A stretch of 64,000 bases of DNA from Clostridia bacterium (GCA_018432615.1 JAHDSQ010000006.1:18432-82431), one strand, 5' to 3'; shown: positions 1-64,000, counted from the stretch's first letter. Numbers and translations: made by a program. The notes: generated by a model from the sequence alone, not told the origin.

Positions 1-534
1 TCTCTGTTGCCTCGTGACATTGTTGTTTTCAAGGCGGAGGATGTCTCGCGCGATTTTCATGCCAGGTATGATGCTAAAAGAAAAACGTATTGCTATACCA
101 TTTACAATGACAGCTGTTTGAGTCCCTTCTGGCGGCGCTATGCCTATCATGTGCTGGGAAAGTTGAAATTAGAGGAAATGTCGGCGGCTGCTCGTTTCTT
201 TTTGGGAGAACACGATTTCCGGGGGTTCTGTGCTAAGGACACGGCAGTAAAGGATTTCGTCAGAACGATTGATGAATGCAGCGTGAAAAAAGACGACGAG
301 ATCATCAGAATTATCGTCTCGGGTAACGGTTTTTTATATAATATGGTAAGAATCATGGCGGGAACCATCCTGGAGATAGGGAAAGGAAAGCGGAAGCCCC
401 AAGATGTAGCCTATCTTTTACAGAAAGGAGCACGGGAAGAAGCAGGAATGACCCTGCCTTCCTGCGGACTTTGTCTCCTAAAGGTTGAATACGCCAACCA
501 AGCCATTTCGTTGCAGGATAAAAAAACCTATTAA
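1..534 (+). CDS. truA: tRNA pseudouridine synthase A, C-terminal ~177 aa (5' end upstream of window)
   Basis: The frame is open to position 1. The translation (FHARYDAKRKTYCYTIYN ... GNGFLYNMVRIMAGT) fits the TruA family. The Firmicute truA-rplM-rpsI gene order follows. Confidence 0.85.
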   Translation, partial: SLLPRDIVVFKAEDVSRDFHARYDAKRKTYCYTIYNDSCLSPFWRRYAYHVLGKLKLEEMSAAARFFLGEHDFRGFCAKDTAVKDFVRTIDECSVKKDDEIIRIIVSGNGFLYNMVRIMAGTILEIGKGKRKPQDVAYLLQKGAREEAGMTLPSCGLCLLKVEYANQAISLQDKKTY

Positions 535-607
535 TAGTGTTGAACTAATGGAACTTAATGTTTATAATTTAAGGAGTCACAAAATAAGGTGAAAAAGGGA
601 GTTATCA

Positions 608-1030
608 GTGATGTTTAAAAAAATCATGGTTGCTGTAGACGGCTCAGAAAATTCTTATTTGGCGGTTGATAACGCAGTGGGTATGGCCAGCTTAAACAAT
701 GGGAAAGTCGATGTTATCAGTGTAATCCCTCAGAATATGCATGTCTGGTCTGATAGCTCAAATTCGGAGTATCTAAACTATAGAAAGAAATATTATAAGG
801 ACATCCACTCGAAAATCGCAGAAAAAATGAAAAAGGCCGGTGTTGAATACACGTCAATAATTAAGAATGGACATATCGGTTCAATGATTTGTGAAGAGGC
901 GGAAAAACTTGGCGTGGACGTTATTGTTATTGGCAGCCGAGGCTTAAGTAACGTCAGTAGGGTCATACTGGGAAGTGTGAGCAGTTATGTAGCGGCGAGT
1001 GCTAAATGTTCGGTCCTTATTGTCAAGTAG
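608..1030 (+). CDS. Universal stress protein (UspA family)
   Basis: 140 aa. It has the N-terminal KIMVAVDGSENS motif and the C-terminal VIGSRGLS..LGSVS....A.CSVLIV nucleotide-binding motif typical of UspA. A GGGAG SD lies upstream. ATG at 611 is an equally possible start. Confidence 0.8.
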   Translation: MMFKKIMVAVDGSENSYLAVDNAVGMASLNNGKVDVISVIPQNMHVWSDSSNSEYLNYRKKYYKDIHSKIAEKMKKAGVEYTSIIKNGHIGSMICEEAEKLGVDVIVIGSRGLSNVSRVILGSVSSYVAASAKCSVLIVK

Positions 1031-1100
1031 GATATTGGAAAGGTTGCGAGTAGTATCAGAAACACATGTGAGCACAGTTGCCGCGTGAACGCGGTTGTCC

Positions 1101-1129
1101 TTGACACGTCAGGCGGCGTGTATTAAAAT
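1101..1129 (+). promoter_or_regulatory. Sigma-A-like promoter for rplM-rpsI (TTGACA-17 nt-TAAAAT), followed by a ~90 nt untranslated leader
   Basis: TTGACA at 1101-1106 and TAAAAT at 1124-1129 have 17-nt spacing. The leader at 1135-1218 could be an L13-type autoregulatory leader, but I cannot verify its fold. Confidence 0.4.
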
Positions 1130-1218
1130 ACTTGCATGGGTTTTATTCAGGTTATTTGTTGATTCCACCAGCCCCGGGATCAATCGATATAAACAAAATG
1201 TGTAGGAGGGAACTGAAA

Positions 1219-1653
1219 TTGCGTACCTTCATGGCGAAGGCCCAGGATATTCAACGCAAGTGGTATGTTATCGATGCAAGCGAAAAAACCTTGGGTCGTT
1301 TAGCAACAGAGGCTGCGTCATTACTGCGTGGCAAACATAAGCCTGTATTCACTCCCCATGTTGATACAGGGGATTATGTTATTATCATTAACGCTGAAAA
1401 GATAGTGCTGACAGGAAAGAAGCTTCAGCAAAAGGAATACATCAGGCATAGTCGTTACCCGGGTGGACTCAAAAGGATTAGCTACGGCGTCCTAATGAAA
1501 ACCAGGCCGGAGATTGTGGTGGAAAAGGCTGTTAAAGGGATGCTTCCCCGCAACAGACTTGGTAATGCTATGTACAAGAAACTTAAGGTTTATAGAGGAC
1601 CAGAACATCCCCATCAAGCTCAAAAACCCGAAGTATGGGAATTAAGGGGTTAA
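1219..1653 (+). CDS. rplM: 50S ribosomal protein L13
   Basis: The translation (M)[19 protein letters not shown]... is canonical L13. I chose the in-frame TTG at 1219 (AGGAGGG SD at 1204-1210, 8-nt spacing) over the track start at 1132, which adds a non-homologous 29-aa extension. Confidence 0.95.
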
Positions 1654-1671
1654 GGGAAGGGAGGAAAGATA

Positions 1672-2067
1672 ATGGCACAAATGTTGCAATATGCAGCCAC
1701 TGGACGTCGTAAGACATCAGTAGCTAGAGTGCGTTTAATGCCCGGTGAAGGTAAGGTTGTTGTTAACCAGACGCCTTTAGCGGAATATTTTGGCAAGAAA
1801 ACCTTAGAAATGATTGTTAAGCAGCCGTTGGTTCTGACTGATACGGAGAGCCGTTTTGACGTTATTGCTAAAGTCCATGGCGGCGGTATTACAGGTCAGG
1901 CTGGGGCAATCCGCCTGGGGATAGCGAGAGCACTTTTAAAGGCGGATGCCGAAATGAGGCCCCTTCTTAAGCGTGCCGGTTTCCTAACAAGGGATCCTCG
2001 GATGAAAGAGCGTAAGAAGTATGGCTTAAAGGGTGCACGTCGTGCTCCACAGTTTTCCAAGAGATAG
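1672..2067 (+). CDS. rpsI: 30S ribosomal protein S9
   Basis: 131 aa. It contains [12 protein letters not shown] ... [19 protein letters not shown] ... [25 protein letters not shown], the canonical S9 sequence. Confidence 0.97.
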
Positions 2068-2096
2068 TATTTGTAGTCAGCTTATTAAGGCAGTAA

Positions 2097-2130
2097 AGCG
2101 TCGGGTGGGATATCCATCCGGTGCTTTTTT
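2097..2130 (+). terminator. Rho-independent terminator of rplM-rpsI
   Basis: A 12-bp stem (AGCGTCGGGTGG / CCATCCGGTGCT, 3 G-U pairs) with loop GATAT is followed by a T6 run. Confidence 0.75.
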
Positions 2131-2166
2131 ACATAAAGACAAAATCCATGTAAAGAGGAGACAAAT

Positions 2167-2241
2167 ATGGGGCAAGCCACTTTTGACGATTTTATGAAAC
2201 TGGATATTAGGGTAGGCGAAGTGATAAAAGCAGAGGTATAA
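2167..2241 (+). pseudogene. 24-codon remnant resembling the N-terminus of a CsaA/EMAP-type tRNA-binding domain protein
   Basis: ATG at 2167 gives MGQATFDDFMKLDIRVGEVIKAEV then a stop. The FxKLDIRVGxVxxAE pattern is the start of the tRNA-binding OB-fold family (about 110 aa when intact). Here it is truncated after 24 aa. Confidence 0.45.
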
Positions 2242-2322
2242 ATTAGGATAGAATTCACTGTCATAGCGCAGTCCTTTGATTAATATTCTTCTAACAGGAA
2301 ATTATTCAGAGGAGTTGAATAA

Positions 2323-3078
2323 ATGCAGAAATTAATGAAGCGCCTTACCATATGGGTGGTTATATTAACGGTGGCTGTAGGGAGTGTTGGTTTATTGCAA
2401 CTTTGGCAAGAAAAACAGGAATTAGCGGTTATTAAGGCAATGTCATGGGCCGTGGCCGGACGGAGGTTTGTCATAGATCCCGGTCATGGGGGAGAAGATC
2501 CCGGGAAAATGAGCCCCACGGGCGTTATGGAAAAGGATATTAACCTGGCGATCGCCAAAAAGCTTTCCGCGGTTATCGCTGCGGGCGGAGGTCAGGTTAA
2601 ACTTACCCGCGATTCGGATATTGCGTTGAGTGATAATGAGGGTACGATAAGGGAGCGGAAAACGGCGGATTTAAAAAACAGGGCAAAAATGGCGCAAAAT
2701 GAGGTGGCTGATATTTATTTGTCCGTTCATTGTAACGCTTTTCCCGAAAGCCGTTGGTCAGGAGCGCAAACATTTTATTCTCCTGCGGTCGATGGCAGCA
2801 AGGAACTGGCCATCTGTATTCAAGAGGAATTAACGTCGCACTTAGCCAATACCAAAAGAAAGGCTCTGCCTGATACGTCTTCTTTAATATTCAAAGAAGC
2901 GAAAATACCGATTGTTAATGTTGAAGTAGGATTTCTGTCAAACGAGCGTGAAGAAAGAATGCTTCAAGATGCCGCGTATCAAGATAAAATATGTTGGGCC
3001 GTTTATGCCGGTATAGTAAGATTCTTGGCCGATTACGGGGAGGAATACAAACCTGTCGTGAAGAAGGTCGGCAAATGA
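2323..3078 (+). CDS. cwlD: Germination-specific N-acetylmuramoyl-L-alanine amidase CwlD
   Basis: It has an N-terminal TM anchor and an Amidase_3 core (VIDPGHGGEDPG ... YLSVHCNAF ... VNVEVGFLSN). Its position downstream of rplM-rpsI matches Bacillus. Confidence 0.85.
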   Translation: MQKLMKRLTIWVVILTVAVGSVGLLQLWQEKQELAVIKAMSWAVAGRRFVIDPGHGGEDPGKMSPTGVMEKDINLAIAKKLSAVIAAGGGQVKLTRDSDIALSDNEGTIRERKTADLKNRAKMAQNEVADIYLSVHCNAFPESRWSGAQTFYSPAVDGSKELAICIQEELTSHLANTKRKALPDTSSLIFKEAKIPIVNVEVGFLSNEREERMLQDAAYQDKICWAVYAGIVRFLADYGEEYKPVVKKVGK

Positions 3079-3257
3079 TTCGACAAAAAAGGAGAAGATA
3101 TGCAAATAAAGAACTTTACAAACAGGCAGAAATTACATTATTATAGATATAACAGACCATATATGTCCCCTTTTTGTGGTAACATTTCGAAAATAAATAT
3201 AAAGATTGTGATAACCTTTCGATGAGTCCAAGAAAAAAGTAGGGGGGATGTTAAAAC

Positions 3258-3710
3258 ATGCAGATTCCGTTGTTAGGTTGGTTATTACAAGGGATACCGG
3301 AAACATTCGCATTAACGTATTTAGTAGTTAACTTAGGGTCAAAAGAGGTTTCTTGGGAACCAGTTATTAAGATTGGGGCGATTATGTCGATAGCAGTTTA
3401 TATAACACGTCTGTTGCCGTTTATGCCCGGGGTACATAGCATTATTTCCATTTTTGTGTTTTCGCTTGTTACTACGAATGTAACCTCTTTTAGTTTGATG
3501 AAATCTATTGTTTGCAGTACCGTAGGAATCATTGCTTTGATATTATGCGAATTTATCGTTAACGCTCTTTTGATTATGTTAGGAATAGTATCTGTTGAGC
3601 AAATAAATAGCAGTGTGGCAATCTGGATTATTACCGGTTATCCTCAGGTCATCATGCTCTTTATTCTAGGGGTAGTAGTAAATAAAAAGGGTATAGTCTT
3701 AATGGAGTAA
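3258..3710 (+). CDS. Polytopic membrane protein of unknown function (4-5 predicted TM helices)
   Basis: 150 aa and almost entirely hydrophobic segments. A GGGGGG SD precedes the ATG. It ends 28 nt before agrB. I recognise no family. Confidence 0.6.
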   Translation: MQIPLLGWLLQGIPETFALTYLVVNLGSKEVSWEPVIKIGAIMSIAVYITRLLPFMPGVHSIISIFVFSLVTTNVTSFSLMKSIVCSTVGIIALILCEFIVNALLIMLGIVSVEQINSSVAIWIITGYPQVIMLFILGVVVNKKGIVLME

Positions 3711-3738
3711 GCAATTATAATCTAATGGAGATAAAGAC

Positions 3739-4323
3739 ATGCCGTATTCACCTTTTAGTACACGGGTCAGCGGTTATTTAGCCCGTGAGCTTAAGTTAGA
3801 CAATGAAAAAAAAGAGATATTGGCATATGCCCTTGAAAATGTTATTTTCACAACAGGCGGCTTTATTTTAATCATGGCTGTCGGTTATATTTTAGGGGTG
3901 CCTAAAGAGACTTTCTGTGCGGCAATTGCCGGAGCAATCCTCAGAAAGTTCAGCGGAGGAGCTCATAGCAAAACTGCTCTCAGGTGTATGCTGGTTGGGG
4001 CTTTGGCTTATCCGCCGGTCGCTTTTCTGGCCAGGTACTTTTTTGTATTGCTAGGTGGTACAAGTCCTTATTATGCCATCTTGGCTTTTTGTTCAGTAGG
4101 CTCTTTTTTGATTGTGGCACGGTATGCGCCGGTTGATTCGAAGGGAAAACCTATTGTAGCGGAGGACTTTAGGCGGAAACTAAGGCATGGTTCTGTAGTT
4201 ACGGTCTTGTTGTTCATAGCTATTGCTTGGTTAAACATGACTAACAGTATAGGCAGTTCAATAATCAGCGGTATTGTTATCCAGTCAATAAGTCTATTGC
4301 CATTTCAAAATGCTGGGAGGTGA
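3739..4323 (+). CDS. agrB: AgrB-family autoinducing-peptide processing membrane endopeptidase
   Basis: 194 aa and polytopic. GGAHSKTALRC has the same His-to-Cys spacing (H+7) as S. aureus AgrB H77/C84 (HGAHAPSSFWC). YAPVDSKGKPI matches YAPAATKKKPI. Confidence 0.85.
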   Translation: MPYSPFSTRVSGYLARELKLDNEKKEILAYALENVIFTTGGFILIMAVGYILGVPKETFCAAIAGAILRKFSGGAHSKTALRCMLVGALAYPPVAFLARYFFVLLGGTSPYYAILAFCSVGSFLIVARYAPVDSKGKPIVAEDFRRKLRHGSVVTVLLFIAIAWLNMTNSIGSSIISGIVIQSISLLPFQNAGR

Positions 4324-4328
4324 GTTTT

Positions 4329-4460
4329 ATGTCCAGAGCAAAATACGTTTTGTTGACAATGGTATCAACCGTGCTTTTCTTTATCGCCACTACTAGCTCA
4401 GTTTTTGCATGCTGGTGTTGGAGATACCAACCGGAGACACCAAAAAGTCTTATTAAGTAA
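4329..4460 (+). CDS. agrD: AgrD-like autoinducing peptide precursor (43 aa, below the ORF-track size cutoff)
   Basis: ATG lies 5 nt after the agrB stop. The translation is MSRAKYVLLTMVSTVLFFIATTSSVFACWCWRYQPETPKSLIK. It has a hydrophobic N-terminal helix, a Cys-containing core, and a C-terminal E-T-P-K-S-L tail aligning with S. aureus AgrD E-V-P-K-E-L. Confidence 0.75.
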   Translation: MSRAKYVLLTMVSTVLFFIATTSSVFACWCWRYQPETPKSLIK

Positions 4461-4463
4461 AAC

Positions 4464-4499
4464 GTGAGGTGGTTTTTTATTCCACCTCATTGTGGTTTT
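4464..4499 (+). terminator. Hairpin / weak terminator after agrD
   Basis: A 9-bp stem (GTGAGGTGG / CCACCTCAT) with a 9-nt U-rich loop is followed by TGTGGTTTT. The T tract is weak, so it may only attenuate read-through into the GGDEF gene. Confidence 0.45.
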
Positions 4500-4513
4500 A
4501 GGGGAGAATTGCA

Positions 4514-6154
4514 GTGAAAAATGTTGAAAAATGCGAAAACCATAAAAAAGAAGAATACATAGTTTTCCTGCAGGCCATATTTCTTCTCCTGGCAGGTATT
4601 TTAATGACCAGGGTGTGGAAGACCAATGGCGGTTTTTTCTACGAATTATACCGCAATGTGGCATTTTTATTGTTGCCTATCGTCGGGCTCATATCGGTAA
4701 AGATTTTTGCCGCAGCTAAAAAGGGATGGGCCGAAAAAAAGGTCAACGATTATGTAAATATAGTTTACCTTATAGTTACTGTACCGTTGTTGATTTTTGA
4801 GGACGAAAGTTTTTTTAAAGTCCTTTTATTACTGCCGGTGATGGTGGCTGCTTTACAATACGGAGCAAGATATGGGTTTAAGTGGGCACTGTTTTCAACA
4901 CTTGGTTTGATTATTATTACAGTATTCCAGGGAATGCCCCAAATAGAGGTGTTTGTTCTCATCTTGGGGGTTATCTGGATGTTTGCTTGGCTTTTGGGGA
5001 AAATGTCGGAAGCGGAGCTAGAAAGCAGAGAAAAACTTAAGATCCAGGCCAGCGTAGACGGAATGACGGGGCTTCTTAATCATCGCAGCTTTTATGCGTA
5101 TTTGGAAGAGTGTTTTGATGAGGCTGTGAAGAACAAGAACAGCCTGTCCTTAATCATGTTGGATGTGGATTTTTTTAAATATTACAATGATACGTATGGA
5201 CACAGAAAAGGAGACGAAGTATTAATAGAAATCGCTCGGCTGATAAAAAAAGCAGTAGAGGAGAAAGGCGAATGCTTTCGTTACGGCGGAGACGAGTTTG
5301 CCGTTCTTATTCCGGGAGGAGAAGGACAGGAGGCCTATGCGATAGGTAGGACTATTTGCGAAAGTATTGGTGATACCTCTTTTGAAGGGTTAAATATTCT
5401 TCCGGGAGGGAAACTCAGCGTTTCGGTAGGGGTAGCCAGTTATCCCGAGCATACCAACAAGAAGGAAGCGCTGTTGGAAAAGGCTGATGAAGCCCTTTAC
5501 AGGGCAAAATATACAAATAACAGCAAGGTAGAGATGTATTATTCGGTTTTCGAAGAAATCAGCAATTTGCTGGAGGGTAAGGAAAAGGATGTTTTAAATT
5601 CAATGCGTACTTTGCTGATGTTTATTAATGCTAAGGACCATTATACCTATGGACATTCTGAGAGAGTAATGAATTATGCTATGCAAATTGGCAGAAAAAT
5701 GGCCCTGTGGGAATGGGAAGTACAAGAATTAATGGCGGGTGCCCTTCTGCATGACGTGGGAAAGGTTGAGCTTTCTCGGGAGGTTTTGAATAAATCCGAC
5801 AGTTTAACCGAAGAGGAATGGGAAGGAATAAGACAGCATCCGGTTTGGGGCGCCGATATCATTAGACCGATTTCTGCGTTTAAGAATGTTGTAGATATAA
5901 TACTGTACCACCATGAAAATTACGATGGCTCCGGTTATCCTGACGGGCTTAAGGGTAAGGATATACCCTTGGGGGCCAGAATACTGAGGGTAGTCGATAG
6001 TTTCGATGCCATGACGACAAATAGGCCATATAAGAAAGGGTTGTCCGTCGACAAGGCGGCGGATGAAATAAAGTCGCTCTCCAATGTTTTATATGATCCT
6101 GAAGTGGTGGAGACCTTTTTGGAGTATCTTAAGGAAATAGGGATCTTAGTCTAG
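4514..6154 (+). CDS. Membrane-bound bifunctional c-di-GMP protein: ~6-TM N-terminal domain + GGDEF diguanylate cyclase + HD-GYP phosphodiesterase
   Basis: The N-terminal ~170 aa carry six hydrophobic segments. The GGDEF domain reads DGMTGLLNHRSF ... FRYGGDEFAV. The HD-GYP domain reads HSERV ... LLHDVGK ... HHENYDGSGYPDGLKG. Confidence 0.9.
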   Translation: MKNVEKCENHKKEEYIVFLQAIFLLLAGILMTRVWKTNGGFFYELYRNVAFLLLPIVGLISVKIFAAAKKGWAEKKVNDYVNIVYLIVTVPLLIFEDESFFKVLLLLPVMVAALQYGARYGFKWALFSTLGLIIITVFQGMPQIEVFVLILGVIWMFAWLLGKMSEAELESREKLKIQASVDGMTGLLNHRSFYAYLEECFDEAVKNKNSLSLIMLDVDFFKYYNDTYGHRKGDEVLIEIARLIKKAVEEKGECFRYGGDEFAVLIPGGEGQEAYAIGRTICESIGDTSFEGLNILPGGKLSVSVGVASYPEHTNKKEALLEKADEALYRAKYTNNSKVEMYYSVFEEISNLLEGKEKDVLNSMRTLLMFINAKDHYTYGHSERVMNYAMQIGRKMALWEWEVQELMAGALLHDVGKVELSREVLNKSDSLTEEEWEGIRQHPVWGADIIRPISAFKNVVDIILYHHENYDGSGYPDGLKGKDIPLGARILRVVDSFDAMTTNRPYKKGLSVDKAADEIKSLSNVLYDPEVVETFLEYLKEIGILV

Positions 6155-6239
6155 GATATCGAACAGTTAAGGGATATAATAAAGGAAACTTGGTGATGAT
6201 TGAAATCAAGAAAGGTTAAAGGAAGGAGGATGAAGCCGA

Positions 6240-7574
6240 ATGCTGGAGTTGGTAGCACTCATGCCTCATCCGCCGGCGATCGTACCGGAGGTGGGAGGTG
6301 ACGAGAGCCGTGTTATTTCTCTAACGGCACAAAAGATGGGGGCTTTGGCACGTGAAATCAAAAGCATTGCACCTGAATTGATAGTTGTCGTTACACCTCA
6401 TGGGAATGTCTTCAGTGATGCCGTAACCATAACCTTGACGGACGTGTTAAGGGGTAATTTAGGAGCCTTTGGTGCACCTCATATCGGAGTGGAATATCCA
6501 CTTGATAAGGAGGCCGCTGAGGCTATTATTGTTTTTAGCCGGGATAAACGAGCTTATTGTGTAGGTCTTGAGGAGAAAATGCTGAAGAAATTTAGCCTGT
6601 CCGAAGAACTGGATCATGGGGCGGTAGTTCCTTTACTCTTCATAAAAGAAGCCGGATGGCGGGGGAGTTTACTGACTGTAAACATTGGTCTGTTGCCGTA
6701 TGAAGAATTATATGAATTCGGGAGCGGGCTTGCACAGGCTTTAGCAGGTCTTAACAGGCGTTGGGTGCTTCTTGTGAGTGGAGATATGTCACACTGTCTT
6801 TCGTACGGGGCACCGGGAGGATATTCGCCTCAGGGGGCCGTTTTTGATGGAATAATCAGGGACTTTGTTAATAATCCCGATCCATATAAAATAATGCAAA
6901 TGGATGAGCAGATTATAAATAAGGCAGGGGAGTGCGGCTTACGTCCTTTGATTATCGGGATGGGGGCCTTAGACGGTTTTGAAATCAAAGGTGAGGAGTT
7001 ATCGTATGAAGGTCCGTTTGGAGTGGGATATTTAGTGGCAAAGTTCATACCTGGGAAAAGAAAAACCGAATCGGAGCTGGTAAGTCTAGCCAGAGCAAGT
7101 ATTGAGTATTATCTTGAAAACGGTTCGTATTTGAAACCGCCTGTCCTAAAAGAGGAGTATGGAGAAGACAACGGAGGGGTCTTTGTTTCTTTGAAGAAGA
7201 ACTTTAATTTGCGCGGTTGTATCGGAACTATTGAACGTGTACAAAATAGTCTGGCCGAGGAGGTAATTCATAATGCGGTTGCGGCAGCCATAAACGACCC
7301 TCGCTTTGAACCGCTTATGCTTCAAGAATTGAAGAACCTGGAAATATCTGTGGACGTTCTGAATGCGCCTGAACCGGTCGCGGAATTGAGCGAATTAGAT
7401 CCTCAAGTGTATGGAGTAATAGTGACGCAGGGCGCTCGAAAAGGCCTGCTGCTACCGGCTTTGGAAGGCGTAAAGACCCCTGAAGAACAGTTGGATATTG
7501 CCTTGGAGAAGGCAGGAATTGCTTCCGGAGAAAAATACAAGATTGAAAGATTCCGGGTGACCCGGCATACTTAA
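6240..7574 (+). CDS. Fusion protein: LigB/Memo-superfamily (class III extradiol dioxygenase-like) N-domain + AMMECR1 C-domain (AmmeMemoRadiSam B/A-type)
   Basis: The N-terminus (LMPHPPAIVPEVGG ... TPHGN ... SGDMSHCL) is LigB/Memo-like. The C-terminal ~170 aa (GVFVSLKKNFNLRGCIGT ... DPRF.P ... GLLLP) is the AMMECR1 signature. Confidence 0.85.
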   Translation: MLELVALMPHPPAIVPEVGGDESRVISLTAQKMGALAREIKSIAPELIVVVTPHGNVFSDAVTITLTDVLRGNLGAFGAPHIGVEYPLDKEAAEAIIVFSRDKRAYCVGLEEKMLKKFSLSEELDHGAVVPLLFIKEAGWRGSLLTVNIGLLPYEELYEFGSGLAQALAGLNRRWVLLVSGDMSHCLSYGAPGGYSPQGAVFDGIIRDFVNNPDPYKIMQMDEQIINKAGECGLRPLIIGMGALDGFEIKGEELSYEGPFGVGYLVAKFIPGKRKTESELVSLARASIEYYLENGSYLKPPVLKEEYGEDNGGVFVSLKKNFNLRGCIGTIERVQNSLAEEVIHNAVAAAINDPRFEPLMLQELKNLEISVDVLNAPEPVAELSELDPQVYGVIVTQGARKGLLLPALEGVKTPEEQLDIALEKAGIASGEKYKIERFRVTRHT

Positions 7575-7590
7575 TAGGAGGCTGGTAGAA

Positions 7591-8457
7591 TTGCATATTG
7601 CCTCTTTTTGGTCGCAGGAGGACAGTGATAATAACGACGTACGGTGCCGGTTATGCCCTCACTTGTGTCGCATAACCTCCGGGGGATGGGGGAGGTGCAG
7701 AACAAGGTATAATGAGGATGCGAGATTGTATGCCATGAATTACGGGCGAGTGACCTCCTTGGCTCTTGATGATATTGAAAAGAAGCCTTTAAGAATGTAT
7801 AAGCCGGGGACGAAGGTATTGTCAATTGGCACGTTTGGCTGCAACTTCGCCTGCGGCTTTTGTCAGAACTGGACGATTGCCCAGGGGGATAGGTCTGTCG
7901 TTACAAGATATGTATCGGCTGAAGAAGCTGTCAAGAAGGCCTTGGAACTTGTAGAATACGGCAATATAGGGTTGGCCTACACCTATTCAGAACCGTCGGT
8001 GTGGTACGAGTACGTTTTTGATACCGCCAAAAGGGCGAAAGAAGCTGGTTTGAAAAACATTTTGGTCACAAACGGCTATCTCAATCCCGATCCGTTAAAA
8101 AAGCTTTTGCCGTATATTGATGCGGTTAATCTTGATATAAAGGCCTTTACTTCCGATTTTTACCGCAAGGTGTGCGGAGGCAGTCTGGAGCCTGTTCTGA
8201 AAGCGGCGAGGCTTTTTGCAAAGGAATGCCATTTGGAGATTACCAATCTGATTATCCCCTCAATGAATGATTCTTCAGAGGAAATAAGTACCCTTTCCGA
8301 GTGGATAGCTAGTATTGATAAAAGCATTCCGCTGCATTTAACCAGGTATTTTCCTCAATATAAGTTTACTTTGCCTTCTACTTCCCCGGAAACATTGGTG
8401 AGGGCAAAAAAGGTTGCGGAGAAAAGCTTAAAGTACGTATTCTTAGGCAATATATAA
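7591..8457 (+). CDS. AmmeMemoRadiSam-system radical SAM enzyme (PflA-like activase family)
   Basis: TTG start with an AGGAGG SD at 7576-7581. The radical SAM motif is CNFACGFCQNW. An N-terminal extra Cys cluster reads CRLCPHLCRITSGGWGRC. It lies 16 nt downstream of the AMMECR1 fusion gene. Confidence 0.85.
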   Translation: MHIASFWSQEDSDNNDVRCRLCPHLCRITSGGWGRCRTRYNEDARLYAMNYGRVTSLALDDIEKKPLRMYKPGTKVLSIGTFGCNFACGFCQNWTIAQGDRSVVTRYVSAEEAVKKALELVEYGNIGLAYTYSEPSVWYEYVFDTAKRAKEAGLKNILVTNGYLNPDPLKKLLPYIDAVNLDIKAFTSDFYRKVCGGSLEPVLKAARLFAKECHLEITNLIIPSMNDSSEEISTLSEWIASIDKSIPLHLTRYFPQYKFTLPSTSPETLVRAKKVAEKSLKYVFLGNI

Positions 8458-8599
8458 GCATTACCAATATTTTGTTTGCCTTGACAAGCAGGATGTGGTA
8501 GTTTTATGGAGAAAAACAGTAGCAATATTTGCTTTTATCGGTAAACATCGGATTTCTGTCTAGTCAGTCAGACAAATAAACAAGTTAGGATAGGTTGCT

Positions 8600-9643
8600 A
8601 TGCGTGCTATTGAAGTTGAGAGTTTAAAAGAAGATATGAGGCTTGCCAGAACGATTTTTGATGACAGCGGGCGTGTTTTGTTGAATTCCGGTACTAAACT
8701 AACGGAACGATACATTAAAAGGCTCATGGATTTAGGGATACCTTTTATCTACGTTGAAGACGAGATCGTCGGTCCGATTGAATGCGAGGACATCATTGAT
8801 GACAGGGTAAGGATACAGACAATAAAAGCCTTGAAGAAGGTTGTTGAAACAGCCAAGATGCACGAAGAAATTGACCTTCTTCCGATCAGTGGAATGGTCA
8901 ACGCGATACTTGACGATTTAAAAGGTGTTCCCAATATGTTGATGCAGTTGTTGGATATCAGGACCGCCAATACGTATGTATATAATCATTCGGTGGCTGT
9001 ATGCGTTCTAAGTATAATGACCGGGATGTCATTGGAACTGGACGACTTAAAGATTAAGCTGCTTGGTATGGGTGCGCTGTTGCATGATATTGGCAAATCA
9101 CTCAGCGAGGGTCCGGAACACACGATCCATGGTTTTGAAATACTGCGCAACACCAAAGCGTTGAATGTAGTTGCTGCTCATGTTGCTTATCAGCACCATG
9201 AGCGTTATGACGGCGAAGGTTTTCCCCGTAAGCTGAAGGGAGAGGACATTCATCTGTTTGGGGCGATTACAGGTATCGCAAACCTGTACGATAATCTTGT
9301 CTCTCATCCGGATGGGGATAAACGGCTTTACCCTTATCAAGCCCTAGAAAAAATTGTTGCCGAAAGCGGACGTGGTTTTCATCCTGAAGTTGTCAAAGCC
9401 TTTTGCCGCAATATTGCACCTTATCCGGTCGGAACTGCGGTTAAATTAAATAACGGTGCGGTAGGAGTAGTGGTATCGGTGCCTAAAAATTTTAGCACTC
9501 GGCCTGTGATAAAATTAGTTTCCAGTGAGGTGGGGATACTAATGAAGGATTTTCCCGAAATAGATTTACTGAAGGAGAAAACTTTATTCATAAACGAAAT
9601 ACTAAGCGAAAAAGATCGTCGGGATATTGCAGTTTTAAAGTAA
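8600..9643 (+). CDS. HD-GYP domain c-di-GMP phosphodiesterase (cytoplasmic, N-terminal accessory domain)
   Basis: 347 aa. It contains HSVAV ... LLHDIGK ... HHERYDGEGFPRKLKGEDI. Confidence 0.85.
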   Translation: MRAIEVESLKEDMRLARTIFDDSGRVLLNSGTKLTERYIKRLMDLGIPFIYVEDEIVGPIECEDIIDDRVRIQTIKALKKVVETAKMHEEIDLLPISGMVNAILDDLKGVPNMLMQLLDIRTANTYVYNHSVAVCVLSIMTGMSLELDDLKIKLLGMGALLHDIGKSLSEGPEHTIHGFEILRNTKALNVVAAHVAYQHHERYDGEGFPRKLKGEDIHLFGAITGIANLYDNLVSHPDGDKRLYPYQALEKIVAESGRGFHPEVVKAFCRNIAPYPVGTAVKLNNGAVGVVVSVPKNFSTRPVIKLVSSEVGILMKDFPEIDLLKEKTLFINEILSEKDRRDIAVLK

Positions 9644-9676
9644 TAGGATATACAGCAGCTATAGATTGAGACTTTT

Positions 9677-9716
9677 GCCTGCGCCTTGAAAGGTCTTGCG
9701 CAGGCATAATTAATTT
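9677..9716 (+). terminator. Terminator after the HD-GYP gene
   Basis: An 8-bp GC-rich stem (GCCTGCGC / GCGCAGGC, 9677-9705) is followed by an A/T-rich tract ending in TTTT. Confidence 0.55.
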
Positions 9717-9726
9717 TAGTACAGTA

Positions 9727-9744
9727 TTGCATATTTATGCATAA
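9727..9744. promoter_or_regulatory. ARG-box-like palindrome (candidate ArgR/AhrC operator) overlapping the arg operon promoter
   Basis: TTGCATATTTATGCATAA has a perfect 6-2-6 palindrome, TGCATA-TT-TATGCA. It resembles the ARG box TNTGAATWWWWATTCANW with symmetric A-to-C and T-to-G changes. TATTATAAT (-10-like) lies 6 nt downstream, and argC starts at 9791. Confidence 0.5.
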
Positions 9745-9790
9745 TGATGTATTATAATAAAAAGCATTACCAAGACGAAGAGGTGAGAAT

Positions 9791-10831
9791 GTGGTAAAAG
9801 CAAGTATTTTAGGTGCGACAGGATACACGGGACAAGAACTGGCCAGGATGCTGCTCATGCATTCCCAGGTGGAACTGATAGGAATGGGTTCCAATACTTA
9901 TGCGGGAAAGAAATATTCAAGCGTGTATCCTCATTTTGAAAGCGCTCTGGATTTAAAATGTTCGAATATGCAGGATGATGCGTTATTCGAGAAAGCTGAT
10001 GTAATATTTTTGGCCTTGCCCCACGGCTTAAGCGTTCCATACGCCGAAAAGGCCCTCGCTCTAGGAAAAAAGGTTGTTGACCTGGGGGCGGATTTCCGTT
10101 TGAAATCAGCGGATATCTATCAAAAATGGTATAAAACAGAAGCGGCAAGACCGAAACTTTTGGGGAAGGCGGTTTATGGTTTGCCCGAATTGTATCGTGA
10201 TGAAATTAAAGGGACAGATTTGGTGGCAAATCCCGGTTGTTATCCTACTACAGCCATTTTAGGGTTGGCTCCCCTGCTGAAGAACGGGTTGATCGACAAA
10301 AAGAGCATCGTAATCGACAGCAAATCGGGTGTCAGCGGTGCCGGGCGTAGTTTAAAGGTAGGCTCTCTTTATAGTGAAGCAAACGAAGATTTTCAGGCAT
10401 ATGGATTCCCCTGCCACCGTCATGCTCCGGAGATAGAGCAGGAACTGGGGAATCTTGCGGGTGAGGAAATAGCCGTTACCTTCGTGCCGCATTTGGTGCC
10501 GATGACCAGGGGTATGCTCAGCACGATTTATGCTTCTTTGGTAAAAGAAACAGACACTCGGAGATTAGAAGATTTATATAGGGAATTTTATCAAGATGAG
10601 GTGTTTGTAAGAGTCCTGCCCGGTGGGCGTCAACCTCATACTAAGTGGGTGCTCGGTACGAATAATTGTGACCTGGGGGTCAATGTGGACGAAAGAACCG
10701 GACGGGTAACTGTTGTGTCTGTAATCGATAATTTGGTGAAAGGCGCTTCAGGTCAGGCGATACAGAATATGAATATCATGTGCGGCTATAAGGAAGAACA
10801 GGGTTTAAATAGGGTTGCTTTGTATCCGTGA
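9791..10831 (+). CDS. argC: N-acetyl-gamma-glutamyl-phosphate reductase
   Basis: GTG start. It has ILGATGYTGQEL at the N-terminus and the active-site region VANPGCYPT. Confidence 0.95.
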   Translation: MVKASILGATGYTGQELARMLLMHSQVELIGMGSNTYAGKKYSSVYPHFESALDLKCSNMQDDALFEKADVIFLALPHGLSVPYAEKALALGKKVVDLGADFRLKSADIYQKWYKTEAARPKLLGKAVYGLPELYRDEIKGTDLVANPGCYPTTAILGLAPLLKNGLIDKKSIVIDSKSGVSGAGRSLKVGSLYSEANEDFQAYGFPCHRHAPEIEQELGNLAGEEIAVTFVPHLVPMTRGMLSTIYASLVKETDTRRLEDLYREFYQDEVFVRVLPGGRQPHTKWVLGTNNCDLGVNVDERTGRVTVVSVIDNLVKGASGQAIQNMNIMCGYKEEQGLNRVALYP

Positions 10832-10855
10832 TGAGATAAAGGTAAGGATGGATGA

Positions 10856-12073
10856 ATGATGAACATCAAAACAATAGAAAAAGGTGGAGTTACGACACCG
10901 CAGGGTTTTATAGCAGGGGTTGCCAAGTCGGGGATAAAAAAAATGGGCAGGTATGATTTGGCCTTACTTCTTTCACAGGTGCCGGCTTCTGCGGTTGCGG
11001 TGTTTACGACAAATAAATTTCAGGCCGCGCCCGTCGTTTTATCAAAGCGGCATCTGCAATCCGGTGTTTGTAAAGGTGTGGTGGTAAACAGTGGTTGTGC
11101 CAATGCTTGTACAGGCGAAAAGGGCTATCAGGACGCCGTTTCTATGGCAATAGCGGCTGCGGAAGTGTCCGGTTGCAGTACCGAAGAAATCGTGACAGCC
11201 TCCACAGGCGTTATCGGAGTACATTTGCCAATGGAGAAAATCATCGGGGGCATCAAAGAGGCAGGAGCCAATCTTACCGCAGCAAACGGACATTTAGCGG
11301 CTCAAGCCATCATGACAACGGATACCTTTCCGAAAGAAACCGCCGTGCAGTTTGAGTTAGACGGAAAAACGATAAACATCGGTGCGATGGCTAAAGGGTC
11401 GGGTATGATTCATCCGAACATGGCTACCATGCTGGCCTTTATTACTACCGATGCGGCCATAGCCCCGGCTGTTCTGCAAAAGGCCTTGAACTGGGCAAAC
11501 AAAGAATCATTTGCTATGATTAGTGTGGACGGTGATACCAGCACAAACGACAGTTTATTCGTCTTGGCTAACGGGTTGGCTGAAAACGCTAAAATAGAAG
11601 AGGACAACAGTACGGCATATCATACCTTCAGAGACGCCTTGACTGAGGTCTGTCTTAATCTGGCGAAGATGATAGCTAAGGACGGCGAGGGTGCCACCAA
11701 ACTCCTGGAAGTTCGAGTGATAAATGCCGTAAGTTGGGAAGATGCGGCAAGAGGGGCGAAAAGTATTGTTGCTTCCAGTCTGGTAAAGACGGCTGCTTTC
11801 GGAGAGGATGCCAATTGGGGTCGGATTATATGTGCCTTAGGTTATTCCGGAGCCGAATTTGTTCCCGAATTGGTTGATGTTTATCTCGGGGATGTTAAGG
11901 TGGCGGAAAATGGCTGTGGGCTAGATTTCGACGAAGATCGTGCAGCGGAGGTTTTAAATAAGGATGCAGTTGTGATTAAGGTTGACCTGCAGCAAGGGGA
12001 GTATGAGGCTACGGCCTGGGGTTGTGATTTGACCTACGATTACGTTAAGATAAACGGAGATTACCGAACGTAG
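10856..12073 (+). CDS. argJ: Bifunctional ornithine acetyltransferase / N-acetylglutamate synthase
   Basis: 405 aa. The autoprocessing site context ATMLAFITTDA and overall ArgJ-family similarity support the call. Confidence 0.95.
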   Translation: MMNIKTIEKGGVTTPQGFIAGVAKSGIKKMGRYDLALLLSQVPASAVAVFTTNKFQAAPVVLSKRHLQSGVCKGVVVNSGCANACTGEKGYQDAVSMAIAAAEVSGCSTEEIVTASTGVIGVHLPMEKIIGGIKEAGANLTAANGHLAAQAIMTTDTFPKETAVQFELDGKTINIGAMAKGSGMIHPNMATMLAFITTDAAIAPAVLQKALNWANKESFAMISVDGDTSTNDSLFVLANGLAENAKIEEDNSTAYHTFRDALTEVCLNLAKMIAKDGEGATKLLEVRVINAVSWEDAARGAKSIVASSLVKTAAFGEDANWGRIICALGYSGAEFVPELVDVYLGDVKVAENGCGLDFDEDRAAEVLNKDAVVIKVDLQQGEYEATAWGCDLTYDYVKINGDYRT

Positions 12074-12111
12074 ACAGTCTGGTCTCGATAGATAGAAGAG
12101 GGGGAGAAAAA

Positions 12112-12969
12112 ATGTTGACGGTTCTGGAAAAAGCCAATGTCTTAACAGAGGCTCTACCATATATCCAATCCTTTGCCGGTAAAACTATTGTCGTCAAATT
12201 TGGCGGTCATGCCATGGTTGATCCGAAATTGGAGGAAATGGTACTAAAAGATATCGTATTGATGAAACTGGTGGGTATGAATCCGGTGATAGTTCACGGC
12301 GGAGGGCCTTCCATCACCGAATGGCTTAAAAAAGTCGATATCCAGGCAAAGTTTATCGATGGTTTGAGGGTTACGGATGAAGCGACGATGGAAGTTGCGG
12401 AAATGGTCTTAGCCGGGAAAATAAATAAGGGATTGGTAAGTCAAATCAATCTTTATGGAGGCAAGGCCGTAGGGCTCTGTGGAAAAGACGGCGGGATGAT
12501 CCTGGCGGAGAAGAAAAAGTCAGAGCAGGATTTAGGCTTAGTGGGAGAAGTCACGGAGATAAATACCGGCATTTTATCAATCCTTTCGGCTGAGGGATAT
12601 ATTCCTGTCGTGGCACCTGTTGCGGCGGGAAAAGACGGAGAAACACTGAATATCAATGCGGATTATGTAGCCGGTGCCTTGGGGGGAGCGTTAAAAGCAT
12701 ACAAACTGGTGCTTTTGACAGATGTGGAGGGTATTTACCTTGATGAAAGATCCGAGTCGTTAGCCTCGCGTTTGAATGAGGTTGAGATAAGGCAACTGAT
12801 AGCAAAGGGTGTTATCAAGGGTGGCATGATCCCCAAGGTGGAAAGCTGTCTTGCGGCTTTGGGAAGCGGGGTCGAAAACATTCATATTGTTGATGGGAGA
12901 AAGCCTCATGCCCTTCTTTTAGAGATGTTTACCAAAGAGGGTATCGGCACTATGGTGGTGAAAGAATAG
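12112..12969 (+). CDS. argB: Acetylglutamate kinase
   Basis: 285 aa. It contains VVKFGGHAM ... VHGGGP ... NINADYVAG, the amino-acid kinase fold of ArgB. Confidence 0.95.
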   Translation: MLTVLEKANVLTEALPYIQSFAGKTIVVKFGGHAMVDPKLEEMVLKDIVLMKLVGMNPVIVHGGGPSITEWLKKVDIQAKFIDGLRVTDEATMEVAEMVLAGKINKGLVSQINLYGGKAVGLCGKDGGMILAEKKKSEQDLGLVGEVTEINTGILSILSAEGYIPVVAPVAAGKDGETLNINADYVAGALGGALKAYKLVLLTDVEGIYLDERSESLASRLNEVEIRQLIAKGVIKGGMIPKVESCLAALGSGVENIHIVDGRKPHALLLEMFTKEGIGTMVVKE

Positions 12970-12995
12970 CTTTTGTGAGAGGAAGGATAAAGACT

Positions 12996-14192
12996 ATGAA
13001 TAATGAGAAAATCAAAGAAATGGGCTTAAAATATATCATGAATACTTACGGCCGTCATGAGTTTGCTCTGGTAAGGGGAGAGGGCAGCTGGGTGTGGGAT
13101 GCCGACGGTAAAAAATATTTGGATATGGTAGCGGGCATTGCCGTTAACAATGTTGGGCATTGTCATCCCCGTGTTGTTGCAGCGATACGGGAACAGGCCG
13201 GTACATTGCTGCATTGCTCCAATCTCTATTGGATAGAGCCCCAGGTCAAGCTGGGCAAGCTGTTGACTGATAATTCCTTTGCGGAGAATGTTTTTTTCTG
13301 CAACAGCGGGGCGGAAGCCAATGAGGCGGCCATTAAGCTGGCCAGAAAGTGGTCGTCTAACAAGTATGGTTCAGGCCGTTATGAAATCATTACGGCAGAT
13401 AATTCCTTTCATGGTCGGACATTAACGACTGTGACAGCAACCGGTCAGCCCAAATATCATCAGGGTTTCGAACCCCTTACTCCGGGTTTTGTACATGTGC
13501 CCTATAATGATCTTGCCGCCCTGACGGAAGCGGTAGGGGAAAAAACCTGTGCCGTATTGCTTGAGCCTATGCAAGGGGAAGGCGGCGTGTATGCCGGTGC
13601 TTCGGAATATATTAAAGGTGTCAAAAAACTATGCCAAGAGAAGGATTTGCTTTTGATATTTGATGAAGTCCAAACCGGGTTGGGACGTACCGGCAAGCTT
13701 TTTGCTTATCAACACTATGGCATCGAACCGGATGTTATGACACTGGCGAAGGGTTTAGGCGGAGGTGTACCCATCGGCGCGATGCTGGCTAAAGGTGAAG
13801 CGGCGGTAACATTCCAACCGGGCGAACATGCTTCGACCTTTGGCGGCAATCCCTTGGCTACAACAGCGGCACTTGCGGCACTTGGAGTCATCATCGATGA
13901 AAAGCTCTTCTGCCAAGCAGAAGAAAAAGGGGCATATATCAAGAAAAAAGTAAATGCCATGAAGGCTGATAATCCATTGATTGCGGAAATCAGGGGAATG
14001 GGTCTTTTGGTAGGTATTGAAATTACCATAGCAGGCAAGCCTGTACAGGAGTACTGTCAAAAGAAAGGTTTGATTATTAACTGCGTACAAGAAAAGGTTT
14101 TACGGTTAGTGCCTCCTTTGAATATTACATATGATGAAATAGATGAAGCATTAGCGATTATCGAGGAAGCTTTACAGCACTTTTTGACCTGA
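12996..14192 (+). CDS. argD: Acetylornithine aminotransferase
   Basis: Class III aminotransferase with FCNSGAEANE ... DEVQTGLGRTG ... TLAKGLGGG. The ATG at 12996 (SD GAGAGGAAGG) is preferred over the track GTG at 12975. Confidence 0.93.
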   Translation: MNNEKIKEMGLKYIMNTYGRHEFALVRGEGSWVWDADGKKYLDMVAGIAVNNVGHCHPRVVAAIREQAGTLLHCSNLYWIEPQVKLGKLLTDNSFAENVFFCNSGAEANEAAIKLARKWSSNKYGSGRYEIITADNSFHGRTLTTVTATGQPKYHQGFEPLTPGFVHVPYNDLAALTEAVGEKTCAVLLEPMQGEGGVYAGASEYIKGVKKLCQEKDLLLIFDEVQTGLGRTGKLFAYQHYGIEPDVMTLAKGLGGGVPIGAMLAKGEAAVTFQPGEHASTFGGNPLATTAALAALGVIIDEKLFCQAEEKGAYIKKKVNAMKADNPLIAEIRGMGLLVGIEITIAGKPVQEYCQKKGLIINCVQEKVLRLVPPLNITYDEIDEALAIIEEALQHFLT

Positions 14193-14213
14193 ACTTTTCT
14201 ATGAAATATTGAA

Positions 14214-14254
14214 CCTCAAGATAGCATATGTATGACATATAGCTTATCTTGAGG
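14214..14254 (+). other. Imperfect 13-bp inverted repeat / hairpin between argD and the M20 gene
   Basis: CCTCAAGATAGC ... AGCTTATCTTGAGG. There is no clean T tract. The 3' arm overlaps the SD-like GAGGTG of the next gene. Confidence 0.4.
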
Positions 14255-14261
14255 TGACATT

Positions 14262-15431
14262 TTGGAGGCACAGCAAAAAGCAGTACTCACGGTTATCGAC
14301 CGTTTGCGTCCGATGTTGTTAGATATCAGTCATGATATTCATCAGAATCCTGAACAGGGCAATGCGGAGTATTATGCCCTTGGCAGATTAGCCTCTTTTC
14401 TCAAGCAGGCGGGCTTTCGGGTATGCAAAGGTGTTGCCGGTTTGCCGACAGCTTTTGTGGCTTGTGCCGGTGATAAAGAGGGCCCGGCTCTTGGTTTTGT
14501 GGCGGAGTATGATGCTCTTCCCGGTATAGGGCACGGTTGCGGTCATAATTTGATTGCGGCAGCCGGTGTCGGAGCAACGGTAGCTCTGCGACGAGTATTA
14601 CCTGCCGATAAGGGCAAGATATGCGTGTTAGGGACCCCGGCTGAAGAAACTTCCGGGGGGAAAATAGCGATGCTGAGAAGCGGTTGCTTCGACGGGCTTG
14701 ATGCTGTGATGATGTTTCACCCGGGGGTAGATGATGCGGTGTGCTGTACCTCTTTGGCCTTGGATGCCCTGGAAGTGAGCTTTTACGGTGAAGAAGGCCA
14801 TTCTGCCCTTAGCGGGTCTGGGGAAAAAAAAGGAGATGCCCTGGAAGCCCTTTTGTGCTTTTTCGAAAGGATTAGGAAATGGAAGTCAGGATTGCCCTTA
14901 TTCAGCAGTGTGCAGGGCGTGATTGTGGAGGGTGGTTTAGTGCCCAATATCAGGCCGGCAGTTGTAACCGCACGTTTCTATCTGCGAAGCATCAATGAGG
15001 ACACACTGGATAAGATTAACGGCGAGTTCAGAAAACAGGCGGGGGAAATAGCGCTGGCTACAAATACTTCAGTGGCGATAGATACTTTTGAAGAGAGGTA
15101 TTTGCCATTTCGAACAAATGAGACCCTAGCCGGTGTTTTTGCTCAAAGTTTACAACTTTTAGGAATGTCTTGTCCTGCCGGGTTGTGTATGAGTATGGGG
15201 GCGATGGATTTAGGCAACGTCAGTCAAGTGGTTCCTTCAATTCATCCTTTCCTGACGCACAAGGGAGCGCCTGCTACTATGCATAGCGCAGAGTTTGCAC
15301 AAGCGGCCGGTGGGGAGTGGGGGGATCAGTTGTTGATTAAGGCTGTCAAAGTATTGGCTCTGACGGGTCTAAGACTGGTAACTGAAAAGCACATCTGTGA
15401 AATGATACGTTCAGAGCATGATAGAAAATAG
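14262..15431 (+). CDS. M20-family amidohydrolase/metallopeptidase embedded in the arg operon
   Basis: 389 aa with a TTG start. The metal-binding region EYDALPGIGHGCGHNLIAAAG and TPAEE are typical of the M20D amidohydrolase group. Substrate is unknown. Confidence 0.75.
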   Translation: MEAQQKAVLTVIDRLRPMLLDISHDIHQNPEQGNAEYYALGRLASFLKQAGFRVCKGVAGLPTAFVACAGDKEGPALGFVAEYDALPGIGHGCGHNLIAAAGVGATVALRRVLPADKGKICVLGTPAEETSGGKIAMLRSGCFDGLDAVMMFHPGVDDAVCCTSLALDALEVSFYGEEGHSALSGSGEKKGDALEALLCFFERIRKWKSGLPLFSSVQGVIVEGGLVPNIRPAVVTARFYLRSINEDTLDKINGEFRKQAGEIALATNTSVAIDTFEERYLPFRTNETLAGVFAQSLQLLGMSCPAGLCMSMGAMDLGNVSQVVPSIHPFLTHKGAPATMHSAEFAQAAGGEWGDQLLIKAVKVLALTGLRLVTEKHICEMIRSEHDRK

Positions 15432-15437
15432 TAAGGG

Positions 15438-16370
15438 GTGATTAGGGTGGATTTAAAGGGCAGGGATTTTATCACGCTGGCCGATTTCAGTGAGAAAGAG
15501 CTGTGGCATCTGCTTGAACTGGCGAAGGAATTAAAAGGTAAACAAAAAAAGGGCATTCCTCACGAGCTTCACAGGGGGAAAACCTTGGCAATGATCTTTC
15601 AAAAATCTTCGACCAGGACTAGGGTCTCCTTTGAGGTTGCTATGCATCATTTAGGCGGGCAGGCGATGTTTCTAAGTAAAAAAGATTTACAAATAGGACG
15701 AGGAGAACCACTGCAGGATACGGCCAGGGTATTGGCCAGATATTGTGACGGAATCCTCATTAGAACATATAGCCACCAGGAGGTATTAGACCTGGCGAAA
15801 TACGCTGATATTCCCGTTATCAACGGGTTAACCGATGATTATCACCCGACCCAGGCGCTGGCCGATATGCTCACTATTTGGGAGCATAAAGGTGTTTTGA
15901 AAGGATTGAAGTTGGCCTATGTTGGTGATGGTAATAACATGGTACATAGCTTGCTCATAGCCGGTGCCATCATGGGGATGGAGGTCGTGGTTTCTTGCCC
16001 CGAAGGCTACTTGCCGGATGAGAACGTTGTTCGCAAAGCACAGGAGTTGGCTGAAGATGCTGCCAAGATCAAAATTATCGGCAATCCTCGGGAAGCTGTT
16101 AAAAACGCTCAGGTGTTGTATACTGATGTATGGGCAAGTATGGGACAGGAAGAAGAGGCCGCCGTGCGGAGAAAGGCTTTTTGCGGATATCAGATAAACA
16201 GTGAGTTGCTGGCGTTAGCCGCAAAAGACGCTATTGTTATGCACTGTTTGCCTGCTCACCGTGGCGAAGAGATCACTGACGAAGTGATGGAAGGCCCGCA
16301 GTCTGTTGTCTTTGATGAGGCCGAAAACAGGCTCCATGCCCATAAGGCCATTTTGGCCGCTGTAATGTAA
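15438..16370 (+). CDS. argF: Ornithine carbamoyltransferase
   Basis: It contains STRTRVSFE ... HPTQALAD ... HCLPA. GTG at 15447 (MDLKGRDF...) is an alternative start with better SD spacing. Confidence 0.95.
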   Translation: MIRVDLKGRDFITLADFSEKELWHLLELAKELKGKQKKGIPHELHRGKTLAMIFQKSSTRTRVSFEVAMHHLGGQAMFLSKKDLQIGRGEPLQDTARVLARYCDGILIRTYSHQEVLDLAKYADIPVINGLTDDYHPTQALADMLTIWEHKGVLKGLKLAYVGDGNNMVHSLLIAGAIMGMEVVVSCPEGYLPDENVVRKAQELAEDAAKIKIIGNPREAVKNAQVLYTDVWASMGQEEEAAVRRKAFCGYQINSELLALAAKDAIVMHCLPAHRGEEITDEVMEGPQSVVFDEAENRLHAHKAILAAVM

Positions 16371-16388
16371 TAATTCAGGGAGGGAAAT

Positions 16389-17597
16389 ATGATGAAGAAG
16401 GTCGTGTTAGCATATTCCGGAGGTTTAGATACATCAATAATCATTCCTTGGCTCAAAGAGAATTACGGATATGAGGTTATTGCCATGGCCGCCGATGTGG
16501 GACAGGGAGAAGAACTTGACCCTTTGCAGGAAAAGGCTATCAAAACAGGAGCTTCGAAGCTTTATATCGAAGATTTAAAAGAGGAGTTCATCAGGGAATA
16601 TATCTATCCGACTCTGAAAGCCGGAGCGGTGTACGAAGGGAAATACCTGTTGGGAACGTCTTTTGCCCGTCCCCTAATAGCGAAAAGATTGGTGGAAATC
16701 GCTAAAAAAGAAGGAGCGGAAGCAATCGCTCATGGAGCAACCGGTAAAGGTAACGATCAGGTGCGTTTTGAACTTACGGTGAAAGCCTTAGCGCCCGAGA
16801 TGAAGATTATCGCGCCCTGGAGGTTATGGGACATCAAATCACGGGAACAGGCCATCGAATATGCTAAAGAACGGGATATTCCCGTTCCGGTGAGTAAGGA
16901 ACATCCTTACAGCATGGATCGCAACATTTGGCACCTCAGTCACGAGGGTGCCGAACTGGAAGATCCGGCAAATGAGGCGCCTGATAATGTCTTGTTGTTA
17001 ATAACGCCGCCGGAAAAAGCCCCGGATATTCCGAGCTATGTAGAAATTGAATTCGAACAAGGGATACCGGTTGCTGTGGATGGGAAGAAGCTTGGACCGG
17101 TCGAATTGTTGGAGAGTCTTAATACAATTGCCGGTGCGAACGGGGTCGGCATCGTGGATATGGTTGAAAATCGCTTGGTAGGGATGAAATCAAGAGGGAT
17201 ATATGAAACTCCCGGAGGAACGGTGCTGATCAAGGCCCACCAGGAACTGGAGCTACTTACCCTGGATAGGATAACTCTGCACTACAAGGAAGTGATTGCC
17301 CAGCGCTATGCTGAGTTGGTATATGACGGGGTTTGGTTCCATCCGCTGAGAGAAGCCATAGACGCTTTTGTTAACGTGACACAGCGTACGGTGACAGGAA
17401 AGGTAAGAATGAAGCTGTATAAGGGTAATTGTACGCCTGCAGGTATATCTTCTCCTTATTCGCTGTACAGCGAAGAATTTGCAACCTTTGGTGAGGACAG
17501 CGTATATAACCAAAAGGATGCGGAGGGTTTTATCAATCTTTTCGGTTTGCCGCTTAAGGTCCAGGCCTTGATGAAACAAAAAGCAGGGCTGAAGTAA
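16389..17597 (+). CDS. argG: Argininosuccinate synthase
   Basis: It contains [12 protein letters not shown] ... [15 protein letters not shown]. Confidence 0.96.
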
Positions 17598-17615
17598 AGA
17601 AGAGGGGTATGACTT

Positions 17616-19043
17616 ATGAAATTGTGGGGAGGTCGTTTCCAAAAGAATACGAACAGCTTGGTCGAGGATTTTCATTCGTCCATCGGCTTTGACCAACGGC
17701 TCTACCTTCAGGATATTCGAGGGAGTATAGCTCATGCCGGAATGCTGGGAGCCGAGGACATTATCGAGAAGGATGAGGCCGCACGGATCATCGAGGGACT
17801 GAAAGCGATCGCTAAGGATATCGCAGAAGGCAAGGTCAAATTTTCTTTGGCAGCTGAAGATATCCACATGAATATCGAAACGCTCTTGATTGAGCGTGTC
17901 GGCGATGTGGGTAAGAAGTTACATACTGGACGGAGTCGTAATGATCAGGTTGCCTTGGATATCAGGATGTACTTAAAAGACGAAATCACAAACACACAAA
18001 AGCTATTGCTGGAACTGCTGGAGGTTTTGGTTGATACTGCTGATAAGCAGGCAGCAACGATTATGCCCGGTTTTACACATCTGCAAATTGCTCAGCCTAT
18101 CACCCTCGGTCATCATTTGCTGGCCTATGCGGAGATGTTCAAGCGTGATTATCAGCGCCTGAGTGATTGTTACCGGCGAGTCGATGTGATGCCGTTAGGT
18201 GCCGGCGCTTTGGCTGGGACAACCTTTCCGCTGAATAGAGATAAAGTTGCTGCTGAGCTTGGTTTTTCAGGCGTCTCGGAGAACAGCATGGACAGTGTTT
18301 CCGACAGGGATTTTATTATAGAATTTCTTGCCGCAGCCTCTGTCATCATGATGCATCTTTCGCGTCTCTGTGAAGAGATCATACTATGGGCGAGCCAGGA
18401 ATTTGCTTTTGTGGAGCTTGATGATGCCTATAGCACCGGTTCTTCCATTATGCCGCAAAAGAAAAACCCCGACGTGGCGGAGCTAATCAGGGGCAAAACC
18501 GGAAGGGTTTACGGGGATTTGATGACCATGTTGTCCGTTATGAAGGGATTGCCCCTCGCTTACAATAAGGACATGCAGGAAGACAAGGAAGCCCTTTTTG
18601 ACGGAATTGATACCGTGCAGAAATGCTTGCTTGTTTTTGCGCCTATGCTTAAGACCATGAAATTTAATGCGGAAATTATGTACGCCAATGCAAGGAAGGG
18701 CTTTTCCAACGCAACGGATTTGGCCGATTATCTCGTTAAGAAGGGTCTGGGCTTTCGCGACGCTCACCACGTGGTAGGGCACCTTGTAAACTATTGTATT
18801 GAGCAGGGAAAATCCTTGGAACAGCTCAAGCTTCAAGAATTGAGGGAAGGCTTGCGGGTATTGGAAAAAATAGAGGTAAACGGGGAAAACGGTCGTGAAA
18901 AATACATTCATGAGGATGTTTATGACGCTCTGAAACTGGATAATGTGGTGGCAAGACGCGCCACTTACGGTGGTACGTCGCCTGTTCGAGTTAAAGAAGC
19001 GGTGAAGAGAGCGTATGATTGGATAGCCGGACAGAAACTATAA
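17616..19043 (+). CDS. argH: Argininosuccinate lyase
   Basis: It contains KLWGGRF ... [10 protein letters not shown] ... [12 protein letters not shown], the fumarate-lyase signature. Confidence 0.96.
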
Positions 19044-19082
19044 AAGAGGGAAATATACATTAATAAAGAATATAGAGAAAGG

Positions 19083-19170
19083 AACAACGAAAAGGCAAAC
19101 CCGGTGAAAGCCGGGGACGCAAAGCCACGGGCCTGAAGGTATTGCCAAGGTAGCCGGGTTACCGAAGATA
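19083..19170 (+). promoter_or_regulatory. c-di-GMP-I (GEMM-I) riboswitch aptamer
   Basis: AACGAAAAGGCAAACCCGGUGAAAGCCGGGGACGCAAAGCCACGGGCCUGAAGG...GGUAGCCGGGUUACCGAAG. It matches the conserved GEMM-I core as in Vc2 (GGCAAACC..GAAAG..GGGACGCAAAGCC.CCGGCCU ... GGUAG..GGGUUACCGA). This includes the GNRA tetraloop (GAAA) hairpin and the two-helix layout. Confidence 0.88.
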
Positions 19171-19194
19171 AGTAGCGGGTCAAGCCGATTTGCT

Positions 19195-19224
19195 CTGTCT
19201 GGTAATCCGGGCAGGGTTTTTTAT
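19195..19224 (+). terminator. Intrinsic terminator acting as the riboswitch expression platform
   Basis: The stem is CTGTCTGG / CCGGGCAG (8 bp, 2 G-U) with loop TAAT, then GG and a T6 run. It lies 60 nt before the 19288 start codon. Confidence 0.7.
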
Positions 19225-19287
19225 TGTGAAACAACAAGGTTCCCGAGACCCAACAGGATAAGAATAAATCTAGGAGGAGACGATATT

Positions 19288-20103
19288 ATGAAAAAACTAA
19301 ACAGTTCAGTTGTAGTGTTGTTGGTCTTGTTACTTCTTTTTGTAGTTCCATTTGCCGCGGTTGCAACCGCAGACGAAAGTACTGATGATGCCCAAGCAGA
19401 AAATATTAGCTCAGATGGTGAAGACGGTGATGAAATCAAGCCGTGGGAACAGACAAAGGATATTCTCGAACAGGAAAAAGATGCTATTGAAGAGTTAAAA
19501 GATCAGACTGAAGATCAGATAAAAATGTTGGAAAAACAATTAAAAGCGGTCGAGAAAAAAGAAGATAGCGAACTTGGAGAAGGCCTAAAGGCTCAAATAG
19601 AAGAGCTTAAATTAGAAAGAAATGCTTACAAAGAACAAATGAAACAAAAAATAAAGTCTATGCATGAAGTTATGAAGCAAAAATATACCCAAGAGGAACT
19701 GAATGAATTAGATTTGCTTTCCCAAGAGCTCGAGACATTAGAGGGGATCAAAGCTATTCCAGTGACCAACGTTCTTGTTAAAAACAGGGATATTAAATTT
19801 GATACCCCTCCGGTGATAAAGGAGGGGCGCATATTAATCCCGGTGCGGGCACTTTCAAAAGCCCTCGGAGCTTCAATTCAATGGAATGCTGAGGAAAAAA
19901 CCATAACTTTGATAAAAGATGATAAAGAAATAGTTTTAAAAATTGATGACAACAAAATTCTGGTGAACGATGTTGAGATGGCAATAGATGTACCTGCTCA
20001 ATTAATCAATAACAGGACGGTTGTCCCTTTAAGATTTATCGTTGAGAATTTGGAATTACAGGCAGATTGGGATGCTGAAACAGAAACCGTTGAAATAGAA
20101 TGA
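19288..20103 (+). CDS. Secreted coiled-coil protein with C-terminal copper-amine-oxidase N-terminal-like (stalk) domain
   Basis: Signal peptide MKKLNSSVVVLLVLLLLFVVPFAAVATA. An E/K-rich heptad-like middle follows. The C-terminus reads IPVRALSKALGASIQWNAEEKTITL ... NNRTVVPLRFIVENLELQADWD. An AGGAGG SD is present. Confidence 0.8.
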   Translation: MKKLNSSVVVLLVLLLLFVVPFAAVATADESTDDAQAENISSDGEDGDEIKPWEQTKDILEQEKDAIEELKDQTEDQIKMLEKQLKAVEKKEDSELGEGLKAQIEELKLERNAYKEQMKQKIKSMHEVMKQKYTQEELNELDLLSQELETLEGIKAIPVTNVLVKNRDIKFDTPPVIKEGRILIPVRALSKALGASIQWNAEEKTITLIKDDKEIVLKIDDNKILVNDVEMAIDVPAQLINNRTVVPLRFIVENLELQADWDAETETVEIE

Positions 20104-20120
20104 AAAGGACTAGGTGATTA

Positions 20121-20149
20121 AGGGTTAGGTGATTACCTAGCCCTTTTTA
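20121..20149. terminator. Bidirectional terminator between convergent genes
   Basis: The stem is AGGGTTAGGT / ACCTAGCCCT with loop GATT, followed by T5 on the + strand. It overlaps the stop codon of the minus-strand TSUP gene. Confidence 0.6.
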
Positions 20150-20514
20150 TTTTGATCATTTTTCCCTTTAGTCCCACTGCATAATTCATAAATCCCCATA
20201 GCTATCAAAAAGAAACCGAAAATTTTTTTAAGGCTGGCTGCATCGAAGGTGTTGGCCAGTGAGGCACCAAATATTGCCGCAGACAGGGTTCCGATGATCA
20301 GATAAAGGACAAGACGCAGATTGACGTTCCCTTGCCGGTAGTGCGTAATGATGGCCACGGCAGCTGTTGGGATAAAAGCCGCCAAACACGTTCCCTGGGC
20401 GGTATGCTGCTCAATACCCAATAAAAATACTAAGGCCGGGACCAAAAACGTTCCTCCCCCGATGGCCATACCGCTGAGGATACCGGCCAAAAGGCCAATC
20501 AAATAAATGAGCAC
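20137..20514 (-). CDS. Half-size (4-TM) TSUP/TauE-SafE family membrane protein, downstream copy
   Basis: 125 aa. It contains AIGGGTFLVPALVFLLGIEQHTAQGT. The GTG start shares one nucleotide with the upstream gene's stop (TAGTG). Confidence 0.8.
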   Translation of the reverse strand: MLIYLIGLLAGILSGMAIGGGTFLVPALVFLLGIEQHTAQGTCLAAFIPTAAVAIITHYRQGNVNLRLVLYLIIGTLSAAIFGASLANTFDAASLKKIFGFFLIAMGIYELCSGTKGKNDQNKKG

Positions 20515-20879
20515 TAGAGAACCATCCCTATTCCGGCAATAATCATGAAGGCACCGAAAAGCTGTTTTAAGCGGAGGGCCGGAATTTTTTCCATCAAAAC
20601 AGCCCCTAAGTACCCTCCGAATATACCGGTCGTTGCGATTTTAACGGCCAGCAAGAGGTCGAGGTTACTGTTGCTGTGGTATATGTAACTGCTGGCAATA
20701 GCCGTAGGCAGTATCACAGCCAGGGAAGTTCCGTGAGCGGTATGTTGTTTTTCACCCAGCAAAAGAACAATCGCCGGAACGAGGATCGTACCTCCTCCAA
20801 TACCGATAAGACCGTTAATAAAGCCTGTAAAGGCACCAATTAAAAGTAAACGTGGAATTTTATACGGTGTTTGTTCCAT
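20514..20879 (-). CDS. Half-size (4-TM) TSUP/TauE-SafE family membrane protein, upstream copy
   Basis: 121 aa. GIGGGTILVPAIVLLLGEKQHTAHGT is clearly paralogous to the adjacent gene. Confidence 0.8.
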   Translation of the reverse strand: MEQTPYKIPRLLLIGAFTGFINGLIGIGGGTILVPAIVLLLGEKQHTAHGTSLAVILPTAIASSYIYHSNSNLDLLLAVKIATTGIFGGYLGAVLMEKIPALRLKQLFGAFMIIAGIGMVL

Positions 20880-20928
20880 TTATTATTAACCCCTATTATG
20901 TTTTAATCTGCAGTAAGTTTCCTTTACA

Positions 20929-21471
20929 TTATTTGCAGGAAGGGGTATTTTTACACTTTCGCAAACGATCTATTGCCTCTTTCCAGTTTTCATATTTAGT
21001 TGCGAAGGTTTTTGCACATGCGCCGCTGGTTGACCATACCGTCTCATGCGGTATTTCTTTAAAAAAAGAGGGATAGGCTTTCTTAAACCCTTTTTTCGCC
21101 TTCCCGCCATTAAAGATGATGCCTTTGATATTAGGATAAGTGGCAAAGAAGGAAGTAAAATCATTGGTGATTTCATTTTTTATCGCCGCATCAGCAGCTC
21201 CTTCCCGCGAGGCAGAATGAAACACGTCCCATAAGCCGATTTTCTTTTTCAGTAAGAAGGCGCACTTTTCACAGTAATCAGATGGCGGTGTTGCTCCATA
21301 TAAGGCAAAGACGATTTTCCAGAAGCTGTTACCGGTATATTTATAGTATTCACCGCTTGCTAACGATTCAGGGCCCGGCAATGAACCCAGGATCAGGATA
21401 TCTGCCTGCTTGTCGATAATTGGCTCGAAACATAAATGCACCTGAGTTTGACCGTCCGACATAAACTTCAC
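20929..21471 (-). CDS. UDG-superfamily DNA glycosylase (deoxyinosine/hypoxanthine-DNA glycosylase-like, family 6 type)
   Basis: 180 aa. ADILILGSLPGPESLASGEYYKYTGNSFWKIV resembles the family-6 motif (GSxPSxxS....YYxxxxNxFW). Confidence 0.7.
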   Translation of the reverse strand: MKFMSDGQTQVHLCFEPIIDKQADILILGSLPGPESLASGEYYKYTGNSFWKIVFALYGATPPSDYCEKCAFLLKKKIGLWDVFHSASREGAADAAIKNEITNDFTSFFATYPNIKGIIFNGGKAKKGFKKAYPSFFKEIPHETVWSTSGACAKTFATKYENWKEAIDRLRKCKNTPSCK

Positions 21472-21510
21472 CTACCGTATATTGTAGTTTGTGGTATTTC
21501 TTTATCCATT

Positions 21511-22245
21511 TTAGCATGCCAATTGGAAAAGAAGAAATAAAAGAAATCCTATCAGAAGGCCAAATCCGGCGTTTAGTGGGTAGTGTCGTCGAGCTTCGGG
21601 CAGTAGCTCATTTTTAACGATAAAGGTCATTGCTCCGCCGGCAAGAGCTAAGAGTAAAGATATTAAATGGCGGGAGACCGAAACCATCAATAAGCCCAGC
21701 CAGGTGCCTAATGGAGTAAATATGCTGGTCAACAGACAGATGAGAACAATTCTTGCTTTTGGCATACCGCCTTTAGCCAGGGGTGCTGCTGTGGCTACTC
21801 CCTCCGGTATATTATGGGTACCTAAGGCAAGAACAAGCAGAAGACCGAGATTTTCCTGAGCCGCATAGCCTGCAGCGATAGCCATGCCCTCCGGTAGATT
21901 GTGAAGGGCAATACCTGTTGCAATTAAATAACCCATTTTAAGAAACTTTCCGCTTCCCGCTAAACTGTTAACCGAACGGGAATTTGTGAAACCAGAGATA
22001 ACGGCGTTTAATAAACGCATAAGAATAAGCCCTAAGAGGAACCCTGCTGCTGTGGAAAAAACATTGCCAAAGTCTAAGGCAGAGGGAATAAGGTCGAAGA
22101 TTATTACCGCTGTCATGACACCACCGGCAAATCCGAAAAGAATGGACAAGGTTTTTTCACCGGGGTGTCCGTAAGAAATCACAATAAGTGCGCCTAAGAC
22201 TGTTGCCAGTCCGGCCAGAGTGCTTTGCAGGATTATTTCGTACAC
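21511..22245 (-). CDS. ZIP-family divalent metal (zinc) transporter, ZupT-like
   Basis: 244 aa with 7-8 TM segments. It has the paired metal-binding motifs HNLPEGMAIA and HNIPEGVA. Confidence 0.85.
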   Translation of the reverse strand: MYEIILQSTLAGLATVLGALIVISYGHPGEKTLSILFGFAGGVMTAVIIFDLIPSALDFGNVFSTAAGFLLGLILMRLLNAVISGFTNSRSVNSLAGSGKFLKMGYLIATGIALHNLPEGMAIAAGYAAQENLGLLLVLALGTHNIPEGVATAAPLAKGGMPKARIVLICLLTSIFTPLGTWLGLLMVSVSRHLISLLLALAGGAMTFIVKNELLPEARRHYPLNAGFGLLIGFLLFLLFQLAC

Positions 22246-22406
22246 TGTGTTTTGCTCCTTTATATGTGTCTTTGTTAATAGAGATAGTGTAAAAACAAGT
22301 TAAATATGATGGAAAATAAAGGGTGACCGTGACAAGTATACAGTATATATTAAGCTAATACCTTGCAAGATATAAGTGGGGACTATATAATAAACGAAAG
22401 ACCCCG

Positions 22407-22469
22407 TTGTATAACAAAAGCAAGTAAAATAGGTTGTTATACAATAATACAGTATACAGGAATACTGTA
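22407..22469. promoter_or_regulatory. Two nested inverted-repeat pairs in the divergent ZIP / small-ORF control region
   Basis: TTGTATAACAA (22407-22417) and its exact reverse complement TTGTTATACAA (22434-22444) form one pair. TACAGTAT (22448-22455) and ATACTGTA (22462-22469) form the other. A third GTATACAGTATA copy lies at 22336-22347. Confidence 0.5.
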
Positions 22470-22487
22470 TACAAAGGAGGCCTGGAT

Positions 22488-22601
22488 ATGAGCGAAAAAA
22501 TACTGCGGGAAATTGAAGAAGAATTAGGAAGACGTTTGGAAGCGGAGGAAAATAGTGAAGATATCAAAAGGAACTATCCCTGTAGTTGTTGGGGTGAGTA
22601 A
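22488..22601 (+). CDS. Small protein, 37 aa, acidic helical N-terminus and C-terminal PCSCWGE (below the ORF-track cutoff)
   Basis: An AAGGAGG SD at 22474-22480 lies 7 nt before the ATG. The translation is MSEKILREIEEELGRRLEAEENSEDIKRNYPCSCWGE. A very strong terminator starts 1 nt after the stop. Confidence 0.6.
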   Translation: MSEKILREIEEELGRRLEAEENSEDIKRNYPCSCWGE

Positions 22602-22640
22602 ATGACAAAGCCACCGAAAAAGGTGGCTTTGTCATTTTTG
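22602..22640 (+). terminator. Strong rho-independent terminator
   Basis: A perfect 14-bp stem (ATGACAAAGCCACC / GGTGGCTTTGTCAT) with a GAAAAA loop is followed by T5. Confidence 0.9.
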
Positions 22641-22651
22641 TAGCAGAACAA

Positions 22652-22680
22652 TTGACTTATCCTTTTTCAATACATATAAT
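22652..22680 (+). promoter_or_regulatory. Sigma-A-like promoter for tRNA-Pro (TTGACT-17 nt-TATAAT)
   Basis: TTGACT at 22652-22657 and TATAAT at 22675-22680. The tRNA starts 48 nt downstream. Confidence 0.6.
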
Positions 22681-22727
22681 AGTATAGTGACGCCGATTTG
22701 AGTACAATAGTGCTCGAGGTGTTATTT

Positions 22728-22804
22728 CGGGATGTAGCGCAGTTTGGTAGCGCGCCTGGTTCGGGACTAGGAGGCCGCAGGTTCGAATCCTGTCATCCCG
22801 ACCA
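22728..22804 (+). tRNA. tRNA-Pro (anticodon CGG), CCA encoded
   Basis: A manual cloverleaf fold gives the following. Acceptor CGGGATG/CATCCCG. D arm GCGC-AGTTTGGTA-GCGC. Anticodon arm CCTGG-TTCGGGA-CTAGG. T arm GCAGG-TTCGAAT-CCTGT. Discriminator A plus CCA. Total 77 nt. Confidence 0.93.
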
Positions 22805-22908
22805 TAAGAACAGTACGGCTCGGTATTTTGCCGGGTCTTTTCTTTTTGTCGTTTTGAACCCAATGGTGTATACTAAGATTAGGTAGGAGAGAAAAAGGAG
22901 TGGTGCTC

Positions 22909-23460
22909 ATGGAGAAACGGCTGGAGCGCGACCAGAGGCATTTAGAACTGTTCGAGGAGATAACCAATACTATCCGGGGGTTCATGGAGAAATATAAGCA
23001 GCCGGATGAAGAAAATCATCCCCAGATGGTACGTTTACAGAATCTTATTGAAAGATTGACGACCGAAAGGAGACTGATTGAAGAAATTAGTCTGCCTTGT
23101 CGGCTGATACTTGAACATTTTTCTACTTTTATGGGGAAACACGACCATGCTATCAGTTTCCGGGTGGGGTTGCTGGAAACCGGCAGGGGCATCCTGAATG
23201 ATTTTTCCATTGACGAATGGGGAAACATTTATCTGGTGATAGGTAATATCAGCCTAGGTTGGCGTGATGGAGACTATCAGTATCTTTTTTATCCCGATAA
23301 AGCAATTCTGCGTTCTTATGACAGGAGTAAGCCGGAGATACATTTGTTGTTTAATTTTGCTTTTAGATATTCTAAGCTATTATCGGAATTCCGGGGGGTT
23401 GTAGAGCATGAACAGACCCTCTATTGGCATCCTGACTTAAATGAGGATCTTGAGGGTTAG
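22909..23460 (+). CDS. Hypothetical cytoplasmic protein (183 aa), no recognisable family
   Basis: The ATG at 22909 lies 8 nt after an AAGGAG SD and is preferred to the track GTG at 22900. It is tightly linked to the next two genes (18-nt and 3-nt gaps). Confidence 0.55.
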   Translation: MEKRLERDQRHLELFEEITNTIRGFMEKYKQPDEENHPQMVRLQNLIERLTTERRLIEEISLPCRLILEHFSTFMGKHDHAISFRVGLLETGRGILNDFSIDEWGNIYLVIGNISLGWRDGDYQYLFYPDKAILRSYDRSKPEIHLLFNFAFRYSKLLSEFRGVVEHEQTLYWHPDLNEDLEG

Positions 23461-23478
23461 TATGATAAGGGGATAAGC

Positions 23479-24612
23479 ATGTTCTATTTTGTTTTCGGCA
23501 TGATGATTATTATTTTACTGCCTAGTTATTACTACGTGGGTCTTCGTTTCTTGCAAACCTTGAGTTATTATTTGCCTTCGCTCAATGTATACTGTTATTG
23601 GATTGTTTTTGTTGTCTTGTCTAATTCTTTTGTATTTGCGCGAGTTTTTGGGAGAGTGCTGCCTGCGGTTACAAATACTATCCTGAATGCTTTCGGATAT
23701 TTATGGATGGCAGCCATGCTATATTTATTTTGTGTGTTTTTTGCCATTGATATATCCAGTTATTTAATTAAGTTAACAAAATTCAGCGTTAGTATTGATA
23801 TGATTCATGGAGTCAGGCTGATAGCGGTATTTGTGGTAATTATGCTGTTTGCTTATGGGACTTGGAATGCCCGTACCCCTCGTGTGAGTCGTTATGATAT
23901 TGATATTCCTAAGACCGCGGGTGAGTTTAAACAATTAAAAATTGTCATGATCAGTGACCTTCACTTGGGAAAGATTATTGGGAATACACGTTTGAGGGAT
24001 ACGATCAAAAAAGTAAACGCACTGGAGCCGGATCTGGTATTGATGCCGGGGGATATTATTCAAGATTTCAAGTGTTTTTTGGATAATGATATGGCTTCAG
24101 AGTTACAAACCCTGACACCCCCTATGGGTGTATTTGCCTCTTTGGGCAACCATGAATTCTACGGAGCCATGACCGAGGATGCCGTAAGCCTGTTGGAACT
24201 GGGGAATCTGAAAGTTTTACAGGATAGCTATGTCAAAGTAGCAGACAGTTTTTACATTGTGGGGAAAAATGACCCGGCGGCAAAGCGAAGAAGTGATGCG
24301 CGCCATCTTGATATTGACGAGATTATGGAGGGTATTGACAGAAGCTTACCGGTTATTCTCTTAAGCCACCAACCTACCGATTTGGAAGCGGCTCAAAAGG
24401 CAGGAGTTGATTTGCAGCTTTCGGGGCATACGCACGGTGGACAGTTATTCCCGGCCAATCTTCTTACCGGTCTTCTTTTTGAAGAGGATTGGGGATATTT
24501 GAGAAAAGATAGTCTGCAGTTGATTGTAACCTGCGGTCTCGGAAATTGGGGGCCTGATATGCGCATAGGCAGCAAATCGGAAATTGTAGAGATACTGATT
24601 AACTTCAGATAA
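23479..24612 (+). CDS. Membrane-anchored calcineurin-like metallophosphoesterase (YkuE/YkoQ-like)
   Basis: The N-terminal ~130 aa carry 4 TM segments. The metallophosphoesterase motifs follow: ISDLHLG, GDII, GNHE, GHTHGGQ. Confidence 0.8.
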   Translation: MFYFVFGMMIIILLPSYYYVGLRFLQTLSYYLPSLNVYCYWIVFVVLSNSFVFARVFGRVLPAVTNTILNAFGYLWMAAMLYLFCVFFAIDISSYLIKLTKFSVSIDMIHGVRLIAVFVVIMLFAYGTWNARTPRVSRYDIDIPKTAGEFKQLKIVMISDLHLGKIIGNTRLRDTIKKVNALEPDLVLMPGDIIQDFKCFLDNDMASELQTLTPPMGVFASLGNHEFYGAMTEDAVSLLELGNLKVLQDSYVKVADSFYIVGKNDPAAKRRSDARHLDIDEIMEGIDRSLPVILLSHQPTDLEAAQKAGVDLQLSGHTHGGQLFPANLLTGLLFEEDWGYLRKDSLQLIVTCGLGNWGPDMRIGSKSEIVEILINFR

Positions 24613-24615
24613 GAG

Positions 24616-26055
24616 GTGATTGCTTTGAGAAGACTTCTAGCAGGTATTTTTCTTTTGACTCTTATCTTTTGTTTTTCTACTGAAGCCCTTGCTAATTCCG
24701 GTCCTGTTTTTTGGCAGGGTTACCCATCTTCGGAAATGATGGCGGTAGATAAGGATTCTCAGATTACGGTGGAAAATGAAGACCTTGTTTTTAATTTTTC
24801 CGATCAAAAGGATAGCTCTGATTATACGATTAGCGGAAAAGTCAGTGCGACCTATAGAATGCTTAATCCAACAAACAAACCGCAATCGGTCCAAATGGCC
24901 TTTCCCTATATTGAAGCACTTGACAGCCTGTCTGAGGCAGATATTTCAATAACTGACGGCGGTACCCTGCTACCTTATGATATCTATATTGGGGATGCGG
25001 TGCAAAGAGAGGAAGTTTTTGGACAAAATACTCAGGATCCAAGTCTTGCCTTTGCCGATATCATAGGCAGTCTTACTAATGATTTCTATGAGGCGAAAAG
25101 CTTTTCGGCCAATGAAAAGGGTAAACTCTATACGATTGAAGCAAGCCCGACTACAGAGCAGAGAATAAATCTGGCAGTTGATTTTAATCTTGACTTTGCA
25201 AGAACTAAAGTGATTACAAAGGGATTTAATCGCTATGAACGTCATGATAAAAAAACAAAAATTGCCGCTTGGTGCTATGAACCGGAGACTCTAGAAATAT
25301 TTGTTTTAGGTGAAGATCTTGACTTTACCGTAAAAGCTTATACCGACGGCGAACTCAAAGAGGAAACCGATGCCTATGCTTATCATATTTCCGAAAGAGA
25401 AGTAGAGGTAAAGGCTTATCTATCGGAGTATATTAAAAAGAATACCAGGGTAACAGACGATGCTCCAATTATTGATACTCAGCTGTATAATCTGTATGCA
25501 AGGTATCTTGACGAGCATTTTTCGCATAACATGGGATATATTCCCGGGGAGGATTTATTAACAGTAGAGAACAGCAAACGTGTCTTAGTTCTTTTATATA
25601 CTGTTGAGTTTCCTCCCGAAAGTGAAAAAGAGATAAGTGTCGGTTACATGACGACCGGGACGATGGATATGACCAAAACTGCCAAACCCCAATACACATT
25701 TGACTATATTTTGAACCCTGCCGATAACTGGGCGGATTTTCAAAACCTCAATATCGAAATCATAACCCCGGATACAGCTCCCTATATTATAGAAAGCAGT
25801 ATTGAACTGGATAAGGTAGGAGAAAATCTTTATTCCATAACCTTAAGCAATTTGCCCCAAAATGACCTTTTCTTTACTCTTTATGAGAAAGAAAAGATCT
25901 CGGTTTGGGATAAGGTTGCAGGGAAATTCCAGAACAGTTTTGGATACATTACTATTCTGCTGGCAATTGCGGCAGTATTACTGGTCGCTGCATTAATTGT
26001 GGCCACGATTGTTACGGTTGTATCCCGGTTGGCGAACAGGCACCACAGACCATAA
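24616..26055 (+). CDS. Exported protein of unknown function with signal peptide and C-terminal TM anchor (479 aa)
   Basis: The N-terminus is LLAGIFLLTLIFCFSTEALA. The C-terminus is ITILLAIAAVLLVAALIVATIVTVV followed by basic RLANRHHRP. No catalytic motif was recognised. Confidence 0.6.
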   Translation: MIALRRLLAGIFLLTLIFCFSTEALANSGPVFWQGYPSSEMMAVDKDSQITVENEDLVFNFSDQKDSSDYTISGKVSATYRMLNPTNKPQSVQMAFPYIEALDSLSEADISITDGGTLLPYDIYIGDAVQREEVFGQNTQDPSLAFADIIGSLTNDFYEAKSFSANEKGKLYTIEASPTTEQRINLAVDFNLDFARTKVITKGFNRYERHDKKTKIAAWCYEPETLEIFVLGEDLDFTVKAYTDGELKEETDAYAYHISEREVEVKAYLSEYIKKNTRVTDDAPIIDTQLYNLYARYLDEHFSHNMGYIPGEDLLTVENSKRVLVLLYTVEFPPESEKEISVGYMTTGTMDMTKTAKPQYTFDYILNPADNWADFQNLNIEIITPDTAPYIIESSIELDKVGENLYSITLSNLPQNDLFFTLYEKEKISVWDKVAGKFQNSFGYITILLAIAAVLLVAALIVATIVTVVSRLANRHHRP

Positions 26056-26061
26056 AGGACG

Positions 26062-26107
26062 AAAAAAGCCTTCGGATGGAGTGAAATTCATCTGAAGGCT
26101 TTTTTTA
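26062..26107. terminator. Terminator (A-run / 12-bp stem / T-run)
   Basis: AAAAA-AGCCTTCGGATG ... CATCTGAAGGCT-TTTTTT. Confidence 0.85.
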
Positions 26108-26188
26108 TACTTTAAGAAAGTATAAGGCAACATCGGAGTAACCTTTTTCGCTTATTTTAATAATTTAATAAGCGAAGGGAGGTCGTTG

Positions 26189-27175
26189 ATGATAATGCAT
26201 CAGGTATTGGATTGCATCGATGCCGGCACGGAATATTGCCCTTGTTTCCTGGCAGAAACCGGCGATTGCATCATGTGTTCGCAATTGCAGGGGAGGGAGT
26301 TTTGCGATTGTCAAAACTGGAAAGGTGTCTGTATTTACCAGGAATATATTTGGAATGGGTCAAGAATAAAGGAACAAAGAAAAGATCATTTATGCAGGAT
26401 AATATCCAGACGGCAAATCACTGAGGGCGTGGTGCTTTGCAGGATAAAAGTTAGTACGACCTTGGCCAGGGAATTGAACCAGCCCGGGGCATATGTTTTT
26501 TTAAGAAACGTGAATGAACCGGGTTATTTTGATACTCCCATGTCTGTGATGGCTGCTGATGGTAGAGAAGGCACAATCGATATTGTGATACACACAAAAG
26601 GGGCGAAAACAAAAGCATTGAGTTCTGATAGCGGAGAGTTCTATTTACGAGGCCCTTATTGGAACGGAATATTGGGTCTTAAATATATTAAAGGATTGCG
26701 GAATAGTAGGGTGTTGTTAATTGCCAGGGGTGTAGGACAAAGCCCCGTTGTTAATGTGGCCAGAAAGCTGCTTGCAGCCGGGAATGAAGCGACAATAATT
26801 CTTGACAAGGGAAGATTAGGAATCAATATTGCGGAGGAGTATTTACGGGAGATGTCCTGCGAGATTGCAAACAAGCAGGTGCTGGATTTGAATAGTCTGG
26901 AAATACCAAAGGATACGGTGGAATATATCCAAAAGGTTGCTGCAAAAAGGCAAATCCGCTTGATTTACAGTGGGGGTACAGAAAAGCTTCATGAGGGTAT
27001 CGTTAAAATAATAGATTCTTTAGAAGGGAACATAATGTTTGCTTGCTCAAATAATGCCAAGTTCTGTTGCGGAGAAGGAATATGCGGCAGCTGCCAAGTT
27101 CGACTGCAAGACGGCAGTAGAATAAGAACCTGTAAAACACAGATAAATCCACGGGAGATATTCAGAGGGAGGTAG
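26189..27175 (+). CDS. FNR/PyrK-like FAD/NAD(P)-binding oxidoreductase with N-terminal Cys-rich segment and C-terminal [2Fe-2S]-type motif
   Basis: The N-terminus is CIDAGTEYCPCFLAETGDCIMCSQLQGREFCDCQNWKGVC (9 Cys in 41 aa). The C-terminus is CCGEGICGSCQV....C as in PyrK/AsrB-like electron-transfer subunits. The ATG at 26189 follows a GGGAGG SD. Confidence 0.7.
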   Translation: MIMHQVLDCIDAGTEYCPCFLAETGDCIMCSQLQGREFCDCQNWKGVCIYQEYIWNGSRIKEQRKDHLCRIISRRQITEGVVLCRIKVSTTLARELNQPGAYVFLRNVNEPGYFDTPMSVMAADGREGTIDIVIHTKGAKTKALSSDSGEFYLRGPYWNGILGLKYIKGLRNSRVLLIARGVGQSPVVNVARKLLAAGNEATIILDKGRLGINIAEEYLREMSCEIANKQVLDLNSLEIPKDTVEYIQKVAAKRQIRLIYSGGTEKLHEGIVKIIDSLEGNIMFACSNNAKFCCGEGICGSCQVRLQDGSRIRTCKTQINPREIFRGR

Positions 27176-27182
27176 TTTTGTC

Positions 27183-28463
27183 ATGGCCAAGGTAGTAATA
27201 ATTGGCGGGGGATGGTCGGGTTGCGCGGCCGCTATTTCAGCTAAAAAAGCCGGTGCCGATGTGACGGTTCTGGAAAAGACCGACCTGCTTTTAGGCCTGG
27301 GTAATGTCGGAGGAATAATGAGGAATAATGGCAGGTATACGGCTGCCGAAGAGATTTGTTTTTTGGGTGCTCGGGAATTGATTGATATCACGGATCAGGT
27401 GGCACGGCATAAAAACATAGATTTCCCCGGGCATCAGCACGCCAGCCTTTATGACGTGATAAAGGTCGAGCCAATTGTTCGCAAGAAGTTGAGGGAAATG
27501 GGAATCGATATATTGTTTGAAACAAGAGCTATTGATGTAAGGATGACTTGTTCAGGGATTACAGGTGTTTTGACAGCCGGCGAGGAATGGATTGAAGGTG
27601 ATGTATTCATCGAGACAACGGGTTCCACAGGTCCGATGGGGAACTGCCTGCGCTATGGAAATGGTTGTTCGATGTGTATTTTGCGTTGTCCGGCCTTTGG
27701 ACCTCGTGTCAGCATTAGTCAAAGAGCCGGAGTAGAGGACATCTTAGGACAAAGAGGAGACGATTCTTACGGGGCAATGAGCGGTTCATGCAAATTAAAC
27801 AAGGAATCTTTGAGCAAGGAGCTGGTCGATAAGCTTAATGAAAAAGGGGTCTTGGTGCTGCCGGTTCCGCCCGAGGATGTCAATATGGGGAAGTTGGAAT
27901 TAAAAGTGTGTCAACAATACGCTTTGAAGGAATATGCAGAAAACCTGGTTCTTTTAGATACGGGATATGTCAAACTAATGACTTCGTTTTATCCTCTAGA
28001 GAAGCTAAGGAGAATACCGGGTTTGGAATACGCGCGCTATGACGATCCATATGCGGGGGGAAAAGGCAACTCCATACGTTACCTTTCCATGGCGCCTCGG
28101 AGCAATACGTTGAAGGTCAAGGGACTTTCCAACTTGCTGTGCGCAGGGGAAAAAGCCGGGCTTTTTGTCGGACATACAGAGGCTATAGCCACGGGTAGTT
28201 TAGCCGGACACAACAGTGTCAGACTCTATTTAGGAATGCCTCTCCTTGAATTGCCGCGGTCTACAGCCGTAGGTGACATTATTGCTTACACAAATGAAAT
28301 GACAAGGGATCCTGAAGGAATAAAAAATAGGTATACTTTTTCCGGAGGAAAATATTTTGCCCGTATGAAAGAAAGAGGCTTATATACTATAAACATTGAG
28401 CTAATAAAAAAACGGATCGACAGGATGGGAATGCTGAACATTTATGACGAAAAGTTGATATGA
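27183..28463 (+). CDS. FAD-dependent oxidoreductase (GidA/TrmFO-like dinucleotide-binding N-terminus) with internal Cys cluster
   Basis: The Rossmann motif is VVIIGGGWSGCAAAISAKKAG. The Cys cluster is GNCLRYGNGCSMCILRCPAFG. It lies 7 nt after the preceding gene. Confidence 0.7.
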   Translation: MAKVVIIGGGWSGCAAAISAKKAGADVTVLEKTDLLLGLGNVGGIMRNNGRYTAAEEICFLGARELIDITDQVARHKNIDFPGHQHASLYDVIKVEPIVRKKLREMGIDILFETRAIDVRMTCSGITGVLTAGEEWIEGDVFIETTGSTGPMGNCLRYGNGCSMCILRCPAFGPRVSISQRAGVEDILGQRGDDSYGAMSGSCKLNKESLSKELVDKLNEKGVLVLPVPPEDVNMGKLELKVCQQYALKEYAENLVLLDTGYVKLMTSFYPLEKLRRIPGLEYARYDDPYAGGKGNSIRYLSMAPRSNTLKVKGLSNLLCAGEKAGLFVGHTEAIATGSLAGHNSVRLYLGMPLLELPRSTAVGDIIAYTNEMTRDPEGIKNRYTFSGGKYFARMKERGLYTINIELIKKRIDRMGMLNIYDEKLI

Positions 28464-28561
28464 AATGATAGCGGGTAATAGCAGGGACAGAGGATGATAA
28501 TAATAGTTTCAGCCGGGTTTTCAGGAAATAGGGGGTGAGAAGCAGAGTGAAGGGTAAAAAA

Positions 28562-28753
28562 ATGAAGGTAAAAAGCGAAAAGACCCTGACGGAACAAGAA
28601 CTATTAAAGTATGAAATCGCCAAAGAATTAGGCTTGTGGGAGAAGATACAAAAGCATGGCTGGGGAGAGTTGACTGCGGAGGAATCCGGAAGGATCGGAG
28701 GGCTAATGGCTAGGAGAAAAAAGAATGCTGTTCTACTACACGATGACCGATAA
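28562..28753 (+). CDS. Alpha/beta-type small acid-soluble spore protein
   Basis: LLKYEIAKELGL ... LTAEESGRIGGLMARR matches the two conserved SASP alpha/beta blocks. The start is uncertain (ATG 28562 vs upstream GTGs at 28535 and 28547). Confidence 0.8.
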   Translation: MKVKSEKTLTEQELLKYEIAKELGLWEKIQKHGWGELTAEESGRIGGLMARRKKNAVLLHDDR

Positions 28754-28846
28754 AAAAGAATATTGTAACAGGCTGGACGATTTGATATACTGTTCTTGAT
28801 AGTAGAAATCGAGTAACAGGAAAAAGAGACGAGAGGTATTGGTGAA

Positions 28847-30157
28847 ATGGGAACCGACCTGACAAAGCATGAACAGATAATAAGGCATATTAAATCGTTG
28901 AATGTTAATACTAAGGTTTCTGTCCGTCAAATTGCCAGGGAACTTGAGGTCAGTGAAGGTACTGCTTATCGTGCTATTAAAGGTGCCGAGTCCCAAGGGC
29001 TGGTAAGTTCGATTCCCAAAGTTGGGACAATTAGGATACAGTCAGAAGAGGAAAGAGAAATAGAAGATCTGACGCTGCGGGAGATTGCCAGGATAGTTGA
29101 CGGTGAGATATTGACCGGGGAGGATTGTTTAGATATTGTTCCTTCCCGTTTTGTTGTAGGCAGTAACAGCGTTGGTGTATTAAAGAAGTATTTGAGCGGT
29201 GATGCCCTTTTAATAGTTGGGGATATTTATGAATTGCAGGTGCTGGCGGTTGAAAGGAACACCCATTTGTTTATTGCAGGGGCTTTTAAAATCTCTCAGG
29301 ATGTCATTGATGCCGCCCAAAGAAGGGGCTTAGTCATTATCTCCTCACCTTATGATACTTTTGAAGCGGTTTCCGTACTCAGCCGTTCGCTTTATGAACG
29401 TTTGACGGAAAAGGAACTGCTGCTCGTGGAAGATATCATGGTGACCAATGTTCATTATCTTACAGCCGACGATACCGTGGAAGATTGGCATCGCTTGTCT
29501 CAACAAACAGGGCACAGTCGTTTTCCTGTAGTAGACCAGAATATGATGGTGGTCGGTATCATAACGGCTGTGGATGTAGCAGGGATGGACAAGGATACCA
29601 GTGTCTTGTCGTTAATGACTTCCGATGTGCTTAAAGTTGAGGCCCGGATGTTGGTTACGCATTTATCCCGAGTTTTATTATGGGAAGGCTTTGAACTCGT
29701 GCCGATAGTTAAAAAAGGACGTTTGATTGGCGTGGTGAGCCGTCAGGATATCTTGCAGGCTTTTCAACAAATGCAAAAGCAGCCTCAAGTGGGAGAGACT
29801 ATTGATAACCTGGTGATGAGCGGCTTTAAACTGGAAAAGTGGGAGGAAGGTACCCGGTTGACAGGTGAGATAACTCAGTTTATGATAAATGAATACGGTT
29901 CGGCGAGTCCGGGCGTGATAGCTATGATCTTAACAACGACAGCATATATTGCGGTAAGAAAGCAATTAAAGATGGATACCTTCGTAAATGAAATGACTAT
30001 GTATCATATGGAACCTTTGGAAGTAGGCGGTAAAGTGGATGCCTACGCAAGAATAATCAATTATGAGAAGAAGTCGTGCGTGGTGGACTTAAACGTATAT
30101 TGTAACAGCAAGTTAAAGGTTAAAGGAATTTTAAGCTTGAGATTTGTTAAGAAATAG
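28847..30157 (+). CDS. wHTH-DRTGG-CBS pair-thioesterase-like regulator (YtoI-like)
   Basis: The N-terminal HTH is VSVRQIARELEVSEGTAYRAIK. A DRTGG-like segment (LLIVGD...LFIAG) follows, then two CBS repeats and a hotdog-like C-terminus. Confidence 0.7.
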   Translation: MGTDLTKHEQIIRHIKSLNVNTKVSVRQIARELEVSEGTAYRAIKGAESQGLVSSIPKVGTIRIQSEEEREIEDLTLREIARIVDGEILTGEDCLDIVPSRFVVGSNSVGVLKKYLSGDALLIVGDIYELQVLAVERNTHLFIAGAFKISQDVIDAAQRRGLVIISSPYDTFEAVSVLSRSLYERLTEKELLLVEDIMVTNVHYLTADDTVEDWHRLSQQTGHSRFPVVDQNMMVVGIITAVDVAGMDKDTSVLSLMTSDVLKVEARMLVTHLSRVLLWEGFELVPIVKKGRLIGVVSRQDILQAFQQMQKQPQVGETIDNLVMSGFKLEKWEEGTRLTGEITQFMINEYGSASPGVIAMILTTTAYIAVRKQLKMDTFVNEMTMYHMEPLEVGGKVDAYARIINYEKKSCVVDLNVYCNSKLKVKGILSLRFVKK

Positions 30158-30183
30158 CCGCACATATGGTGTGTTTTATTTAT

Positions 30184-30209
30184 AGGCCTTAACAGGCCTC
30201 CTTTTTTTT
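30184..30209 (+). terminator. Weak terminator (5-bp stem AGGCC/GGCCT + T8)
   Basis: The stem is short but is followed by CCTTTTTTTT. Confidence 0.45.
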
Positions 30210-30379
30210 GCAGTTATACTTGTGGTGGTGCGAACATAAAGCATATTTAAAAAATTCAGATTAAAAGATAAAAAAAATAAAGAAAATAATTCATCTATGG
30301 GAAAAATATTGTGGTAAAATAAACGAAGCAATTAAAATATAAAAATTTAGGACTAATGTCAGAAGGAGGAGGGAAAAAG

Positions 30380-32104
30380 GTGTTAGGTAGAATGAGGACA
30401 ACAACCAAGATATGGGCATTCTCAACAATCGTCATTATTATAGTTTGTTCACTGGGTTATTTTGCTTATACCCTAAACGAAAGAGCGAATGGGCGGGTAA
30501 CCTTTATGTATGAAGAATGTCTAAAGCCGATAGAGTTGATTAACGATATGCGAGCTCAGGAGGCAGGAAATGAGGCAAATCTGTCACAGATTGTTATGCA
30601 CGCCCTGCAGGGCAACCAGGCCTCGCAGAGGAGTGCATCAACGGATATTGTAGAACGCAATAATATAACACAAGAAGATATCAATAAATTGGAGGAGATG
30701 AACCTCAATGAAGACCAACTGACGGTACTTGGGTCAGTGAAGAGCTCCCGGTCAAATATTATAGAACGGCGCAATAAGGTAGTTGCTTTGGCCAAAGATC
30801 TTAAAGCCGAAGAAGCATATCAAGAGTACATACAAGTAAGGGCTATGATGGACGGATACCATAGCAATCTAAATTATTTGGCCGGAATGCTCAGTAAGGA
30901 AGTTGAGGAAATCAATCAAAATAACGTGGAAGAGGCGGCCCTTGCGATGACGGTGTTGACCGCTATAATAGGTGCGGCAATATTACTTACTTTATTAATG
31001 TCCATTATGATCATTAGAGCAATTGTTGACCCTCTGAAGGGATGCACGAAACAGTTGGGGTTAATTGCCGCAGGTGATTATAGAACGCGTATGAAGGATA
31101 AATATTTAAAAAGAAAAGATGAAATGGGTGAGATTGCACGTTCCGTTGACGGTGTACAGCAGGCGGTCAAAGATATTCTGGTTAGGGTCGCAAACGTTGC
31201 CGGTGAGTTGAGTGCCAGCAGCGAACAACTAAATGATACTACCCAAAAAGTTGCTGTGAATATGCGAGGTGTTTCACTTGCTACTGACGAAATTTCCTCC
31301 GGTATTGAGGAAGTTTCGGCTTCGACCGAAGAAATATCGGCTTCCAGTGAAGAGATGAATGCCTCTGTGAGCAGTTTGAACGAAAAACTTTTGGAAACCA
31401 GCGAAAATGCTAAGAAGGTTGAAGAAAAAGCGGTGAAGGTACATAAGGAAATAGTTCAAGCACAGCAGAACAGTCAAGAGGTGGCCAATACACTTGATAC
31501 AAAGATGAAAGAAGCCATCAAGAAAGCAGAAATAGTTAAGGAAATTTCTGAAATGGCCGATTTGATTTCAGGTGTTGCCGAGCAGACGAATCTACTGGCT
31601 TTAAACGCAGCTATTGAAGCGGCTAGAGCGGGCGAGCACGGACGTGGTTTTGCTGTTGTTGCCGAGGAGGTACGAACCCTTGCGGAAGAATCATCTAATA
31701 CGGTGGTAAAAATCAAGGATTTAACGTCTCAAGTACAGGCGACGATTTCCGTGTTAATCGAAGATGTGCAAAAAATGCTCGAATTCATGAACACTGATGT
31801 GGAAAAAGATTATAGAGGGTATCTTGAATTAGCCGATAAATACAAGCAAGATGCCAACAACTATTATGAAACGACTTATGGGGCATCACAGATGGTAAAT
31901 GAAGTATTGAATGCGGTCACAGAGGTAAGCAGCGCTATTACGGAAATCACGGCGAGTATCAGTCAAAGTGCGGAGGGGATACAGTTAATAGCCAAGGATG
32001 CCAAGGAAACCGATGAAAATGTTGAAAATGTGAATCGAGCTTCTGAGAAGTTGACAAGAATTGCCGAGGAACTGGTAGAGATAAAGCAAAAGTTTCAAAT
32101 CTGA
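30380..32104 (+). CDS. Methyl-accepting chemotaxis protein (TM-sensor-TM-HAMP-MA domain)
   Basis: It has the highly conserved signalling hairpin EQTNLLALNAAIEAARAGEHGRGFAVVAEEVRTLAEES. The GTG at 30380 (9 nt after AGGAGGA) is preferred over the track ATG at 30356. Confidence 0.9.
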   Translation: MLGRMRTTTKIWAFSTIVIIIVCSLGYFAYTLNERANGRVTFMYEECLKPIELINDMRAQEAGNEANLSQIVMHALQGNQASQRSASTDIVERNNITQEDINKLEEMNLNEDQLTVLGSVKSSRSNIIERRNKVVALAKDLKAEEAYQEYIQVRAMMDGYHSNLNYLAGMLSKEVEEINQNNVEEAALAMTVLTAIIGAAILLTLLMSIMIIRAIVDPLKGCTKQLGLIAAGDYRTRMKDKYLKRKDEMGEIARSVDGVQQAVKDILVRVANVAGELSASSEQLNDTTQKVAVNMRGVSLATDEISSGIEEVSASTEEISASSEEMNASVSSLNEKLLETSENAKKVEEKAVKVHKEIVQAQQNSQEVANTLDTKMKEAIKKAEIVKEISEMADLISGVAEQTNLLALNAAIEAARAGEHGRGFAVVAEEVRTLAEESSNTVVKIKDLTSQVQATISVLIEDVQKMLEFMNTDVEKDYRGYLELADKYKQDANNYYETTYGASQMVNEVLNAVTEVSSAITEITASISQSAEGIQLIAKDAKETDENVENVNRASEKLTRIAEELVEIKQKFQI

Positions 32105-32120
32105 TTTGTTTTTTAAACGA

Positions 32121-32164
32121 AACAGGCGGAAGGCTGCGGTGGGGCGGCTTTCCGCCTGTTTTAT
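32121..32164 (+). terminator. Rho-independent terminator after the MCP gene
   Basis: An 11-bp stem (AACAGGCGGAA / TTCCGCCTGTT) is followed by TTTT. Confidence 0.8.
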
Positions 32165-32254
32165 CCTTTACCCCGGTACGACTTCCACTAGAATATTAGT
32201 TTGAATCTGGTACAATTAAAGGTGAGTAAGATTGGAAGGATTGAGGGATAAACG

Positions 32255-35200
32255 ATGGGGTTTGTTCATTTGCATGTACATACTTGTTATAGTCTGTTGG
32301 ACGGAGCTGTTAAGATACCTGACTTGATCAGGCAAACGAAAGAGTTGGGGATGGAGGCCGTTGCTATTACCGACCACGGTGCCATGTACGGCGTTGTGGA
32401 GTTTTATAAAGAAGCAAAAAAGGCGGGAGTAAAGCCGATAATTGGCTGTGAAGTGTACGTTGCCCCCCGTTCGCTACGGGATAAGGCAGCGGGAAAGGAT
32501 GATTCACCGTATCATTTGGTTCTGCTGGCAGAAAACGAAGAAGGTTATCGCAACCTTCTTAAGATCGTGTCGGTTTCTTGGTTGGAAGGATTTTATTACA
32601 AGCCCCGAGTTGATAGGGAGCTTTTACGTAAATACAGTGCAGGTCTGATTGCCCTGTCTGCCTGTCTGGCCGGGGAAATACCGACTCTGCTGTTGCAGGG
32701 GAAAGAGGATGAGGCCTATCAGACAGCGCTCTTATATCGGGAAATGTTCGGAAGTGAAAATTTTTTCTTGGAGTTGCAGGACCATCACCTGGCAGAACAG
32801 CGGTTAGTCAATGTCAAATTGCTTTCCCTGGCAGAAAAAAGCGGGATTCCTTTGGTTGCCAGCAATGATGTCCATTATCTGACAAAAAGCGATGCCTTTG
32901 TGCAGGATGTTATGCTTTGTATTCAGACCGGCAAGACTTTAAAGGATCAAGAAAGAATGAAGTTCGGCTCGGACGAGTTTTACTTAAAATCGGAACAGGA
33001 AATAAGGCTTCTTTTCGGTGATTATCCGGAGGCACTGGCCAATACGGAAAGAATCGCCGAACGATGTACTGTGGATTTCACCTTTGGAGAAAACCACCTG
33101 CCCTTTTACGAGGTGCCCGACGGTTTTACGGTTGACACTTATCTTGAGGAACTTTGCCGGATTGGACTGAAAAAGAGGTATTCTCAGCTTACGGCGACCC
33201 ATGAGGAGAGGTTGAACTTTGAGCTTTCCGTTATCAAAAAAATGGACTACAGCAGTTACTTTCTCATTGTCTGGGATTTTATCAAATATGCCAAGCAAGA
33301 AGGCATCTTTGTCGGACCGGGCAGGGGTTCGGCCGCCGGCAGTCTTGTATCCTATTGTCTGGAGATTACCGATATTGATCCTTTGAAGTATGATCTTCTT
33401 TTTGAAAGGTTTTTAAATCCGGAAAGAGTCAGCATGCCGGATATTGACATCGACTTTTGTTATGAGCGCAGAGGCGAAGTGATAGAGTACGTTGTGGAGA
33501 AATACGGTCACGACAGGGTCGCACAAATCATCACTTTCGGTACGATGGCTGCACGTATAGCCATTCGTGATACCGGACGGGTAATGGGAGTGCCTCTTTC
33601 ACTAGTGGACAAGGTTGCTAAACTGGTGCCGGGGGAGCCGGGTATGACGATAAAAAGGGCTTTAGAGGTTTCTCCCGAATTGGTCGGAATGATGAACAAT
33701 GACGAGACCGTCAAGGAGCTTCTTTCAGTAGCCCAGGCTTTGGAAGGGATGCCTCGTCATGCGGGAACACATGCCGCAGGGGTGGTTATTTCCCAAAAAC
33801 CGCTGGTAGAATATTTACCGTTGCAGAGAACATCGGAGGGATTTGTTTCTACTCAATTTGCCAAGGAAGCCGTGGAAGAAATAGGACTTTTGAAAATGGA
33901 CCTTTTGGGGTTACGAACCCTTACTGTCATAAATAACGCGGTAAGGCTTGTCGGAAACAGCAAGGGTGAGACGATAGATTTAAGCGAAATACCCCTGGAT
34001 GATGAAGATACTTACAAGTTGTTGTCTTTAGGCGACACCATCGGTGTGTTCCAATTAGAAAGTGTAGGTTTGAGAGGTATCCTGCGGGAATTGAAACCCC
34101 AGACCTTTGAGGATATAATTGCGCTGGTTGCTCTCTATCGTCCGGGGCCCTTAGGCAGCGGTATGATAGAGGATTTTATCAAGCGCAGGCACGGCGAGGT
34201 GGCGATTTCATATCTTCATCCTGTTTTGGAGCCGATCCTTAAACCCACTTATGGGGTAATCATTTACCAGGAACAGGTCATGCGTATTGCAAGTGAGCTG
34301 GCCGGGTTTACGCTGGGAGAGGCAGATCTTTTGCGCCGTGCCATGGGAAAAAAGAAGCCGGAGATAATATCCGGGCTACGTAAACAGTTTATCGAAGGGG
34401 CCGAAAAAAACGAGATCGAAGAAAATACTGCCGCCAAAATATTTGATCTGATGGAATATTTTGCGGGCTATGGTTTTAACAAGAGTCATTCCGCCGCTTA
34501 TGCTCTTTTGGCTTATCAAACGGCGTATCTTAAGGCGCATTACCCCGTTGAATTCATGGCAGCCTTATTAACAAGCGTGATAGAAACCAAGGATAAAGTT
34601 CCCTTTTACATTGAAGAGTGCCGGCAGAATAAAATCAATATTTTATCGCCCGACGTTAATGAGAGCGGAGAAAGCTTCTTAGTCAGCGGGAACAGCATCC
34701 GTTTTGGCTTGGCGGCTATCAAACAGGTTGGTCACCAGGCGATTGAAGCGATTATTACGGAGCGGGAAAAAGAAAGGTTTTCTTCCCTGCAGGATTTTTG
34801 CGCCAGGGTGGATTTGGGACAGGTCAACAGAAGGGTCATAGAGAACCTAATTAAGGCCGGGGCCTTTGGAGAGATACATGCCTCCCGAGCCCAGTTGTTA
34901 CAGGTGTCACATGCCTGTATTGAGTTGGGAATAGCCCGGCAGGAAAGGGAGAATTCCAAACAACTTTCCTTGTTTGATTTGACGGGAAGTGGTGTAATAA
35001 ATGATCCGCCAATATCAATGCCTGATGTGCGAGAGTACACAAAAAAAGAAATATTGCAAATGGAAAAGGAAACACTGGGTCTTTACCTAAGTGGGCATCC
35101 CTTGGATGAATACAAGGAAGTCATCAGGGAATGTAGCAGCCATACTGTGGAAGGGTTGTCTCAGGTCAGTGATTCCGAGAAGGTTATTCTGGCAGGACTG

Positions 35201-35686
35201 GTCACAGCCTTAAAGCGCAGTGTGACAAAAAGAGGAGAAACCATGGCCTATTTCGTTTTAGAAGATTTGACCGGCAGTGTTGATGCTCTGGTGTTTCCTA
35301 GAACTCTGCCACAATACAACAACTATCTGCAAAATGATTTACCGGTAATTGTAACAGGCAGAGTAAACCGGCAGGAGGAAAAAGTCAAGCTGTTTGTGGA
35401 GAAAATGGGTATGCTGGAGGCAAAAGCAGTAAAGCATAACAGAGAGACTCTTTATTTAAAAATGCCTTTGTATGAAGAAGATAGAACGTTAAACGGGCTT
35501 TTGAAAATATTAAACGAGTATCCCGGGGATACACCCTTGTACCTTTTTTATCCCGGCGAGAAAAAATTGATTGCCTCTGATAGGGGAAATTGGGTTACTA
35601 TTACCCCGCAGCTGCTGGCAGAACTTGAAGAGTATCTGGGAAAGGAAGCGGTGAGCATTAAGAAGGCTAAAAACCTGCTATTTTAA
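32255..35686 (+). CDS. dnaE: DNA polymerase III alpha subunit (DnaE type)
   Basis: 1143 aa. The PHP domain is FVHLHVHTCYSLLDGA. The polymerase core is PDIDIDF ... GLLKMDLLGLRTL ... FNKSHSAAYA. An OB-fold C-terminus follows. Confidence 0.97.
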   Translation: MGFVHLHVHTCYSLLDGAVKIPDLIRQTKELGMEAVAITDHGAMYGVVEFYKEAKKAGVKPIIGCEVYVAPRSLRDKAAGKDDSPYHLVLLAENEEGYRNLLKIVSVSWLEGFYYKPRVDRELLRKYSAGLIALSACLAGEIPTLLLQGKEDEAYQTALLYREMFGSENFFLELQDHHLAEQRLVNVKLLSLAEKSGIPLVASNDVHYLTKSDAFVQDVMLCIQTGKTLKDQERMKFGSDEFYLKSEQEIRLLFGDYPEALANTERIAERCTVDFTFGENHLPFYEVPDGFTVDTYLEELCRIGLKKRYSQLTATHEERLNFELSVIKKMDYSSYFLIVWDFIKYAKQEGIFVGPGRGSAAGSLVSYCLEITDIDPLKYDLLFERFLNPERVSMPDIDIDFCYERRGEVIEYVVEKYGHDRVAQIITFGTMAARIAIRDTGRVMGVPLSLVDKVAKLVPGEPGMTIKRALEVSPELVGMMNNDETVKELLSVAQALEGMPRHAGTHAAGVVISQKPLVEYLPLQRTSEGFVSTQFAKEAVEEIGLLKMDLLGLRTLTVINNAVRLVGNSKGETIDLSEIPLDDEDTYKLLSLGDTIGVFQLESVGLRGILRELKPQTFEDIIALVALYRPGPLGSGMIEDFIKRRHGEVAISYLHPVLEPILKPTYGVIIYQEQVMRIASELAGFTLGEADLLRRAMGKKKPEIISGLRKQFIEGAEKNEIEENTAAKIFDLMEYFAGYGFNKSHSAAYALLAYQTAYLKAHYPVEFMAALLTSVIETKDKVPFYIEECRQNKINILSPDVNESGESFLVSGNSIRFGLAAIKQVGHQAIEAIITEREKERFSSLQDFCARVDLGQVNRRVIENLIKAGAFGEIHASRAQLLQVSHACIELGIARQERENSKQLSLFDLTGSGVINDPPISMPDVREYTKKEILQMEKETLGLYLSGHPLDEYKEVIRECSSHTVEGLSQVSDSEKVILAGLVTALKRSVTKRGETMAYFVLEDLTGSVDALVFPRTLPQYNNYLQNDLPVIVTGRVNRQEEKVKLFVEKMGMLEAKAVKHNRETLYLKMPLYEEDRTLNGLLKILNEYPGDTPLYLFYPGEKKLIASDRGNWVTITPQLLAELEEYLGKEAVSIKKAKNLLF

Positions 35687-35778
35687 TAATTAGGTAGTTT
35701 TTTCAGCGAGAAGGAGGATTATGCGGCAATGGTCGCGAAATAGCTGAGGGAAGGTAAGGAGATTATTGGAGGGGATAA

Positions 35779-36267
35779 GTGGTGCGTATTGCTGTTTATC
35801 CGGGTACTTTTGATCCTGTGACTAATGGACATATTGATATTTTGGAAAGGGCTAGCGGTTTGTTTGATGAGATTATTATCGGTATTGCCGAAGATAATTA
35901 CAAGAATACTCTCTTCACATTAGAAGAGAGGTTATACTTAATGAAGGAAAGCGTCGGTCATTTGAAGAATGTCAGTGTGGAGAGCTTTACGGGTTTATCT
36001 GTCGAGTACGCGGTGAAAAAAAATGCTCAGGCCCTGCTAAGGGGGTTGAGAGTCGTTTCCGACTTTGAGTATGAAATGCAGGTTGCAACGATAAACAAAC
36101 ATTTGAACGATGACTTGGAAACGGTATTTTTGATGACGTCCGATCGCTATGCTTTTTTGAGTTCCAGCATCGTCAAACAGGTAGCGAGTTTGGGCGGCAG
36201 GGTGACAGGATTAGTTCCCCCCCTGGTAGAAGAAAGTCTTAAGAGAAAATATGGTTTGTCAGACTAG
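35779..36267 (+). CDS. coaD: Phosphopantetheine adenylyltransferase
   Basis: It contains IAVYPGTFDPVTNGHIDI ... SSSIVKQV. Confidence 0.93.
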   Translation: MVRIAVYPGTFDPVTNGHIDILERASGLFDEIIIGIAEDNYKNTLFTLEERLYLMKESVGHLKNVSVESFTGLSVEYAVKKNAQALLRGLRVVSDFEYEMQVATINKHLNDDLETVFLMTSDRYAFLSSSIVKQVASLGGRVTGLVPPLVEESLKRKYGLSD

Positions 36268-36278
36268 GAGGGATATAA

Positions 36279-36512
36279 ATGACAGAAAATGGTTATCGCT
36301 CCCCGGATGATTATATCATCATCAAGGCCTTGGAAAAAGGCGTTACTATTATTGGTTTGACGAGGGGAAAGGATACAAAATTTCATCACTCCGAAAAGCT
36401 TGATACAGGTGAAGTGATGATAGCTCAATTTACCGAGCATACATCGGCTATTAAGATAAGAGGGAAGGCTCGTATCTATTCTAAGCATGGTTCGTTGGAT
36501 TCAGGGGAATAG
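36279..36512 (+). CDS. mtrB: trp RNA-binding attenuation protein TRAP
   Basis: 77 aa. [54 protein letters not shown] is near-colinear with B. subtilis MtrB ([53 protein letters not shown]). An AGGAGGG SD is present. Confidence 0.92.
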
Positions 36513-36529
36513 GAAAGGAGGCCGTTTTA

Positions 36530-36733
36530 ATGTGGACCGTTGTTTATATTTGTTCCGGCAGAACATTGGCAGAACAGATAAAACAATTACTTTCTAGCGA
36601 AGGATTATTGGTGTCCTTACGTTCAGTAGGTGCTCCTCTCATGAGCGAAACGGGCTCTTATGAAGTGATGGTCCCTGAATTAGAGGCGGAAGAAGCTCAT
36701 GAAATAATTAACAATTCCCAGTTATTTGTCTAA
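36530..36733 (+). CDS. Small DUF2007-like (putative signal-transducing, ferredoxin-like fold) protein
   Basis: 67 aa. The pattern MWTVVY....AEQIKQLLSSEGLLVSLR ... YEVMVPELEAEEAHEII is typical of DUF2007. It lies 17 nt after mtrB with a GGAAAGGAGG SD. Confidence 0.6.
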   Translation: MWTVVYICSGRTLAEQIKQLLSSEGLLVSLRSVGAPLMSETGSYEVMVPELEAEEAHEIINNSQLFV

Positions 36734-36786
36734 ACATCAAAGTTGTTTACAGAAGACTGATATTTTGGTTCAGGAGGTGAAGGAGC

Positions 36787-38553
36787 TTGCCTGCTCCGGT
36801 TATTAGAAAAACAAAAATAGTATGTACAATAGGCCCCGCAAGTCAAGAAGCAGATATTTTAGAAAAACTTCTGGTCAACGGTATGAACGTAGCCCGTCTT
36901 AATTTTTCACACGGTACTTATGAGGAGCATCGCAGCCGCATTGCTTCGATTCGTCAGGCTTCGAAAAACACCGGTATACCGGTTGCCGTCATGCTTGATA
37001 CTAAGGGTCCGGAAATAAGGGTGGGCTTTTTTGAAAATGGGAGAATAAAGTTAAGCGAGGGAAATCAATTTGTTCTGACGACACGGCAAATAACCGGGAC
37101 GGAAAAAGAAGTCTCGGTCAGTTATATTAAACTGCCGGAGGATGTGGAGGTAGGAAACCAAGTCCTGCTGGACGATGGGTTGATATCCCTGCGTGTTAAA
37201 AAAGTGGAGGATACGGAAATAATTTGTGAGGTCGAAAACGGCGGAGAACTCAGTAATAGAAAGAAAGTGAACATTCCCGGAGTAAATGTTAATTTACCGG
37301 GGCTTACGGAAAAAGACATTGACGATATCAGGCTGGGAATTGAAGAGGACGTTGATATCATTGCGGCTTCTTTTATTCGCAACGCCGAAGACGTAATTAA
37401 TATCAGGAGGGTGTTGGAAAGGTACGATTCCGACATCAATATCATTTCTAAAATTGAAAACCGACAAGGTGTGGAAAATCTGGATGAAATCATCAAAGTC
37501 TCCGACGGGATCATGGTGGCACGAGGAGATCTTGGTGTTGAAATACCCGCGGAAGAGGTCCCCATCGTTCAGAAAAAGCTGATAAGCAGATGTAATACTG
37601 CCGGCAAGCCGGTTATTACCGCCACTCAAATGTTGGAGTCAATGATTAAAAACCCCCGCCCGACCAGGGCGGAGGCCAGCGATGTGGCAAATGCCATCTA
37701 TGATGGGACAGATGCCATTATGCTTTCGGCTGAAACGGCCACAGGAAAGTATCCGGTGGAAGCAGTACAGACCATGAGCAGGATTGCTGTAAGGATTGAA
37801 GAATCTCTTGATTGGGAGGAATTCAGCAAAAAACGGGCTTCGACCGTGGCGCAAACCACCACAGAGGCCATTAGTTATGCTACCTGTGCATCGGCCCATA
37901 GCCTTGGAGCGGCGGCGATAATAACCGCAACAAAGTCCGGTTCGACTGCACGTATGGTTTCCAAGTATTCGCCCAAGGTGCCGATCGTTGCGGTAACGCC
38001 AAACCATAAAACACGGCAGCATCTGCTTCTGGTAAAAGGGGTCTATCCTCTTATTTCGCCGGAAAGCGAAACCACGGATGGAATGATCACAATTGCTGTT
38101 GACACGGCGGTTCAGGCTGGTTATGTCAAAAACGGAGAGCTTGTAGTCATAACTGCGGGGGTCCCGGTGGGAATACCCGGTTCCACAAACCTGATCAAAA
38201 TCCATACGGTAGGCGAAGTGATTGCCAGAGGAACGGGAATCGGCAAGGGATCCGTGGCCGGGAAAGTGGTAGTTGCTAAAAAGCCCGCTGAAGCGATAGA
38301 AAAGGTGGGTAAAGGGGATATTCTTGTAACCGTATCGGCTGATAGTGATTTTATGCCTGCTCTAAAAAAGGCGGCAGCTCTCATTACGGAAGAGGGAGGT
38401 CTTACTTCGGATGGAGCGATAATGGGAATCAATCTTGGCATTGAGGTTATTGTGGGCGTTAAGAATGCCACGTCCAAATTGAAACAGTCGGAATTGGTTA
38501 CGGTCGATCCACTGCGAGGGCTGATTTACCGGGGAAATGCGAAAGTACTATAG
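36787..38553 (+). CDS. pyk: Pyruvate kinase with C-terminal PEP-utiliser mobile domain
   Basis: It contains KTKIVCTIGPAS ... MVARGDLGVEIP ... the pyruvate kinase signature, plus a C-terminal ~90 aa swivelling domain (ITEEGGLTSDGAIMG). Confidence 0.96.
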   Translation: MPAPVIRKTKIVCTIGPASQEADILEKLLVNGMNVARLNFSHGTYEEHRSRIASIRQASKNTGIPVAVMLDTKGPEIRVGFFENGRIKLSEGNQFVLTTRQITGTEKEVSVSYIKLPEDVEVGNQVLLDDGLISLRVKKVEDTEIICEVENGGELSNRKKVNIPGVNVNLPGLTEKDIDDIRLGIEEDVDIIAASFIRNAEDVINIRRVLERYDSDINIISKIENRQGVENLDEIIKVSDGIMVARGDLGVEIPAEEVPIVQKKLISRCNTAGKPVITATQMLESMIKNPRPTRAEASDVANAIYDGTDAIMLSAETATGKYPVEAVQTMSRIAVRIEESLDWEEFSKKRASTVAQTTTEAISYATCASAHSLGAAAIITATKSGSTARMVSKYSPKVPIVAVTPNHKTRQHLLLVKGVYPLISPESETTDGMITIAVDTAVQAGYVKNGELVVITAGVPVGIPGSTNLIKIHTVGEVIARGTGIGKGSVAGKVVVAKKPAEAIEKVGKGDILVTVSADSDFMPALKKAAALITEEGGLTSDGAIMGINLGIEVIVGVKNATSKLKQSELVTVDPLRGLIYRGNAKVL

Positions 38554-38576
38554 CAAAAGAGAGGTGAAGCCCTGTC

Positions 38577-38903
38577 ATGACCTATAACTCCCGTTTGAAA
38601 AGTGAAATACTGGATAGACTTTTTGAGGCAATCCTGCTGTTGGAAACGAAAGAGGAATGTTACAGGTTTTTTGAGGATATCTGTACCATCGGTGAGATTA
38701 AGACCATTGCCCAGCGGTGGGAGGTTGCCAAAATGTTGGATCAAAACCAGACGTATACCGATATCGTTGAGAAATCCGGGGCCAGTACCGCTACGGTCAG
38801 CAGGGTCAAACGCTGTCTCTTTTTCGGGGCCGATGGGTACAGGTTGGTTCTCAACCGGCTTCAGGAAAGAAAAGTGGAAACAAGAGAAAATGAAACTGAA
38901 TAA
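38577..38903 (+). CDS. yerC: TrpR-like YerC/YecD family regulator (candidate HisR-type repressor)
   Basis: 108 aa. LFEAILLLETKEECYRFFEDICTIGEIKTIAQRWEVAKML....YTDIVEKSGASTATVSRVKRCL is the YerC/YecD signature. The overlapping alternative-frame ORF 38602..38928 is rejected. Confidence 0.85.
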   Translation: MTYNSRLKSEILDRLFEAILLLETKEECYRFFEDICTIGEIKTIAQRWEVAKMLDQNQTYTDIVEKSGASTATVSRVKRCLFFGADGYRLVLNRLQERKVETRENETE

Positions 38904-38929
38904 GAATAAATTAATATTCATTACATGAT

Positions 38930-38960
38930 AGGTCGGCAGTATCTCCGGCCTGTTGTTTTT
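38930..38960 (+). terminator. Terminator after yerC
   Basis: The stem AGGTCGG / CCGGCCT with an 8-nt loop is followed by GTTGTTTTT. Confidence 0.6.
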
Positions 38961-38994
38961 GCCTGGGGAAGTTGAAATTGGGAGAAAATACTGC

Positions 38995-39023
38995 TTGACA
39001 AATCATTTTTCAATTCATACAAT
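38995..39023 (+). promoter_or_regulatory. Sigma-A-like promoter of the his operon (TTGACA-17 nt-TACAAT)
   Basis: TTGACA at 38995-39000 and TACAAT at 39018-39023. The downstream leader contains the TGTTAACA palindrome (about 39035-39042) and a repeated GTGTTA motif. Confidence 0.55.
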
Positions 39024-39086
39024 TACTATATTATTGTGTTAACATATTAGCGTGTTATTACTTTAAAATGTTAAAGAGACGAAGGT

Positions 39087-40286
39087 GTGATCGTATTGAA
39101 AAACGGCAATAACTTAAGAATTCCGGCAGGTATGCGTGACTGGCTCCCCGGTGAAGCGGAAAGAAGAAGACACCTGATCAACTGCATCATGGAGAAAATA
39201 TCATTATGGGGCTACCGGGAGATAGCAACGCCTCTGTTGGAATATTGCCAGATACTTACTCAAGGAGAAAAACAGACCGGTGACGACCAGTTGTATAAAC
39301 TGGTAGATCGTGATGGCAGCGTCTTAGCACTTAGACCGGAGATGACGATCCCTATCGCTCGGGTCCTGGGCAGCAAAAAGTTGTCTGCTGCTCCGTTGAG
39401 GCTCATGTACGGTGGGCAGGTCTTCAGATATGAAAACGTGCAAGCAGGAAGACTCCGAGAATTCAATCAGGTTGGGGTGGAATTGATAGGTGAAAAAGGG
39501 CCTGAAGCCGATGGGGAAATCCTGGCTCTTGTCATTGAAGCACTCAAGTGCATCGGTTTAAAGGAGTTCACGGTGAGTTTAGGACACACCGGAGTATTGG
39601 AAGGCTTGCAGGAAGGATTATCTTGGATGGAAGAGGATCTGGATGAATTGAGAAGCCTCATCCTTGAAAAGGATTTTGCCGGATTATGCCATCTTTTTGA
39701 GAAGGCGGGAATGCAAGCAAAAAAACAGGAGGAATTGATTCGACTGTTGACCCATCCCGTTCCGCTGGAGAGAATAAACGAAATCAACGGGGGGCTACCC
39801 GAGGGTATAGAGAGGGCCTTAAATGAGTTAAAGCGTATGGCAGAAGTACTTGGTTTGTATGGATATGAGTCCTTTATTCAGGTGGATTTAAGCACTTTGC
39901 GGCGGCAGGCCTATTATTCCGGTATGGTGTTTGAGATATATACGGCAGGACTGGGATATCCTATTGGCGGCGGAGGACGTTACGACAATCTGCTGCAGTT
40001 GTTTGGCAAGAAATGTCCGGCAACAGGGTTTGCTTTGGGGATTGAAAGGCTGCTTTTGAGTCTGCAGGCTGAGGAGGATTCCGGAGGGAAAACCTTCTTA
40101 TTAGCCGGAGCCGGTGATGAAAAGGTCAGGAAGGCTATGGTCGAAAAGGCCCGGCGGCTGCGAGCAAAGGGAAATGCCGCTGTAGTCAGCTTTACGGCAA
40201 GTGACAAAGAAGAAGCGGAAAGGCATGCGGTTCGCATAAATGCCGAGCTTGTCTGGTATAAGGGAGGAAGCAATGATGAAATTTAA
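39087..40286 (+). CDS. hisZ: ATP phosphoribosyltransferase regulatory subunit
   Basis: 399 aa, a HisRS-like paralogue lacking the anticodon-binding domain (PAGMRDWLP ... RYENVQAGRLREFNQVGVELIG). It directly precedes a short-form hisG. Confidence 0.9.
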   Translation: MIVLKNGNNLRIPAGMRDWLPGEAERRRHLINCIMEKISLWGYREIATPLLEYCQILTQGEKQTGDDQLYKLVDRDGSVLALRPEMTIPIARVLGSKKLSAAPLRLMYGGQVFRYENVQAGRLREFNQVGVELIGEKGPEADGEILALVIEALKCIGLKEFTVSLGHTGVLEGLQEGLSWMEEDLDELRSLILEKDFAGLCHLFEKAGMQAKKQEELIRLLTHPVPLERINEINGGLPEGIERALNELKRMAEVLGLYGYESFIQVDLSTLRRQAYYSGMVFEIYTAGLGYPIGGGGRYDNLLQLFGKKCPATGFALGIERLLLSLQAEEDSGGKTFLLAGAGDEKVRKAMVEKARRLRAKGNAAVVSFTASDKEEAERHAVRINAELVWYKGGSNDEI

Positions 40287-40920
40287 TCTTACAATAGCCC
40301 TGCCCAAAGGTAAGCTGTTTGAACCCAGCGCCGATATCCTAAGCAAAGTAGGTTTCAATATCGAGGGCTTTTCCGATAAGTCACGTGCTTTGGTGTTTAC
40401 GGATGAAGAAAAAAAGATACGTTTTATTGTCTGCCGTCCCACAGATATTCCCACTTATGTCGAACACGGAGCTGCCGATTTGGGATTTGTCGGTAAGGAC
40501 AGCATCATTGAAGCCGGGAAAGACCTGTACGAAATGGTCGATTTAAAATACGGGTTCTGTCGTTTTGTTGTGGCGGCACCGAGAAAAAAATTGGATGTCA
40601 ACGGTAATTTCTCCTGGAACCAGGGAGTGCGTATCGCCACAAAATTTCCTGTTATTGCCGGAGAATACCTGAGTAAAAAGGGACTGCAGGGAGAGATAAT
40701 TAAGTTGCATGGTAATATTGAGCTTGCTCCTTGTGTAGGGCTTGCGGAGCTTATTGTAGATATAGTCTCAACGGGTAAAACTTTGCAAGAAAATGACATG
40801 GTGCCCTTGGAAGAGATTGGTCAGGCCTCGGCGCGTCTCATCGTCAATAGGGCCAGTTATCGCTTGAAGGCTGCAGAAATCAATGATCTTGTCGATAGAA
40901 TCAAACAGTTGGTGGGATAA
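40273..40920 (+). CDS. hisG: ATP phosphoribosyltransferase (short form)
   Basis: It contains MMKFNLTIALPKGKL ... DIVSTGKTL. The ATG at 40273 after a GGGAGG SD is preferred over the track start at 40240 and overlaps the end of hisZ. Confidence 0.93.
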   Translation: MMKFNLTIALPKGKLFEPSADILSKVGFNIEGFSDKSRALVFTDEEKKIRFIVCRPTDIPTYVEHGAADLGFVGKDSIIEAGKDLYEMVDLKYGFCRFVVAAPRKKLDVNGNFSWNQGVRIATKFPVIAGEYLSKKGLQGEIIKLHGNIELAPCVGLAELIVDIVSTGKTLQENDMVPLEEIGQASARLIVNRASYRLKAAEINDLVDRIKQLVG

Positions 40921-40927
40921 AGGGGGT

Positions 40928-42229
40928 GTGAAGGCATTGTTGAAAAGATACGAATGGCCCTCGGAGGAAGCCCGTGCGAGGATAAAAACGTCTTTTTTTG
41001 AGGATGGGAAAATATGGAACGTAGTCAGTGAAATCGTGGAAAGAGTCAAAAAAGACCAAGACAAAGCCTTGCTGGAGTATACAGCCTCCTTTGATAAGTG
41101 TATGCTTGAAGAGGGGGATATACGGGTTAAGAAAGAGGAAATCGAAAAGGCCTATGGGCAGGTCGAAGAAGCATTTATCGAGTCCTTGCGGCAGGCTAAG
41201 GATAACATACTGCGGTTTCATTCCTTGCAAAAACAGAAGAACTGGTTCGATCAGGATAAACAAGGGTCGATTGTCGGACAGCTTATTCAGCCTTTGGAAA
41301 GGGTCGGCCATTACATACCGGGTGGTACCGCCAATTATCCTTCTTCCGTTTTGATGACCTGCCTGCCGGCTGTTGTGGCGGGTGTTGAAGAAATTGTCAT
41401 GGTGACGCCTCCCGGGAAGAATAAGGAAGTGCCAGCGGCAACGTTGGTGGCAGCAAAGGAAGCCGGTGTTGACGAGATTTATCGTGTGGGCGGGGCTCAG
41501 GCCATAGCCGCTCTTGCCTATGGGACAAAGACCATCAAGCCCGTCGATAAAATCGTGGGGCCGGGCAATGCTTTTGTAACCCTGGCCAAGAAGATGGTAT
41601 TTGGTCAAGTCGGTATCGATATGCTAGCCGGGCCCAGCGAAATTGTCGTGGTTGGTGATGGAAGCATAGAGCCGGCATATGCGGCTGCTGATTTATTATC
41701 ACAGGCCGAGCATGATACCCATGCTCGGGCTATCTTGGTAACACCCGATAGCCGTTGGGCGGAGCAAGTAATTACTGAGATGGACGTGCAGTTGACAAAA
41801 CTGTCCCGCCGTGAAACAGCTGTGGAAGCCTTGGAAAAATACGGAGCGGTAGTTGTGGTGAAAGACCTGGCGGAAGCCCTGGAGGTGGCGAATTTTATTG
41901 CTCCGGAGCATTTAGAGTTGCTGGTTTGTGAGCCGTGGAACTGTTTAGCCCAAATCAAACATGCGGGGGCAATCTTTTTAGGGCCTTATTCCCCGGAACC
42001 CTTAGGTGATTACTGGGCAGGTCCTAATCACGTTTTGCCCACCGGCGGCTCGGCTCGTTTCAGTTCGCCTCTCACGGTGGATGATTTTTGCAAACGTTCA
42101 AGTCTAATCAATTACAGTAGAGAAGGATTATTGCAAGCGGCCGGACCGGTATCGGTGTTAACAAAAGCCGAAGGCTTGGCGGCTCACGGTGCTGCTCTGG
42201 ACATACGTTGTAAAAAAGAGGAGGTATGA
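40928..42229 (+). CDS. hisD: Histidinol dehydrogenase
   Basis: It contains GGAQAIAALAYGT ... DMLAGPSE ... SQAEHD. The start is ambiguous (GTG 40928 or TTG 40937). The track ATG at 40883 lies inside hisG. Confidence 0.93.
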   Translation: MKALLKRYEWPSEEARARIKTSFFEDGKIWNVVSEIVERVKKDQDKALLEYTASFDKCMLEEGDIRVKKEEIEKAYGQVEEAFIESLRQAKDNILRFHSLQKQKNWFDQDKQGSIVGQLIQPLERVGHYIPGGTANYPSSVLMTCLPAVVAGVEEIVMVTPPGKNKEVPAATLVAAKEAGVDEIYRVGGAQAIAALAYGTKTIKPVDKIVGPGNAFVTLAKKMVFGQVGIDMLAGPSEIVVVGDGSIEPAYAAADLLSQAEHDTHARAILVTPDSRWAEQVITEMDVQLTKLSRRETAVEALEKYGAVVVVKDLAEALEVANFIAPEHLELLVCEPWNCLAQIKHAGAIFLGPYSPEPLGDYWAGPNHVLPTGGSARFSSPLTVDDFCKRSSLINYSREGLLQAAGPVSVLTKAEGLAAHGAALDIRCKKEEV

Positions 42230-42232
42230 AGA

Positions 42233-42811
42233 ATGCGTAAAGGCATGGTGGCAAGAAAGACCAGCGAAACCGATATCAAGCTGAGCCTTTGCCTTGAAGG
42301 AGATGGAACCTTACAGGGCGACAGTGGCAGCGGTTTTCTGAATCACATGCTGCAGCAGCTGGTCAAGCATGGCGGGTTCAGTCTGAAGATAGAGGTACAG
42401 GGAGATTACGAGGTGGACAACCATCATACGGTAGAAGACCTTGGACTGTGTGTGGGTAAGGCTTTCCTTGAGGCACTGGGTGACAAGAAAGGGATAGCGC
42501 GCTACGCCTCGTTGGCGCTGCCTCTTGATGAGGCTCTGGTGCTATGTGTCGTAGATGTCAGCGGACGGCCTGGTCTGTTTTATGACGTCGACTTTACAAC
42601 AGAAAAGATAGGGGAGTTTGATACGGAATTGGTGCAGGTTTTTTGGCAAGCCTTTGCGATTGAGGCTAGAGTTACCTTGCATATCCGGAAGCTGGCCGGG
42701 GAGAATTCTCACCATCTTGCCGAAGCTGTGTTTAAAGGAATGGCCAGAGTCTTAAAAAGCGCTGTAAGGATTGAAAGTAAAGATATACCCTCTTCCAAGG
42801 GGGTACTGTGA
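42233..42811 (+). CDS. hisB: Imidazoleglycerol-phosphate dehydratase
   Basis: It contains RKTSETDI ... DNHHTVEDLGLCVGKA ... ENSHHLAEAVFKG. Confidence 0.95.
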   Translation: MRKGMVARKTSETDIKLSLCLEGDGTLQGDSGSGFLNHMLQQLVKHGGFSLKIEVQGDYEVDNHHTVEDLGLCVGKAFLEALGDKKGIARYASLALPLDEALVLCVVDVSGRPGLFYDVDFTTEKIGEFDTELVQVFWQAFAIEARVTLHIRKLAGENSHHLAEAVFKGMARVLKSAVRIESKDIPSSKGVL

Positions 42812-43441
42812 TTGAAAACAGTAGTGCTTGACTATGGGGTGGGAAATCTGGCAAGTGTGTCTCAGGGACTCGAACACGCCGGTCTTAAACCCCTGGTCAC
42901 AAACAATAAAGAAGAAATATTGCGGGCTAAGGCAATTGTCCTGCCAGGGGTAGGGGCATTTCCCCAGGGAATGGAGAACCTGCAGAAATTTGGCTTATTG
43001 CCGGTTATCAAGGAAGCGGTTGCGGCAGGGACTCCTTTTCTGGGTATTTGCTTGGGGATGCAGCTGCTCTTTGAAGAAAGCGATGAATACGGCAGACATC
43101 AAGGTTTGGGATTTCTTACCGGTCGGGTAGGGAGGTTTCCTCCCGGCCTTAAGGTGCCCCACATGGGCTGGAATACGTTGATGCCAAGCTGCGAACATCC
43201 GTTGCTCAAAGGTGTCAAGAAGGAAAGCTATGTATATTTTGTTCATTCGTACCAGGCGTGTGGTTGTGATCCGTCACAAATAGTAGCCAGTACGATTTAT
43301 GGGGTAGAATTTCCGGCGATTGTGTGTTTTAATAACATCGTGGGAACTCAGTTTCATCCGGAAAAAAGCAGTAGGATCGGGCTGACGATATTGAGAAATT
43401 TTAAGGAGATGGTCGACAATGGAGGTAATCCCAGCCATTGA
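42812..43441 (+). CDS. hisH: Imidazole glycerol phosphate synthase, glutaminase subunit
   Basis: TTG start abutting the hisB stop. It contains LDYGVGNL ... PFLGICLGMQLL ... VGTQFHPEKS. Confidence 0.94.
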   Translation: MKTVVLDYGVGNLASVSQGLEHAGLKPLVTNNKEEILRAKAIVLPGVGAFPQGMENLQKFGLLPVIKEAVAAGTPFLGICLGMQLLFEESDEYGRHQGLGFLTGRVGRFPPGLKVPHMGWNTLMPSCEHPLLKGVKKESYVYFVHSYQACGCDPSQIVASTIYGVEFPAIVCFNNIVGTQFHPEKSSRIGLTILRNFKEMVDNGGNPSH

Positions 43442-44144
43442 CTTAAGGGATGGCAGCTGTGTACGCCTGGTACAGGGTGAGTTAGGTACGGAAACTATTT
43501 ATTCGGACGAGCCGGTGGAAATGGCTCGGCGTTGGGAAAGGATGGGGGCCTCGAGACTGCATGTAGTTGATTTGGATGGCGCTTTTACCGGTTCTCCGCA
43601 AAACCTTGATGTCATCAAGGATATGCTGGAAGCGGTAAAGATACCTTTGCAGGTAGGCGGAGGCATTCGTACCATGGAAACAGTAAGAGAAGTTTTAGAA
43701 ATTGGAGTAGACAGGGTAATACTCGGAACCGCTGCGATTCTCTCTCCGGAGCTTGTTGGGCAGTGTTGCAGAGAATATGGTGAACGAATCGTTGTAGGGA
43801 TTGATGGAAAGAACGGGCTGGTAGCCATTGAGGGCTGGGAGGCTACGGTGGAAATGACTATAGAAAAGCTAGCCATGACAATTCGGGAACTTGGTATAAA
43901 AAGGGTTATATTTACCGATACCCGGCGTGACGGAACGTTACGCGGGCCTAATATGGAAGCAACGAAAGGGCTTGCCGAGGCAAGCGGTTTAAAGGTAATA
44001 GCGTCCGGTGGTGTATCTTCGTTGGACGACTTACGTGCCTTGAGGTTGCTTAAGGAATATGGAGTCGAGGGTGTTATTATGGGTAAGGCCTTGTATTCAG
44101 GGGCAATTAGCCTGTCAGATGCCCTTAAGGTTATGGAGGGTTAG
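43419..44144 (+). CDS. hisA: ProFAR isomerase
   Basis: It contains [15 protein letters not shown] ... LHVVDLDGA ... the (beta/alpha)8 HisA pattern. Confidence 0.94.
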
Positions 44145-44148
44145 CTTA

Positions 44149-44907
44149 ATGCTTGCAAAACGGATTATTCCATGTTTGGATGTAAACAAGGGTCGTGTGG
44201 TTAAGGGTACAAAATTCATTAACCTGATTGATGCCGGGGATCCCGTCGAACTGGCGGAGTATTATGATAAAGCCGGAGCCGATGAGTTGGTATTCCTCGA
44301 TATTACCGCATCTGCTGAGGACAGGGATACTATCATCGACGTGGTTTCACAAGTTGCGGAAAAGGTATTTATTCCTTTCACAGTAGGCGGCGGTATCCGC
44401 ACGGTCGAAGACATGAAAAAAATACTAAAGGCAGGAGCCGACAAGGTTGCTATAAACACAGCCGCTGTTTTGAAACCCGAACTGATCAGAGAAGGTGCCG
44501 AACATTTTGGCAGCCAGTGTATCATTGTTGCCGTAGATGCTCGGCAAAGGGGTGAGGATAGCTGGGAAGTATATACTCACGGTGGTCGCAAGCCCACAGG
44601 TATTGATGTTGTCGATTGGGTCAAACAGGCCGAGTCCTTAGGAGCAGGAGAAATACTGCTGACCAGCATGGACCGGGACGGAACAAAAGATGGCTATGAT
44701 ATCGCTCTTACCCGCACCGTGAGCCGGGCTGTCAATATTCCGGTAATAGCTTCCGGCGGGATCGGCGACAAAGAGCATTTTTATGAAGGTGCCGAATTTG
44801 GTGAGGCTGACGGATTATTGGCGGCATCGATCTTCCATTTTAATGAAATGACGATCCGAGAAGTCAAAGAATACCTCCATTACAAGGGAGTTGTTGTCAG
44901 GTTATGA
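44149..44907 (+). CDS. hisF: Imidazole glycerol phosphate synthase, cyclase subunit
   Basis: It contains [20 protein letters not shown] ... TVGGGIRT ... SGGIG. The ATG at 44149 is preferred over the track start at 44059, which lies inside hisA. Confidence 0.95.
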
Positions 44908-45539
44908 TGGTAACCGCGGATAAGATAGCATCATTAAAATTTGACGAAAAAGGTTTGATACCGGCCGTTGTCCAGGATGTGAAAAGCGGTACGGTTTTGA
45001 TGGTTGCCTATATGAACAGGGAGGCCTTGGAAAAAACCTTGGCGGACGGCAGGACCTGGTTTTTCAGCCGCAGTAGGCAATCTCTGTGGGCCAAGGGTGA
45101 GACTTCAGGTCATATCCAAAAGGTAGTGGGGATTTATTACGACTGTGATGCCGATACCTTGCTGGTTCAGGTGCACCAAACCGGAGTAGCTTGTCACGAA
45201 GGGAACTTCTCTTGCTTTTCCAGGTCATTGATGGAAAACAAGGAGGCCGTATCTTTTGATTGGGCGGTGCTTTCCTACCTGGAGACTCTCATTAAGGAGA
45301 GAAAGGAAAAGCTGCCCGAAGGGTCTTATACTACCTATTTATTCGAAAAAGGCATCGACAAGATCTTAAAGAAGGTGGGCGAAGAAGCCACGGAGGTCGT
45401 TATTGCGGCCAAGGGTGGAAAAGAAGAGGAAATCGTTTACGAAACAGCGGACTTATTCTATCATATACTGGTGCTTTTACGAGACTGTGAGATTGACTTA
45501 AAGGATATCTGGCAGGAACTTTTTAAGAGGCATAAATAA
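44904..45539 (+). CDS. hisI: Bifunctional phosphoribosyl-AMP cyclohydrolase / phosphoribosyl-ATP pyrophosphatase
   Basis: The HisI part is GLIPAVVQD ... [19 protein letters not shown] ... DCDADTLL. The HisE part is [28 protein letters not shown]. Confidence 0.94.
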
Positions 45540-45671
45540 GAACCCCACCCAACAACGTAATCAAAGATTACTGTTGGGTCCCGGGAACCTTGTTGTATTC
45601 ACAATAAGAACCCCACCCAACAAAGCAATCAAAGATTGCTGTTGGGTCCCGGGAACCTTGTTGTATCCACA
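45536..45671 (+). repeat. Two tandem 68-nt direct repeats, each containing a bulged 14-bp hairpin (his operon 3' UTR)
   Basis: Unit 1 is 45536-45603 and unit 2 is 45604-45671. They differ at 4 of 68 positions. The hairpin is ACCCAACA-(AC or AA bulge)-GTAATC-AAA-GATTAC-TGTTGGGT. Two of the four differences are a compensatory pair: T45558/A45570 versus C45626/G45638. Confidence 0.9.
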
Positions 45672-45673
45672 AT

Positions 45674-45708
45674 AAAAAACGGCATGGCGTAAGCTGTGCC
45701 GTTTTTTG
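45674..45708. terminator. Bidirectional terminator (A6 - stem - T6)
   Basis: AAAAAA-CGGCA ... TGCCG-TTTTTT. It could serve the his operon on + and the convergent ATPase gene on -. Confidence 0.7.
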
Positions 45709-45723
45709 TGCATCCAATAACAG

Positions 45724-45746
45724 CGGCGGCTTTTTTTGAGCCGCCG
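45724..45746. terminator. Second hairpin downstream of the minus-strand ATPase gene
   Basis: A perfect 8-bp GC stem (CGGCGGCT / AGCCGCCG) with a T-rich loop lies 36 nt beyond the 45782 stop. Confidence 0.45.
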
Positions 45747-45781
45747 TTTGGATTCATTAATTCTTTCGGTTGTGCCTGCAT

Positions 45782-47230
45782 TCATTCAATACCTTTGTAT
45801 CCGTTCTTTTCTGCATGGCCAAGCAAATACAGAAAGGCAAAAGCCGGAATACGAATGAGTTCATTGCCATCAGCAGTATTGTGGAGACCATAGTCATTTG
45901 CATTTTTGGTTATAATGATTGCGGCGGATGCTTCTTTGCAGAGTCGGCAGATAGCGTCATTATTGGTAATGGGTGCACCTTCTCGGTATTTCACTTCAAT
46001 CAGGATGTTTTTGTTATTGGAATATTCAACGACTATATCAACTTCTTTGTCCTTGCGTCCGCCTCGATAGTAACCGATTGAGGTTGTATTTTGATAATAG
46101 AATGCCGCTACATGCTTGTAAACAGAGGTTTCCACTACTTTGCCCATTTCGACCGGATCGGTGAGAAGGGAATCATCCATTAGAACTGCGTTGCGAAGGG
46201 CCGCATCCGCGATGTAGATTTTAGGACTGGCTTTCAGTATCTTTTTTCCTGCCATATTAATTGGCCAACTTTGATAAATCAGATTGGCACTTTCTAAGTA
46301 GCGAATATAGTTTTCTACAGTTGGGCGGGAGACACCCTGCAATTCCTTAGCAATAGCTTCAATGGATACAATAGAAGACGATACATTGCAAAGGTAAAGG
46401 AAGATGCGCTCCAACTCTGTGGAATTTCGGATAGGATAAAGAGAGGGCAGATCTCTTTTTAAGACCTTGTCAACCACATCTTCACGCAATATCTGTTGGG
46501 ACATTAAATCGTTGTCTGCCAGTGCCAGTTCCGGGAAGCCGCCAATCTGTAAATAACGCGCAAAGTGATTATAAACCTTTGATAGTTGCAGCATGATCTG
46601 CGTTCGCTCCTGCTGGGACTTATGGAGCAGGGAGGTGACATTGACGGAAGGAGTCAAATCAGGCTTCTCAATATTCATCAGCTCACAGTATTCATAGAAG
46701 GACATGGTGGGAACCTGGATGACTGACCACCTACCGGCTCCGCTTTCATTTGTTCCTTTCATTAAAACGGGGCTGGCAGAGCCGGTGGCCACTACTTTTG
46801 TGTCCGGCTGCATATCATAAATGGTTTTTAGCCACTTATCCCAATCCTGGGCATACTGAACTTCATCAAAAAAGTAGTAGCAGTCCTGTTCGGCATAAAT
46901 ATTCTCGTGATAACAATCTAATATCTCGTTGATAGCGCTCAGCTTCAGCATGGGATGATCCATCGAAATATAGATAATTTTCGTTGGAGTAATTACACTT
47001 TTTAGCAGGCTTTCAATCATCTGATATTGTATGGTTGTCTTTCCGACGCGACGTGTTCCCGTCAGAACAACAGAACGGCGAATTTTAGTCCGCTTTAAAC
47101 ACTTCATTGCTTCATAAAAAGCAAATCTTTTATATGTTTTAGCAAACTTTGGATTGACTATGCCCGTTTTCCACCACGGATTATAAGCTGTCAAAACCTT
47201 CAGGATACCTTCCTTTGTTGTAACTGGCAT
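45782..47230 (-). CDS. AAA+ ATPase (AAA_14 / DUF4143-type) with C-terminal D...ExK nuclease-like motif
   Basis: Walker A is LTGTRRVGKTT. Walker B is YYFFDEVQ. A central wHTH-like region reads VSRPTVENYIRYLESANLI. The C-terminus is KEVDIVVEYSNNKNILIEVKY. The ATG at 47230 (AGGTGG SD) is preferred over the track start at 47263. Confidence 0.8.
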   Translation of the reverse strand: MPVTTKEGILKVLTAYNPWWKTGIVNPKFAKTYKRFAFYEAMKCLKRTKIRRSVVLTGTRRVGKTTIQYQMIESLLKSVITPTKIIYISMDHPMLKLSAINEILDCYHENIYAEQDCYYFFDEVQYAQDWDKWLKTIYDMQPDTKVVATGSASPVLMKGTNESGAGRWSVIQVPTMSFYEYCELMNIEKPDLTPSVNVTSLLHKSQQERTQIMLQLSKVYNHFARYLQIGGFPELALADNDLMSQQILREDVVDKVLKRDLPSLYPIRNSTELERIFLYLCNVSSSIVSIEAIAKELQGVSRPTVENYIRYLESANLIYQSWPINMAGKKILKASPKIYIADAALRNAVLMDDSLLTDPVEMGKVVETSVYKHVAAFYYQNTTSIGYYRGGRKDKEVDIVVEYSNNKNILIEVKYREGAPITNNDAICRLCKEASAAIIITKNANDYGLHNTADGNELIRIPAFAFLYLLGHAEKNGYKGIE

Positions 47231-47285
47231 AAAACCACCTGCTTTCAAGCATAAGAGTAGCACTTACCTTCATTATTGTCAACTA

Positions 47286-47309
47286 TTATTATAAATATAT
47301 TTATAATAA
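47286..47309. promoter_or_regulatory. Perfect 24-bp A/T palindrome upstream of the 45782-47230 ATPase gene
   Basis: TTATTATAAATATATTTATAATAA equals its own reverse complement. It lies 56-79 nt upstream of the start codon. Confidence 0.5.
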
Positions 47310-47437
47310 ATGGTGGAAGTTATTGATTTTAATATGACACTGTCTATTCTTTCATTGAGCTTATTTTTTCCTATTGGAAACAATACTATGATTGCTTTGA
47401 TTCTTAAAATAAGGATGAAAATGCTGATGCGATAAAG

Positions 47438-48838
47438 TCATCGGAGTAGATTTATCTCGTCCAAAGACACAAGTTTTATATCCCGTTCCTTAGCAATATT
47501 TTGTACATCGTGGGTAAATCCGCTTTTTGAAAACAGATAATAGTATAAGGTTGCCGTCTTTTTCTTAGGATTGAATTTTGCCAGTGCAGAATTTAATTCC
47601 GAAAGATTAAAGGCGGCGTTTTTGAATTTACATTCGCCGAGGATGAACTTATTTTTATCCCGGTCTGTGGCCATGATGTCGATTTCTGTGTCTTTATTCC
47701 ACCAACGTCCAATTAATGTAAAGCGGAAGGGTAAGGCATTTCGGCGGTTTAACCTTCGCAAGTATTCTCTGCACACATCTTCGTAGATGCGCGAGGTATA
47801 TTGCTCCAGCATCGGTTGAATGGCATGATTGTAGACTCCGTCTGCGTCACCGGCCTCCAATTCAGAGATATTTGGGAAGACAAAAGCATACCAGAAGCGG
47901 AAGAAGTTATCGGTAATCTGATATAGGCCATGCTGGATATTTGCCTGCTTCTTTATGCCGTCGGATACAGGGAATTCTCTGCGGATCAAACCTAATTCTA
48001 CGAGGTTTTTAAGATAAACCGTCAGCTTGCTTTTACCAATTTGTGTCTTTTGAAAAATATAGTTGAGTTTTGTATTGCCGAGTGCAACCGCCTCGATGAT
48101 AGTGTTATAAACCGTAGTCTCCCGCAGCTCCTGTCGCATAAGAAATTCCACTTCGCTGTAAAGGATACTCCCCCGCTGCAGAATACTCTGTTTGATATTT
48201 TCCTCAAGGCTCTTATCCTGGCAGAACTGCTTTAGGTAGTGGGGAATACCGCCCAGCACAGCATAAGCGGCAATCTTATCAAGATTAGAGTAATCCGGGA
48301 AAAATTCAATAGCTTCGTAAAAGTCCATTTCATTCATCTTGAGAATGCCGGTTGCCCTTCCATAAAGGGGGTTCTTCTCAGCCAAAACCTCCTTTTCAAT
48401 AAATGACATGGCGCTGCCGCAAAGAATGATCATGATATTCTCGTTTTTTAGGTGACTGTCCCAGAGATTTTGCAGGAGTGATGGAATAGAAGGATTGTTT
48501 TTGACCATATAGGGGAACTCGTCTATAACTAGTAGTTTCTTACCGCTTCCGGCAAGTTCCGAAATGCTGGACAGCGCCTGCTCCCAATCTGAAAAAGCGT
48601 TGATATACTTTGCGGCAGGGATATCTTTTGAGAGCATGCGTCTACTGAATGATTTCAGTTGCTGCTCATCGGTACTTTCAGTACAAGAGTAAAAAATATG
48701 CTCCTTGTCTGCGCAGAATTTTCGTAGAGTTTCGGTCTTGCCTATGCGTCGTCGTCCATAAAGAACTATAAGCTGCCCGTTCGGTGTATTATATTTATTC
48801 TCTAAAAAAGCAAGCTCATTCTTTCTTCCGATGAACAT
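47438..48838 (-). CDS. AAA+ ATPase (archaeal-ATPase / DUF234-type) with C-terminal D...ExK nuclease-like motif
   Basis: It starts MFIGRKNELAFLE. Walker A is LYGRRRIGKTE. Walker B is LLVIDEFPY. The C-terminus is TEIDIMATDRDKNKFILGECKFK. The ATG at 48838 (AGGGGG SD) is preferred over the track start at 48922. Confidence 0.8.
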   Translation of the reverse strand: MFIGRKNELAFLENKYNTPNGQLIVLYGRRRIGKTETLRKFCADKEHIFYSCTESTDEQQLKSFSRRMLSKDIPAAKYINAFSDWEQALSSISELAGSGKKLLVIDEFPYMVKNNPSIPSLLQNLWDSHLKNENIMIILCGSAMSFIEKEVLAEKNPLYGRATGILKMNEMDFYEAIEFFPDYSNLDKIAAYAVLGGIPHYLKQFCQDKSLEENIKQSILQRGSILYSEVEFLMRQELRETTVYNTIIEAVALGNTKLNYIFQKTQIGKSKLTVYLKNLVELGLIRREFPVSDGIKKQANIQHGLYQITDNFFRFWYAFVFPNISELEAGDADGVYNHAIQPMLEQYTSRIYEDVCREYLRRLNRRNALPFRFTLIGRWWNKDTEIDIMATDRDKNKFILGECKFKNAAFNLSELNSALAKFNPKKKTATLYYYLFSKSGFTHDVQNIAKERDIKLVSLDEINLLR

Positions 48839-48944
48839 TTCAAAAACCCCCTGAGATATCAAATCGTAATTATTATAATCATGACTTGATATTATTATAC
48901 ATACCATCTTGGAAAATTGCAACTGAATATACTAACATCATTTC

Positions 48945-48999
48945 TTGACCTAATGAGATTATTCGTCTATAATAAAATATGATTTTAGAATAGACGAAT
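48945..48999 (+). promoter_or_regulatory. Promoter (TTGACC-17 nt-TATAAT) overlapped by a 9-bp inverted repeat
   Basis: TTGACC at 48945-48950 and TATAAT at 48968-48973. ATTCGTCTA (48961-48969) and TAGACGAAT (48991-48999) bracket the -10 box and the likely transcription start. Confidence 0.55.
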
Positions 49000-49045
49000 A
49001 GTATGAAGGGTTTTTGTATAGAATAACAAAGAGGCGAGGTGAGAG

Positions 49046-50302
49046 TTGGTGTATATTAAAAGAGCGGTTGAGGAAACCGTCCAAAAGGTTGCCGCAACCT
49101 TTCCGGTTATGCTCGTGACCGGTCCGCGACAAGTCGGCAAGTCGACAATGCTTGAAAAATTGGCAGAACCGGATCGTAAGATTGTGACATTGGATGACCC
49201 GGATATTCGCTATTTGGCGAAGAGTGATCCAGCCTTATTCATGCAAAGATACACGCCGCCTCTTATAATTGATGAGATCCAATATGCCCCTGAGCTTTTA
49301 CCCTATATCAAGATGGCCGTGGATAAGTCGAAGAAAAACGGTGAATACTGGCTTACGGGTTCACAATCTTTTGTCATGATGAGGGATATTAGTGAAACAT
49401 TAGCCGGACGTATCGGTATCATCAATCTGTTGGGCTTATCGACCAGCGAAATCAACTCAGTACCCTCTGAAGTATTTACGACTGATCCGGATAGGCTAAT
49501 GAAACGAACAGATGTGGTCAAAAGGCTTGACTTGAATGAGCTGTATTTTCGCATATTCAAAGGATCCATGCCGAAGCTGTACGCAGACGAAAATATAGAT
49601 ATCGAGACGTATTACCGCTCCTATATCGATACTTACCTTAAACGGGATATCAAAGATTTAACTCAGGTTGCGGATGAGATGACCTTTTATAACTTCATGA
49701 CTGTTGTTGCTGCAAGAACGGCAAAGCCTGTTATTTATGAGGAAATCGCAAGTGAAAGCGGAATATCTTCTCCAACCGCAAAAAAGTGGCTCTCTATTTT
49801 ACTATCGTCAAATATTATCGCGATCGTTCAGCCGTATTATAACAATGTTTTGAAGCGTGTTACGAAGATGCCGCTGCTTCACTTCCTTGATACAGGACTT
49901 TGCGCCCACCTTTTGAAATGGGGCAATCCTGAAGCGCTGGAAAGGGGTGCTATGTCAGGGGCATTTTTTGAGAGTTATGTTTTCTCGGAGATTTACAAAA
50001 GCTATTTGAACGTGGGGAAAGAACCGCCGCTGTACTATTACCGCGACAAGGATAAGAAAGAGATTGACCTTCTGATTTACGAGAACGGAACTCTTTATCC
50101 CATTGAAATCAAAAAGTCCGCTTCACCGGGCAAGGATGCTGTCAAGCACTTCAAAGTACTTAATCCGGTTACGGAGCCGGAGAAGTTTGGGGAAATTACC
50201 CGGGTGAAAATTAAAATAGGGAAGGGTGCAGTTATTTGTATGGTCAAGGATTTACTTCCTCTGGATGCGAAAAACTGGTACGTCCCTGCCTGGTTGATTT
50301 AA
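49046..50302 (+). CDS. AAA+ ATPase (AAA_14 / DUF4143-type) with C-terminal D...ExK nuclease-like motif
   Basis: Walker A is VTGPRQVGKST. Walker B is PLIIDEIQ. A wHTH-like region reads ISSPTAKKWLSILLSSNII. The C-terminus is KKEIDLLIYENGTLYPIEIKKS. It is paralogous to the 45782-47230 product. Confidence 0.8.
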   Translation: MVYIKRAVEETVQKVAATFPVMLVTGPRQVGKSTMLEKLAEPDRKIVTLDDPDIRYLAKSDPALFMQRYTPPLIIDEIQYAPELLPYIKMAVDKSKKNGEYWLTGSQSFVMMRDISETLAGRIGIINLLGLSTSEINSVPSEVFTTDPDRLMKRTDVVKRLDLNELYFRIFKGSMPKLYADENIDIETYYRSYIDTYLKRDIKDLTQVADEMTFYNFMTVVAARTAKPVIYEEIASESGISSPTAKKWLSILLSSNIIAIVQPYYNNVLKRVTKMPLLHFLDTGLCAHLLKWGNPEALERGAMSGAFFESYVFSEIYKSYLNVGKEPPLYYYRDKDKKEIDLLIYENGTLYPIEIKKSASPGKDAVKHFKVLNPVTEPEKFGEITRVKIKIGKGAVICMVKDLLPLDAKNWYVPAWLI

Positions 50303-50794
50303 ATCCGATAGTGCTTTTTCAATAATAAAGGCAATGGCAAATACCACAAAGATATTCATCGCAAATCTTGTCAAGGTAAACTGCCAGCCTAAGGATGATA
50401 TCTCAAAAAGTAATAACGGTATGCGAATGCTTGCGCTTGAACACAAAAAAAGCAGTACATTTGATATTTTGCTCCCTTTTTTGAGCAATACTCCGGCCAC
50501 AGGCAGCAGTGCATATAGCGGAACCGCGGTAATCAAGCCCAACAGCAATGAAATAAGGATTCCTTTTGCGCCGGATTTTTCACCCATTACCCTTATCATC
50601 ATCTCCCGTTCTACCCAGACATCCATGAGTCCTATACAAATGAAAATAGGTGTGAGCATAAAAAGGAAATTCAAAAAATTTTTACCCGTAAAGGTCAAAG
50701 CCTTTATTGCGACGGGTGGGTAGAGGATTAATACTATAAGATTGGCCGATAAAACAGTAGCAAGCAGTAAGTATCTTTTGAGTTGTTTTTTCAT
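50252..50794 (-). CDS. Permease-family (DUF318/ArsP-like) membrane protein, second subunit of a two-gene permease
   Basis: 180 aa with 4-5 TM segments. It overlaps the upstream partner by 4 nt (ATGA). Its last 17 codons are antisense to the end of the 49046-50302 gene. Confidence 0.7.
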   Translation of the reverse strand: MKKQLKRYLLLATVLSANLIVLILYPPVAIKALTFTGKNFLNFLFMLTPIFICIGLMDVWVEREMMIRVMGEKSGAKGILISLLLGLITAVPLYALLPVAGVLLKKGSKISNVLLFLCSSASIRIPLLLFEISSLGWQFTLTRFAMNIFVVFAIAFIIEKALSDLNQPGRDVPVFRIQRK

Positions 50795-51279
50795 GTAAAC
50801 ATAACTCCCATGAAATATGATGTAATAAAGGCAAACAGAAAAAACAGCAGATTGCGAAGAACTGCTACCTTTTTCCCCAAGTATTGGATTTCAAGCGGCA
50901 AGGTCACAAAGCCCACTGTTGTCAACGCGGCGATAAAAACTGCCATTTGAGCAATTCCCGCGCCGTTTTTCAGAAGTTCGGATACCAGCGGGAAAGCAAT
51001 CAAAACCGGAATAAGCGTAACCGCGCCAACCAATGCGGAGATGAGCATCCCTAAAAAACCGGATTGTGTACCGAGGATATTTTGTATCGTTTCCGGCTGC
51101 AACACCGCAAGTATAAGCCCGACGAGCAACAGGACAGATATAAACTGAGGCAGGACGGCAGTAAACATATTCCACGCTCTTTTTAATGATAAGAGCGTTT
51201 TCTTTTGGTCCATTAAAAAGGACAGTACTAACAAAACAGTTGCCACTACATAAAGGATAATTGTAAAGAGTGTATTCAT
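50791..51279 (-). CDS. Permease-family (DUF318/ArsP-like) membrane protein, first subunit
   Basis: 162 aa with 4-5 TM segments. It resembles the split two-component membrane permease pairs of Firmicutes. Confidence 0.7.
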   Translation of the reverse strand: MNTLFTIILYVVATVLLVLSFLMDQKKTLLSLKRAWNMFTAVLPQFISVLLLVGLILAVLQPETIQNILGTQSGFLGMLISALVGAVTLIPVLIAFPLVSELLKNGAGIAQMAVFIAALTTVGFVTLPLEIQYLGKKVAVLRNLLFFLFAFITSYFMGVMFT

Positions 51280-51360
51280 GTGTCATCACCTTGTATTGTT
51301 AAATCATATTGTTAAAACTTGTGCTTTTGTGTGCATTATATTACAATTCGAGCAGGAGGT

Positions 51361-51378
51361 ATGTTGCCTACGCAACAT
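51361..51378. promoter_or_regulatory. Perfect 7-4-7 palindrome between the SD and start codon of the Crp/Fnr gene
   Basis: ATGTTGC-CTAC-GCAACAT. AGGAGG at 51354-51359 lies 1 nt upstream, and the ATG of the regulator at 51387 lies 8 nt downstream. Confidence 0.6.
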
Positions 51379-51386
51379 AATATATT

Positions 51387-52046
51387 ATGAAAAACTACCT
51401 TGAAGATTTAGCACAGACAGCTTTATTTGCGGGTATCGAACAAGAGAATATTGAAAAATTACTTGGCTGTATCCAGGCAAAAGTAGTGGAGTACAAGAAA
51501 GATGAATTGATTATAGAGGAAGGCAGCAAGGTATATGATTTTGGTATCATGCTGTCGGGGCATGGCCGTGCTTTCAAGATTGATACGATGGGTAGAATAA
51601 TTATTATTACGCTTTTGAAAAAAGGCAGTGAAATCGGCGTTATTTTGGCTGCCGGCTCCGATCATAAAAGTCCGGTATCGGTTCAGGCCCAAGAGGATTT
51701 ATCTGTACTTTCGGTCCCGTTTGACGGGCTCATTATGCGCTGTAAAAACAACTGTCCGCAGCATGATCGGCTTTTGAGAAACTATATCAATATCGTTGCC
51801 GAAAAGGGGATGGTACTGCATGAGCGGATCGACTGCCTGCTGAAACCTACGGTACGGGAAAAAATCATGACGTATCTGGTACGGGTATCCCGTGAGCAGG
51901 GCTGCCGGACCTTTACCATTCCTTTTGACAGATATGCCATGTCCGAATATCTCAATATTGAGCGAAGTGCTCTTTCAAGAGAGCTGTCCAAGATGAAACG
52001 TGACGGGCTAATCGATTTCCATAAAAGCGAGTTTAAGTTGTTATAA
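51387..52046 (+). CDS. Crp/Fnr-family transcriptional regulator
   Basis: 219 aa. It has an N-terminal cNMP-binding-like beta-roll (LFAGIEQENIEKLL...) and a C-terminal HTH (RYAMSEYLNIERSALSRELSKMKRDGLI). Confidence 0.85.
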   Translation: MKNYLEDLAQTALFAGIEQENIEKLLGCIQAKVVEYKKDELIIEEGSKVYDFGIMLSGHGRAFKIDTMGRIIIITLLKKGSEIGVILAAGSDHKSPVSVQAQEDLSVLSVPFDGLIMRCKNNCPQHDRLLRNYINIVAEKGMVLHERIDCLLKPTVREKIMTYLVRVSREQGCRTFTIPFDRYAMSEYLNIERSALSRELSKMKRDGLIDFHKSEFKLL

Positions 52047-52105
52047 AAAATAACGACTGAAGTGTAAAACTCAGGATAGCCAATATTCAGATTGTACTTC
52101 CTTGT

Positions 52106-52138
52106 GCACCGTCACGAAAAGAGAGGGTGCTTTTTTTT
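52106..52138 (+). terminator. Weak-stem terminator with T8 run
   Basis: GCACC ... GGTGC (5 bp, 15-nt loop) is followed by TTTTTTTT. Confidence 0.45.
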
Positions 52139-52228
52139 ATGCCTAAAAAATATCTCGAAAAAATATGCAAACTTTTAAAAAAAAAGAAGGGATTTTTTAA
52201 ATGGCATGGAATATTAGTGTAATAAAAC

Positions 52229-52304
52229 AGAGACAGCGTCTCTAAAATTGCAAGGAGTAATGTCGCCATATAATAGAGACGCTGTCTCCAAAATTACAAG
52301 GAGG
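52229..52304 (+). repeat. Duplicated 46-nt module (palindromic hairpin + AAAATTRCAAGGAG) in the glutamate mutase leader
   Basis: Copy 1 is AGAGAC-AGC-GTCTCT-AAAATTGCAAGGAG (52229-52257). Copy 2 is AGAGAC-GCT-GTCTCC-AAAATTACAAGGAGG (52275-52304). The 15-mers are near reverse complements of each other, so they could form one 14-bp long-range helix. Confidence 0.8.
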
Positions 52305-52313
52305 GTTGTATCC

Positions 52314-52754
52314 ATGAGCAATACCATAGTCTTGGGGGTAATCGGGTCCGATTGTCACGCCGTTGGTAACAAAATATTGGACCACGCTTTTTCGTCGGTG
52401 GGATTTAAGGTGATCAATATCGGTGTATTAAGCTCACAGGAGGATTTTATCAATGCAGCCGTTGAAACCGATGCTGATGCAATCCTCGTTTCGTCCCTGT
52501 ACGGCCATGGAGAAATTGACTGCCGGGGATTCAGGGAAAAGTGTGAAGAGGAAGGCTTAAGCGAGATTCTTCTTTATGTAGGGGGGAACCTTGTAGTGGG
52601 CAAGCAGGAATGGAAGACGGTGGAGAACCTATATAAAAAGATGGGCTTCAACCGGGTTTATCCTCCGGGAACCTCACCTGCTGCTGCGATTACGGATTTG
52701 GCGCAGGATCTAAAAATCGATCTTAGTAAGCTTGGCAAAGTGAAGGTGAGCTAA
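52314..52754 (+). CDS. glmS: Glutamate mutase (methylaspartate mutase) small B12-binding subunit S
   Basis: It contains [22 protein letters not shown] (the DxHxxG B12-binding motif) ... SSLYGHGE ... [12 protein letters not shown]. The ATG at 52314 (AAGGAGGG SD) is preferred over the track start at 52248. Confidence 0.93.
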
Positions 52755-52755
52755 A

Positions 52756-54147
52756 ATGGAGGCTGTTTTACTGGTTGATTTTGGCAGCACTTATACTAAG
52801 CTAACGGTTGTGGACGTAAAAAATGAAGAGATTTTAGCCACTGCAAAGTCGCCTTCCACGGTAGAGACAGACATAATGATAGGGTTGCAAAAGGCCTATT
52901 CCTCCCTAAAGGAAAGGCTGAGGGGTATACCTGTGGAGTTTACCGAAAAATACGCCTGCAGCAGTGCTGCGGGGGGGCTGAAAATCGTGGCGCTGGGGCT
53001 GGTGCCGGAATTGACGGTGGAAGCGGCAGCAAGGGCAGCCCTGGGAGCAGGGGCCCGTATTGTAGGTACGTATAATCATGAGATCGGTATGTATGAGGTT
53101 GAAGAAATCATTGCAAAAAAACCCGACATCATCTTGTTGGCCGGAGGAACCGACGGAGGCAATAAAAGCTGCATCCTACATAATGCGAAAATGCTTGCGG
53201 AATACCTCAGTGATATTTCGGTGATTGCCGCCGGAAACAGTAAGGCCAGAGAAGAATTAGAAAAGCTTTTTTCCGATCATAAGATGTGTTACCGCTTTAC
53301 CGAAAATGTGATGCCGCGTCTTAATATCTTGAACGTTGAGCCGGTCAGACAAACGATTAGGAAGCTTTTCATTGAGAGAATTGTTTTGGCCAGGGGCTTA
53401 AAGCGTGCCGAAAAATACGTCGGCAAGATATTGATGCCAACTCCTGCCGCTGTTATGCAGGCCGCCGCAATATTGGCCGACGGGACGGCAGAGGAAGAGG
53501 GGTATGGAGAGCTGATGGTCGTCGACATTGGCGGGGCTACCACCGATGTACATTCGATTGCCAGCGGCGAACCGTTGGAGGCGGGTATCAGCTGGTACGG
53601 CTTACCTGAACCCTATGCCAAACGAACCGTTGAGGGTGATTTGGGTATGAGAGTAAGCGCTTATTCTTTATGGCAGACGGCCGGTTATCAGCGAATACGA
53701 AAATACTATACAGGAAGTAATAGTGATATCGAACAAAAATGTTTATTGTTGTCTGAACAGATTGACAGGATCCCTGTCAACGATGACGATTTCGAGTTTG
53801 ATGCAGCACTGGGGGCTGTTGCTGCACAAATAGCTGTGGAACGCCATGCCGGAATGCTTGAAAGGCACTATACACCTACCGGACTGGTTTATGCCCTTCA
53901 GGGAAAAGACCTTAGAGGGGTTTCTTGTCTTATTGGTACTGGGGGTGTTTTAGTTAAAGGGCGTGACCCTCAAAGAATTTTACAGGCCACGTTGGAAGGC
54001 GGTTTTGGTGAGGGACGCTTGATACCGCAAAAACCGCAATTGATGCTCGATAGTTCATATATCTTATCGGCCATGGGTCTTTTATCCAATGCCTATCCGG
54101 TGCAGGCGTTACGGATAATGAAAAAGTATCTCAAAAGAATAGTGTGA
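52756..54147 (+). CDS. glmL: Glutamate mutase accessory/reactivating protein GlmL (MutL)
   Basis: 463 aa. It has an ASKHA-type N-terminus (LLVDFGSTYTKLTVVD) and sits between the S and E subunits as in Clostridium tetanomorphum/cochlearium. Confidence 0.85.
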   Translation: MEAVLLVDFGSTYTKLTVVDVKNEEILATAKSPSTVETDIMIGLQKAYSSLKERLRGIPVEFTEKYACSSAAGGLKIVALGLVPELTVEAAARAALGAGARIVGTYNHEIGMYEVEEIIAKKPDIILLAGGTDGGNKSCILHNAKMLAEYLSDISVIAAGNSKAREELEKLFSDHKMCYRFTENVMPRLNILNVEPVRQTIRKLFIERIVLARGLKRAEKYVGKILMPTPAAVMQAAAILADGTAEEEGYGELMVVDIGGATTDVHSIASGEPLEAGISWYGLPEPYAKRTVEGDLGMRVSAYSLWQTAGYQRIRKYYTGSNSDIEQKCLLLSEQIDRIPVNDDDFEFDAALGAVAAQIAVERHAGMLERHYTPTGLVYALQGKDLRGVSCLIGTGGVLVKGRDPQRILQATLEGGFGEGRLIPQKPQLMLDSSYILSAMGLLSNAYPVQALRIMKKYLKRIV

Positions 54148-54153
54148 GGTAAT

Positions 54154-55611
54154 GTGATGATGTTAAAGAATAAAAAGTGGAGTAAAGAAGAGTTCTTCCG
54201 AGTGAGGGAAGATGTCTTGCGGCAGTGGGAGACCGGTCGTGAGATCGATTGGGATGAGGCCGCCGCTTATCTGAAGAATGTACCGGAGGGTCAAAATTTT
54301 TGTGTAAAACTTGCCGCAGCAAAGACCGAGGGACGAACCTTAGTTCAACCCCGGGCAGGTGTTGCTCTGCTTGAAGAGCATATTGAATTGCTTAAGTATT
54401 TACAAGACGAGGGAGGAGCGGATTTGCTACCTTCCACTATAGACAGCTATACCCGACAGAATCGTTATCATGAGTGCCAGGTGGGCATAGAGGAAAGTAT
54501 AAAGGCCGGACATTCGATGTTAAACGGTTTTCCCGCCGTGAATTATGGGGTGAAGGGCTGCAGGAAGGTCTTGGAGGCTTTGCACTTGCCCTTGCAGGCA
54601 CGGCATGGAACGCCCGATGCCCGGCTTTTGACGGAAATCGTCTTTGCGTCGGGTTGGACGTCTAATGAGGGCGGAGGCATTTCATACAACATTCCTTATG
54701 CCAAAAGTGTCAGCCTGGAAAAATCTATTTATGACTGGCAGTATTGTGACAGGCTGGTGGGGCATTATGAGGAAATGGGCATACATATCAACAGGGAACC
54801 CTTCGGGCCTTTGACGGGGACTTTGGTAGTTCCCTGCATTTCTAATGCCGTGGCCATCATTGAGGGCTTGTTAGCAGCGGAACAGGGTGTCAAAAACATC
54901 ACCCTGGGTTACGGTCAGTGCGGAAACCTTGTGCAGGATGTAGCTGCGATGAGAGCGCTGGAGGAACTAGCGGGGGAATACTTTGCTTCCGGCGGTTATG
55001 AGATTGAGTTAAGTACCGTCTTTCACCAGTGGATGGGGGGCTTCCCGGAGGACGAAGCAAAAGCCTTTGCCGTTATTGCCTGGGGCACGGTTGCAGCGGG
55101 ATATGCTAAGGCCACTAAGGTCATTGTTAAGACGCCTCATGAGGCTTATGGGATTCCGACAAAGGAAGCCAATGCTCAGGGTCTTAAAGATAGCAAACAA
55201 ATCCTCAATCTGCTTTGCGATCAGCAGAGTCTTGCCACAAAAGAAGTTGAGACGGAAAAAGAACATATCAAAAACCAAACCCGTTGTATTATCAATAAAG
55301 TTCTTGAACTGGGGGAAGGCGATCTGGCTATAGGTGTTGTCAGGGCTTTTGCCGCCGGTGTGCTGGATATCCCCTTTGCCCCAAGCCAGTTTAATCTAGG
55401 AAAGGTCTTACCGGTCCGGGATAATCTCGGGGCCGTGAGGATTTTGGAATACGGCAATCTTCCCGGTACAAAAGAAGCAAGGGAATACGAAAACAGTTTG
55501 TTGCAGGAACGAGCTTGCTATGAAAAAAGACCCTTGTCCTTTGACATGGTTGTTGACGATATTTATGCGGTGTCCAAGGGAACTTTAATAGGCAGGCCGG
55601 GGAGGAGATAA
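54154..55611 (+). CDS. glmE: Glutamate mutase large subunit E
   Basis: 485 aa, a TIM-barrel epsilon subunit ([10 protein letters not shown] ... [12 protein letters not shown] ...). It is colinear with GlmE. Confidence 0.92.
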
Positions 55612-55615
55612 AGGG

Positions 55616-56860
55616 ATGAAGATTGTAGATGTTGTGTGTTCTGAGGGTGTGACGGGATTTTTCTTTGATGATCAGCGTGCTATTAAAAAGGGAGCCGTTC
55701 ATGACGGCTTTGCATATATTGGAGAACCGGTAACAGAAGGCTTTAAGGAAATCAGACAGGCCGGAGAATCCATTTCTGTGATGCTTTTACTGGAAGACGG
55801 TCAGGTGGCTTACGGTGATTGCGCGGCGGTACAATATTCAGGAGCGGGAGGAAGGGATTCGCTTTTTTTGGCACAGGAGTTTATTCCCTTGCTTGAAAAA
55901 AGAATAAAACCTCTGCTTCTCGGAAAGGAATTGACCGGGTTCAAAGAAATGGCAGAATGGCTGGACAGATATGAACTCGACGGCAAAAGACTGCATACAG
56001 CCCTCCGTTACGGTCTGACACAGGCTTTGCTTGATGGGGCGGCCAAGGTCAAGAAAAAAACCATGGCGGAGGTCATTCAAGAGGAGTACGGTATTGAGTC
56101 ATCAATGAGAAGGATACCTGTTTTTACACAGTCCGGTGATGATCGGCATGGTAATGTGGATAAAATGATAATTAAGAAAGCGGATGTGCTTCCCCATGGG
56201 TTGATTAATAATATTGACGAAAAGCTGGGCAGGCAGGGCGAGATTTTAAAAGAGTATGTCAAGTGGTTGAAAAACAGGATCTTGAAATTTCGTATCGACG
56301 AGGGTTATCGCCCGGTGCTGCACATCGATGTTTACGGGACGATAGGTTTGATCTTCGATAACGATCCGGAAAGAATAGCGAATTATCTTTGCGAACTGGA
56401 TAAAGTTGCCGCTCCGTTTTCTTTGAGGATTGAGGGGCCTGTAGATGTTGAAAACAGGGAGGGTCAAGTGCGGGCTCTCAAGGATCTACGAAATGTCATC
56501 AGGCAAAAGGGCGGCAAGGTGGAAATTGTTGCAGACGAATGGTGCAATACACTGGAGGATATTAGGCTGTTTGTTGATGAACAGGCTGCGGACATGGTCC
56601 AGATCAAGACACCCGATCTGGGCGGGGTCAACAACATCGTGGAAGCGATTCTTTATTGCAAAAATCAGGGCATCGGTGCGTACTGCGGCGGGACATGCAA
56701 TGAAACCGACAGATCAGCTCAGATTTGCACTAATATCGCCATAGCTTGTGGGGCCGATCAGTGTTTAGCCAAACCGGGAATGGGTGTCGATGAGGGCTTT
56801 ATGATCGTTAAGAATGAGATGAATAGGGTTTTGGCTCTGGTTGCCGCAAGAAAAAAATGA
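55616..56860 (+). CDS. mal: 3-methylaspartate ammonia-lyase (beta-methylaspartase)
   Basis: It is nearly colinear with the C. tetanomorphum enzyme as I recall it: MKIVDV.C..G.TGF.FDDQRAIKKGA ... CAAVQYSGAGGRD ... QIKTPDLGGVNNI ... AYCGGTCNET.RSA ... KPGMGVDEG.MIVKNEMNRVLALV. Confidence 0.95.
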   Translation: MKIVDVVCSEGVTGFFFDDQRAIKKGAVHDGFAYIGEPVTEGFKEIRQAGESISVMLLLEDGQVAYGDCAAVQYSGAGGRDSLFLAQEFIPLLEKRIKPLLLGKELTGFKEMAEWLDRYELDGKRLHTALRYGLTQALLDGAAKVKKKTMAEVIQEEYGIESSMRRIPVFTQSGDDRHGNVDKMIIKKADVLPHGLINNIDEKLGRQGEILKEYVKWLKNRILKFRIDEGYRPVLHIDVYGTIGLIFDNDPERIANYLCELDKVAAPFSLRIEGPVDVENREGQVRALKDLRNVIRQKGGKVEIVADEWCNTLEDIRLFVDEQAADMVQIKTPDLGGVNNIVEAILYCKNQGIGAYCGGTCNETDRSAQICTNIAIACGADQCLAKPGMGVDEGFMIVKNEMNRVLALVAARKK

Positions 56861-56879
56861 AATAGGCAGGTGAATACCG

Positions 56880-57149
56880 ATGAGGATCACTAAAAGCAGT
56901 GAAGCAGGCAAACAGGAAGCGAACGATATTTTTATTTGGCTTGAACCCAATGAAAAAGAAGAAATCGAGATAAAGCTGGAAAGCGTTGTCAAGCTTCAAT
57001 TCGGCAAGCAGATCGAGAAGGTAATCAGAGAGACCCTTGCCAAACTTGGTGTTACTAGTGCTTCGGTTACTGCCTGGGACGGCGGTGCCCTTGATTATGC
57101 CATCAGAGCCAGGGTTGAGACTGCCGTTAGGCGCGCGGGGGAGGTGTAG
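56880..57149 (+). CDS. citD: Citrate/citramalate lyase acyl carrier (gamma) subunit homologue, with Ala at the Ser14 position
   Basis: 89 aa. It contains EAGKQEANDIFIWLEP ... QFGKQIEKVIRETL ... DGGALDYAIRARVE. This aligns with E. coli CitD (VAGTLESGDVMIRIAP ... DKGALDCILRARLE). Confidence 0.85.
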   Translation: MRITKSSEAGKQEANDIFIWLEPNEKEEIEIKLESVVKLQFGKQIEKVIRETLAKLGVTSASVTAWDGGALDYAIRARVETAVRRAGEV

Positions 57150-57152
57150 GAT

Positions 57153-58031
57153 ATGAGTGATTTGAGAAGGAGTATGCTTTTTGTTCCGGGTTTTAGGCCG
57201 GGAATGTTGCAGAATTCCTCTATTTACGGAGCGGACAGCATCATTTTCGACCTAGAGGACAGCGTGGCCGTCACTGAGAAGGATGCGGCGAGGGTTTTGG
57301 TACGCAATATTTTGCAGGAGCTGGACTTTTCCGGGATAGAGATGGTGGTGAGGATAAATCCCGTTACAGACAGCCCGTTTGGAGAAGAGGACGTGGCGGA
57401 AATAGCCGGGGTCAGGCCGGATGCATTCATGCTGCCGAAGGCAGATGAGGAAGGCATTAGGGTATTGGCCGACATGCTGGATGAGATTGAGCAAAAAGAA
57501 GGGTTTGAGCAGGAATCGATAAAAATATTTGCCCTTGTTGAATCGACCTCTGCAGTGCTCAACCTCTGTTCCATAGCTAAGGCCTCGACAAGGCTGGCCG
57601 GGATTATGCTGGGGGCGGAAGATTTGACTGCGGAGCTGGGGATAAAAAGAACGCTGCAAGGAAACGAGCTTTTATACGCACGGAGTCATCTGGCTATGGT
57701 GTGCAAATCAGCAGGGATCGATGCCATCGACACCCCCTTCGGCGATGTAGAGGACCGGGAGGGCTTGGAGTATGATGCAAGTCAAGCCAAGTCTTTAGGG
57801 CTGACCGGCAAAGCTGCCATACATCCCCGGCAGGTGGGAACGATTAATCGACTCTTTTCTCCCTCCCCGGAGGAGGTCATCTATGCAGGAAAAGTCGTAG
57901 CGGCAGTCAGGGAAGCCGAGAAGGAAGGCAAAGGTGTATTGGCCTTAGACGGCAAGATGGTAGATGCTCCTGTGGCGGCAAGGGCCGAAAAAGTGTTGAA
58001 GCAGGCGAAACTGGCGGGAATAGAAGTTTAG
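57153..58031 (+). CDS. citE: Citryl/citramalyl-CoA lyase beta subunit (CitE family)
   Basis: It contains LRRSMLFVPG ... IIFDLEDSV ... ESTSAVLN ... GAEDL, the HpcH/CitE signature. Confidence 0.9.
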   Translation: MSDLRRSMLFVPGFRPGMLQNSSIYGADSIIFDLEDSVAVTEKDAARVLVRNILQELDFSGIEMVVRINPVTDSPFGEEDVAEIAGVRPDAFMLPKADEEGIRVLADMLDEIEQKEGFEQESIKIFALVESTSAVLNLCSIAKASTRLAGIMLGAEDLTAELGIKRTLQGNELLYARSHLAMVCKSAGIDAIDTPFGDVEDREGLEYDASQAKSLGLTGKAAIHPRQVGTINRLFSPSPEEVIYAGKVVAAVREAEKEGKGVLALDGKMVDAPVAARAEKVLKQAKLAGIEV

Positions 58032-58044
58032 GAGATGAGAGAGA

Positions 58045-59580
58045 ATGAGGAATGTTTTAGGCAGGGAATTGCCCGAACGCATTGCAGGATATGGCGAGGT
58101 GCGTCCGTTTGCGGGTGCTTTTGCCCACGCAGGTGAAATAAACCGGAAGGCGGTAAAAGTCAAAGGTGATTGGTCTTCACCAAACAAGGTTCTCAACAGT
58201 TTGGGAGAAGCTTTGGAGAAATGTGGTCTTAAAGACGGTATGACCGTTTCCTTCCATCATCATTTGAGGAACGGGGATTATGTTTTGAATATGGTTTTGG
58301 ATGAGATTGCAAGGCAGGGCATTAAGGATATTAAGGTCGCGGCTAGTTCGATTTTTCCCATTCATCAACCCTTGGTAAGGCACATGGAAAATGGTGTGGT
58401 GACAGGACTTTATGCGGGATATATCTCAGGACCCGTCGGAGAAGCGGTTTCCCAGGGTGTATTAAAAAATCCTGTTGTAATGCAAACCCACGGGGGGAGA
58501 GCCAGAGCGATAGAGTCGGGAGAACTGCATATTGACGTGGCCTTTATCGCCGCACCGACTTGCGATGAATACGGTAATATGAACGGACTGGAAGGACCCA
58601 GTGCGTGCGGTGTGTTGACGTATCCGGCTGCCGATGCGGAATACGCCGACAAGGTTATTGCCGTTACCGATAACCTTGTTTTGTATCCTGCTTGTCCTAT
58701 TGAAATCACCCAGGAGCAGGTTGACTATGTCGTGGAGGTGGACTCGATTGGTGACTCCGCAGGGATCGTTTCGGGAACGACGAGAATTACTAGCGATCCG
58801 GCGGGGTTGAAGATTGCCGAGTCGGCCGCACAGGTCATTAAGGCCTCTGGACTTTTAATGGACGGTTTTTCATTTCAGACCGGGGCTGGGGGAACTTCCC
58901 TGGCGGTTGCGGCTTACGTGAAGGAAATGATGAAGGAGAAGAACATTCAGGGTAGTTTCGCCGCAGGCGGGATTACGGAATATATGGTGGAAATGCTGGA
59001 GGAAGGCTTTTTCCGCACCTTGTTCGATGGTCAATGCTTTGACTTGAAGGCTGTTGAATCTCTGCGCAAGAACAAAAACCACCAGCGCATGAGCATGTCT
59101 ATGTACGGTAATCCCTGCAACAAGGGAGCAGTTGTTAATAAGCTTGATGTGATGATCTTGGGTGCAACAGAGGTCGATCTGGATTTTAACGTAAATGTAA
59201 CAACCAATTCCAATGGTCTTTTGATGGGCGGTTCAGGAGGTCACAGCGATACGGCGGCCGGAGCAACGCTGGCGGTTGTCGTTACAAAATTGATCAGAAA
59301 GAGATTCCCCATTGTTGTTGACAGCGTTACGACCGTAACCACGCCGGGTGAAACAGTGGATGTGCTGGTGACCGAAAGGGGTATTGCCGTTAATCCTTTA
59401 CGGCAGGATGTATTGGAAAAGGTGAAAAAAGCCGGTTTGCCTGTCAAGACCATCGAGGAGCTGAAAGAGATAGCCGAGAAGTTGACCGGGGTGCCTGAAA
59501 AGGTGGAGTTCAAAGACAAGGTTGTAGCGGTCATCGAATACCGGGACGGAACTGTGATCGACGTGGTTAGGCAGCTTTGA
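58045..59580 (+). CDS. citF: Citrate-lyase alpha subunit-type acyl-ACP/CoA transferase (CitF family)
   Basis: 511 aa and colinear with CitF (SFHHHLRNGD ... FQTGAGG ... GGSGGHSDTAAGA). Confidence 0.88.
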   Translation: MRNVLGRELPERIAGYGEVRPFAGAFAHAGEINRKAVKVKGDWSSPNKVLNSLGEALEKCGLKDGMTVSFHHHLRNGDYVLNMVLDEIARQGIKDIKVAASSIFPIHQPLVRHMENGVVTGLYAGYISGPVGEAVSQGVLKNPVVMQTHGGRARAIESGELHIDVAFIAAPTCDEYGNMNGLEGPSACGVLTYPAADAEYADKVIAVTDNLVLYPACPIEITQEQVDYVVEVDSIGDSAGIVSGTTRITSDPAGLKIAESAAQVIKASGLLMDGFSFQTGAGGTSLAVAAYVKEMMKEKNIQGSFAAGGITEYMVEMLEEGFFRTLFDGQCFDLKAVESLRKNKNHQRMSMSMYGNPCNKGAVVNKLDVMILGATEVDLDFNVNVTTNSNGLLMGGSGGHSDTAAGATLAVVVTKLIRKRFPIVVDSVTTVTTPGETVDVLVTERGIAVNPLRQDVLEKVKKAGLPVKTIEELKEIAEKLTGVPEKVEFKDKVVAVIEYRDGTVIDVVRQL

Positions 59581-59597
59581 ATGAGGTGGGATGAAGA

Positions 59598-60446
59598 GTG
59601 ATACGCGAAATTAAGGCAGAAAAAATCAAGGATACCGTAAAAAGACTTTTGCTGCAGGCAAATTATGAAATAGGGACGGATGTGTTAAGAGAGCTTGGGC
59701 TCAGTCTTAAAAGGGAGGAGTCGGCAACAGGAAAGTCTGTGCTGCAACAGATCATTGATAACCACCGGATAGCCCGGCAGGACAGGATAGCCATGTGCCA
59801 GGATACGGGGATGGTGGTCCTTTTTGTCAGTCTGGGGCAGGAGGCGATTATTACCGGGGGCGATTTCACCGAGGCCGTAAATCAGGGGGTGAAAGAGGCC
59901 TATACCGAAGGATACCTGCGGAAGTCGGTAGTCGAAGACCCTTTGTTCGGACGGAAGAATACCGGTGATAATACGCCGGCCGTTATCCATTTGGAGCTTG
60001 TACCCGGAGATAGGATAAAGATTCAGGTGATGGCGAAGGGGTTTGGCAGCGAAAACATGAGCCGAGGGAAGATGCTTTTGCCTTCTGCCGGTGTGCAAGG
60101 GGTGACGGACTTTGTTATAGAAACGGTTCAAAAAGCCGGTCCGAATCCTTGTCCTCCGCTCGTTATAGGGGTGGGTATCGGGGGAACGCTGGATATGGCG
60201 GCCCGGCTTGCGAAAATCTCCTTGTTGAGAGAAATCGGCTGTCCTAACGGTGATATACATTATGCCGCATTGGAGAAGGAATTGAAGGAGAGGGTAAATG
60301 AACTGGGAATAGGACCTGCTGGGCTGGGGGGAAGGATAACCGCTTTGGCGGTCAATGTTGAATACTATCCCACTCATATTGCCGGATTGCCTGTAGTCGT
60401 CAATATAAACTGTCATGCCGCAAGGCATGCCGCAGCGGAGATCTGA
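59598..60446 (+). CDS. Class I Fe-S hydro-lyase alpha subunit (fumarate/tartrate hydratase type); probable mesaconase
   Basis: GTG start. It contains CQDTGMVV ... GFGSENMS ... CPP..IGVGIGGT, the class I fumarase N-terminal domain pattern. It sits in the glutamate fermentation operon. Confidence 0.85.
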   Translation: MIREIKAEKIKDTVKRLLLQANYEIGTDVLRELGLSLKREESATGKSVLQQIIDNHRIARQDRIAMCQDTGMVVLFVSLGQEAIITGGDFTEAVNQGVKEAYTEGYLRKSVVEDPLFGRKNTGDNTPAVIHLELVPGDRIKIQVMAKGFGSENMSRGKMLLPSAGVQGVTDFVIETVQKAGPNPCPPLVIGVGIGGTLDMAARLAKISLLREIGCPNGDIHYAALEKELKERVNELGIGPAGLGGRITALAVNVEYYPTHIAGLPVVVNINCHAARHAAAEI

Positions 60447-60457
60447 GGAGGGAAAAG

Positions 60458-61024
60458 ATGGATAAGACCAAGAGGATCCAAACGCCTCTCACTGTTCAAC
60501 AAGCAGTAGGATTGAAGGTAGGGGATAATGTTCTTATCAGCGGAGTGATTTATACGGCCCGTGATGCTGCCCATAGAAGGCTGGCGGAATTGTTAAAGGA
60601 GGGGAAACCGCTTCCCATTGAGTTAGAGGATCAGGTCCTGTATTATGTGGGTCCGGCTCCGGCCCCTCCCGGACATGCTTGCGGAGCAGCCGGCCCCACG
60701 ACGAGTACGCGCATGGATATTTACACTCCGCCGCTGATCGAAAAAGGGCTGAGGGGAATGATCGGGAAAGGATTACGTTCCCAGGCTGTTATTGAAGCGA
60801 TGAAAAAGCACGGCGCCGTATATTTTGCCGCTACAGGCGGAGCGGCAGCCCTTATTTCTAAGAGTATAAAGAAGGTCGAGGTTGTTGCCTACGAGGACTT
60901 GGGAACAGAAGCAATTCACAGGATGTATGTTGAGGATTTTCCGTGTATTGTGGTAATAGATAGTTATGGCAATAATCTTTATGAGAGCGGGCCGCAGAGG
61001 TACAGAACTTGTAAAACCTTATAG
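60458..61024 (+). CDS. Class I Fe-S hydro-lyase beta subunit; probable mesaconase
   Basis: It contains GDNVLISGVIYTARDAAHRRL ... GPTTSTRMD ... GAVYFAATGGAAAL, the fumarase C-terminal domain. Confidence 0.85.
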   Translation: MDKTKRIQTPLTVQQAVGLKVGDNVLISGVIYTARDAAHRRLAELLKEGKPLPIELEDQVLYYVGPAPAPPGHACGAAGPTTSTRMDIYTPPLIEKGLRGMIGKGLRSQAVIEAMKKHGAVYFAATGGAAALISKSIKKVEVVAYEDLGTEAIHRMYVEDFPCIVVIDSYGNNLYESGPQRYRTCKTL

Positions 61025-61052
61025 TTATTGTGTATTCGATAGTGTTAAAAAA

Positions 61053-61080
61053 AGCCGCCTTGTCGGAAAGGCGGCTTTTG
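61053..61080 (+). terminator. Terminator 1 after the glutamate fermentation operon
   Basis: The stem AGCCGCCT / AGGCGGCT with an 8-nt loop is followed by TTTTG. Confidence 0.75.
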
Positions 61081-61096
61081 TGCTGCTAAAAAAAAG

Positions 61097-61124
61097 AAGG
61101 TTCAGGGAAAACCCTGAACCTTTT
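61097..61124 (+). terminator. Terminator 2 (tandem)
   Basis: A perfect 11-bp stem (AAGGTTCAGGG / CCCTGAACCTT) with loop AAAA is flanked by A8 and TT. Confidence 0.7.
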
Positions 61125-61310
61125 AGAGTGGAGGAGATAAGAGGAGTTGTTCACTAAAAAGTATGTCCAGTGCCTGATGTTTCTATACCGAAAAGCCAAT
61201 TTATTTTTTGTTTTTAGTGAGTTATAGGTGTAGTAGTGATAAAATAGTAGTGTTATAGTAGCAAAATTATTGGATTAGCGTTTAATGGGAATCAGCAAGG
61301 AGGACTATTT

Positions 61311-63659
61311 GTGGGTTTGACAAAGTATTCGACAGAGCATTATTGGAAATTAAGAGAAAGAATAAGGGAAAGGCTGTTTAGCCATTTAAACCCGGCACAG
61401 CTTGAAGCGGTAAAAACGGGAAAAGGACCGGTCCTGTGTTTGGCGGGAGCAGGCTCCGGCAAAACGATGGCTATGGTCAACCGTATTTTGCATCTTTATC
61501 TTTTCGGAGCGGAGTATCAGGCGCAGCTTAAACCGCCGTTTGATTTGACTGATGATGATATAGAGATGATGGAAGCGTGGCTGCAGGATGTAAAGGAAGG
61601 ACAAATGACCTGTTTGCCCCGGCGTATAGTGGAATTATTTAGCCGTAACGGTGTTGAACCTCGCAGGATACTGGCTATAACCTTTACCAATAAGGCAGCT
61701 GAGGAAATGAAGAATAGGTTGGAACAGCTGCTAGGAGAGACCATGCATGGGATGTGGGTAATGACCTTCCATGCCGCCTGCTTGCGTATTCTGCGTCGGG
61801 AGATTACTGCGCTGGATTATGGTAAAGATTTTTCCATCTACGATGCCGCCGATCAATTGCAGGTGGTAAGGAATATTGTTAAAGAAATGGATCTTGATGA
61901 GAAAAGGTATTCTCCGCGGATGTTTTTAAGCATTATCAGCCGCTTCAAATGTGAACTCAAGAACACAGAGAAAGCCGCCAGGGAAGCACAGGGCGACTAC
62001 ATTATGGAAAAAGCGGCCTTGATATATGAAGAATATTGTAGGAGACTGAAGCAGAATAACGCCATGGATTTTGATGATTTACTCATGAAAACCGTCTTGC
62101 TTCTTCAAAATAATTCTGAGATCCTGGCAAAGTATCAGGAACGTTTTCATTACATTCTTGTGGACGAGTATCAGGATACGAACCACGTACAGTATACCCT
62201 GGTCAAACTTTTAGCTGCAAAGTATCAGAATCTTTGTGTGGTGGGAGACGATGACCAGTCCATTTATGCCTTCCGTCAGGCGGATATTCGCAACATCCTT
62301 GATTTCGAGCGTGATTATCCTCAAGCTAAGGTAATTAAGCTGGAACAGAATTACCGTTCTACCGGCTGCATACTAAAAGCGGCCAATGAGGTAATCAGTT
62401 GCAATAAGGCAAGAAAAGCCAAAGCACTCTGGACCGAGAAGGGTCAGGGTGAGCTGTTGACGATATATGAAGCGAATGATGAGCACGATGAGGCCAGGTT
62501 CGTTTGCGAAAGGATTACTGCCCTGCTTGATGAAGGGGAGAATTATCGGGACTGTGCTGTTTTAATGAGGACGAATGCTCAATCCAGGGTGTTGGAAGAA
62601 TGGTTTATGAAGCGGGGTCTGCCCTATGTCATAGTGGGAGGTCACAAGTTTTATGAACGTATGGAAATCAAGGACATCATGGCTTATCTCAGGGTTTTGG
62701 CTAATCCTCAAGAAAGCGTCGGCTTAAGGCGGATTATCAATGTGCCGCGCCGCGGCATAGGTGAAGCCACGCTGCAGAGGGTTGAAGAATATGGTGCAGC
62801 CAAGGGCTTAGTACTGTTTGAAGCCCTGCAGCGATACGAAGAGATTGGACTCAGCACCAGAGCCGCCAAGGGCATTATAGGCTTTCTGGAGCTGATGGAA
62901 AGGTTTAGAGAGGCTGTTGGGAAAATGACGGTGACGGGATTGACGGAAAAAATTCTGTCGGAGACCGGTTACGTTGAATCCTTAAGAACTGAAAAGGGAA
63001 CCGACTCCCAGAGTCGTTTGGAGAACCTGCAGGAGTTTTTAAGTGTTACCAGGGAGTATGATGAGCAGGCCGAAGAGCCGACCTTACAGGAATTTTTAGG
63101 CAGAACCTCTCTGGTGACCGAACTCGATGGTTATGAAGACGAGGCTAATGCCGTAGTGATGATGACCATGCACATGGCAAAGGGGCTTGAGTTCCCGAAC
63201 GTATTTATAGTCGGTATGGAGGAGGGAGTTTTTCCTCATGCCCGAAGCCTTTTGGAAGAAAAGGAACTGGAGGAGGAGCGTAGGTTGTGCTATGTTGCAC
63301 TGACCAGGGCCAAGGAAAGGGTCTTCCTCGTTCATGCCCGTCAGCGCAATCTTTACGGTAGGATGAACCACAGCGGGCCCTCCCGTTTTTTGGAGGAAAT
63401 ACCAGAGGATTTATGGAAAGAATATATGGCAAAAGATGATTTTTTTAAAACGACAATGTCAGCTTCCGGCCGAATTGGAGCGAACGGCGGAAATAGTGTT
63501 TTGTTTTCGGTCGGGGATAAGGTGGAGCATAAAAAATGGGGGCAGGGTGTGGTAGTGAGCATCAAGGGCGAAGGCACGGATGTTGAGTTGAAGATAGCCT
63601 TTCCCTCCCAGGGGATCAAGAAGCTTCTAACAAAGTATGCTCCATTGAAGAAGATTTAG
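61311..63659 (+). CDS. pcrA: ATP-dependent DNA helicase PcrA (UvrD/Rep family)
   Basis: GTG start after an AAGGAGG SD. It contains LNPAQLEAV ... CLAGAGSGKT ... ITFTNKAA ... ILVDEYQDTN ... VVGDDDQSIYAFR ... LEQNYRST ... TMHMAKGLEF ... YVALTRAKE. Confidence 0.95.
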   Translation: MGLTKYSTEHYWKLRERIRERLFSHLNPAQLEAVKTGKGPVLCLAGAGSGKTMAMVNRILHLYLFGAEYQAQLKPPFDLTDDDIEMMEAWLQDVKEGQMTCLPRRIVELFSRNGVEPRRILAITFTNKAAEEMKNRLEQLLGETMHGMWVMTFHAACLRILRREITALDYGKDFSIYDAADQLQVVRNIVKEMDLDEKRYSPRMFLSIISRFKCELKNTEKAAREAQGDYIMEKAALIYEEYCRRLKQNNAMDFDDLLMKTVLLLQNNSEILAKYQERFHYILVDEYQDTNHVQYTLVKLLAAKYQNLCVVGDDDQSIYAFRQADIRNILDFERDYPQAKVIKLEQNYRSTGCILKAANEVISCNKARKAKALWTEKGQGELLTIYEANDEHDEARFVCERITALLDEGENYRDCAVLMRTNAQSRVLEEWFMKRGLPYVIVGGHKFYERMEIKDIMAYLRVLANPQESVGLRRIINVPRRGIGEATLQRVEEYGAAKGLVLFEALQRYEEIGLSTRAAKGIIGFLELMERFREAVGKMTVTGLTEKILSETGYVESLRTEKGTDSQSRLENLQEFLSVTREYDEQAEEPTLQEFLGRTSLVTELDGYEDEANAVVMMTMHMAKGLEFPNVFIVGMEEGVFPHARSLLEEKELEEERRLCYVALTRAKERVFLVHARQRNLYGRMNHSGPSRFLEEIPEDLWKEYMAKDDFFKTTMSASGRIGANGGNSVLFSVGDKVEHKKWGQGVVVSIKGEGTDVELKIAFPSQGIKKLLTKYAPLKKI

Positions 63660-63678
63660 GCCAAGAAGGGGGATCTAG

Positions 63679-64000
63679 GTGTCCGAACATGATAAGACCG
63701 CGTTGATGCGGGGGTTGGTGGATAAACTGAATAAGTATTCTTACGAGTATTACACCCTTGATGCTCCAAGTATTACAGATGCCGAATATGATGCTTTGTA
63801 CGATAGGTTACGTGGATTGGAAAAAGAAACAGGCGTAATCCTTCCTGATTCGCCTACCCAGCGAATCGGCGATGTGGTTCTAAGCGAGTTTAGAAAGCAC
63901 CGTCACAAGACAAGATTATGGAGCTTAGATAAGGCCCAGGATTATACCGAACTGCAGGCTTGGGCGACAAGATTGGAAAGGACCAGGGAAAGTTACAACG
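63679..64000 (+). CDS. ligA: NAD-dependent DNA ligase, N-terminal 107 aa (3' end beyond window)
   Basis: GTG at 63679 follows a GAAGGGGG SD. My own translation is VSEHDKTALMRGLVDKLNKYSYEYYTLDAPSITDAEYDALYDRLRGLEKETGVILPDSPTQRIG..., the LigA Ia domain. The frame is open to the window end, and the pcrA-ligA order matches Bacillus. Confidence 0.88.
   Translation, partial: MSEHDKTALMRGLVDKLNKYSYEYYTLDAPSITDAEYDALYDRLRGLEKETGVILPDSPTQRIGDVVLSEFRKHRHKTRLWSLDKAQDYTELQAWATRLERTRESYN

Follow-up and report, generated by a model that had tools for sequence, protein, structure and literature searches.

A clostridial agrBD cassette linked to a membrane protein with predicted c-di-GMP-making and c-di-GMP-breaking domains

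Results

A four-gene cassette with agrBD and a GGDEF-HD-GYP protein

The DNA analysed here, hereafter the window, is a 64 kb stretch (64,000 nt) of a Clostridia bacterium genome (GCA_018432615.1), in which four genes follow each other 5′ to 3′ on the + strand: smallTM, agrB, agrD and a gene encoding a 6TM-GGDEF-HD-GYP protein (the sensor). They are separated by 28 nt (smallTM/agrB), 5 nt (agrB/agrD) and 53 nt (agrD/sensor). The first gene, smallTM (3258..3710, + strand), encodes a polytopic membrane protein (150 aa) from a family without annotation, with four hydropathy segments above threshold and one less hydrophobic N-terminal segment. A candidate sigma-70-type promoter, TTTACA-18-TATTAT (3115..3144, + strand; 10/12 matches in a consensus scan), lies 114 nt upstream of smallTM; because sigma-70-like sites in the region do not exceed their count in shuffled sequences, it is a candidate only.

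The second gene, agrB (3739..4323, + strand), encodes the membrane endopeptidase/cyclase for the AgrD precursor. Its product matches PF04647 over residues 8-186 of 194 aa (E=1e-38, 133 bits against a cut-off of 23) and carries the catalytic His76 (nt 3964-3966) and Cys83 (nt 3985-3987), seven residues apart in the motif GGAHSKTALRC and invariant in an alignment of 7 sequences. The third, agrD (4329..4460, + strand, ATG start), encodes the 43-aa autoinducing-peptide precursor MSRAKYVLLTMVSTVLFFIATTSSVFACWCWRYQPETPKSLIK, which matches TIGR04223 with 37.5 bits against a cut-off of 19. The ribosome-binding site GGGAGGTGA lies immediately upstream of the start, and an in-frame GTG at 4320 offers an alternative one. 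The precursor has a hydrophobic N-terminal leader, and nearly all of 88 AgrD-profile matches fit the pattern A-C-x4-(Y/H)QP(E/K)xPKxL. In this family the four positions following the Cys are hypervariable and their flanks conserved, as judged from a variability table, which is the signature of a specificity-bearing signal. Aligning the precursor with AgrD of the C. perfringens family, for which the AIP is given as [CLWFT] (PMC12312760), places the predicted ring at Cys28-Trp-Cys-Trp-Arg32 (4410..4424, + strand), and on this assignment AgrD would yield a thiolactone peptide.

Directly 3′ of the agrD stop, folding revealed a stem-loop (4464..4490, + strand) with a 9-bp stem, GUGAGGUGG/CCACCUCAU, and a 9-nt loop. 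The 59-nt stretch holding it folds with -17.7 kcal/mol (z = -3.2), and a hairpin folds at the equivalent position in five related loci (L002, L012, L013, L016 and L070). A terminator scan did not report it because its loop exceeds 8 nt. We infer that it is probably a partial terminator that reduces read-through into the sensor gene.

The sensor gene (4514-6154, + strand; 546 aa) starts with a six-helix membrane input domain, which we call NTM (aa 1-174; 4514..5035, + strand). The AlphaFold model of this region, built on 44 sequences (pLDDT 87.5, pTM 0.79; a model from 5 sequences reached a pLDDT of 51 and could not be used), has helices at residues 2-36, 41-69, 79-94, 99-116, 118-139 and 144-188, joined on the outside by loops of only ~4 residues each. 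In the conservation profile TM1-3 are variable and TM4-6 conserved (K102, G117, G121, W159, G162 and E168). NTM is followed by a GGDEF diguanylate-cyclase domain (aa 175-338; 5036..5527, + strand; PF00990, E=2.5e-39) and an HD-GYP c-di-GMP phosphodiesterase domain (aa 339-546; 5528..6154, + strand; PF13487 (HD_5), E=1.4e-41). The catalytic motifs of both are present, namely the GGDEF active site (aa 258-262, nt 5285-5299) within RYGGDEF (aa 256-262), HDVGK (aa 413-417, nt 5750-5764) and HHENYDGSGYP (aa 466-476, nt 5909-5941), and they are widely kept in the family, GG(D/E)EF being intact in 43/51 members and the HD and GYP motifs in 49/51. Motif inspection of the sensor's GGDEF domain revealed no RxxD inhibitory I-site. 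With these intact motifs, the sensor is predicted to be an enzyme that both makes and breaks c-di-GMP.

A preceding sequence-only reading of this DNA had given coordinates and gaps for all four genes, which proved exact to the base. Its calls of a convincing AgrB with catalytic His and Cys, of a 43-aa AgrD-like precursor 5 nt further on, and of six N-terminal TM helices fused to intact GGDEF and HD-GYP domains are borne out by the profile matches, invariant residues, catalytic motifs and model described above. The same holds for its statement that no histidine kinase or regulator lies nearby: searches of the 64 kb window returned no kinase core (local HisKA/HATPase profile, E<=10) and no receiver domain (phmmer, E<=10), and the Pfam-annotated genes around smallTM, followed for 8.7 kb on its upstream side and 10 kb on its downstream side, include neither a kinase nor a regulator. 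The direct check for an AgrC-type GHKL core or LytTR covered about 15.5 kb. An autoinduction loop closed by a c-di-GMP riboswitch was considered and dropped, as Rfam searches gave no match in positions 1-12000 of the window (E<=1) and none at the gathering score in 9 related loci; no other obvious feedback element was seen in the locus.

Conservation of the cassette in Clostridia

The cassette recurs in roughly ninety related loci of Clostridia, and the idea that it is an oddity peculiar to the window's genome was rejected in favour of a widespread clostridial module. Approached from AgrB, a survey of 75 species-level genomes provided 69 assessable agrB genes; the next gene encodes a TM-GGDEF-HD-GYP protein in 45 cases, a histidine kinase in 17 and neither in 7. 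The reverse approach used the NTM domain alone as query and retrieved 56 metagenome loci; upstream of their GGDEF-type sensors lay agrD in 35/35 cases, agrB in 26/26 and smallTM in 19/19. The synteny of smallTM, agrB, agrD and the sensor gene is thus conserved from both sides, and the suspicion that the 150-aa protein belongs to the unit turned out to be right. Four sequence-distinct metagenomic AgrB relatives (46-50% identity) all lie in the same cassette (4/4); one of them has different flanking genes on the side visible in its contig, and another is represented by short contigs only. The family also takes in the agrBD1 locus of named species, the loci of C. botulinum ATCC 25763 and C. sporogenes (L070, L079) being exactly the window's cassette.

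Other arrangements were also found. Three loci have smallTM-agrBD without an adjacent sensor (L022, L025 and L142), the last of these on a C. beijerinckii plasmid and in the order agrB-smallTM-agrD. Eight have pairs of smallTM and an NTM-kinase without agrBD (L014, L070, L073, L079, L112, L119, L125 and L132), and in three the smallTM gene overlaps the start of a kinase gene (L047, L084 and L085). One related genome (L056) holds a classical AgrC-like kinase system together with a cassette-type system.

The membrane domain NTM and the smallTM protein

Judging from a profile search that gave 199 matches among 1.84 billion representatives, NTM is a distinct, small and specific 6TM family of ~200 cluster representatives. 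Two other searches reflect limits of method rather than absence: a word-indexed search with residues 1-178 of the sensor gave no matches and missed even the query itself, and a combined smallTM+NTM profile returned 5 proteins only. Among 61 near-full-length NTM proteins, 35 carry GGDEF (33-34 of them also HD-GYP) and 26 a kinase. Next to agrBD, too, NTM is found fused to PAS-HisKA-HATPase kinases, for example in C. botulinum and C. sporogenes, and to one GAF-kinase-receiver hybrid; the kinases on the agrBD2 side share size and domain order with the orphan kinases CBO0336 and CBO0340 (PMC11210211). When outputs change, it is the membrane domain and not the c-di-GMP domains that stays with agrBD, and this swapping points to NTM as the peptide-linked input module.

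The ~170-aa membrane domain had earlier been likened in size to the AgrC sensor module. The size agrees, but homology, and with it the candidate assignment of NTM as an AgrC-type sensor, found no support: hhalign gave a probability of 0.6% in a comparison of limited sensitivity, between a 55-sequence NTM profile and the N-terminal 210 aa of a single AgrC-like kinase (from L056). Hypervariability of NTM tracking the peptide ring was likewise not seen in close pairs; NTM of the window is 94% identical to that of L011, the rings being CWCWR and CFCWR, respectively. Against PF25323 (6TM_PilS), 15/55 NTM relatives match at E<1 (best 2.9e-4) and 6/61 NTM proteins at E<1e-4 (best 5.1e-7); the window's NTM has no match at E<=1 and most relatives fall below the Pfam cut-off. 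The best PDB match of the model is the 6TM diguanylate cyclase ImcA (8wcn), with a TM-score of 0.57 on the query, a Foldseek probability of 1.0, a non-significant E-value of 0.054 and 13% sequence identity.

For smallTM, 99 homologues adjoin agrB and/or NTM sensors, and no relatives were found in Pfam, NCBIfam or the PDB, nor in phage records. Conserved residues are E15 (QGIPE), R51, P54, G58 and H60 (RLLPFxPGVH), E98 and P129. A free-standing copy of NTM was rejected as an explanation of the protein (hhalign probability 0.2%). It is the fastest-diverging of the four cassette proteins, and at two loci with the identical ring CYVWA (L002 and L012) the smallTM proteins are 30% different. It is found alongside all sensor types, even kinases whose membrane part is just a 2-TM hairpin. 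The protein could be a co-receptor or a factor in peptide maturation or export.

Discussion

Building on the gene identities, motifs, fold model and conserved linkage established above, we think it rather probable that the cassette is a complete agr-type peptide module in which a c-di-GMP enzyme serves as the receptor arm and replaces the AgrC/AgrA two-component pair. In the mechanism that we propose, smallTM, agrB and agrD would be transcribed jointly as an operon, and AgrB would remove the C-terminal tail YQPETPKSLIK from AgrD and close the Cys28-Arg32 thiolactone, releasing the hydrophobic ring CWCWR, to which a short N-terminal tail may or may not be attached. The hairpin after agrD would let only some transcripts pass into the sensor gene. 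Since the sensor has hardly any exposed loops, its six-helix domain, possibly jointly with smallTM, would recognise the hydrophobic peptide inside the membrane, in the outer half. From there the signal would travel along the long helix joining TM6 to the GGDEF domain and alter how far c-di-GMP is made (GGDEF) or degraded (HD-GYP). Peptide binding by NTM, as well as the direction in which c-di-GMP would change, we infer from comparative genomics. Several observations count against this reading: NTM shows no detectable kinship to the AgrC sensor in the one comparison made, its external loops span only ~4 residues, it hardly differs between close relatives with different rings, smallTM is constant across sensor types, L056 also has a classical AgrC-like kinase, and the locus shows no c-di-GMP riboswitch or other obvious feedback element.

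The linkage thus suggests that a peptide quorum signal is turned straight into a second-messenger change, a shortcut that the sequence-only reading had already proposed. This proposal has gained from the conserved linkage and from the sharing of NTM with agrBD-side kinases, while the likeness of the membrane domain to the AgrC sensor does not extend beyond size. A broader version seems to us evenly balanced between right and wrong: that this is a clostridial agr family with a one-component receptor, in which the thiolactone peptide would be bound in the membrane by the 6TM-GGDEF-HD-GYP enzyme, aided by the previously unrecognised smallTM, and cell density written directly into c-di-GMP, while orphan PAS-kinases bearing the same input module would be the long-sought receptors for orphan agrBD loci, among them agrBD1 and agrBD2 of C. 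botulinum.

Because smallTM is kept with every sensor type, it could itself be the true binding subunit, relaying the signal inside the membrane to the adjoining sensor, in the manner of the accessory membrane proteins that serve intramembrane-sensing kinases; the 6TM domain would then be a coupling domain, with the c-di-GMP output unchanged. Its occurrence in almost every locus, whether the sensor input is 6TM, 2TM plus an external domain or a bare 2-TM hairpin, fits such a role, as do the three overlaps with kinase starts, the eight pairs with NTM-kinases that lack agrBD, the invariant intramembrane polar residues (E15, R51, H60 and E98) and the fast divergence. We nevertheless regard it as unlikely that smallTM is the real binder, given that the three sensorless smallTM-agrBD loci are a better fit to peptide production, that the pair sharing CYVWA has such different smallTM proteins, and that no structure or homologue points to a binding fold. 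As a peptide-binding partner of NTM, or a sharer in binding, smallTM may still take part in the receptor arm that we favour.

PilS monitors pilin in the membrane, and by analogy the 6TM domain might gauge the producer's own AgrD precursor, AgrB or smallTM, so that c-di-GMP would report secretion or processing load and not density. The faint but recurrent matches of NTM to the PilS-like family, its very short external loops and the hydrophobic AgrD leader, which would sit in the membrane, are all compatible with such self-monitoring. We consider it quite improbable, however, since a hypervariable ring between conserved flanks is a typical feature of signals that are secreted and carry specificity, since the window's protein lacks a PilS match, and since agrBD of this AgrD family gives diffusible signalling in C. 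perfringens, where an agrBD mutant is rescued by co-culture (PMC2706048). We also give little credence to the view that the GGDEF-HD-GYP protein responds to some other cue (the state of the membrane or a different ligand) and adjoins agrBD only for the sake of co-regulation, for instance by c-di-GMP controlling peptide production, with a kinase elsewhere (AgrC/AgrA or VirS/VirR-like) as the true receptor. The coexistence of classical and cassette-type systems in L056 accords with it; moreover, in C. perfringens an AgrD of the window's family is reported to act via the unlinked VirS/VirR, which makes a distant receptor possible. Yet co-regulation alone can hardly explain a linkage, seen from the sensor side, of 35/35 (agrD) and 26/26 (agrB) in distant Clostridia and varied chromosomal contexts, and it is the membrane domain, not the c-di-GMP domains, that stays with agrBD when the output is swapped. 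Receipt of the peptide by the 6TM domain accordingly stays our preferred reading.

Many Clostridia, including pathogens and industrial strains, have agrBD without agrCA, and what reads their peptide is an open question; reviews state the C. difficile Agr1 pathway as unknown and the agr-adjacent orphan kinases of C. botulinum as uncharacterised. The near-obligate two-way linkage nominates receptor candidates, namely the 6TM domain with or without smallTM, and C. sporogenes and C. botulinum Group I are tractable organisms with the same cassette. If the proposal is true, quorum sensing would be tied to the second-messenger network of motility, biofilm formation and sporulation in Firmicutes without a phosphorelay, and NTM and smallTM would define two new membrane protein families. 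Our literature search found no paper linking an agr peptide cassette to a c-di-GMP receptor, in line with the earlier remark that no characterised shortcut of this kind was known. To our knowledge, no other peptide-autoinducer receptor has a c-di-GMP output; this would be the first.

The cassette shares with staphylococcal-type agrBDCA an AgrB with catalytic His and Cys, a gene for a polytopic membrane receptor immediately 3′ of agrD, and the plan of AgrD itself (leader, Cys plus four residues, conserved acidic/proline tail, equal spacing). It differs in that the gene next to agrBD encodes GGDEF and HD-GYP domains in place of an AgrC-type kinase, that no receiver or AgrA-type regulator was found in the 64 kb or among annotated neighbours, that the membrane domain of the receptor shows no detectable likeness to that of AgrC, that the predicted output is c-di-GMP turnover, and that a conserved smallTM precedes agrB. 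With the orphan agrBD loci of C. perfringens and C. botulinum/C. sporogenes it shares the AgrD family, with the tail (Y/H)QP(E/K)xPKxL. The published receptor of such orphan loci is unlinked (VirS) or unknown, and we found no mention of a GGDEF-HD-GYP neighbour or of smallTM in the literature on them; in C. perfringens, two upstream hypothetical ORFs are co-transcribed with agrBD (PMC2706048).

Outside the agr systems, the Rpf systems resemble the proposed pathway in leading from a quorum signal to a c-di-GMP change. In Burkholderia the fatty-acid signal BDSF binds RpfR, a PAS-GGDEF-EAL protein and thus a receptor that is itself a c-di-GMP enzyme, and in Xanthomonas the kinase RpfC feeds the HD-GYP regulator RpfG. 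These are, however, proteobacterial systems with fatty-acid signals sensed by a cytoplasmic PAS domain or a kinase, whereas in the window, which comes from a member of the Firmicutes, the would-be signal is a thiolactone peptide of ribosomal origin that a 6TM domain would sense, with GGDEF plus HD-GYP as output. The PilS-like domain (PF25323) likewise places six N-terminal TM helices on signalling proteins, PilS being a pilin-responsive kinase of Proteobacteria. ImcA of Pseudomonas aeruginosa joins a dimeric 6TM domain, required for activity (PMC10904736), to GGDEF; it differs from the window's sensor in having no HD-GYP domain and in being controlled by the iron-sensing partner IsmP and not by a peptide.

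Gene content of the cassette

The region proved to be arranged as the sequence-only reading had described it, with four genes in succession on the + strand. A 150-aa polytopic membrane protein (smallTM; 3258-3710) comes first and is followed after 28 nt by agrB (3739-4323), after a further 5 nt by the 43-aa agrD (4329-4460, from an ATG with an in-frame GTG upstream at 4320) and, 53 nt beyond that, by a gene for a 546-aa protein (4514-6154) that we refer to as the sensor. Profile searches and intact motifs bore out the identities proposed for AgrB (PF04647, 133 bits against a cut-off of 23; catalytic His76 and Cys83 both present), AgrD (TIGR04223, 37.5 bits against 19) and the GGDEF (E = 2.5e-39) and HD-GYP-type HD_5 (E = 1.4e-41) domains of the sensor, the motifs of which lie at aa 258-262 (GGDEF), 413-417 (HDVGK) and 466-476 (HHENYDGSGYP). 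Motif inspection found no RxxD inhibitory site in the sensor, and profile searches returned no Pfam or NCBIfam match for smallTM. The claim that no kinase or regulator lies close by also held: there was no histidine kinase or response regulator among the Pfam-annotated neighbours, which cover 8.7 kb on the upstream and 10 kb on the downstream side of smallTM, and neither a kinase-core profile made from 16 kinases nor a receiver-domain search gave anything at E ≤ 10 across the 64 kb. Some clostridial agr systems are known to lack agrC and agrA (2025 primer).

Linkage seen from AgrB and from the sensor

A word-indexed homologue search returned only six AgrB relatives; run with window positions 4514-5047 it missed the query's own database entry, so that its negatives on TM-rich queries do not mean absence. 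All four sequence-distinct AgrB relatives at 46-50% identity were found in the order one or two smallTM genes, agrB, agrD and a GGDEF-HD-GYP gene of ~550 aa, one of them with another upstream flank (Nramp and an iron repressor), and in a 34% relative smallTM-agrB-agrD was followed by a PAS-HisKA-HATPase kinase. An AgrB-alignment scan of one genome per species then gave 75 loci from Peptococcaceae, Desulfosporosinus, Moorella, Desulfotomaculum, Desulfofundulus, Pelotomaculum, Syntrophomonadaceae and many Clostridium species, including C. botulinum ATCC 25763 and C. sporogenes. This sample covers the AgrB subfamily with the search pattern P[VI]DS[KPE][AG]KPI, and the gene after agrD was classed by profiles made from the window group. 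The six-helix membrane input domain at the sensor's N-terminus (NTM; aa 1-174) was fused to GGDEF-HD-GYP after agrD for 39 of 80 agrB genes; a further five had a GGDEF-HD-GYP protein with a more divergent membrane domain, one had NTM and GGDEF-HD-GYP as two split ORFs, eight an NTM-kinase, nine other kinases and seven neither sensor type, with the contig end too near for assessment in 11. The synteny that the sequence-only reading had proposed to look for in relatives is thus kept, a TM-GGDEF-HD-GYP gene following agrD in 45 of the 69 assessable agrB genes of this subfamily.

The reverse test is the more telling one, because agrB was not pre-selected. Here metagenome contigs were scanned with 22 aligned Clostridium-type NTM domains, yielding 56 loci, and only loci whose contig has room for the gene in question were counted. 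GGDEF-type sensors had agrD upstream in 35/35 cases, agrB upstream in 26/26 and smallTM nearby in 19/19; for kinase-type sensors the figures were 4/10, 3/10 and 9/10, respectively. The GGDEF-HD-GYP form of the sensor therefore occurs essentially only behind agrBD. We regard this as a real and widespread clostridial agr variant, whose dedicated 6TM input domain has GGDEF-HD-GYP as its commonest fusion partner, and the finding is more general than could be seen from the window's sequence.

The window's cassette recurs at agrBD1 in C. sporogenes and C. botulinum Group I. At the C. botulinum ATCC 25763 locus (L070, 792-10676), and likewise in the related loci L079, L073 and L090, it is part of a supercluster with two peptides, three sensors and three smallTM genes, in the order smallTM-agrB1-agrD1-NTM-GGDEF-HD-GYP, smallTM with an NTM-PAS-kinase, and smallTM-agrB2-agrD2 with an NTM-PAS-kinase. 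Both 592-aa proteins of the C. botulinum locus are PAS-HisKA-HATPase kinases by Pfam, with the size and the arrangement of domains listed for the '5 TM-PAS-HisKA-HATPase' orphan kinases CBO0336 and CBO0340, described as uncharacterised in a 2024 review (PMC11210211), according to which the AgrD1 pathway of C. difficile is likewise unknown. In locus L056 (2966-4849) an AgrC-like kinase (HATPase_c_5, SPOB_a) stands immediately before another, dissimilar AgrB, with a smallTM-agrBD-sensor cassette 3.7 kb further downstream, so that both system types occur in one genome. The sensor of L072 (8759-10283) consists of separate NTM and GGDEF-HD-GYP ORFs, whether through a frameshift, as a pseudogene or by sequencing error. 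In L004 (~4430-5880) the 5' half of agrD joins an inverted, 3'-truncated GGDEF-HD-GYP gene at a single junction, which may be either a real inversion or an assembly chimera.

A shared membrane input domain with exchangeable outputs

When 1.84 billion cluster representatives were searched exhaustively with the NTM profile, only 199 relatives came out at E ≤ 0.001, 104 of them at E ≤ 1e-10. Among 61 near-full-length NTM proteins, 35 carry GGDEF (33-34 of these HD-GYP too) and 26 carry HisKA/HATPase, often with PAS, in three cases with a receiver and in one with GAF; the sensor of locus L080 is a GAF-kinase-receiver hybrid by Pfam. A single membrane domain joined to different outputs, and in every case next to agrBD or smallTM, bears the classical hallmark of a shared ligand-input module. 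Pfam has no family for NTM, and no sequence relative was found in the PDB. Matches to 6TM_PilS were weak (15/55 at E < 1; 6/61 at E < 1e-4, best 5e-7), and a minority of members matched MASE1 and DUF4118 weakly. The likeness to the AgrC sensor module suggested from the sequence stands for size and position only; comparison with the AgrC-like sensor of L056, the single AgrC-like sequence used, showed no relationship (probability 0.6%).

The AlphaFold model of NTM, built on a 44-sequence alignment (pLDDT 87.5, pTM 0.79), has six helices (2-36, 41-69, 79-94, 99-116, 118-139 and 144-188), the last of which continues into the GGDEF domain. Judging from the helix order and the lysine-rich 70-78 loop, we read the model as placing outside three loops that would be only about four residues long each. 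Conservation falls mostly in TM4-TM6 (K102, G117, G121, W159, G162, E168), and TM1-TM3 are highly variable. Foldseek returned nothing from the PDB at E ≤ 0.001; its top match was ImcA (8wcn), a 6TM-GGDEF cyclase (E = 0.054, probability 1.0, TM-score 0.57), the 6TM domain of which is needed for ImcA activity (PMC10904736).

The outputs were surveyed in 51 GGDEF-HD-GYP proteins found across the fetched loci, of which almost every one is the sensor that follows agrD. An HD motif was present in 51/51 and the GYP motif in 49/51, the two exceptions being a truncated sensor and a second GGDEF-HD-GYP protein far from agrBD; GG(D/E)EF was intact in 43/51, replaced by GSDEF in 4/51 and absent from 4/51. 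This argues that the phosphodiesterase is the constant output, with the cyclase usually but not always kept. In the window sensor both predicted activities look intact. A ~135-aa insertion interrupts the GGDEF domain of the L014 sensor (5163-7235), in which the GGDEF motif is missing.

The predicted peptide

In the 88 AgrD sequences of the loci a hydrophobic leader is followed by A-C, then by four hypervariable positions and (Y/H)QP(E/K)xPKxL. In C. perfringens AgrD the ring [CLWFT] presumably lies directly before HQPEEPKSL, and alignment with it would place the thiolactone ring of the window peptide at Cys28-Trp-Cys-Trp-Arg32 (nt 4410-4424); the distance from Cys to the conserved PK is the same as in S. 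aureus AgrD-I. The C. perfringens peptide is listed as the five-residue thiolactone [CLWFT] (PMC12312760). Trp, Phe, Tyr, Leu and Ile abound in the rings of the family, consistent with intramembrane recognition by a sensor that exposes hardly any loop. Upstream of a full cassette, locus L023 has an additional smallTM-agrD pair (6204-6837) that lacks an agrB of its own, and the two rings are unlike (CGGWA and CAWFG).

C. botulinum AIP-1 is given in the 2025 primer as ACYW[CVYQP], with the ring starting at the second Cys. AgrD1 of L070 (1925-2059) ends in ...SSACYWCVYQPKEPKCLREE; since in the tabulated AgrD matches conservation of Cys is limited to the first one and the tail starts from (Y/H)QP, a ring [CYWCV] seems more likely than [CVYQP]. 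The window peptide, CWCWR, likewise holds two Cys.

The role of smallTM and alternative readings

We found 99 smallTM homologues, in one to three copies per locus, with the common motifs QGIPE and RLLPFxPGVH, a Glu within the membrane (E98) and a Pro close to residue 129; sequence comparisons showed no relationship to Pfam, PDB or NTM. Among the four proteins it diverges fastest: between the window and the related locus L011 smallTM stands at 83%, the others at 92-95%. A receptor-side role is suggested because smallTM is present with every sensor type, pairs with NTM-kinases that lack their own agrBD, and overlaps the kinase start in the order agrB-agrD-smallTM-kinase (L047 8823-11160, L084 8777-10671, L085 3337-5336); the L084 and L085 kinases have only two closely spaced TM segments (five in L047) and thereby resemble intramembrane-sensing kinases that depend on an accessory protein. 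A production-side role is suggested because smallTM is nearly always joined operon-style to agrB and occurs with agrBD without an adjacent sensor, as in L022, L025 and a C. beijerinckii plasmid (L142, NZ_CP107023.1). On that plasmid the order is agrB-smallTM-agrD (566-2032) with no sensor gene after it, and PLSDB's incomplete table lists no gene at the smallTM position. The protein could thus be a co-receptor or a maturation/export factor.

From the sequences we consider it probable, if by no great measure, that the sensor, by itself or together with smallTM, perceives the peptide and turns it directly into a change in c-di-GMP. That smallTM is itself the binding subunit seems unlikely, its company with every sensor type speaking for such a role and its operon-style union with agrB for the production side. 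We give still less credence to a membrane domain that senses the cell's own precursor pool, and equally little to a linkage of agrBD and sensor that is regulatory, with the true receptor elsewhere; the GGDEF-type sensors, as counted from the sensor side, had agrBD upstream throughout. A fatty-acid quorum signal is read by a c-di-GMP enzyme in RpfR, and the related RpfC/RpfG relay has an HD-GYP protein as its output; we know of no peptide autoinducer that is read by a c-di-GMP enzyme. The full-text literature searched did not tie agrBD to such an enzyme as receptor or neighbour, an older mention of neighbouring genes being possible.

Regulatory elements and flanking genes

The spacer after agrD holds a stem-loop on the + strand (4464-4490; 9-bp stem, 9-nt loop), and the 59-nt stretch containing it folds at -17.7 kcal/mol against -10.2 in shuffles (z = -3.2). 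A hairpin directly 3' of agrD is also found in five related loci (L002, L012, L013, L016, L070). It may act as a partial terminator, which would give a high ratio of agrBD to sensor. A promoter-like site lies at 3115-3144 (+), with such sites no more frequent in the region than in shuffles, and no riboswitch or other Rfam element was found in window positions 1-12000 or in nine related loci.

The window's exact proteins are present on NCBI and Logan contigs, and the nearest named genome is the MAG of Clostridia bacterium isolate SM3-B6.2 (JAHDQS010000002.1; AgrB 92% identical, same gene order). The cassette is flanked in this lineage on one side by rplM-rpsI-cwlD-like genes and on the other by a pair encoding a LigB/Memo-like-AMMECR1 fusion (6240-7574, +) and a radical-SAM protein (7591-8457, +), directly after the sensor gene. 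The pair also stands behind the cassette in L002, L007 and L009; since the other loci whose downstream side was inspected lack it, it is apparently lineage-specific synteny and no part of the module. A stand-alone 347-aa HD-GYP (HD_5) protein is encoded 2.4 kb downstream of the sensor (8600-9643, +), with counterparts of ~347-349 aa at 2.4-3.0 kb in L011, L012 and L013, and may belong to the same c-di-GMP circuit. In L002 a very large RHS/YD-repeat protein (>2000 aa; 12956-16576) follows the radical-SAM gene and replaces the HD-GYP and arginine-biosynthesis genes of the window.

Follow-up and report, generated by a model that had tools for sequence, protein, structure and literature searches.

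Genes and layout of the locus

In the window (the whole analysed stretch of DNA, 64 000 nt), the interval from hisIE to a permease pair contains three large genes; their open reading frames were found, intact, exactly where a preliminary description made from the sequence alone had placed them. The first gene, g1 (45782..47230, minus strand), codes for a protein of 482 aa with the domains AAA_14 and DUF4143; the second, g2 (47438..48838, minus strand), codes for a protein of 466 aa with the domains ATPase_2 and DUF234; the third, g3 (49049..50302, plus strand), codes for a protein of 417 aa, again with AAA_14 and DUF4143. Gene starts follow the calls made on public contigs of identical sequence and the lengths of homologues. 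The full ORFs span 45782-47263(-), 47438-48922(-) and 49046-50302(+); the true starts are slightly inside the ORF for two of the three genes.

Orientations of the genes are mixed and each gene has its own promoter and terminator; a terminator-like hairpin follows g1 (45723..45746, minus strand), while the 3′-end of g3 and the convergent permease gene have 51 bp in common. The intergenic DNA is AT-richer (34-38% GC) and the region has no integrase, transposase or flanking repeat, both as described before; the sole repeat, found at the left edge (45535-45670), is a stretch of 68 nt duplicated in tandem. An Rfam scan of positions 45300-51500 produced no match.

Family assignment and predicted folds

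All Pfam domains scored above the gathering cut-offs (27 bits for AAA_14, 28.1 for DUF4143, 33.2 for ATPase_2 and 22.5 for DUF234). AAA_14 is followed by DUF4143 both in g1 (E 1e-33, 116 bits, and E 3e-33, 115 bits) and in g3 (E 3e-27, 95.5 bits, and E 5e-44, 150 bits); in g2 we found ATPase_2 (E 7e-28, 98.4 bits) and DUF234 (E 5e-30, 104.5 bits), so the earlier assignment of two genes to the one family and one gene to the other holds. PADLOC gave full-length matches to PDC-S01 for g1 (model PDLC04787, E 7.8e-67) and g3 (PDLC04790, E 7.4e-102), and to PDC-S27 for g2 (PDLC04984, E 3e-59). By sequence, g1 and g3 are members of COG1373 and g2 is a member of COG1672.

There is no structural difference between g1 or g3 and PDC-S01, a single-gene unit with the same two Pfam domains, except that here two divergent paralogues flank a third ATPase-nuclease gene; likewise g2 does not differ from PDC-S27, though it is degraded in the sister species. 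Both families, described in the literature as an ATPase joined to a PD-(D/E)xK nuclease, were classed among nucleases of this kind in 2012 (PMC3424549) and named phage defence candidates in 2024; the locus brings nothing new in kind.

The sequence motifs reported earlier are all present in the translations: Walker A (GTRRVGKT, GRRRIGKT and GPRQVGKS), Walker B (hhhhDE) and the C-terminal motifs EVDIVV..IEVK, EIDIM..GECK and EIDLLI..IEIK. The Walker A lysine is K64 in g1, K34 in g2 and K31 in g3; the Walker B pair is D106-E107 in g2 and D75-E76 in g3. The nuclease set comprises E353, D387, E402 and K404 in g2, and E308, D340, E353 and K355 in g3; g1 retains it as E367, D398, E412 and K414.

The E...D...ExK residues are kept in homologues. 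Among 121 sequences of the g3 family (34-83% identical to g3, mostly 34-51%) G25, G30, K31, D75, E76, E308, E338, D340 and E353 reach a conservation of 90% or more; K355 is conserved in 86% of 123 cluster representatives. Taken together, Walker A/B and E...D...ExK range from 86 to 100% conserved in relatives of g3. In 64 relatives of g2, conservation of E353 and D387 is at least 90% and E402-C-K404 is invariant; a divergent DUF234 subgroup has GSCK in place of GECK.

The AlphaFold models (pLDDT 96 and pTM 0.94 for g3, pLDDT 88.9 for g2) show an AAA+ core with a lid, followed by a winged helix and, at the C-terminus, an alpha-beta-beta-beta-alpha-beta domain that bears E, D and ExK, the residues kept in homologues. 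The elements of this domain are H303-320, E328-333, E338-345, E348-354, H362-375 and E393-397 in g3, and H332-365, E375-380, E385-391, E397-404, H412-420 and E430-437 in g2; E lies on helix 1, D on strand 2 and (D/E)xK on strand 3. Profiles of the two families are collinear across 342 columns. Together with the Foldseek matches to AAA+ proteins, the confident models and the collinear profiles bear out the proposal of a common AAA+/winged-helix/PD-(D/E)xK architecture. Isolated C-terminal domains had sub-threshold Pfam matches only, mostly to nuclease families (RE_ScaI, PDDEXK_4, NucS_C, UPF0102, REase-ARP). Weak PADLOC matches were to CARF-PDDEXK and Csx1 nuclease models; when the PDB was searched by sequence, no DUF4143 or DUF234 protein of solved structure turned up. 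On models and sequence, the C-terminal domains are predicted to be of the PD-(D/E)xK nuclease fold with the catalytic set intact.

Top Foldseek matches were 2qen/2fna, ORC/Cdc6, RFC, RuvB and Apaf-1/Avs; the matches also include MalT (8bob), a STAND regulator. The best structural matches for both models were the archaeal Walker-type ATPases PAB2304 (2qen) and SSO1545 (2fna) of Pfam family ATPase_2, with E 3e-13 and 3e-12 for g2 and 1e-7 (2qen) for g3; 2qen is also detected from g2 by sequence (E 9e-6). In these proteins, of about 350 aa, the AAA+ core, the lid and the winged helix of g2 and g3 recur, but the C-terminal DUF234/PD-(D/E)xK domain is missing.

The succession of AAA+ fold and winged helix is also that of ORC/Cdc6 initiators and STAND NTPases (Apaf-1, Avs4, Avs5), and Avs proteins resemble our genes further in coupling an NTPase to a nuclease effector. 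However, g1-g3 have no C-terminal repeat sensor (TPR/WD40/LRR), and the nuclease is C-terminal here and N-terminal in Avs; we did not assign the proteins to STAND/Avs, the nSTAND3 score being 17.3 bits (E 0.004) with the cut-off at 27.2. For g3, Foldseek pointed in addition to the CARF-nucleases Can2/Card1 and Cdn1 (PDB 8q41, 8z4i, 9u49; Can2 and Cdn1 at E about 1e-5 to 1e-4, with low TM-scores of 0.17-0.20). In these, an alpha/beta sensor-like domain precedes the PD-(D/E)xK nuclease, the same order as in g3; the N-terminus of g3, however, is a P-loop AAA+ ATPase rather than a CARF sensor of cyclic oligoadenylates, and there is no CRISPR context.

One could think of a cellular, non-immune role for these proteins, as ATP-dependent transcription regulators or DNA-maintenance factors, with the winged helix acting on specific operators and the PD-(D/E)xK domain serving repair, recombination or mere DNA binding. 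We consider this role unlikely, if a serious contender. The fold matches to MalT and to ORC/Cdc6 initiators speak for it; on the other hand, the residues of the catalytic set (E, D and ExK) are conserved at ~86-95%, and for this reason we favour an active nuclease over a binding module.

Neighbourhood and history of the block

Homologues of g2 and g3, close ones included, are solitary elsewhere, and no partner family is conserved among neighbours of g3 homologues (n = 148); the earlier idea of three genes working as one module is contradicted by these data. Joint action of the three proteins in one complex, for instance as a hetero-oligomeric AAA+ ring in which each contributes a nuclease subunit, would agree with the adjacency of the genes, with their common architecture and with the fact that other PDC-S01 paralogues are the most frequent neighbours of g3 homologues (4 of 148). 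Still, we regard it as very improbable: g1 and g3 are only 25% identical, and the sister species has lost g2 while keeping g1 and g3 intact. A three-gene operon or system was rejected because orientations are mixed, promoters are separate and g2 was lost independently; the block is one of three independent single-gene cassettes.

Other neighbours of g3 homologues include AriA/AbiLi-like ATPases, HicB, PIN, RelB and Fic. Defence and toxin-antitoxin genes make up only a small minority of these neighbours; most neighbours are ordinary metabolic or signalling genes, an observation in favour of a non-immune role.

With respect to composition, g1-g3 have GC of 42.4-43.7% and GC3 of 0.445-0.488, to be compared with a mean GC of 45.9% (sd 3.2) and a mean GC3 of 0.475 (sd 0.046) for the other 48 genes; the deviation that a GC and codon profile might have revealed is not seen, both values being host-like. 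In the sister species (L083) orthologues of g1 and g3 are syntenic, each 94% identical at the protein level, with dS similar to that of the backbone. Genes g1 and g3 are intact and under purifying selection (dN/dS versus the sister species is 0.18 for g1 and 0.10 for g3) and, from sequence comparison, look vertically inherited. Synteny, vertical descent, purifying selection and host-like composition are what a cellular, non-immune role would lead one to expect.

Gene g2 has a different history: in the sister species only 3′ remnants of it are left, and this species carries a 6-kb insert with a SoFic-like gene (E 2e-33). In a conspecific strain (L082) a 59-bp deletion (47213-47271) has taken away the −10 element, the ribosome-binding site and the ATG of g1. 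The distance from hisIE to pcrA is 15.8 kb here versus 0.35-7.9 kb in four family-level relatives. Homologues 74-78% identical were found in members of other phyla (Flexilinea, Smithella, Aminobacteriaceae). Genes so readily lost, with a patchy distribution, with close homologues in unrelated phyla and with several divergent paralogues that may adjoin one another, fit poorly with a non-immune cellular role.

The term 'island' is therefore correct in part. The region is variable, as the g2 remnant and the deletion at the g1 start indicate; however, g1 and g3 are syntenic, with backbone-like dS and host-like GC3, and among the few close genomes the syntenic presence with host-like composition that the preliminary description named as contrary evidence is seen for two of the three genes. 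The block is not a recently acquired island, yet the locus is variable between hisIE and pcrA, and genes of these families move horizontally over long time-scales. As to the wider sampling, a collection of 185,579 species genomes, which does not include the window's own species, gave nearest hisIE matches at 77-80% identity (80% for the best), and exact-protein look-ups with hisIE and the permease returned only the same two metagenome strains.

Promoter dyads and proposed mode of action

The promoter region of g1 (47254..47309, minus strand) has a −35 element TTGACA (47282-47277) and a −10-like TACTCT (~47259-47254); a perfect A/T palindrome of 24 bp (47286-47309) is situated immediately upstream of the −35 element. 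This layout is partly kept upstream of the homologues in L083, L198 and L199. The promoter and leader of g2 (48855..48922, minus strand) start with TTGCAA-17-TATAAT (48922-48894), after which comes an imperfect palindrome or repeat of 39 nt (48893-48855, minus strand), AATATCAAGTCATGATT..AATTACGATTTGATATC. Homologues of g2 (52-82% identity) retain TATAAT and, after it, a motif that takes the form AATATCAAATCAYGATT; in the group with 56-62% identity AAATCACGATT is repeated, while L084 (82%) has the form seen in the window.

In g3 the promoter TTGACC-17-TATAAT (48945-48973, plus strand) is overlapped by a dyad with 19-nt arms (48960-49000, plus strand), TATTCGTCTATAATAAAAT atg ATTTTAGAATAGACGAATA; the same layout of promoter and dyad recurs upstream of 41 distinct homologues. 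The share of cells that pair is 80.9%; shuffling gives 72.7% (none of 500 shuffles reached the observed value), and pairing falls to 36-45% when the partner is slid; the covariation score is 0.277 versus 0.151. The half-sites, CGnCTA and TAGnCG, are invariant, with compensatory changes from arm to arm. A comparison of RNA hairpin with DNA dyad by wobble asymmetry gave 33 G-T and 16 A-C, counts that are confounded because the right arm contains the ribosome-binding site. No winged-helix residue was seen to track the variable base of the dyad; the columns with top mutual information fall in the most variable linker (residues 130-182), and none of them yields a clean rule. Judging from sequence conservation, the g3 dyad is probably an autoregulatory operator. 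A conserved operator-like dyad over a promoter would also suit a regulator with a non-immune role.

One could also speculate that the genes are selfish cassettes, addiction-type or self-mobilizing, in which nuclease and terminal palindrome would promote the gene's own upkeep and spread like a homing endonuclease or a hairpin-end transposon. Promoter, dyad and ORF do move together between distant genomes, the two arms of the dyad covary in the way expected if their pairing were important, paralogues pile up side by side and 373 plasmid records carry these genes. Nevertheless, we judge this explanation improbable. The region has no second terminal repeat to go with the missing transposase and integrase, and mobility genes are absent from the 25 most frequent neighbour families listed; g3 has no downstream element since its 3′-end runs into a host gene; the window holds only these copies, and the synteny of g1 and g3 in the sister species is stable. 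An origin of the genes from phage was dropped because no PHROGs family matches any of the three proteins and a g3 relative occurs in only 8 of 50,697 phage records.

The designation 'candidate defence' in the preliminary description is the field's own (PADLOC PDC-S01 and PDC-S27). In a published test in E. coli B, one PDC-S01 and one PDC-S27 representative were included and neither was among the four candidates reported protective (T4, T5, T7), a result that weighs against defence and suits a non-immune role. Neither family includes a member with a known activity or phenotype, and none of g1, g2 and g3 has a strong match to a validated PADLOC system. Both families first came to notice as genes embedded in BREX/DISARM/RM loci, which argues against a non-immune role; PDC-S01 reportedly ranks fourth in frequency among the 'defence' systems of all prokaryotes.

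McrBC pairs a PD-(D/E)xK nuclease with an AAA+ oligomer that is driven by NTP and licenses the nuclease on DNA; its two components, McrB and McrC, are distinct subunits, McrB being a GTPase from another AAA+ clade. The likeness of g1-g3 to McrBC would be one of logic; no PADLOC or sequence match to it was found.

The reading that we put forward, as quite possible though short of probable, is that of three solo ORC/Cdc6-like AAA+/winged-helix/PD-(D/E)xK cassettes, each an ATP-switched nuclease, probably directed against invading DNA, and autorepressed. The vertical look of g1 and g3 with their host-like GC3, the small share of defence and toxin-antitoxin genes near g3 homologues and the GSCK subgroup of DUF234 weigh against this reading. 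The winged helix would bind DNA; binding or hydrolysis of ATP by the AAA+ module would cause oligomerization or a conformational switch, by analogy with ORC/Cdc6, STAND/Avs and McrBC-type proteins; the switch would license the nuclease to cut DNA, most plausibly that of an invading plasmid or phage. Each gene would come with its own sigma-70-type promoter, a strong one, and with a dyad or repeat element that overlaps or flanks it, and these elements would travel with the gene between genomes. Expression would probably be held low through autorepression, a pattern that fits a product harmful when over-made.

A more specific version is, in our view, doubtful: each PDC-S01 or PDC-S27 gene would be a self-contained cassette repressed by its own winged helix on the promoter dyad, and either lost repression would free a toxic nuclease or the nuclease would recognize dyads as hairpins or cruciforms. 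If true, this would be the first regulatory and target-recognition logic for the PDC-S01 family.

As noted in the preliminary description, COG1373 (PDC-S01) and COG1672 (PDC-S27) are abundant and functionally uncharacterized; they are among the most abundant such families in bacteria and archaea. The locus offers a compact natural comparison, in which two divergent PDC-S01 genes are conserved between sister species, the PDC-S27 gene g2 is lost in the sister species with the SoFic-like 6-kb insert, and g1 has a strain-level knock-out. The promoter and dyad of the g3 family provide a testable handle on control of these genes.

Three ATPase genes with a predicted nuclease domain

The three long open reading frames reported at 45782-50302, between hisIE and a pair of permease genes, were found in the window: g1 (45782-47230, minus strand, 482 aa), g2 (47438-48838, minus strand, 466 aa) and g3 (49049-50302, 417 aa), with boundaries supported by homologue lengths and by the genes called on public contigs of identical sequence. 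Pfam agreed with the proposed families, all domains scoring well over thresholds: AAA_14 and DUF4143 (COG1373) in g1 and g3, ATPase_2 and DUF234 (COG1672) in g2. Genes g1 and g3 are distant paralogues (25% identity); no extra copies of this type were found elsewhere within the window. Every Walker A, Walker B and C-terminal motif quoted in the preliminary description was located in the translations, and the intergenic DNA, said to be AT-richer, measured 34-38% GC. The 3′-ends of g3 and of the convergent permease gene share 51 bp (50252-50302), so no terminator or repeat is possible downstream of g3.

Among 1.84 billion cluster representatives searched, 17,451 were relatives of g3. In the g3-family alignment of 121 relatives, whose identity to g3 is 34-83% (mostly 34-51%), Walker A residues G25, G30 and K31, Walker B residues D75 and E76, and C-terminal E308, E338, D340 and E353 were at least 90% conserved; conservation of K355 was 86% among 123 cluster representatives. 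The g1 protein matched the g3-family profile (E 2e-35) and retains E367, D398, E412 and K414; across 64 g2 relatives E402-C-K404 never varies, and E353 and D387 hardly do. The Walker A lysine of g2 is K34. Since the catalytic residues are conserved across homologues, the objection that the proposed C-terminal nuclease motif might not be conserved does not apply. In a DUF234 clade 35% identical to g2 the GECK nuclease motif is replaced by GSCK; this divergent clade (loci L183-L197, from IMG/VR contigs) is common in contigs labelled viral and has its own promoter-proximal inverted repeat, ACTCGTAA..TTACGAGT.

The AlphaFold models of g3 (pLDDT 96, pTM 0.94) and g2 (pLDDT 88.9, pTM 0.86) are confident. 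Both combine an AAA+ core and helical lid with a winged helix and, at the C-terminus, an alpha-beta-beta-beta-alpha-beta domain. In this predicted domain helix 1 carries the conserved E, strand 2 the D and strand 3 the ExK, the canonical PD-(D/E)xK layout. Foldseek matches in PDB were archaeal ATPases 2qen and 2fna, ORC/Cdc6, clamp loaders and RuvB, as well as the STAND proteins Apaf-1, Avs4 and Avs5; the g3 model also matched the CARF-nucleases Cdn1 and Can2 with E ∼1e-5 to 1e-4, but with low TM-scores. The isolated C-terminal domains had sub-threshold Pfam matches only, mostly to nuclease families, and the DUF4143-type and DUF234-type family profiles are collinear over 342 columns (E 1.2e-4). 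A PDB sequence search found no solved structure of any DUF4143 or DUF234 protein.

Both families were listed as PD-(D/E)xK families by Steczkiewicz et al. 2012 (PMC3424549). PADLOC assigned g1 (E 8e-67) and g3 (E 7e-102) to PDC-S01 and g2 (E 3e-59) to PDC-S27, classes of ‘phage defence candidates’ discovered inside BREX, DISARM and type I RM loci and expressly described as untested. A 2026 survey ranks PDC-S01 fourth among the commonest defence systems across prokaryotes and describes members of both classes as fusions of an ATPase with a PD-(D/E)xK domain that await validation. In a cold-seep study one representative of each class was expressed in E. coli B; four candidates protected against T4, T5 or T7, these two not being among them. 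As the families had already been published and labelled, the preliminary description rediscovered a known, unvalidated candidate class: its AAA+/winged-helix/PD-(D/E)xK architecture and nuclease assignment are supported, while the defence reading matches the current PDC-S01/PDC-S27 label and is unproven.

Inheritance and variability of the locus

Base composition of g1-g3 is host-like: GC is 42-44% and GC3 0.445-0.488, with the other 48 genes at 45.9% (sd 3.2) and 0.475 (sd 0.046), respectively. The gene order hisIE, g1, middle segment, g3, permeases, crp, glmS is the same in a sister species (GCA_018433675.1, locus L083; ∼92.7% nucleotide identity), whose g1 and g3 proteins each share 94% identity with those of the window. 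Their dS values, 0.15 (g1) and 0.25 (g3), are backbone-like (backbone 0.15-0.48), and dN/dS is 0.18 and 0.10, respectively. Genes g1 and g3 are vertically inherited under purifying selection; a recent island is not supported. On longer time-scales, the 74-78% identity between g3 and proteins of Flexilinea, Smithella and Aminobacteriaceae, set against a best hisIE match of only 80% among 185,579 species genomes, points to horizontal spread. Relatives were present in 373 of 72,556 plasmid records and in only 8 of 50,697 phage records; PHROG families gave no match.

The middle segment between g1 and g3 is unstable. In L083 only 3′ fragments of g2 are left, beside a 6-kb insertion (3840-9793). The insertion encodes PadR, DUF2812 and TetR proteins, an ABC ATPase paired with an FtsX permease and, as a match to the defence gene SoFic (E 2e-33), a Fic protein of 394 aa. 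A conspecific strain (L082, sample SRR13787007), otherwise 99.5-99.7% identical, has lost the −10 box, RBS and start codon of g1 through a 59-bp deletion (47213-47271) flanked by the short direct repeat TACCTTC. The hisIE-to-pcrA gap is 15.8 kb in the window (45540-61310) and 0.35, 0.75, 2.0 and 7.9 kb in four family-level relatives (L001-L004); in the window it contains, besides the three ATPase genes, a pair of ArsP-type permeases, a Crp/Fnr regulator and a complete operon for glutamate fermentation via methylaspartate (glutamate mutase, methylaspartate ammonia-lyase, citramalate lyase, mesaconase). The junction has the look of a slot whose content varies between lineages.

The hisIE-pcrA gap of the related Peptococcia MAG L001 (10757-18029) is filled by three large ORFs (860, 589 and 893 aa) with essentially no Pfam or PADLOC matches. 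In L004 a 334-aa DUF234/PDC-S27-like ORF without the N-terminal ATPase part, probably a truncated copy, follows pcrA-ligA (17297-18301). A 68-nt unit, beginning in the last 5 nt of hisIE, is duplicated in tandem in the window (45535-45670; copies 94% identical). Each copy contains a 13-bp bulged hairpin, CCCAACA..GTAATC aaa GATTAC TGTTGGG, in which the two copies differ by T>C / A>G, a compensatory change that keeps the pairing. The repeat has no Rfam match and is missing from L083 (∼18 bp in place of window 45540-45707); two independent metagenome assemblies break at it.

The genes had also been proposed to form a module. Their orientations differ and each comes with a promoter-like site and a terminator of its own; g2 has a close homologue in L084, and g3 has close homologues in L085 and on a Moraxella plasmid, all of them solitary. 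No conserved partner gene was found among 148 nearest-neighbour ORFs of g3 homologues on metagenome contigs: the most frequent neighbour was another PDC-S01 gene (4 of 148), followed by GNAT acetyltransferases, AriA/AbiLi-like ATPases, HicB, PIN, RelB and Fic, with many ordinary genes besides. The proposal of a module is not supported; the best reading of the cluster is three separate single genes that have gathered in a variable slot.

Promoter-linked dyads

Upstream of g3, a near-consensus promoter TTGACC-17-TATAAT (48945-48973) is joined to a palindrome with 19-nt arms (48960-49000), the left arm enclosing the −10 box. Homologues of g3 in Desulfosporosinus are preceded by the layout TTGACA-17-..CGnCTATAATAAA..TTTAnnATAGnCG, as are most of those at 73 metagenome loci (49-84% identity). 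Scored over 41 distinct sequences, complementarity between the arms is 80.9% of cells; shuffles gave 72.7%, with none of 500 reaching the observed value, and sliding the partner gave 36-45%. Both sides have changed in 12 of the 18 pairs (one pair, e.g., being T-A in 18, A-T in 11 and G-C in 5).

The position of the −10 box within the left arm makes an RNA hairpin unlikely; the simplest reading of the dyad is a putative operator for a dimeric DNA-binding protein, with g3's own winged helix as a candidate binder. No winged-helix residue tracking the variable dyad base was found in the g3 family. Two tandem dyads are present at some loci (L124, L126, L129, L132, L134, L140); in these CGnCTA..TAGnCG pairs one dyad overlaps the promoter and the second lies ∼60 bp farther upstream, like tandem operators. 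In relatives of g2 a conserved AATATCAAATCA(C/T)GATT-type repeat element comes after TATAAT, and in relatives of g1 an A/T dyad lies directly before the −35 box. In the window the g2 element is at 48855-48893 and the g1 palindrome at 47286-47309; support for conserved promoter-linked elements is thinner in these two families than in the g3 family.

From architecture and analogy one could tentatively propose, as the most likely mechanism, that a protein of this type would be a nuclease acting on foreign DNA, guided by its winged helix, with ATP as a switch and with its gene autoregulated. The promoter-linked dyads are a new detail on these families.
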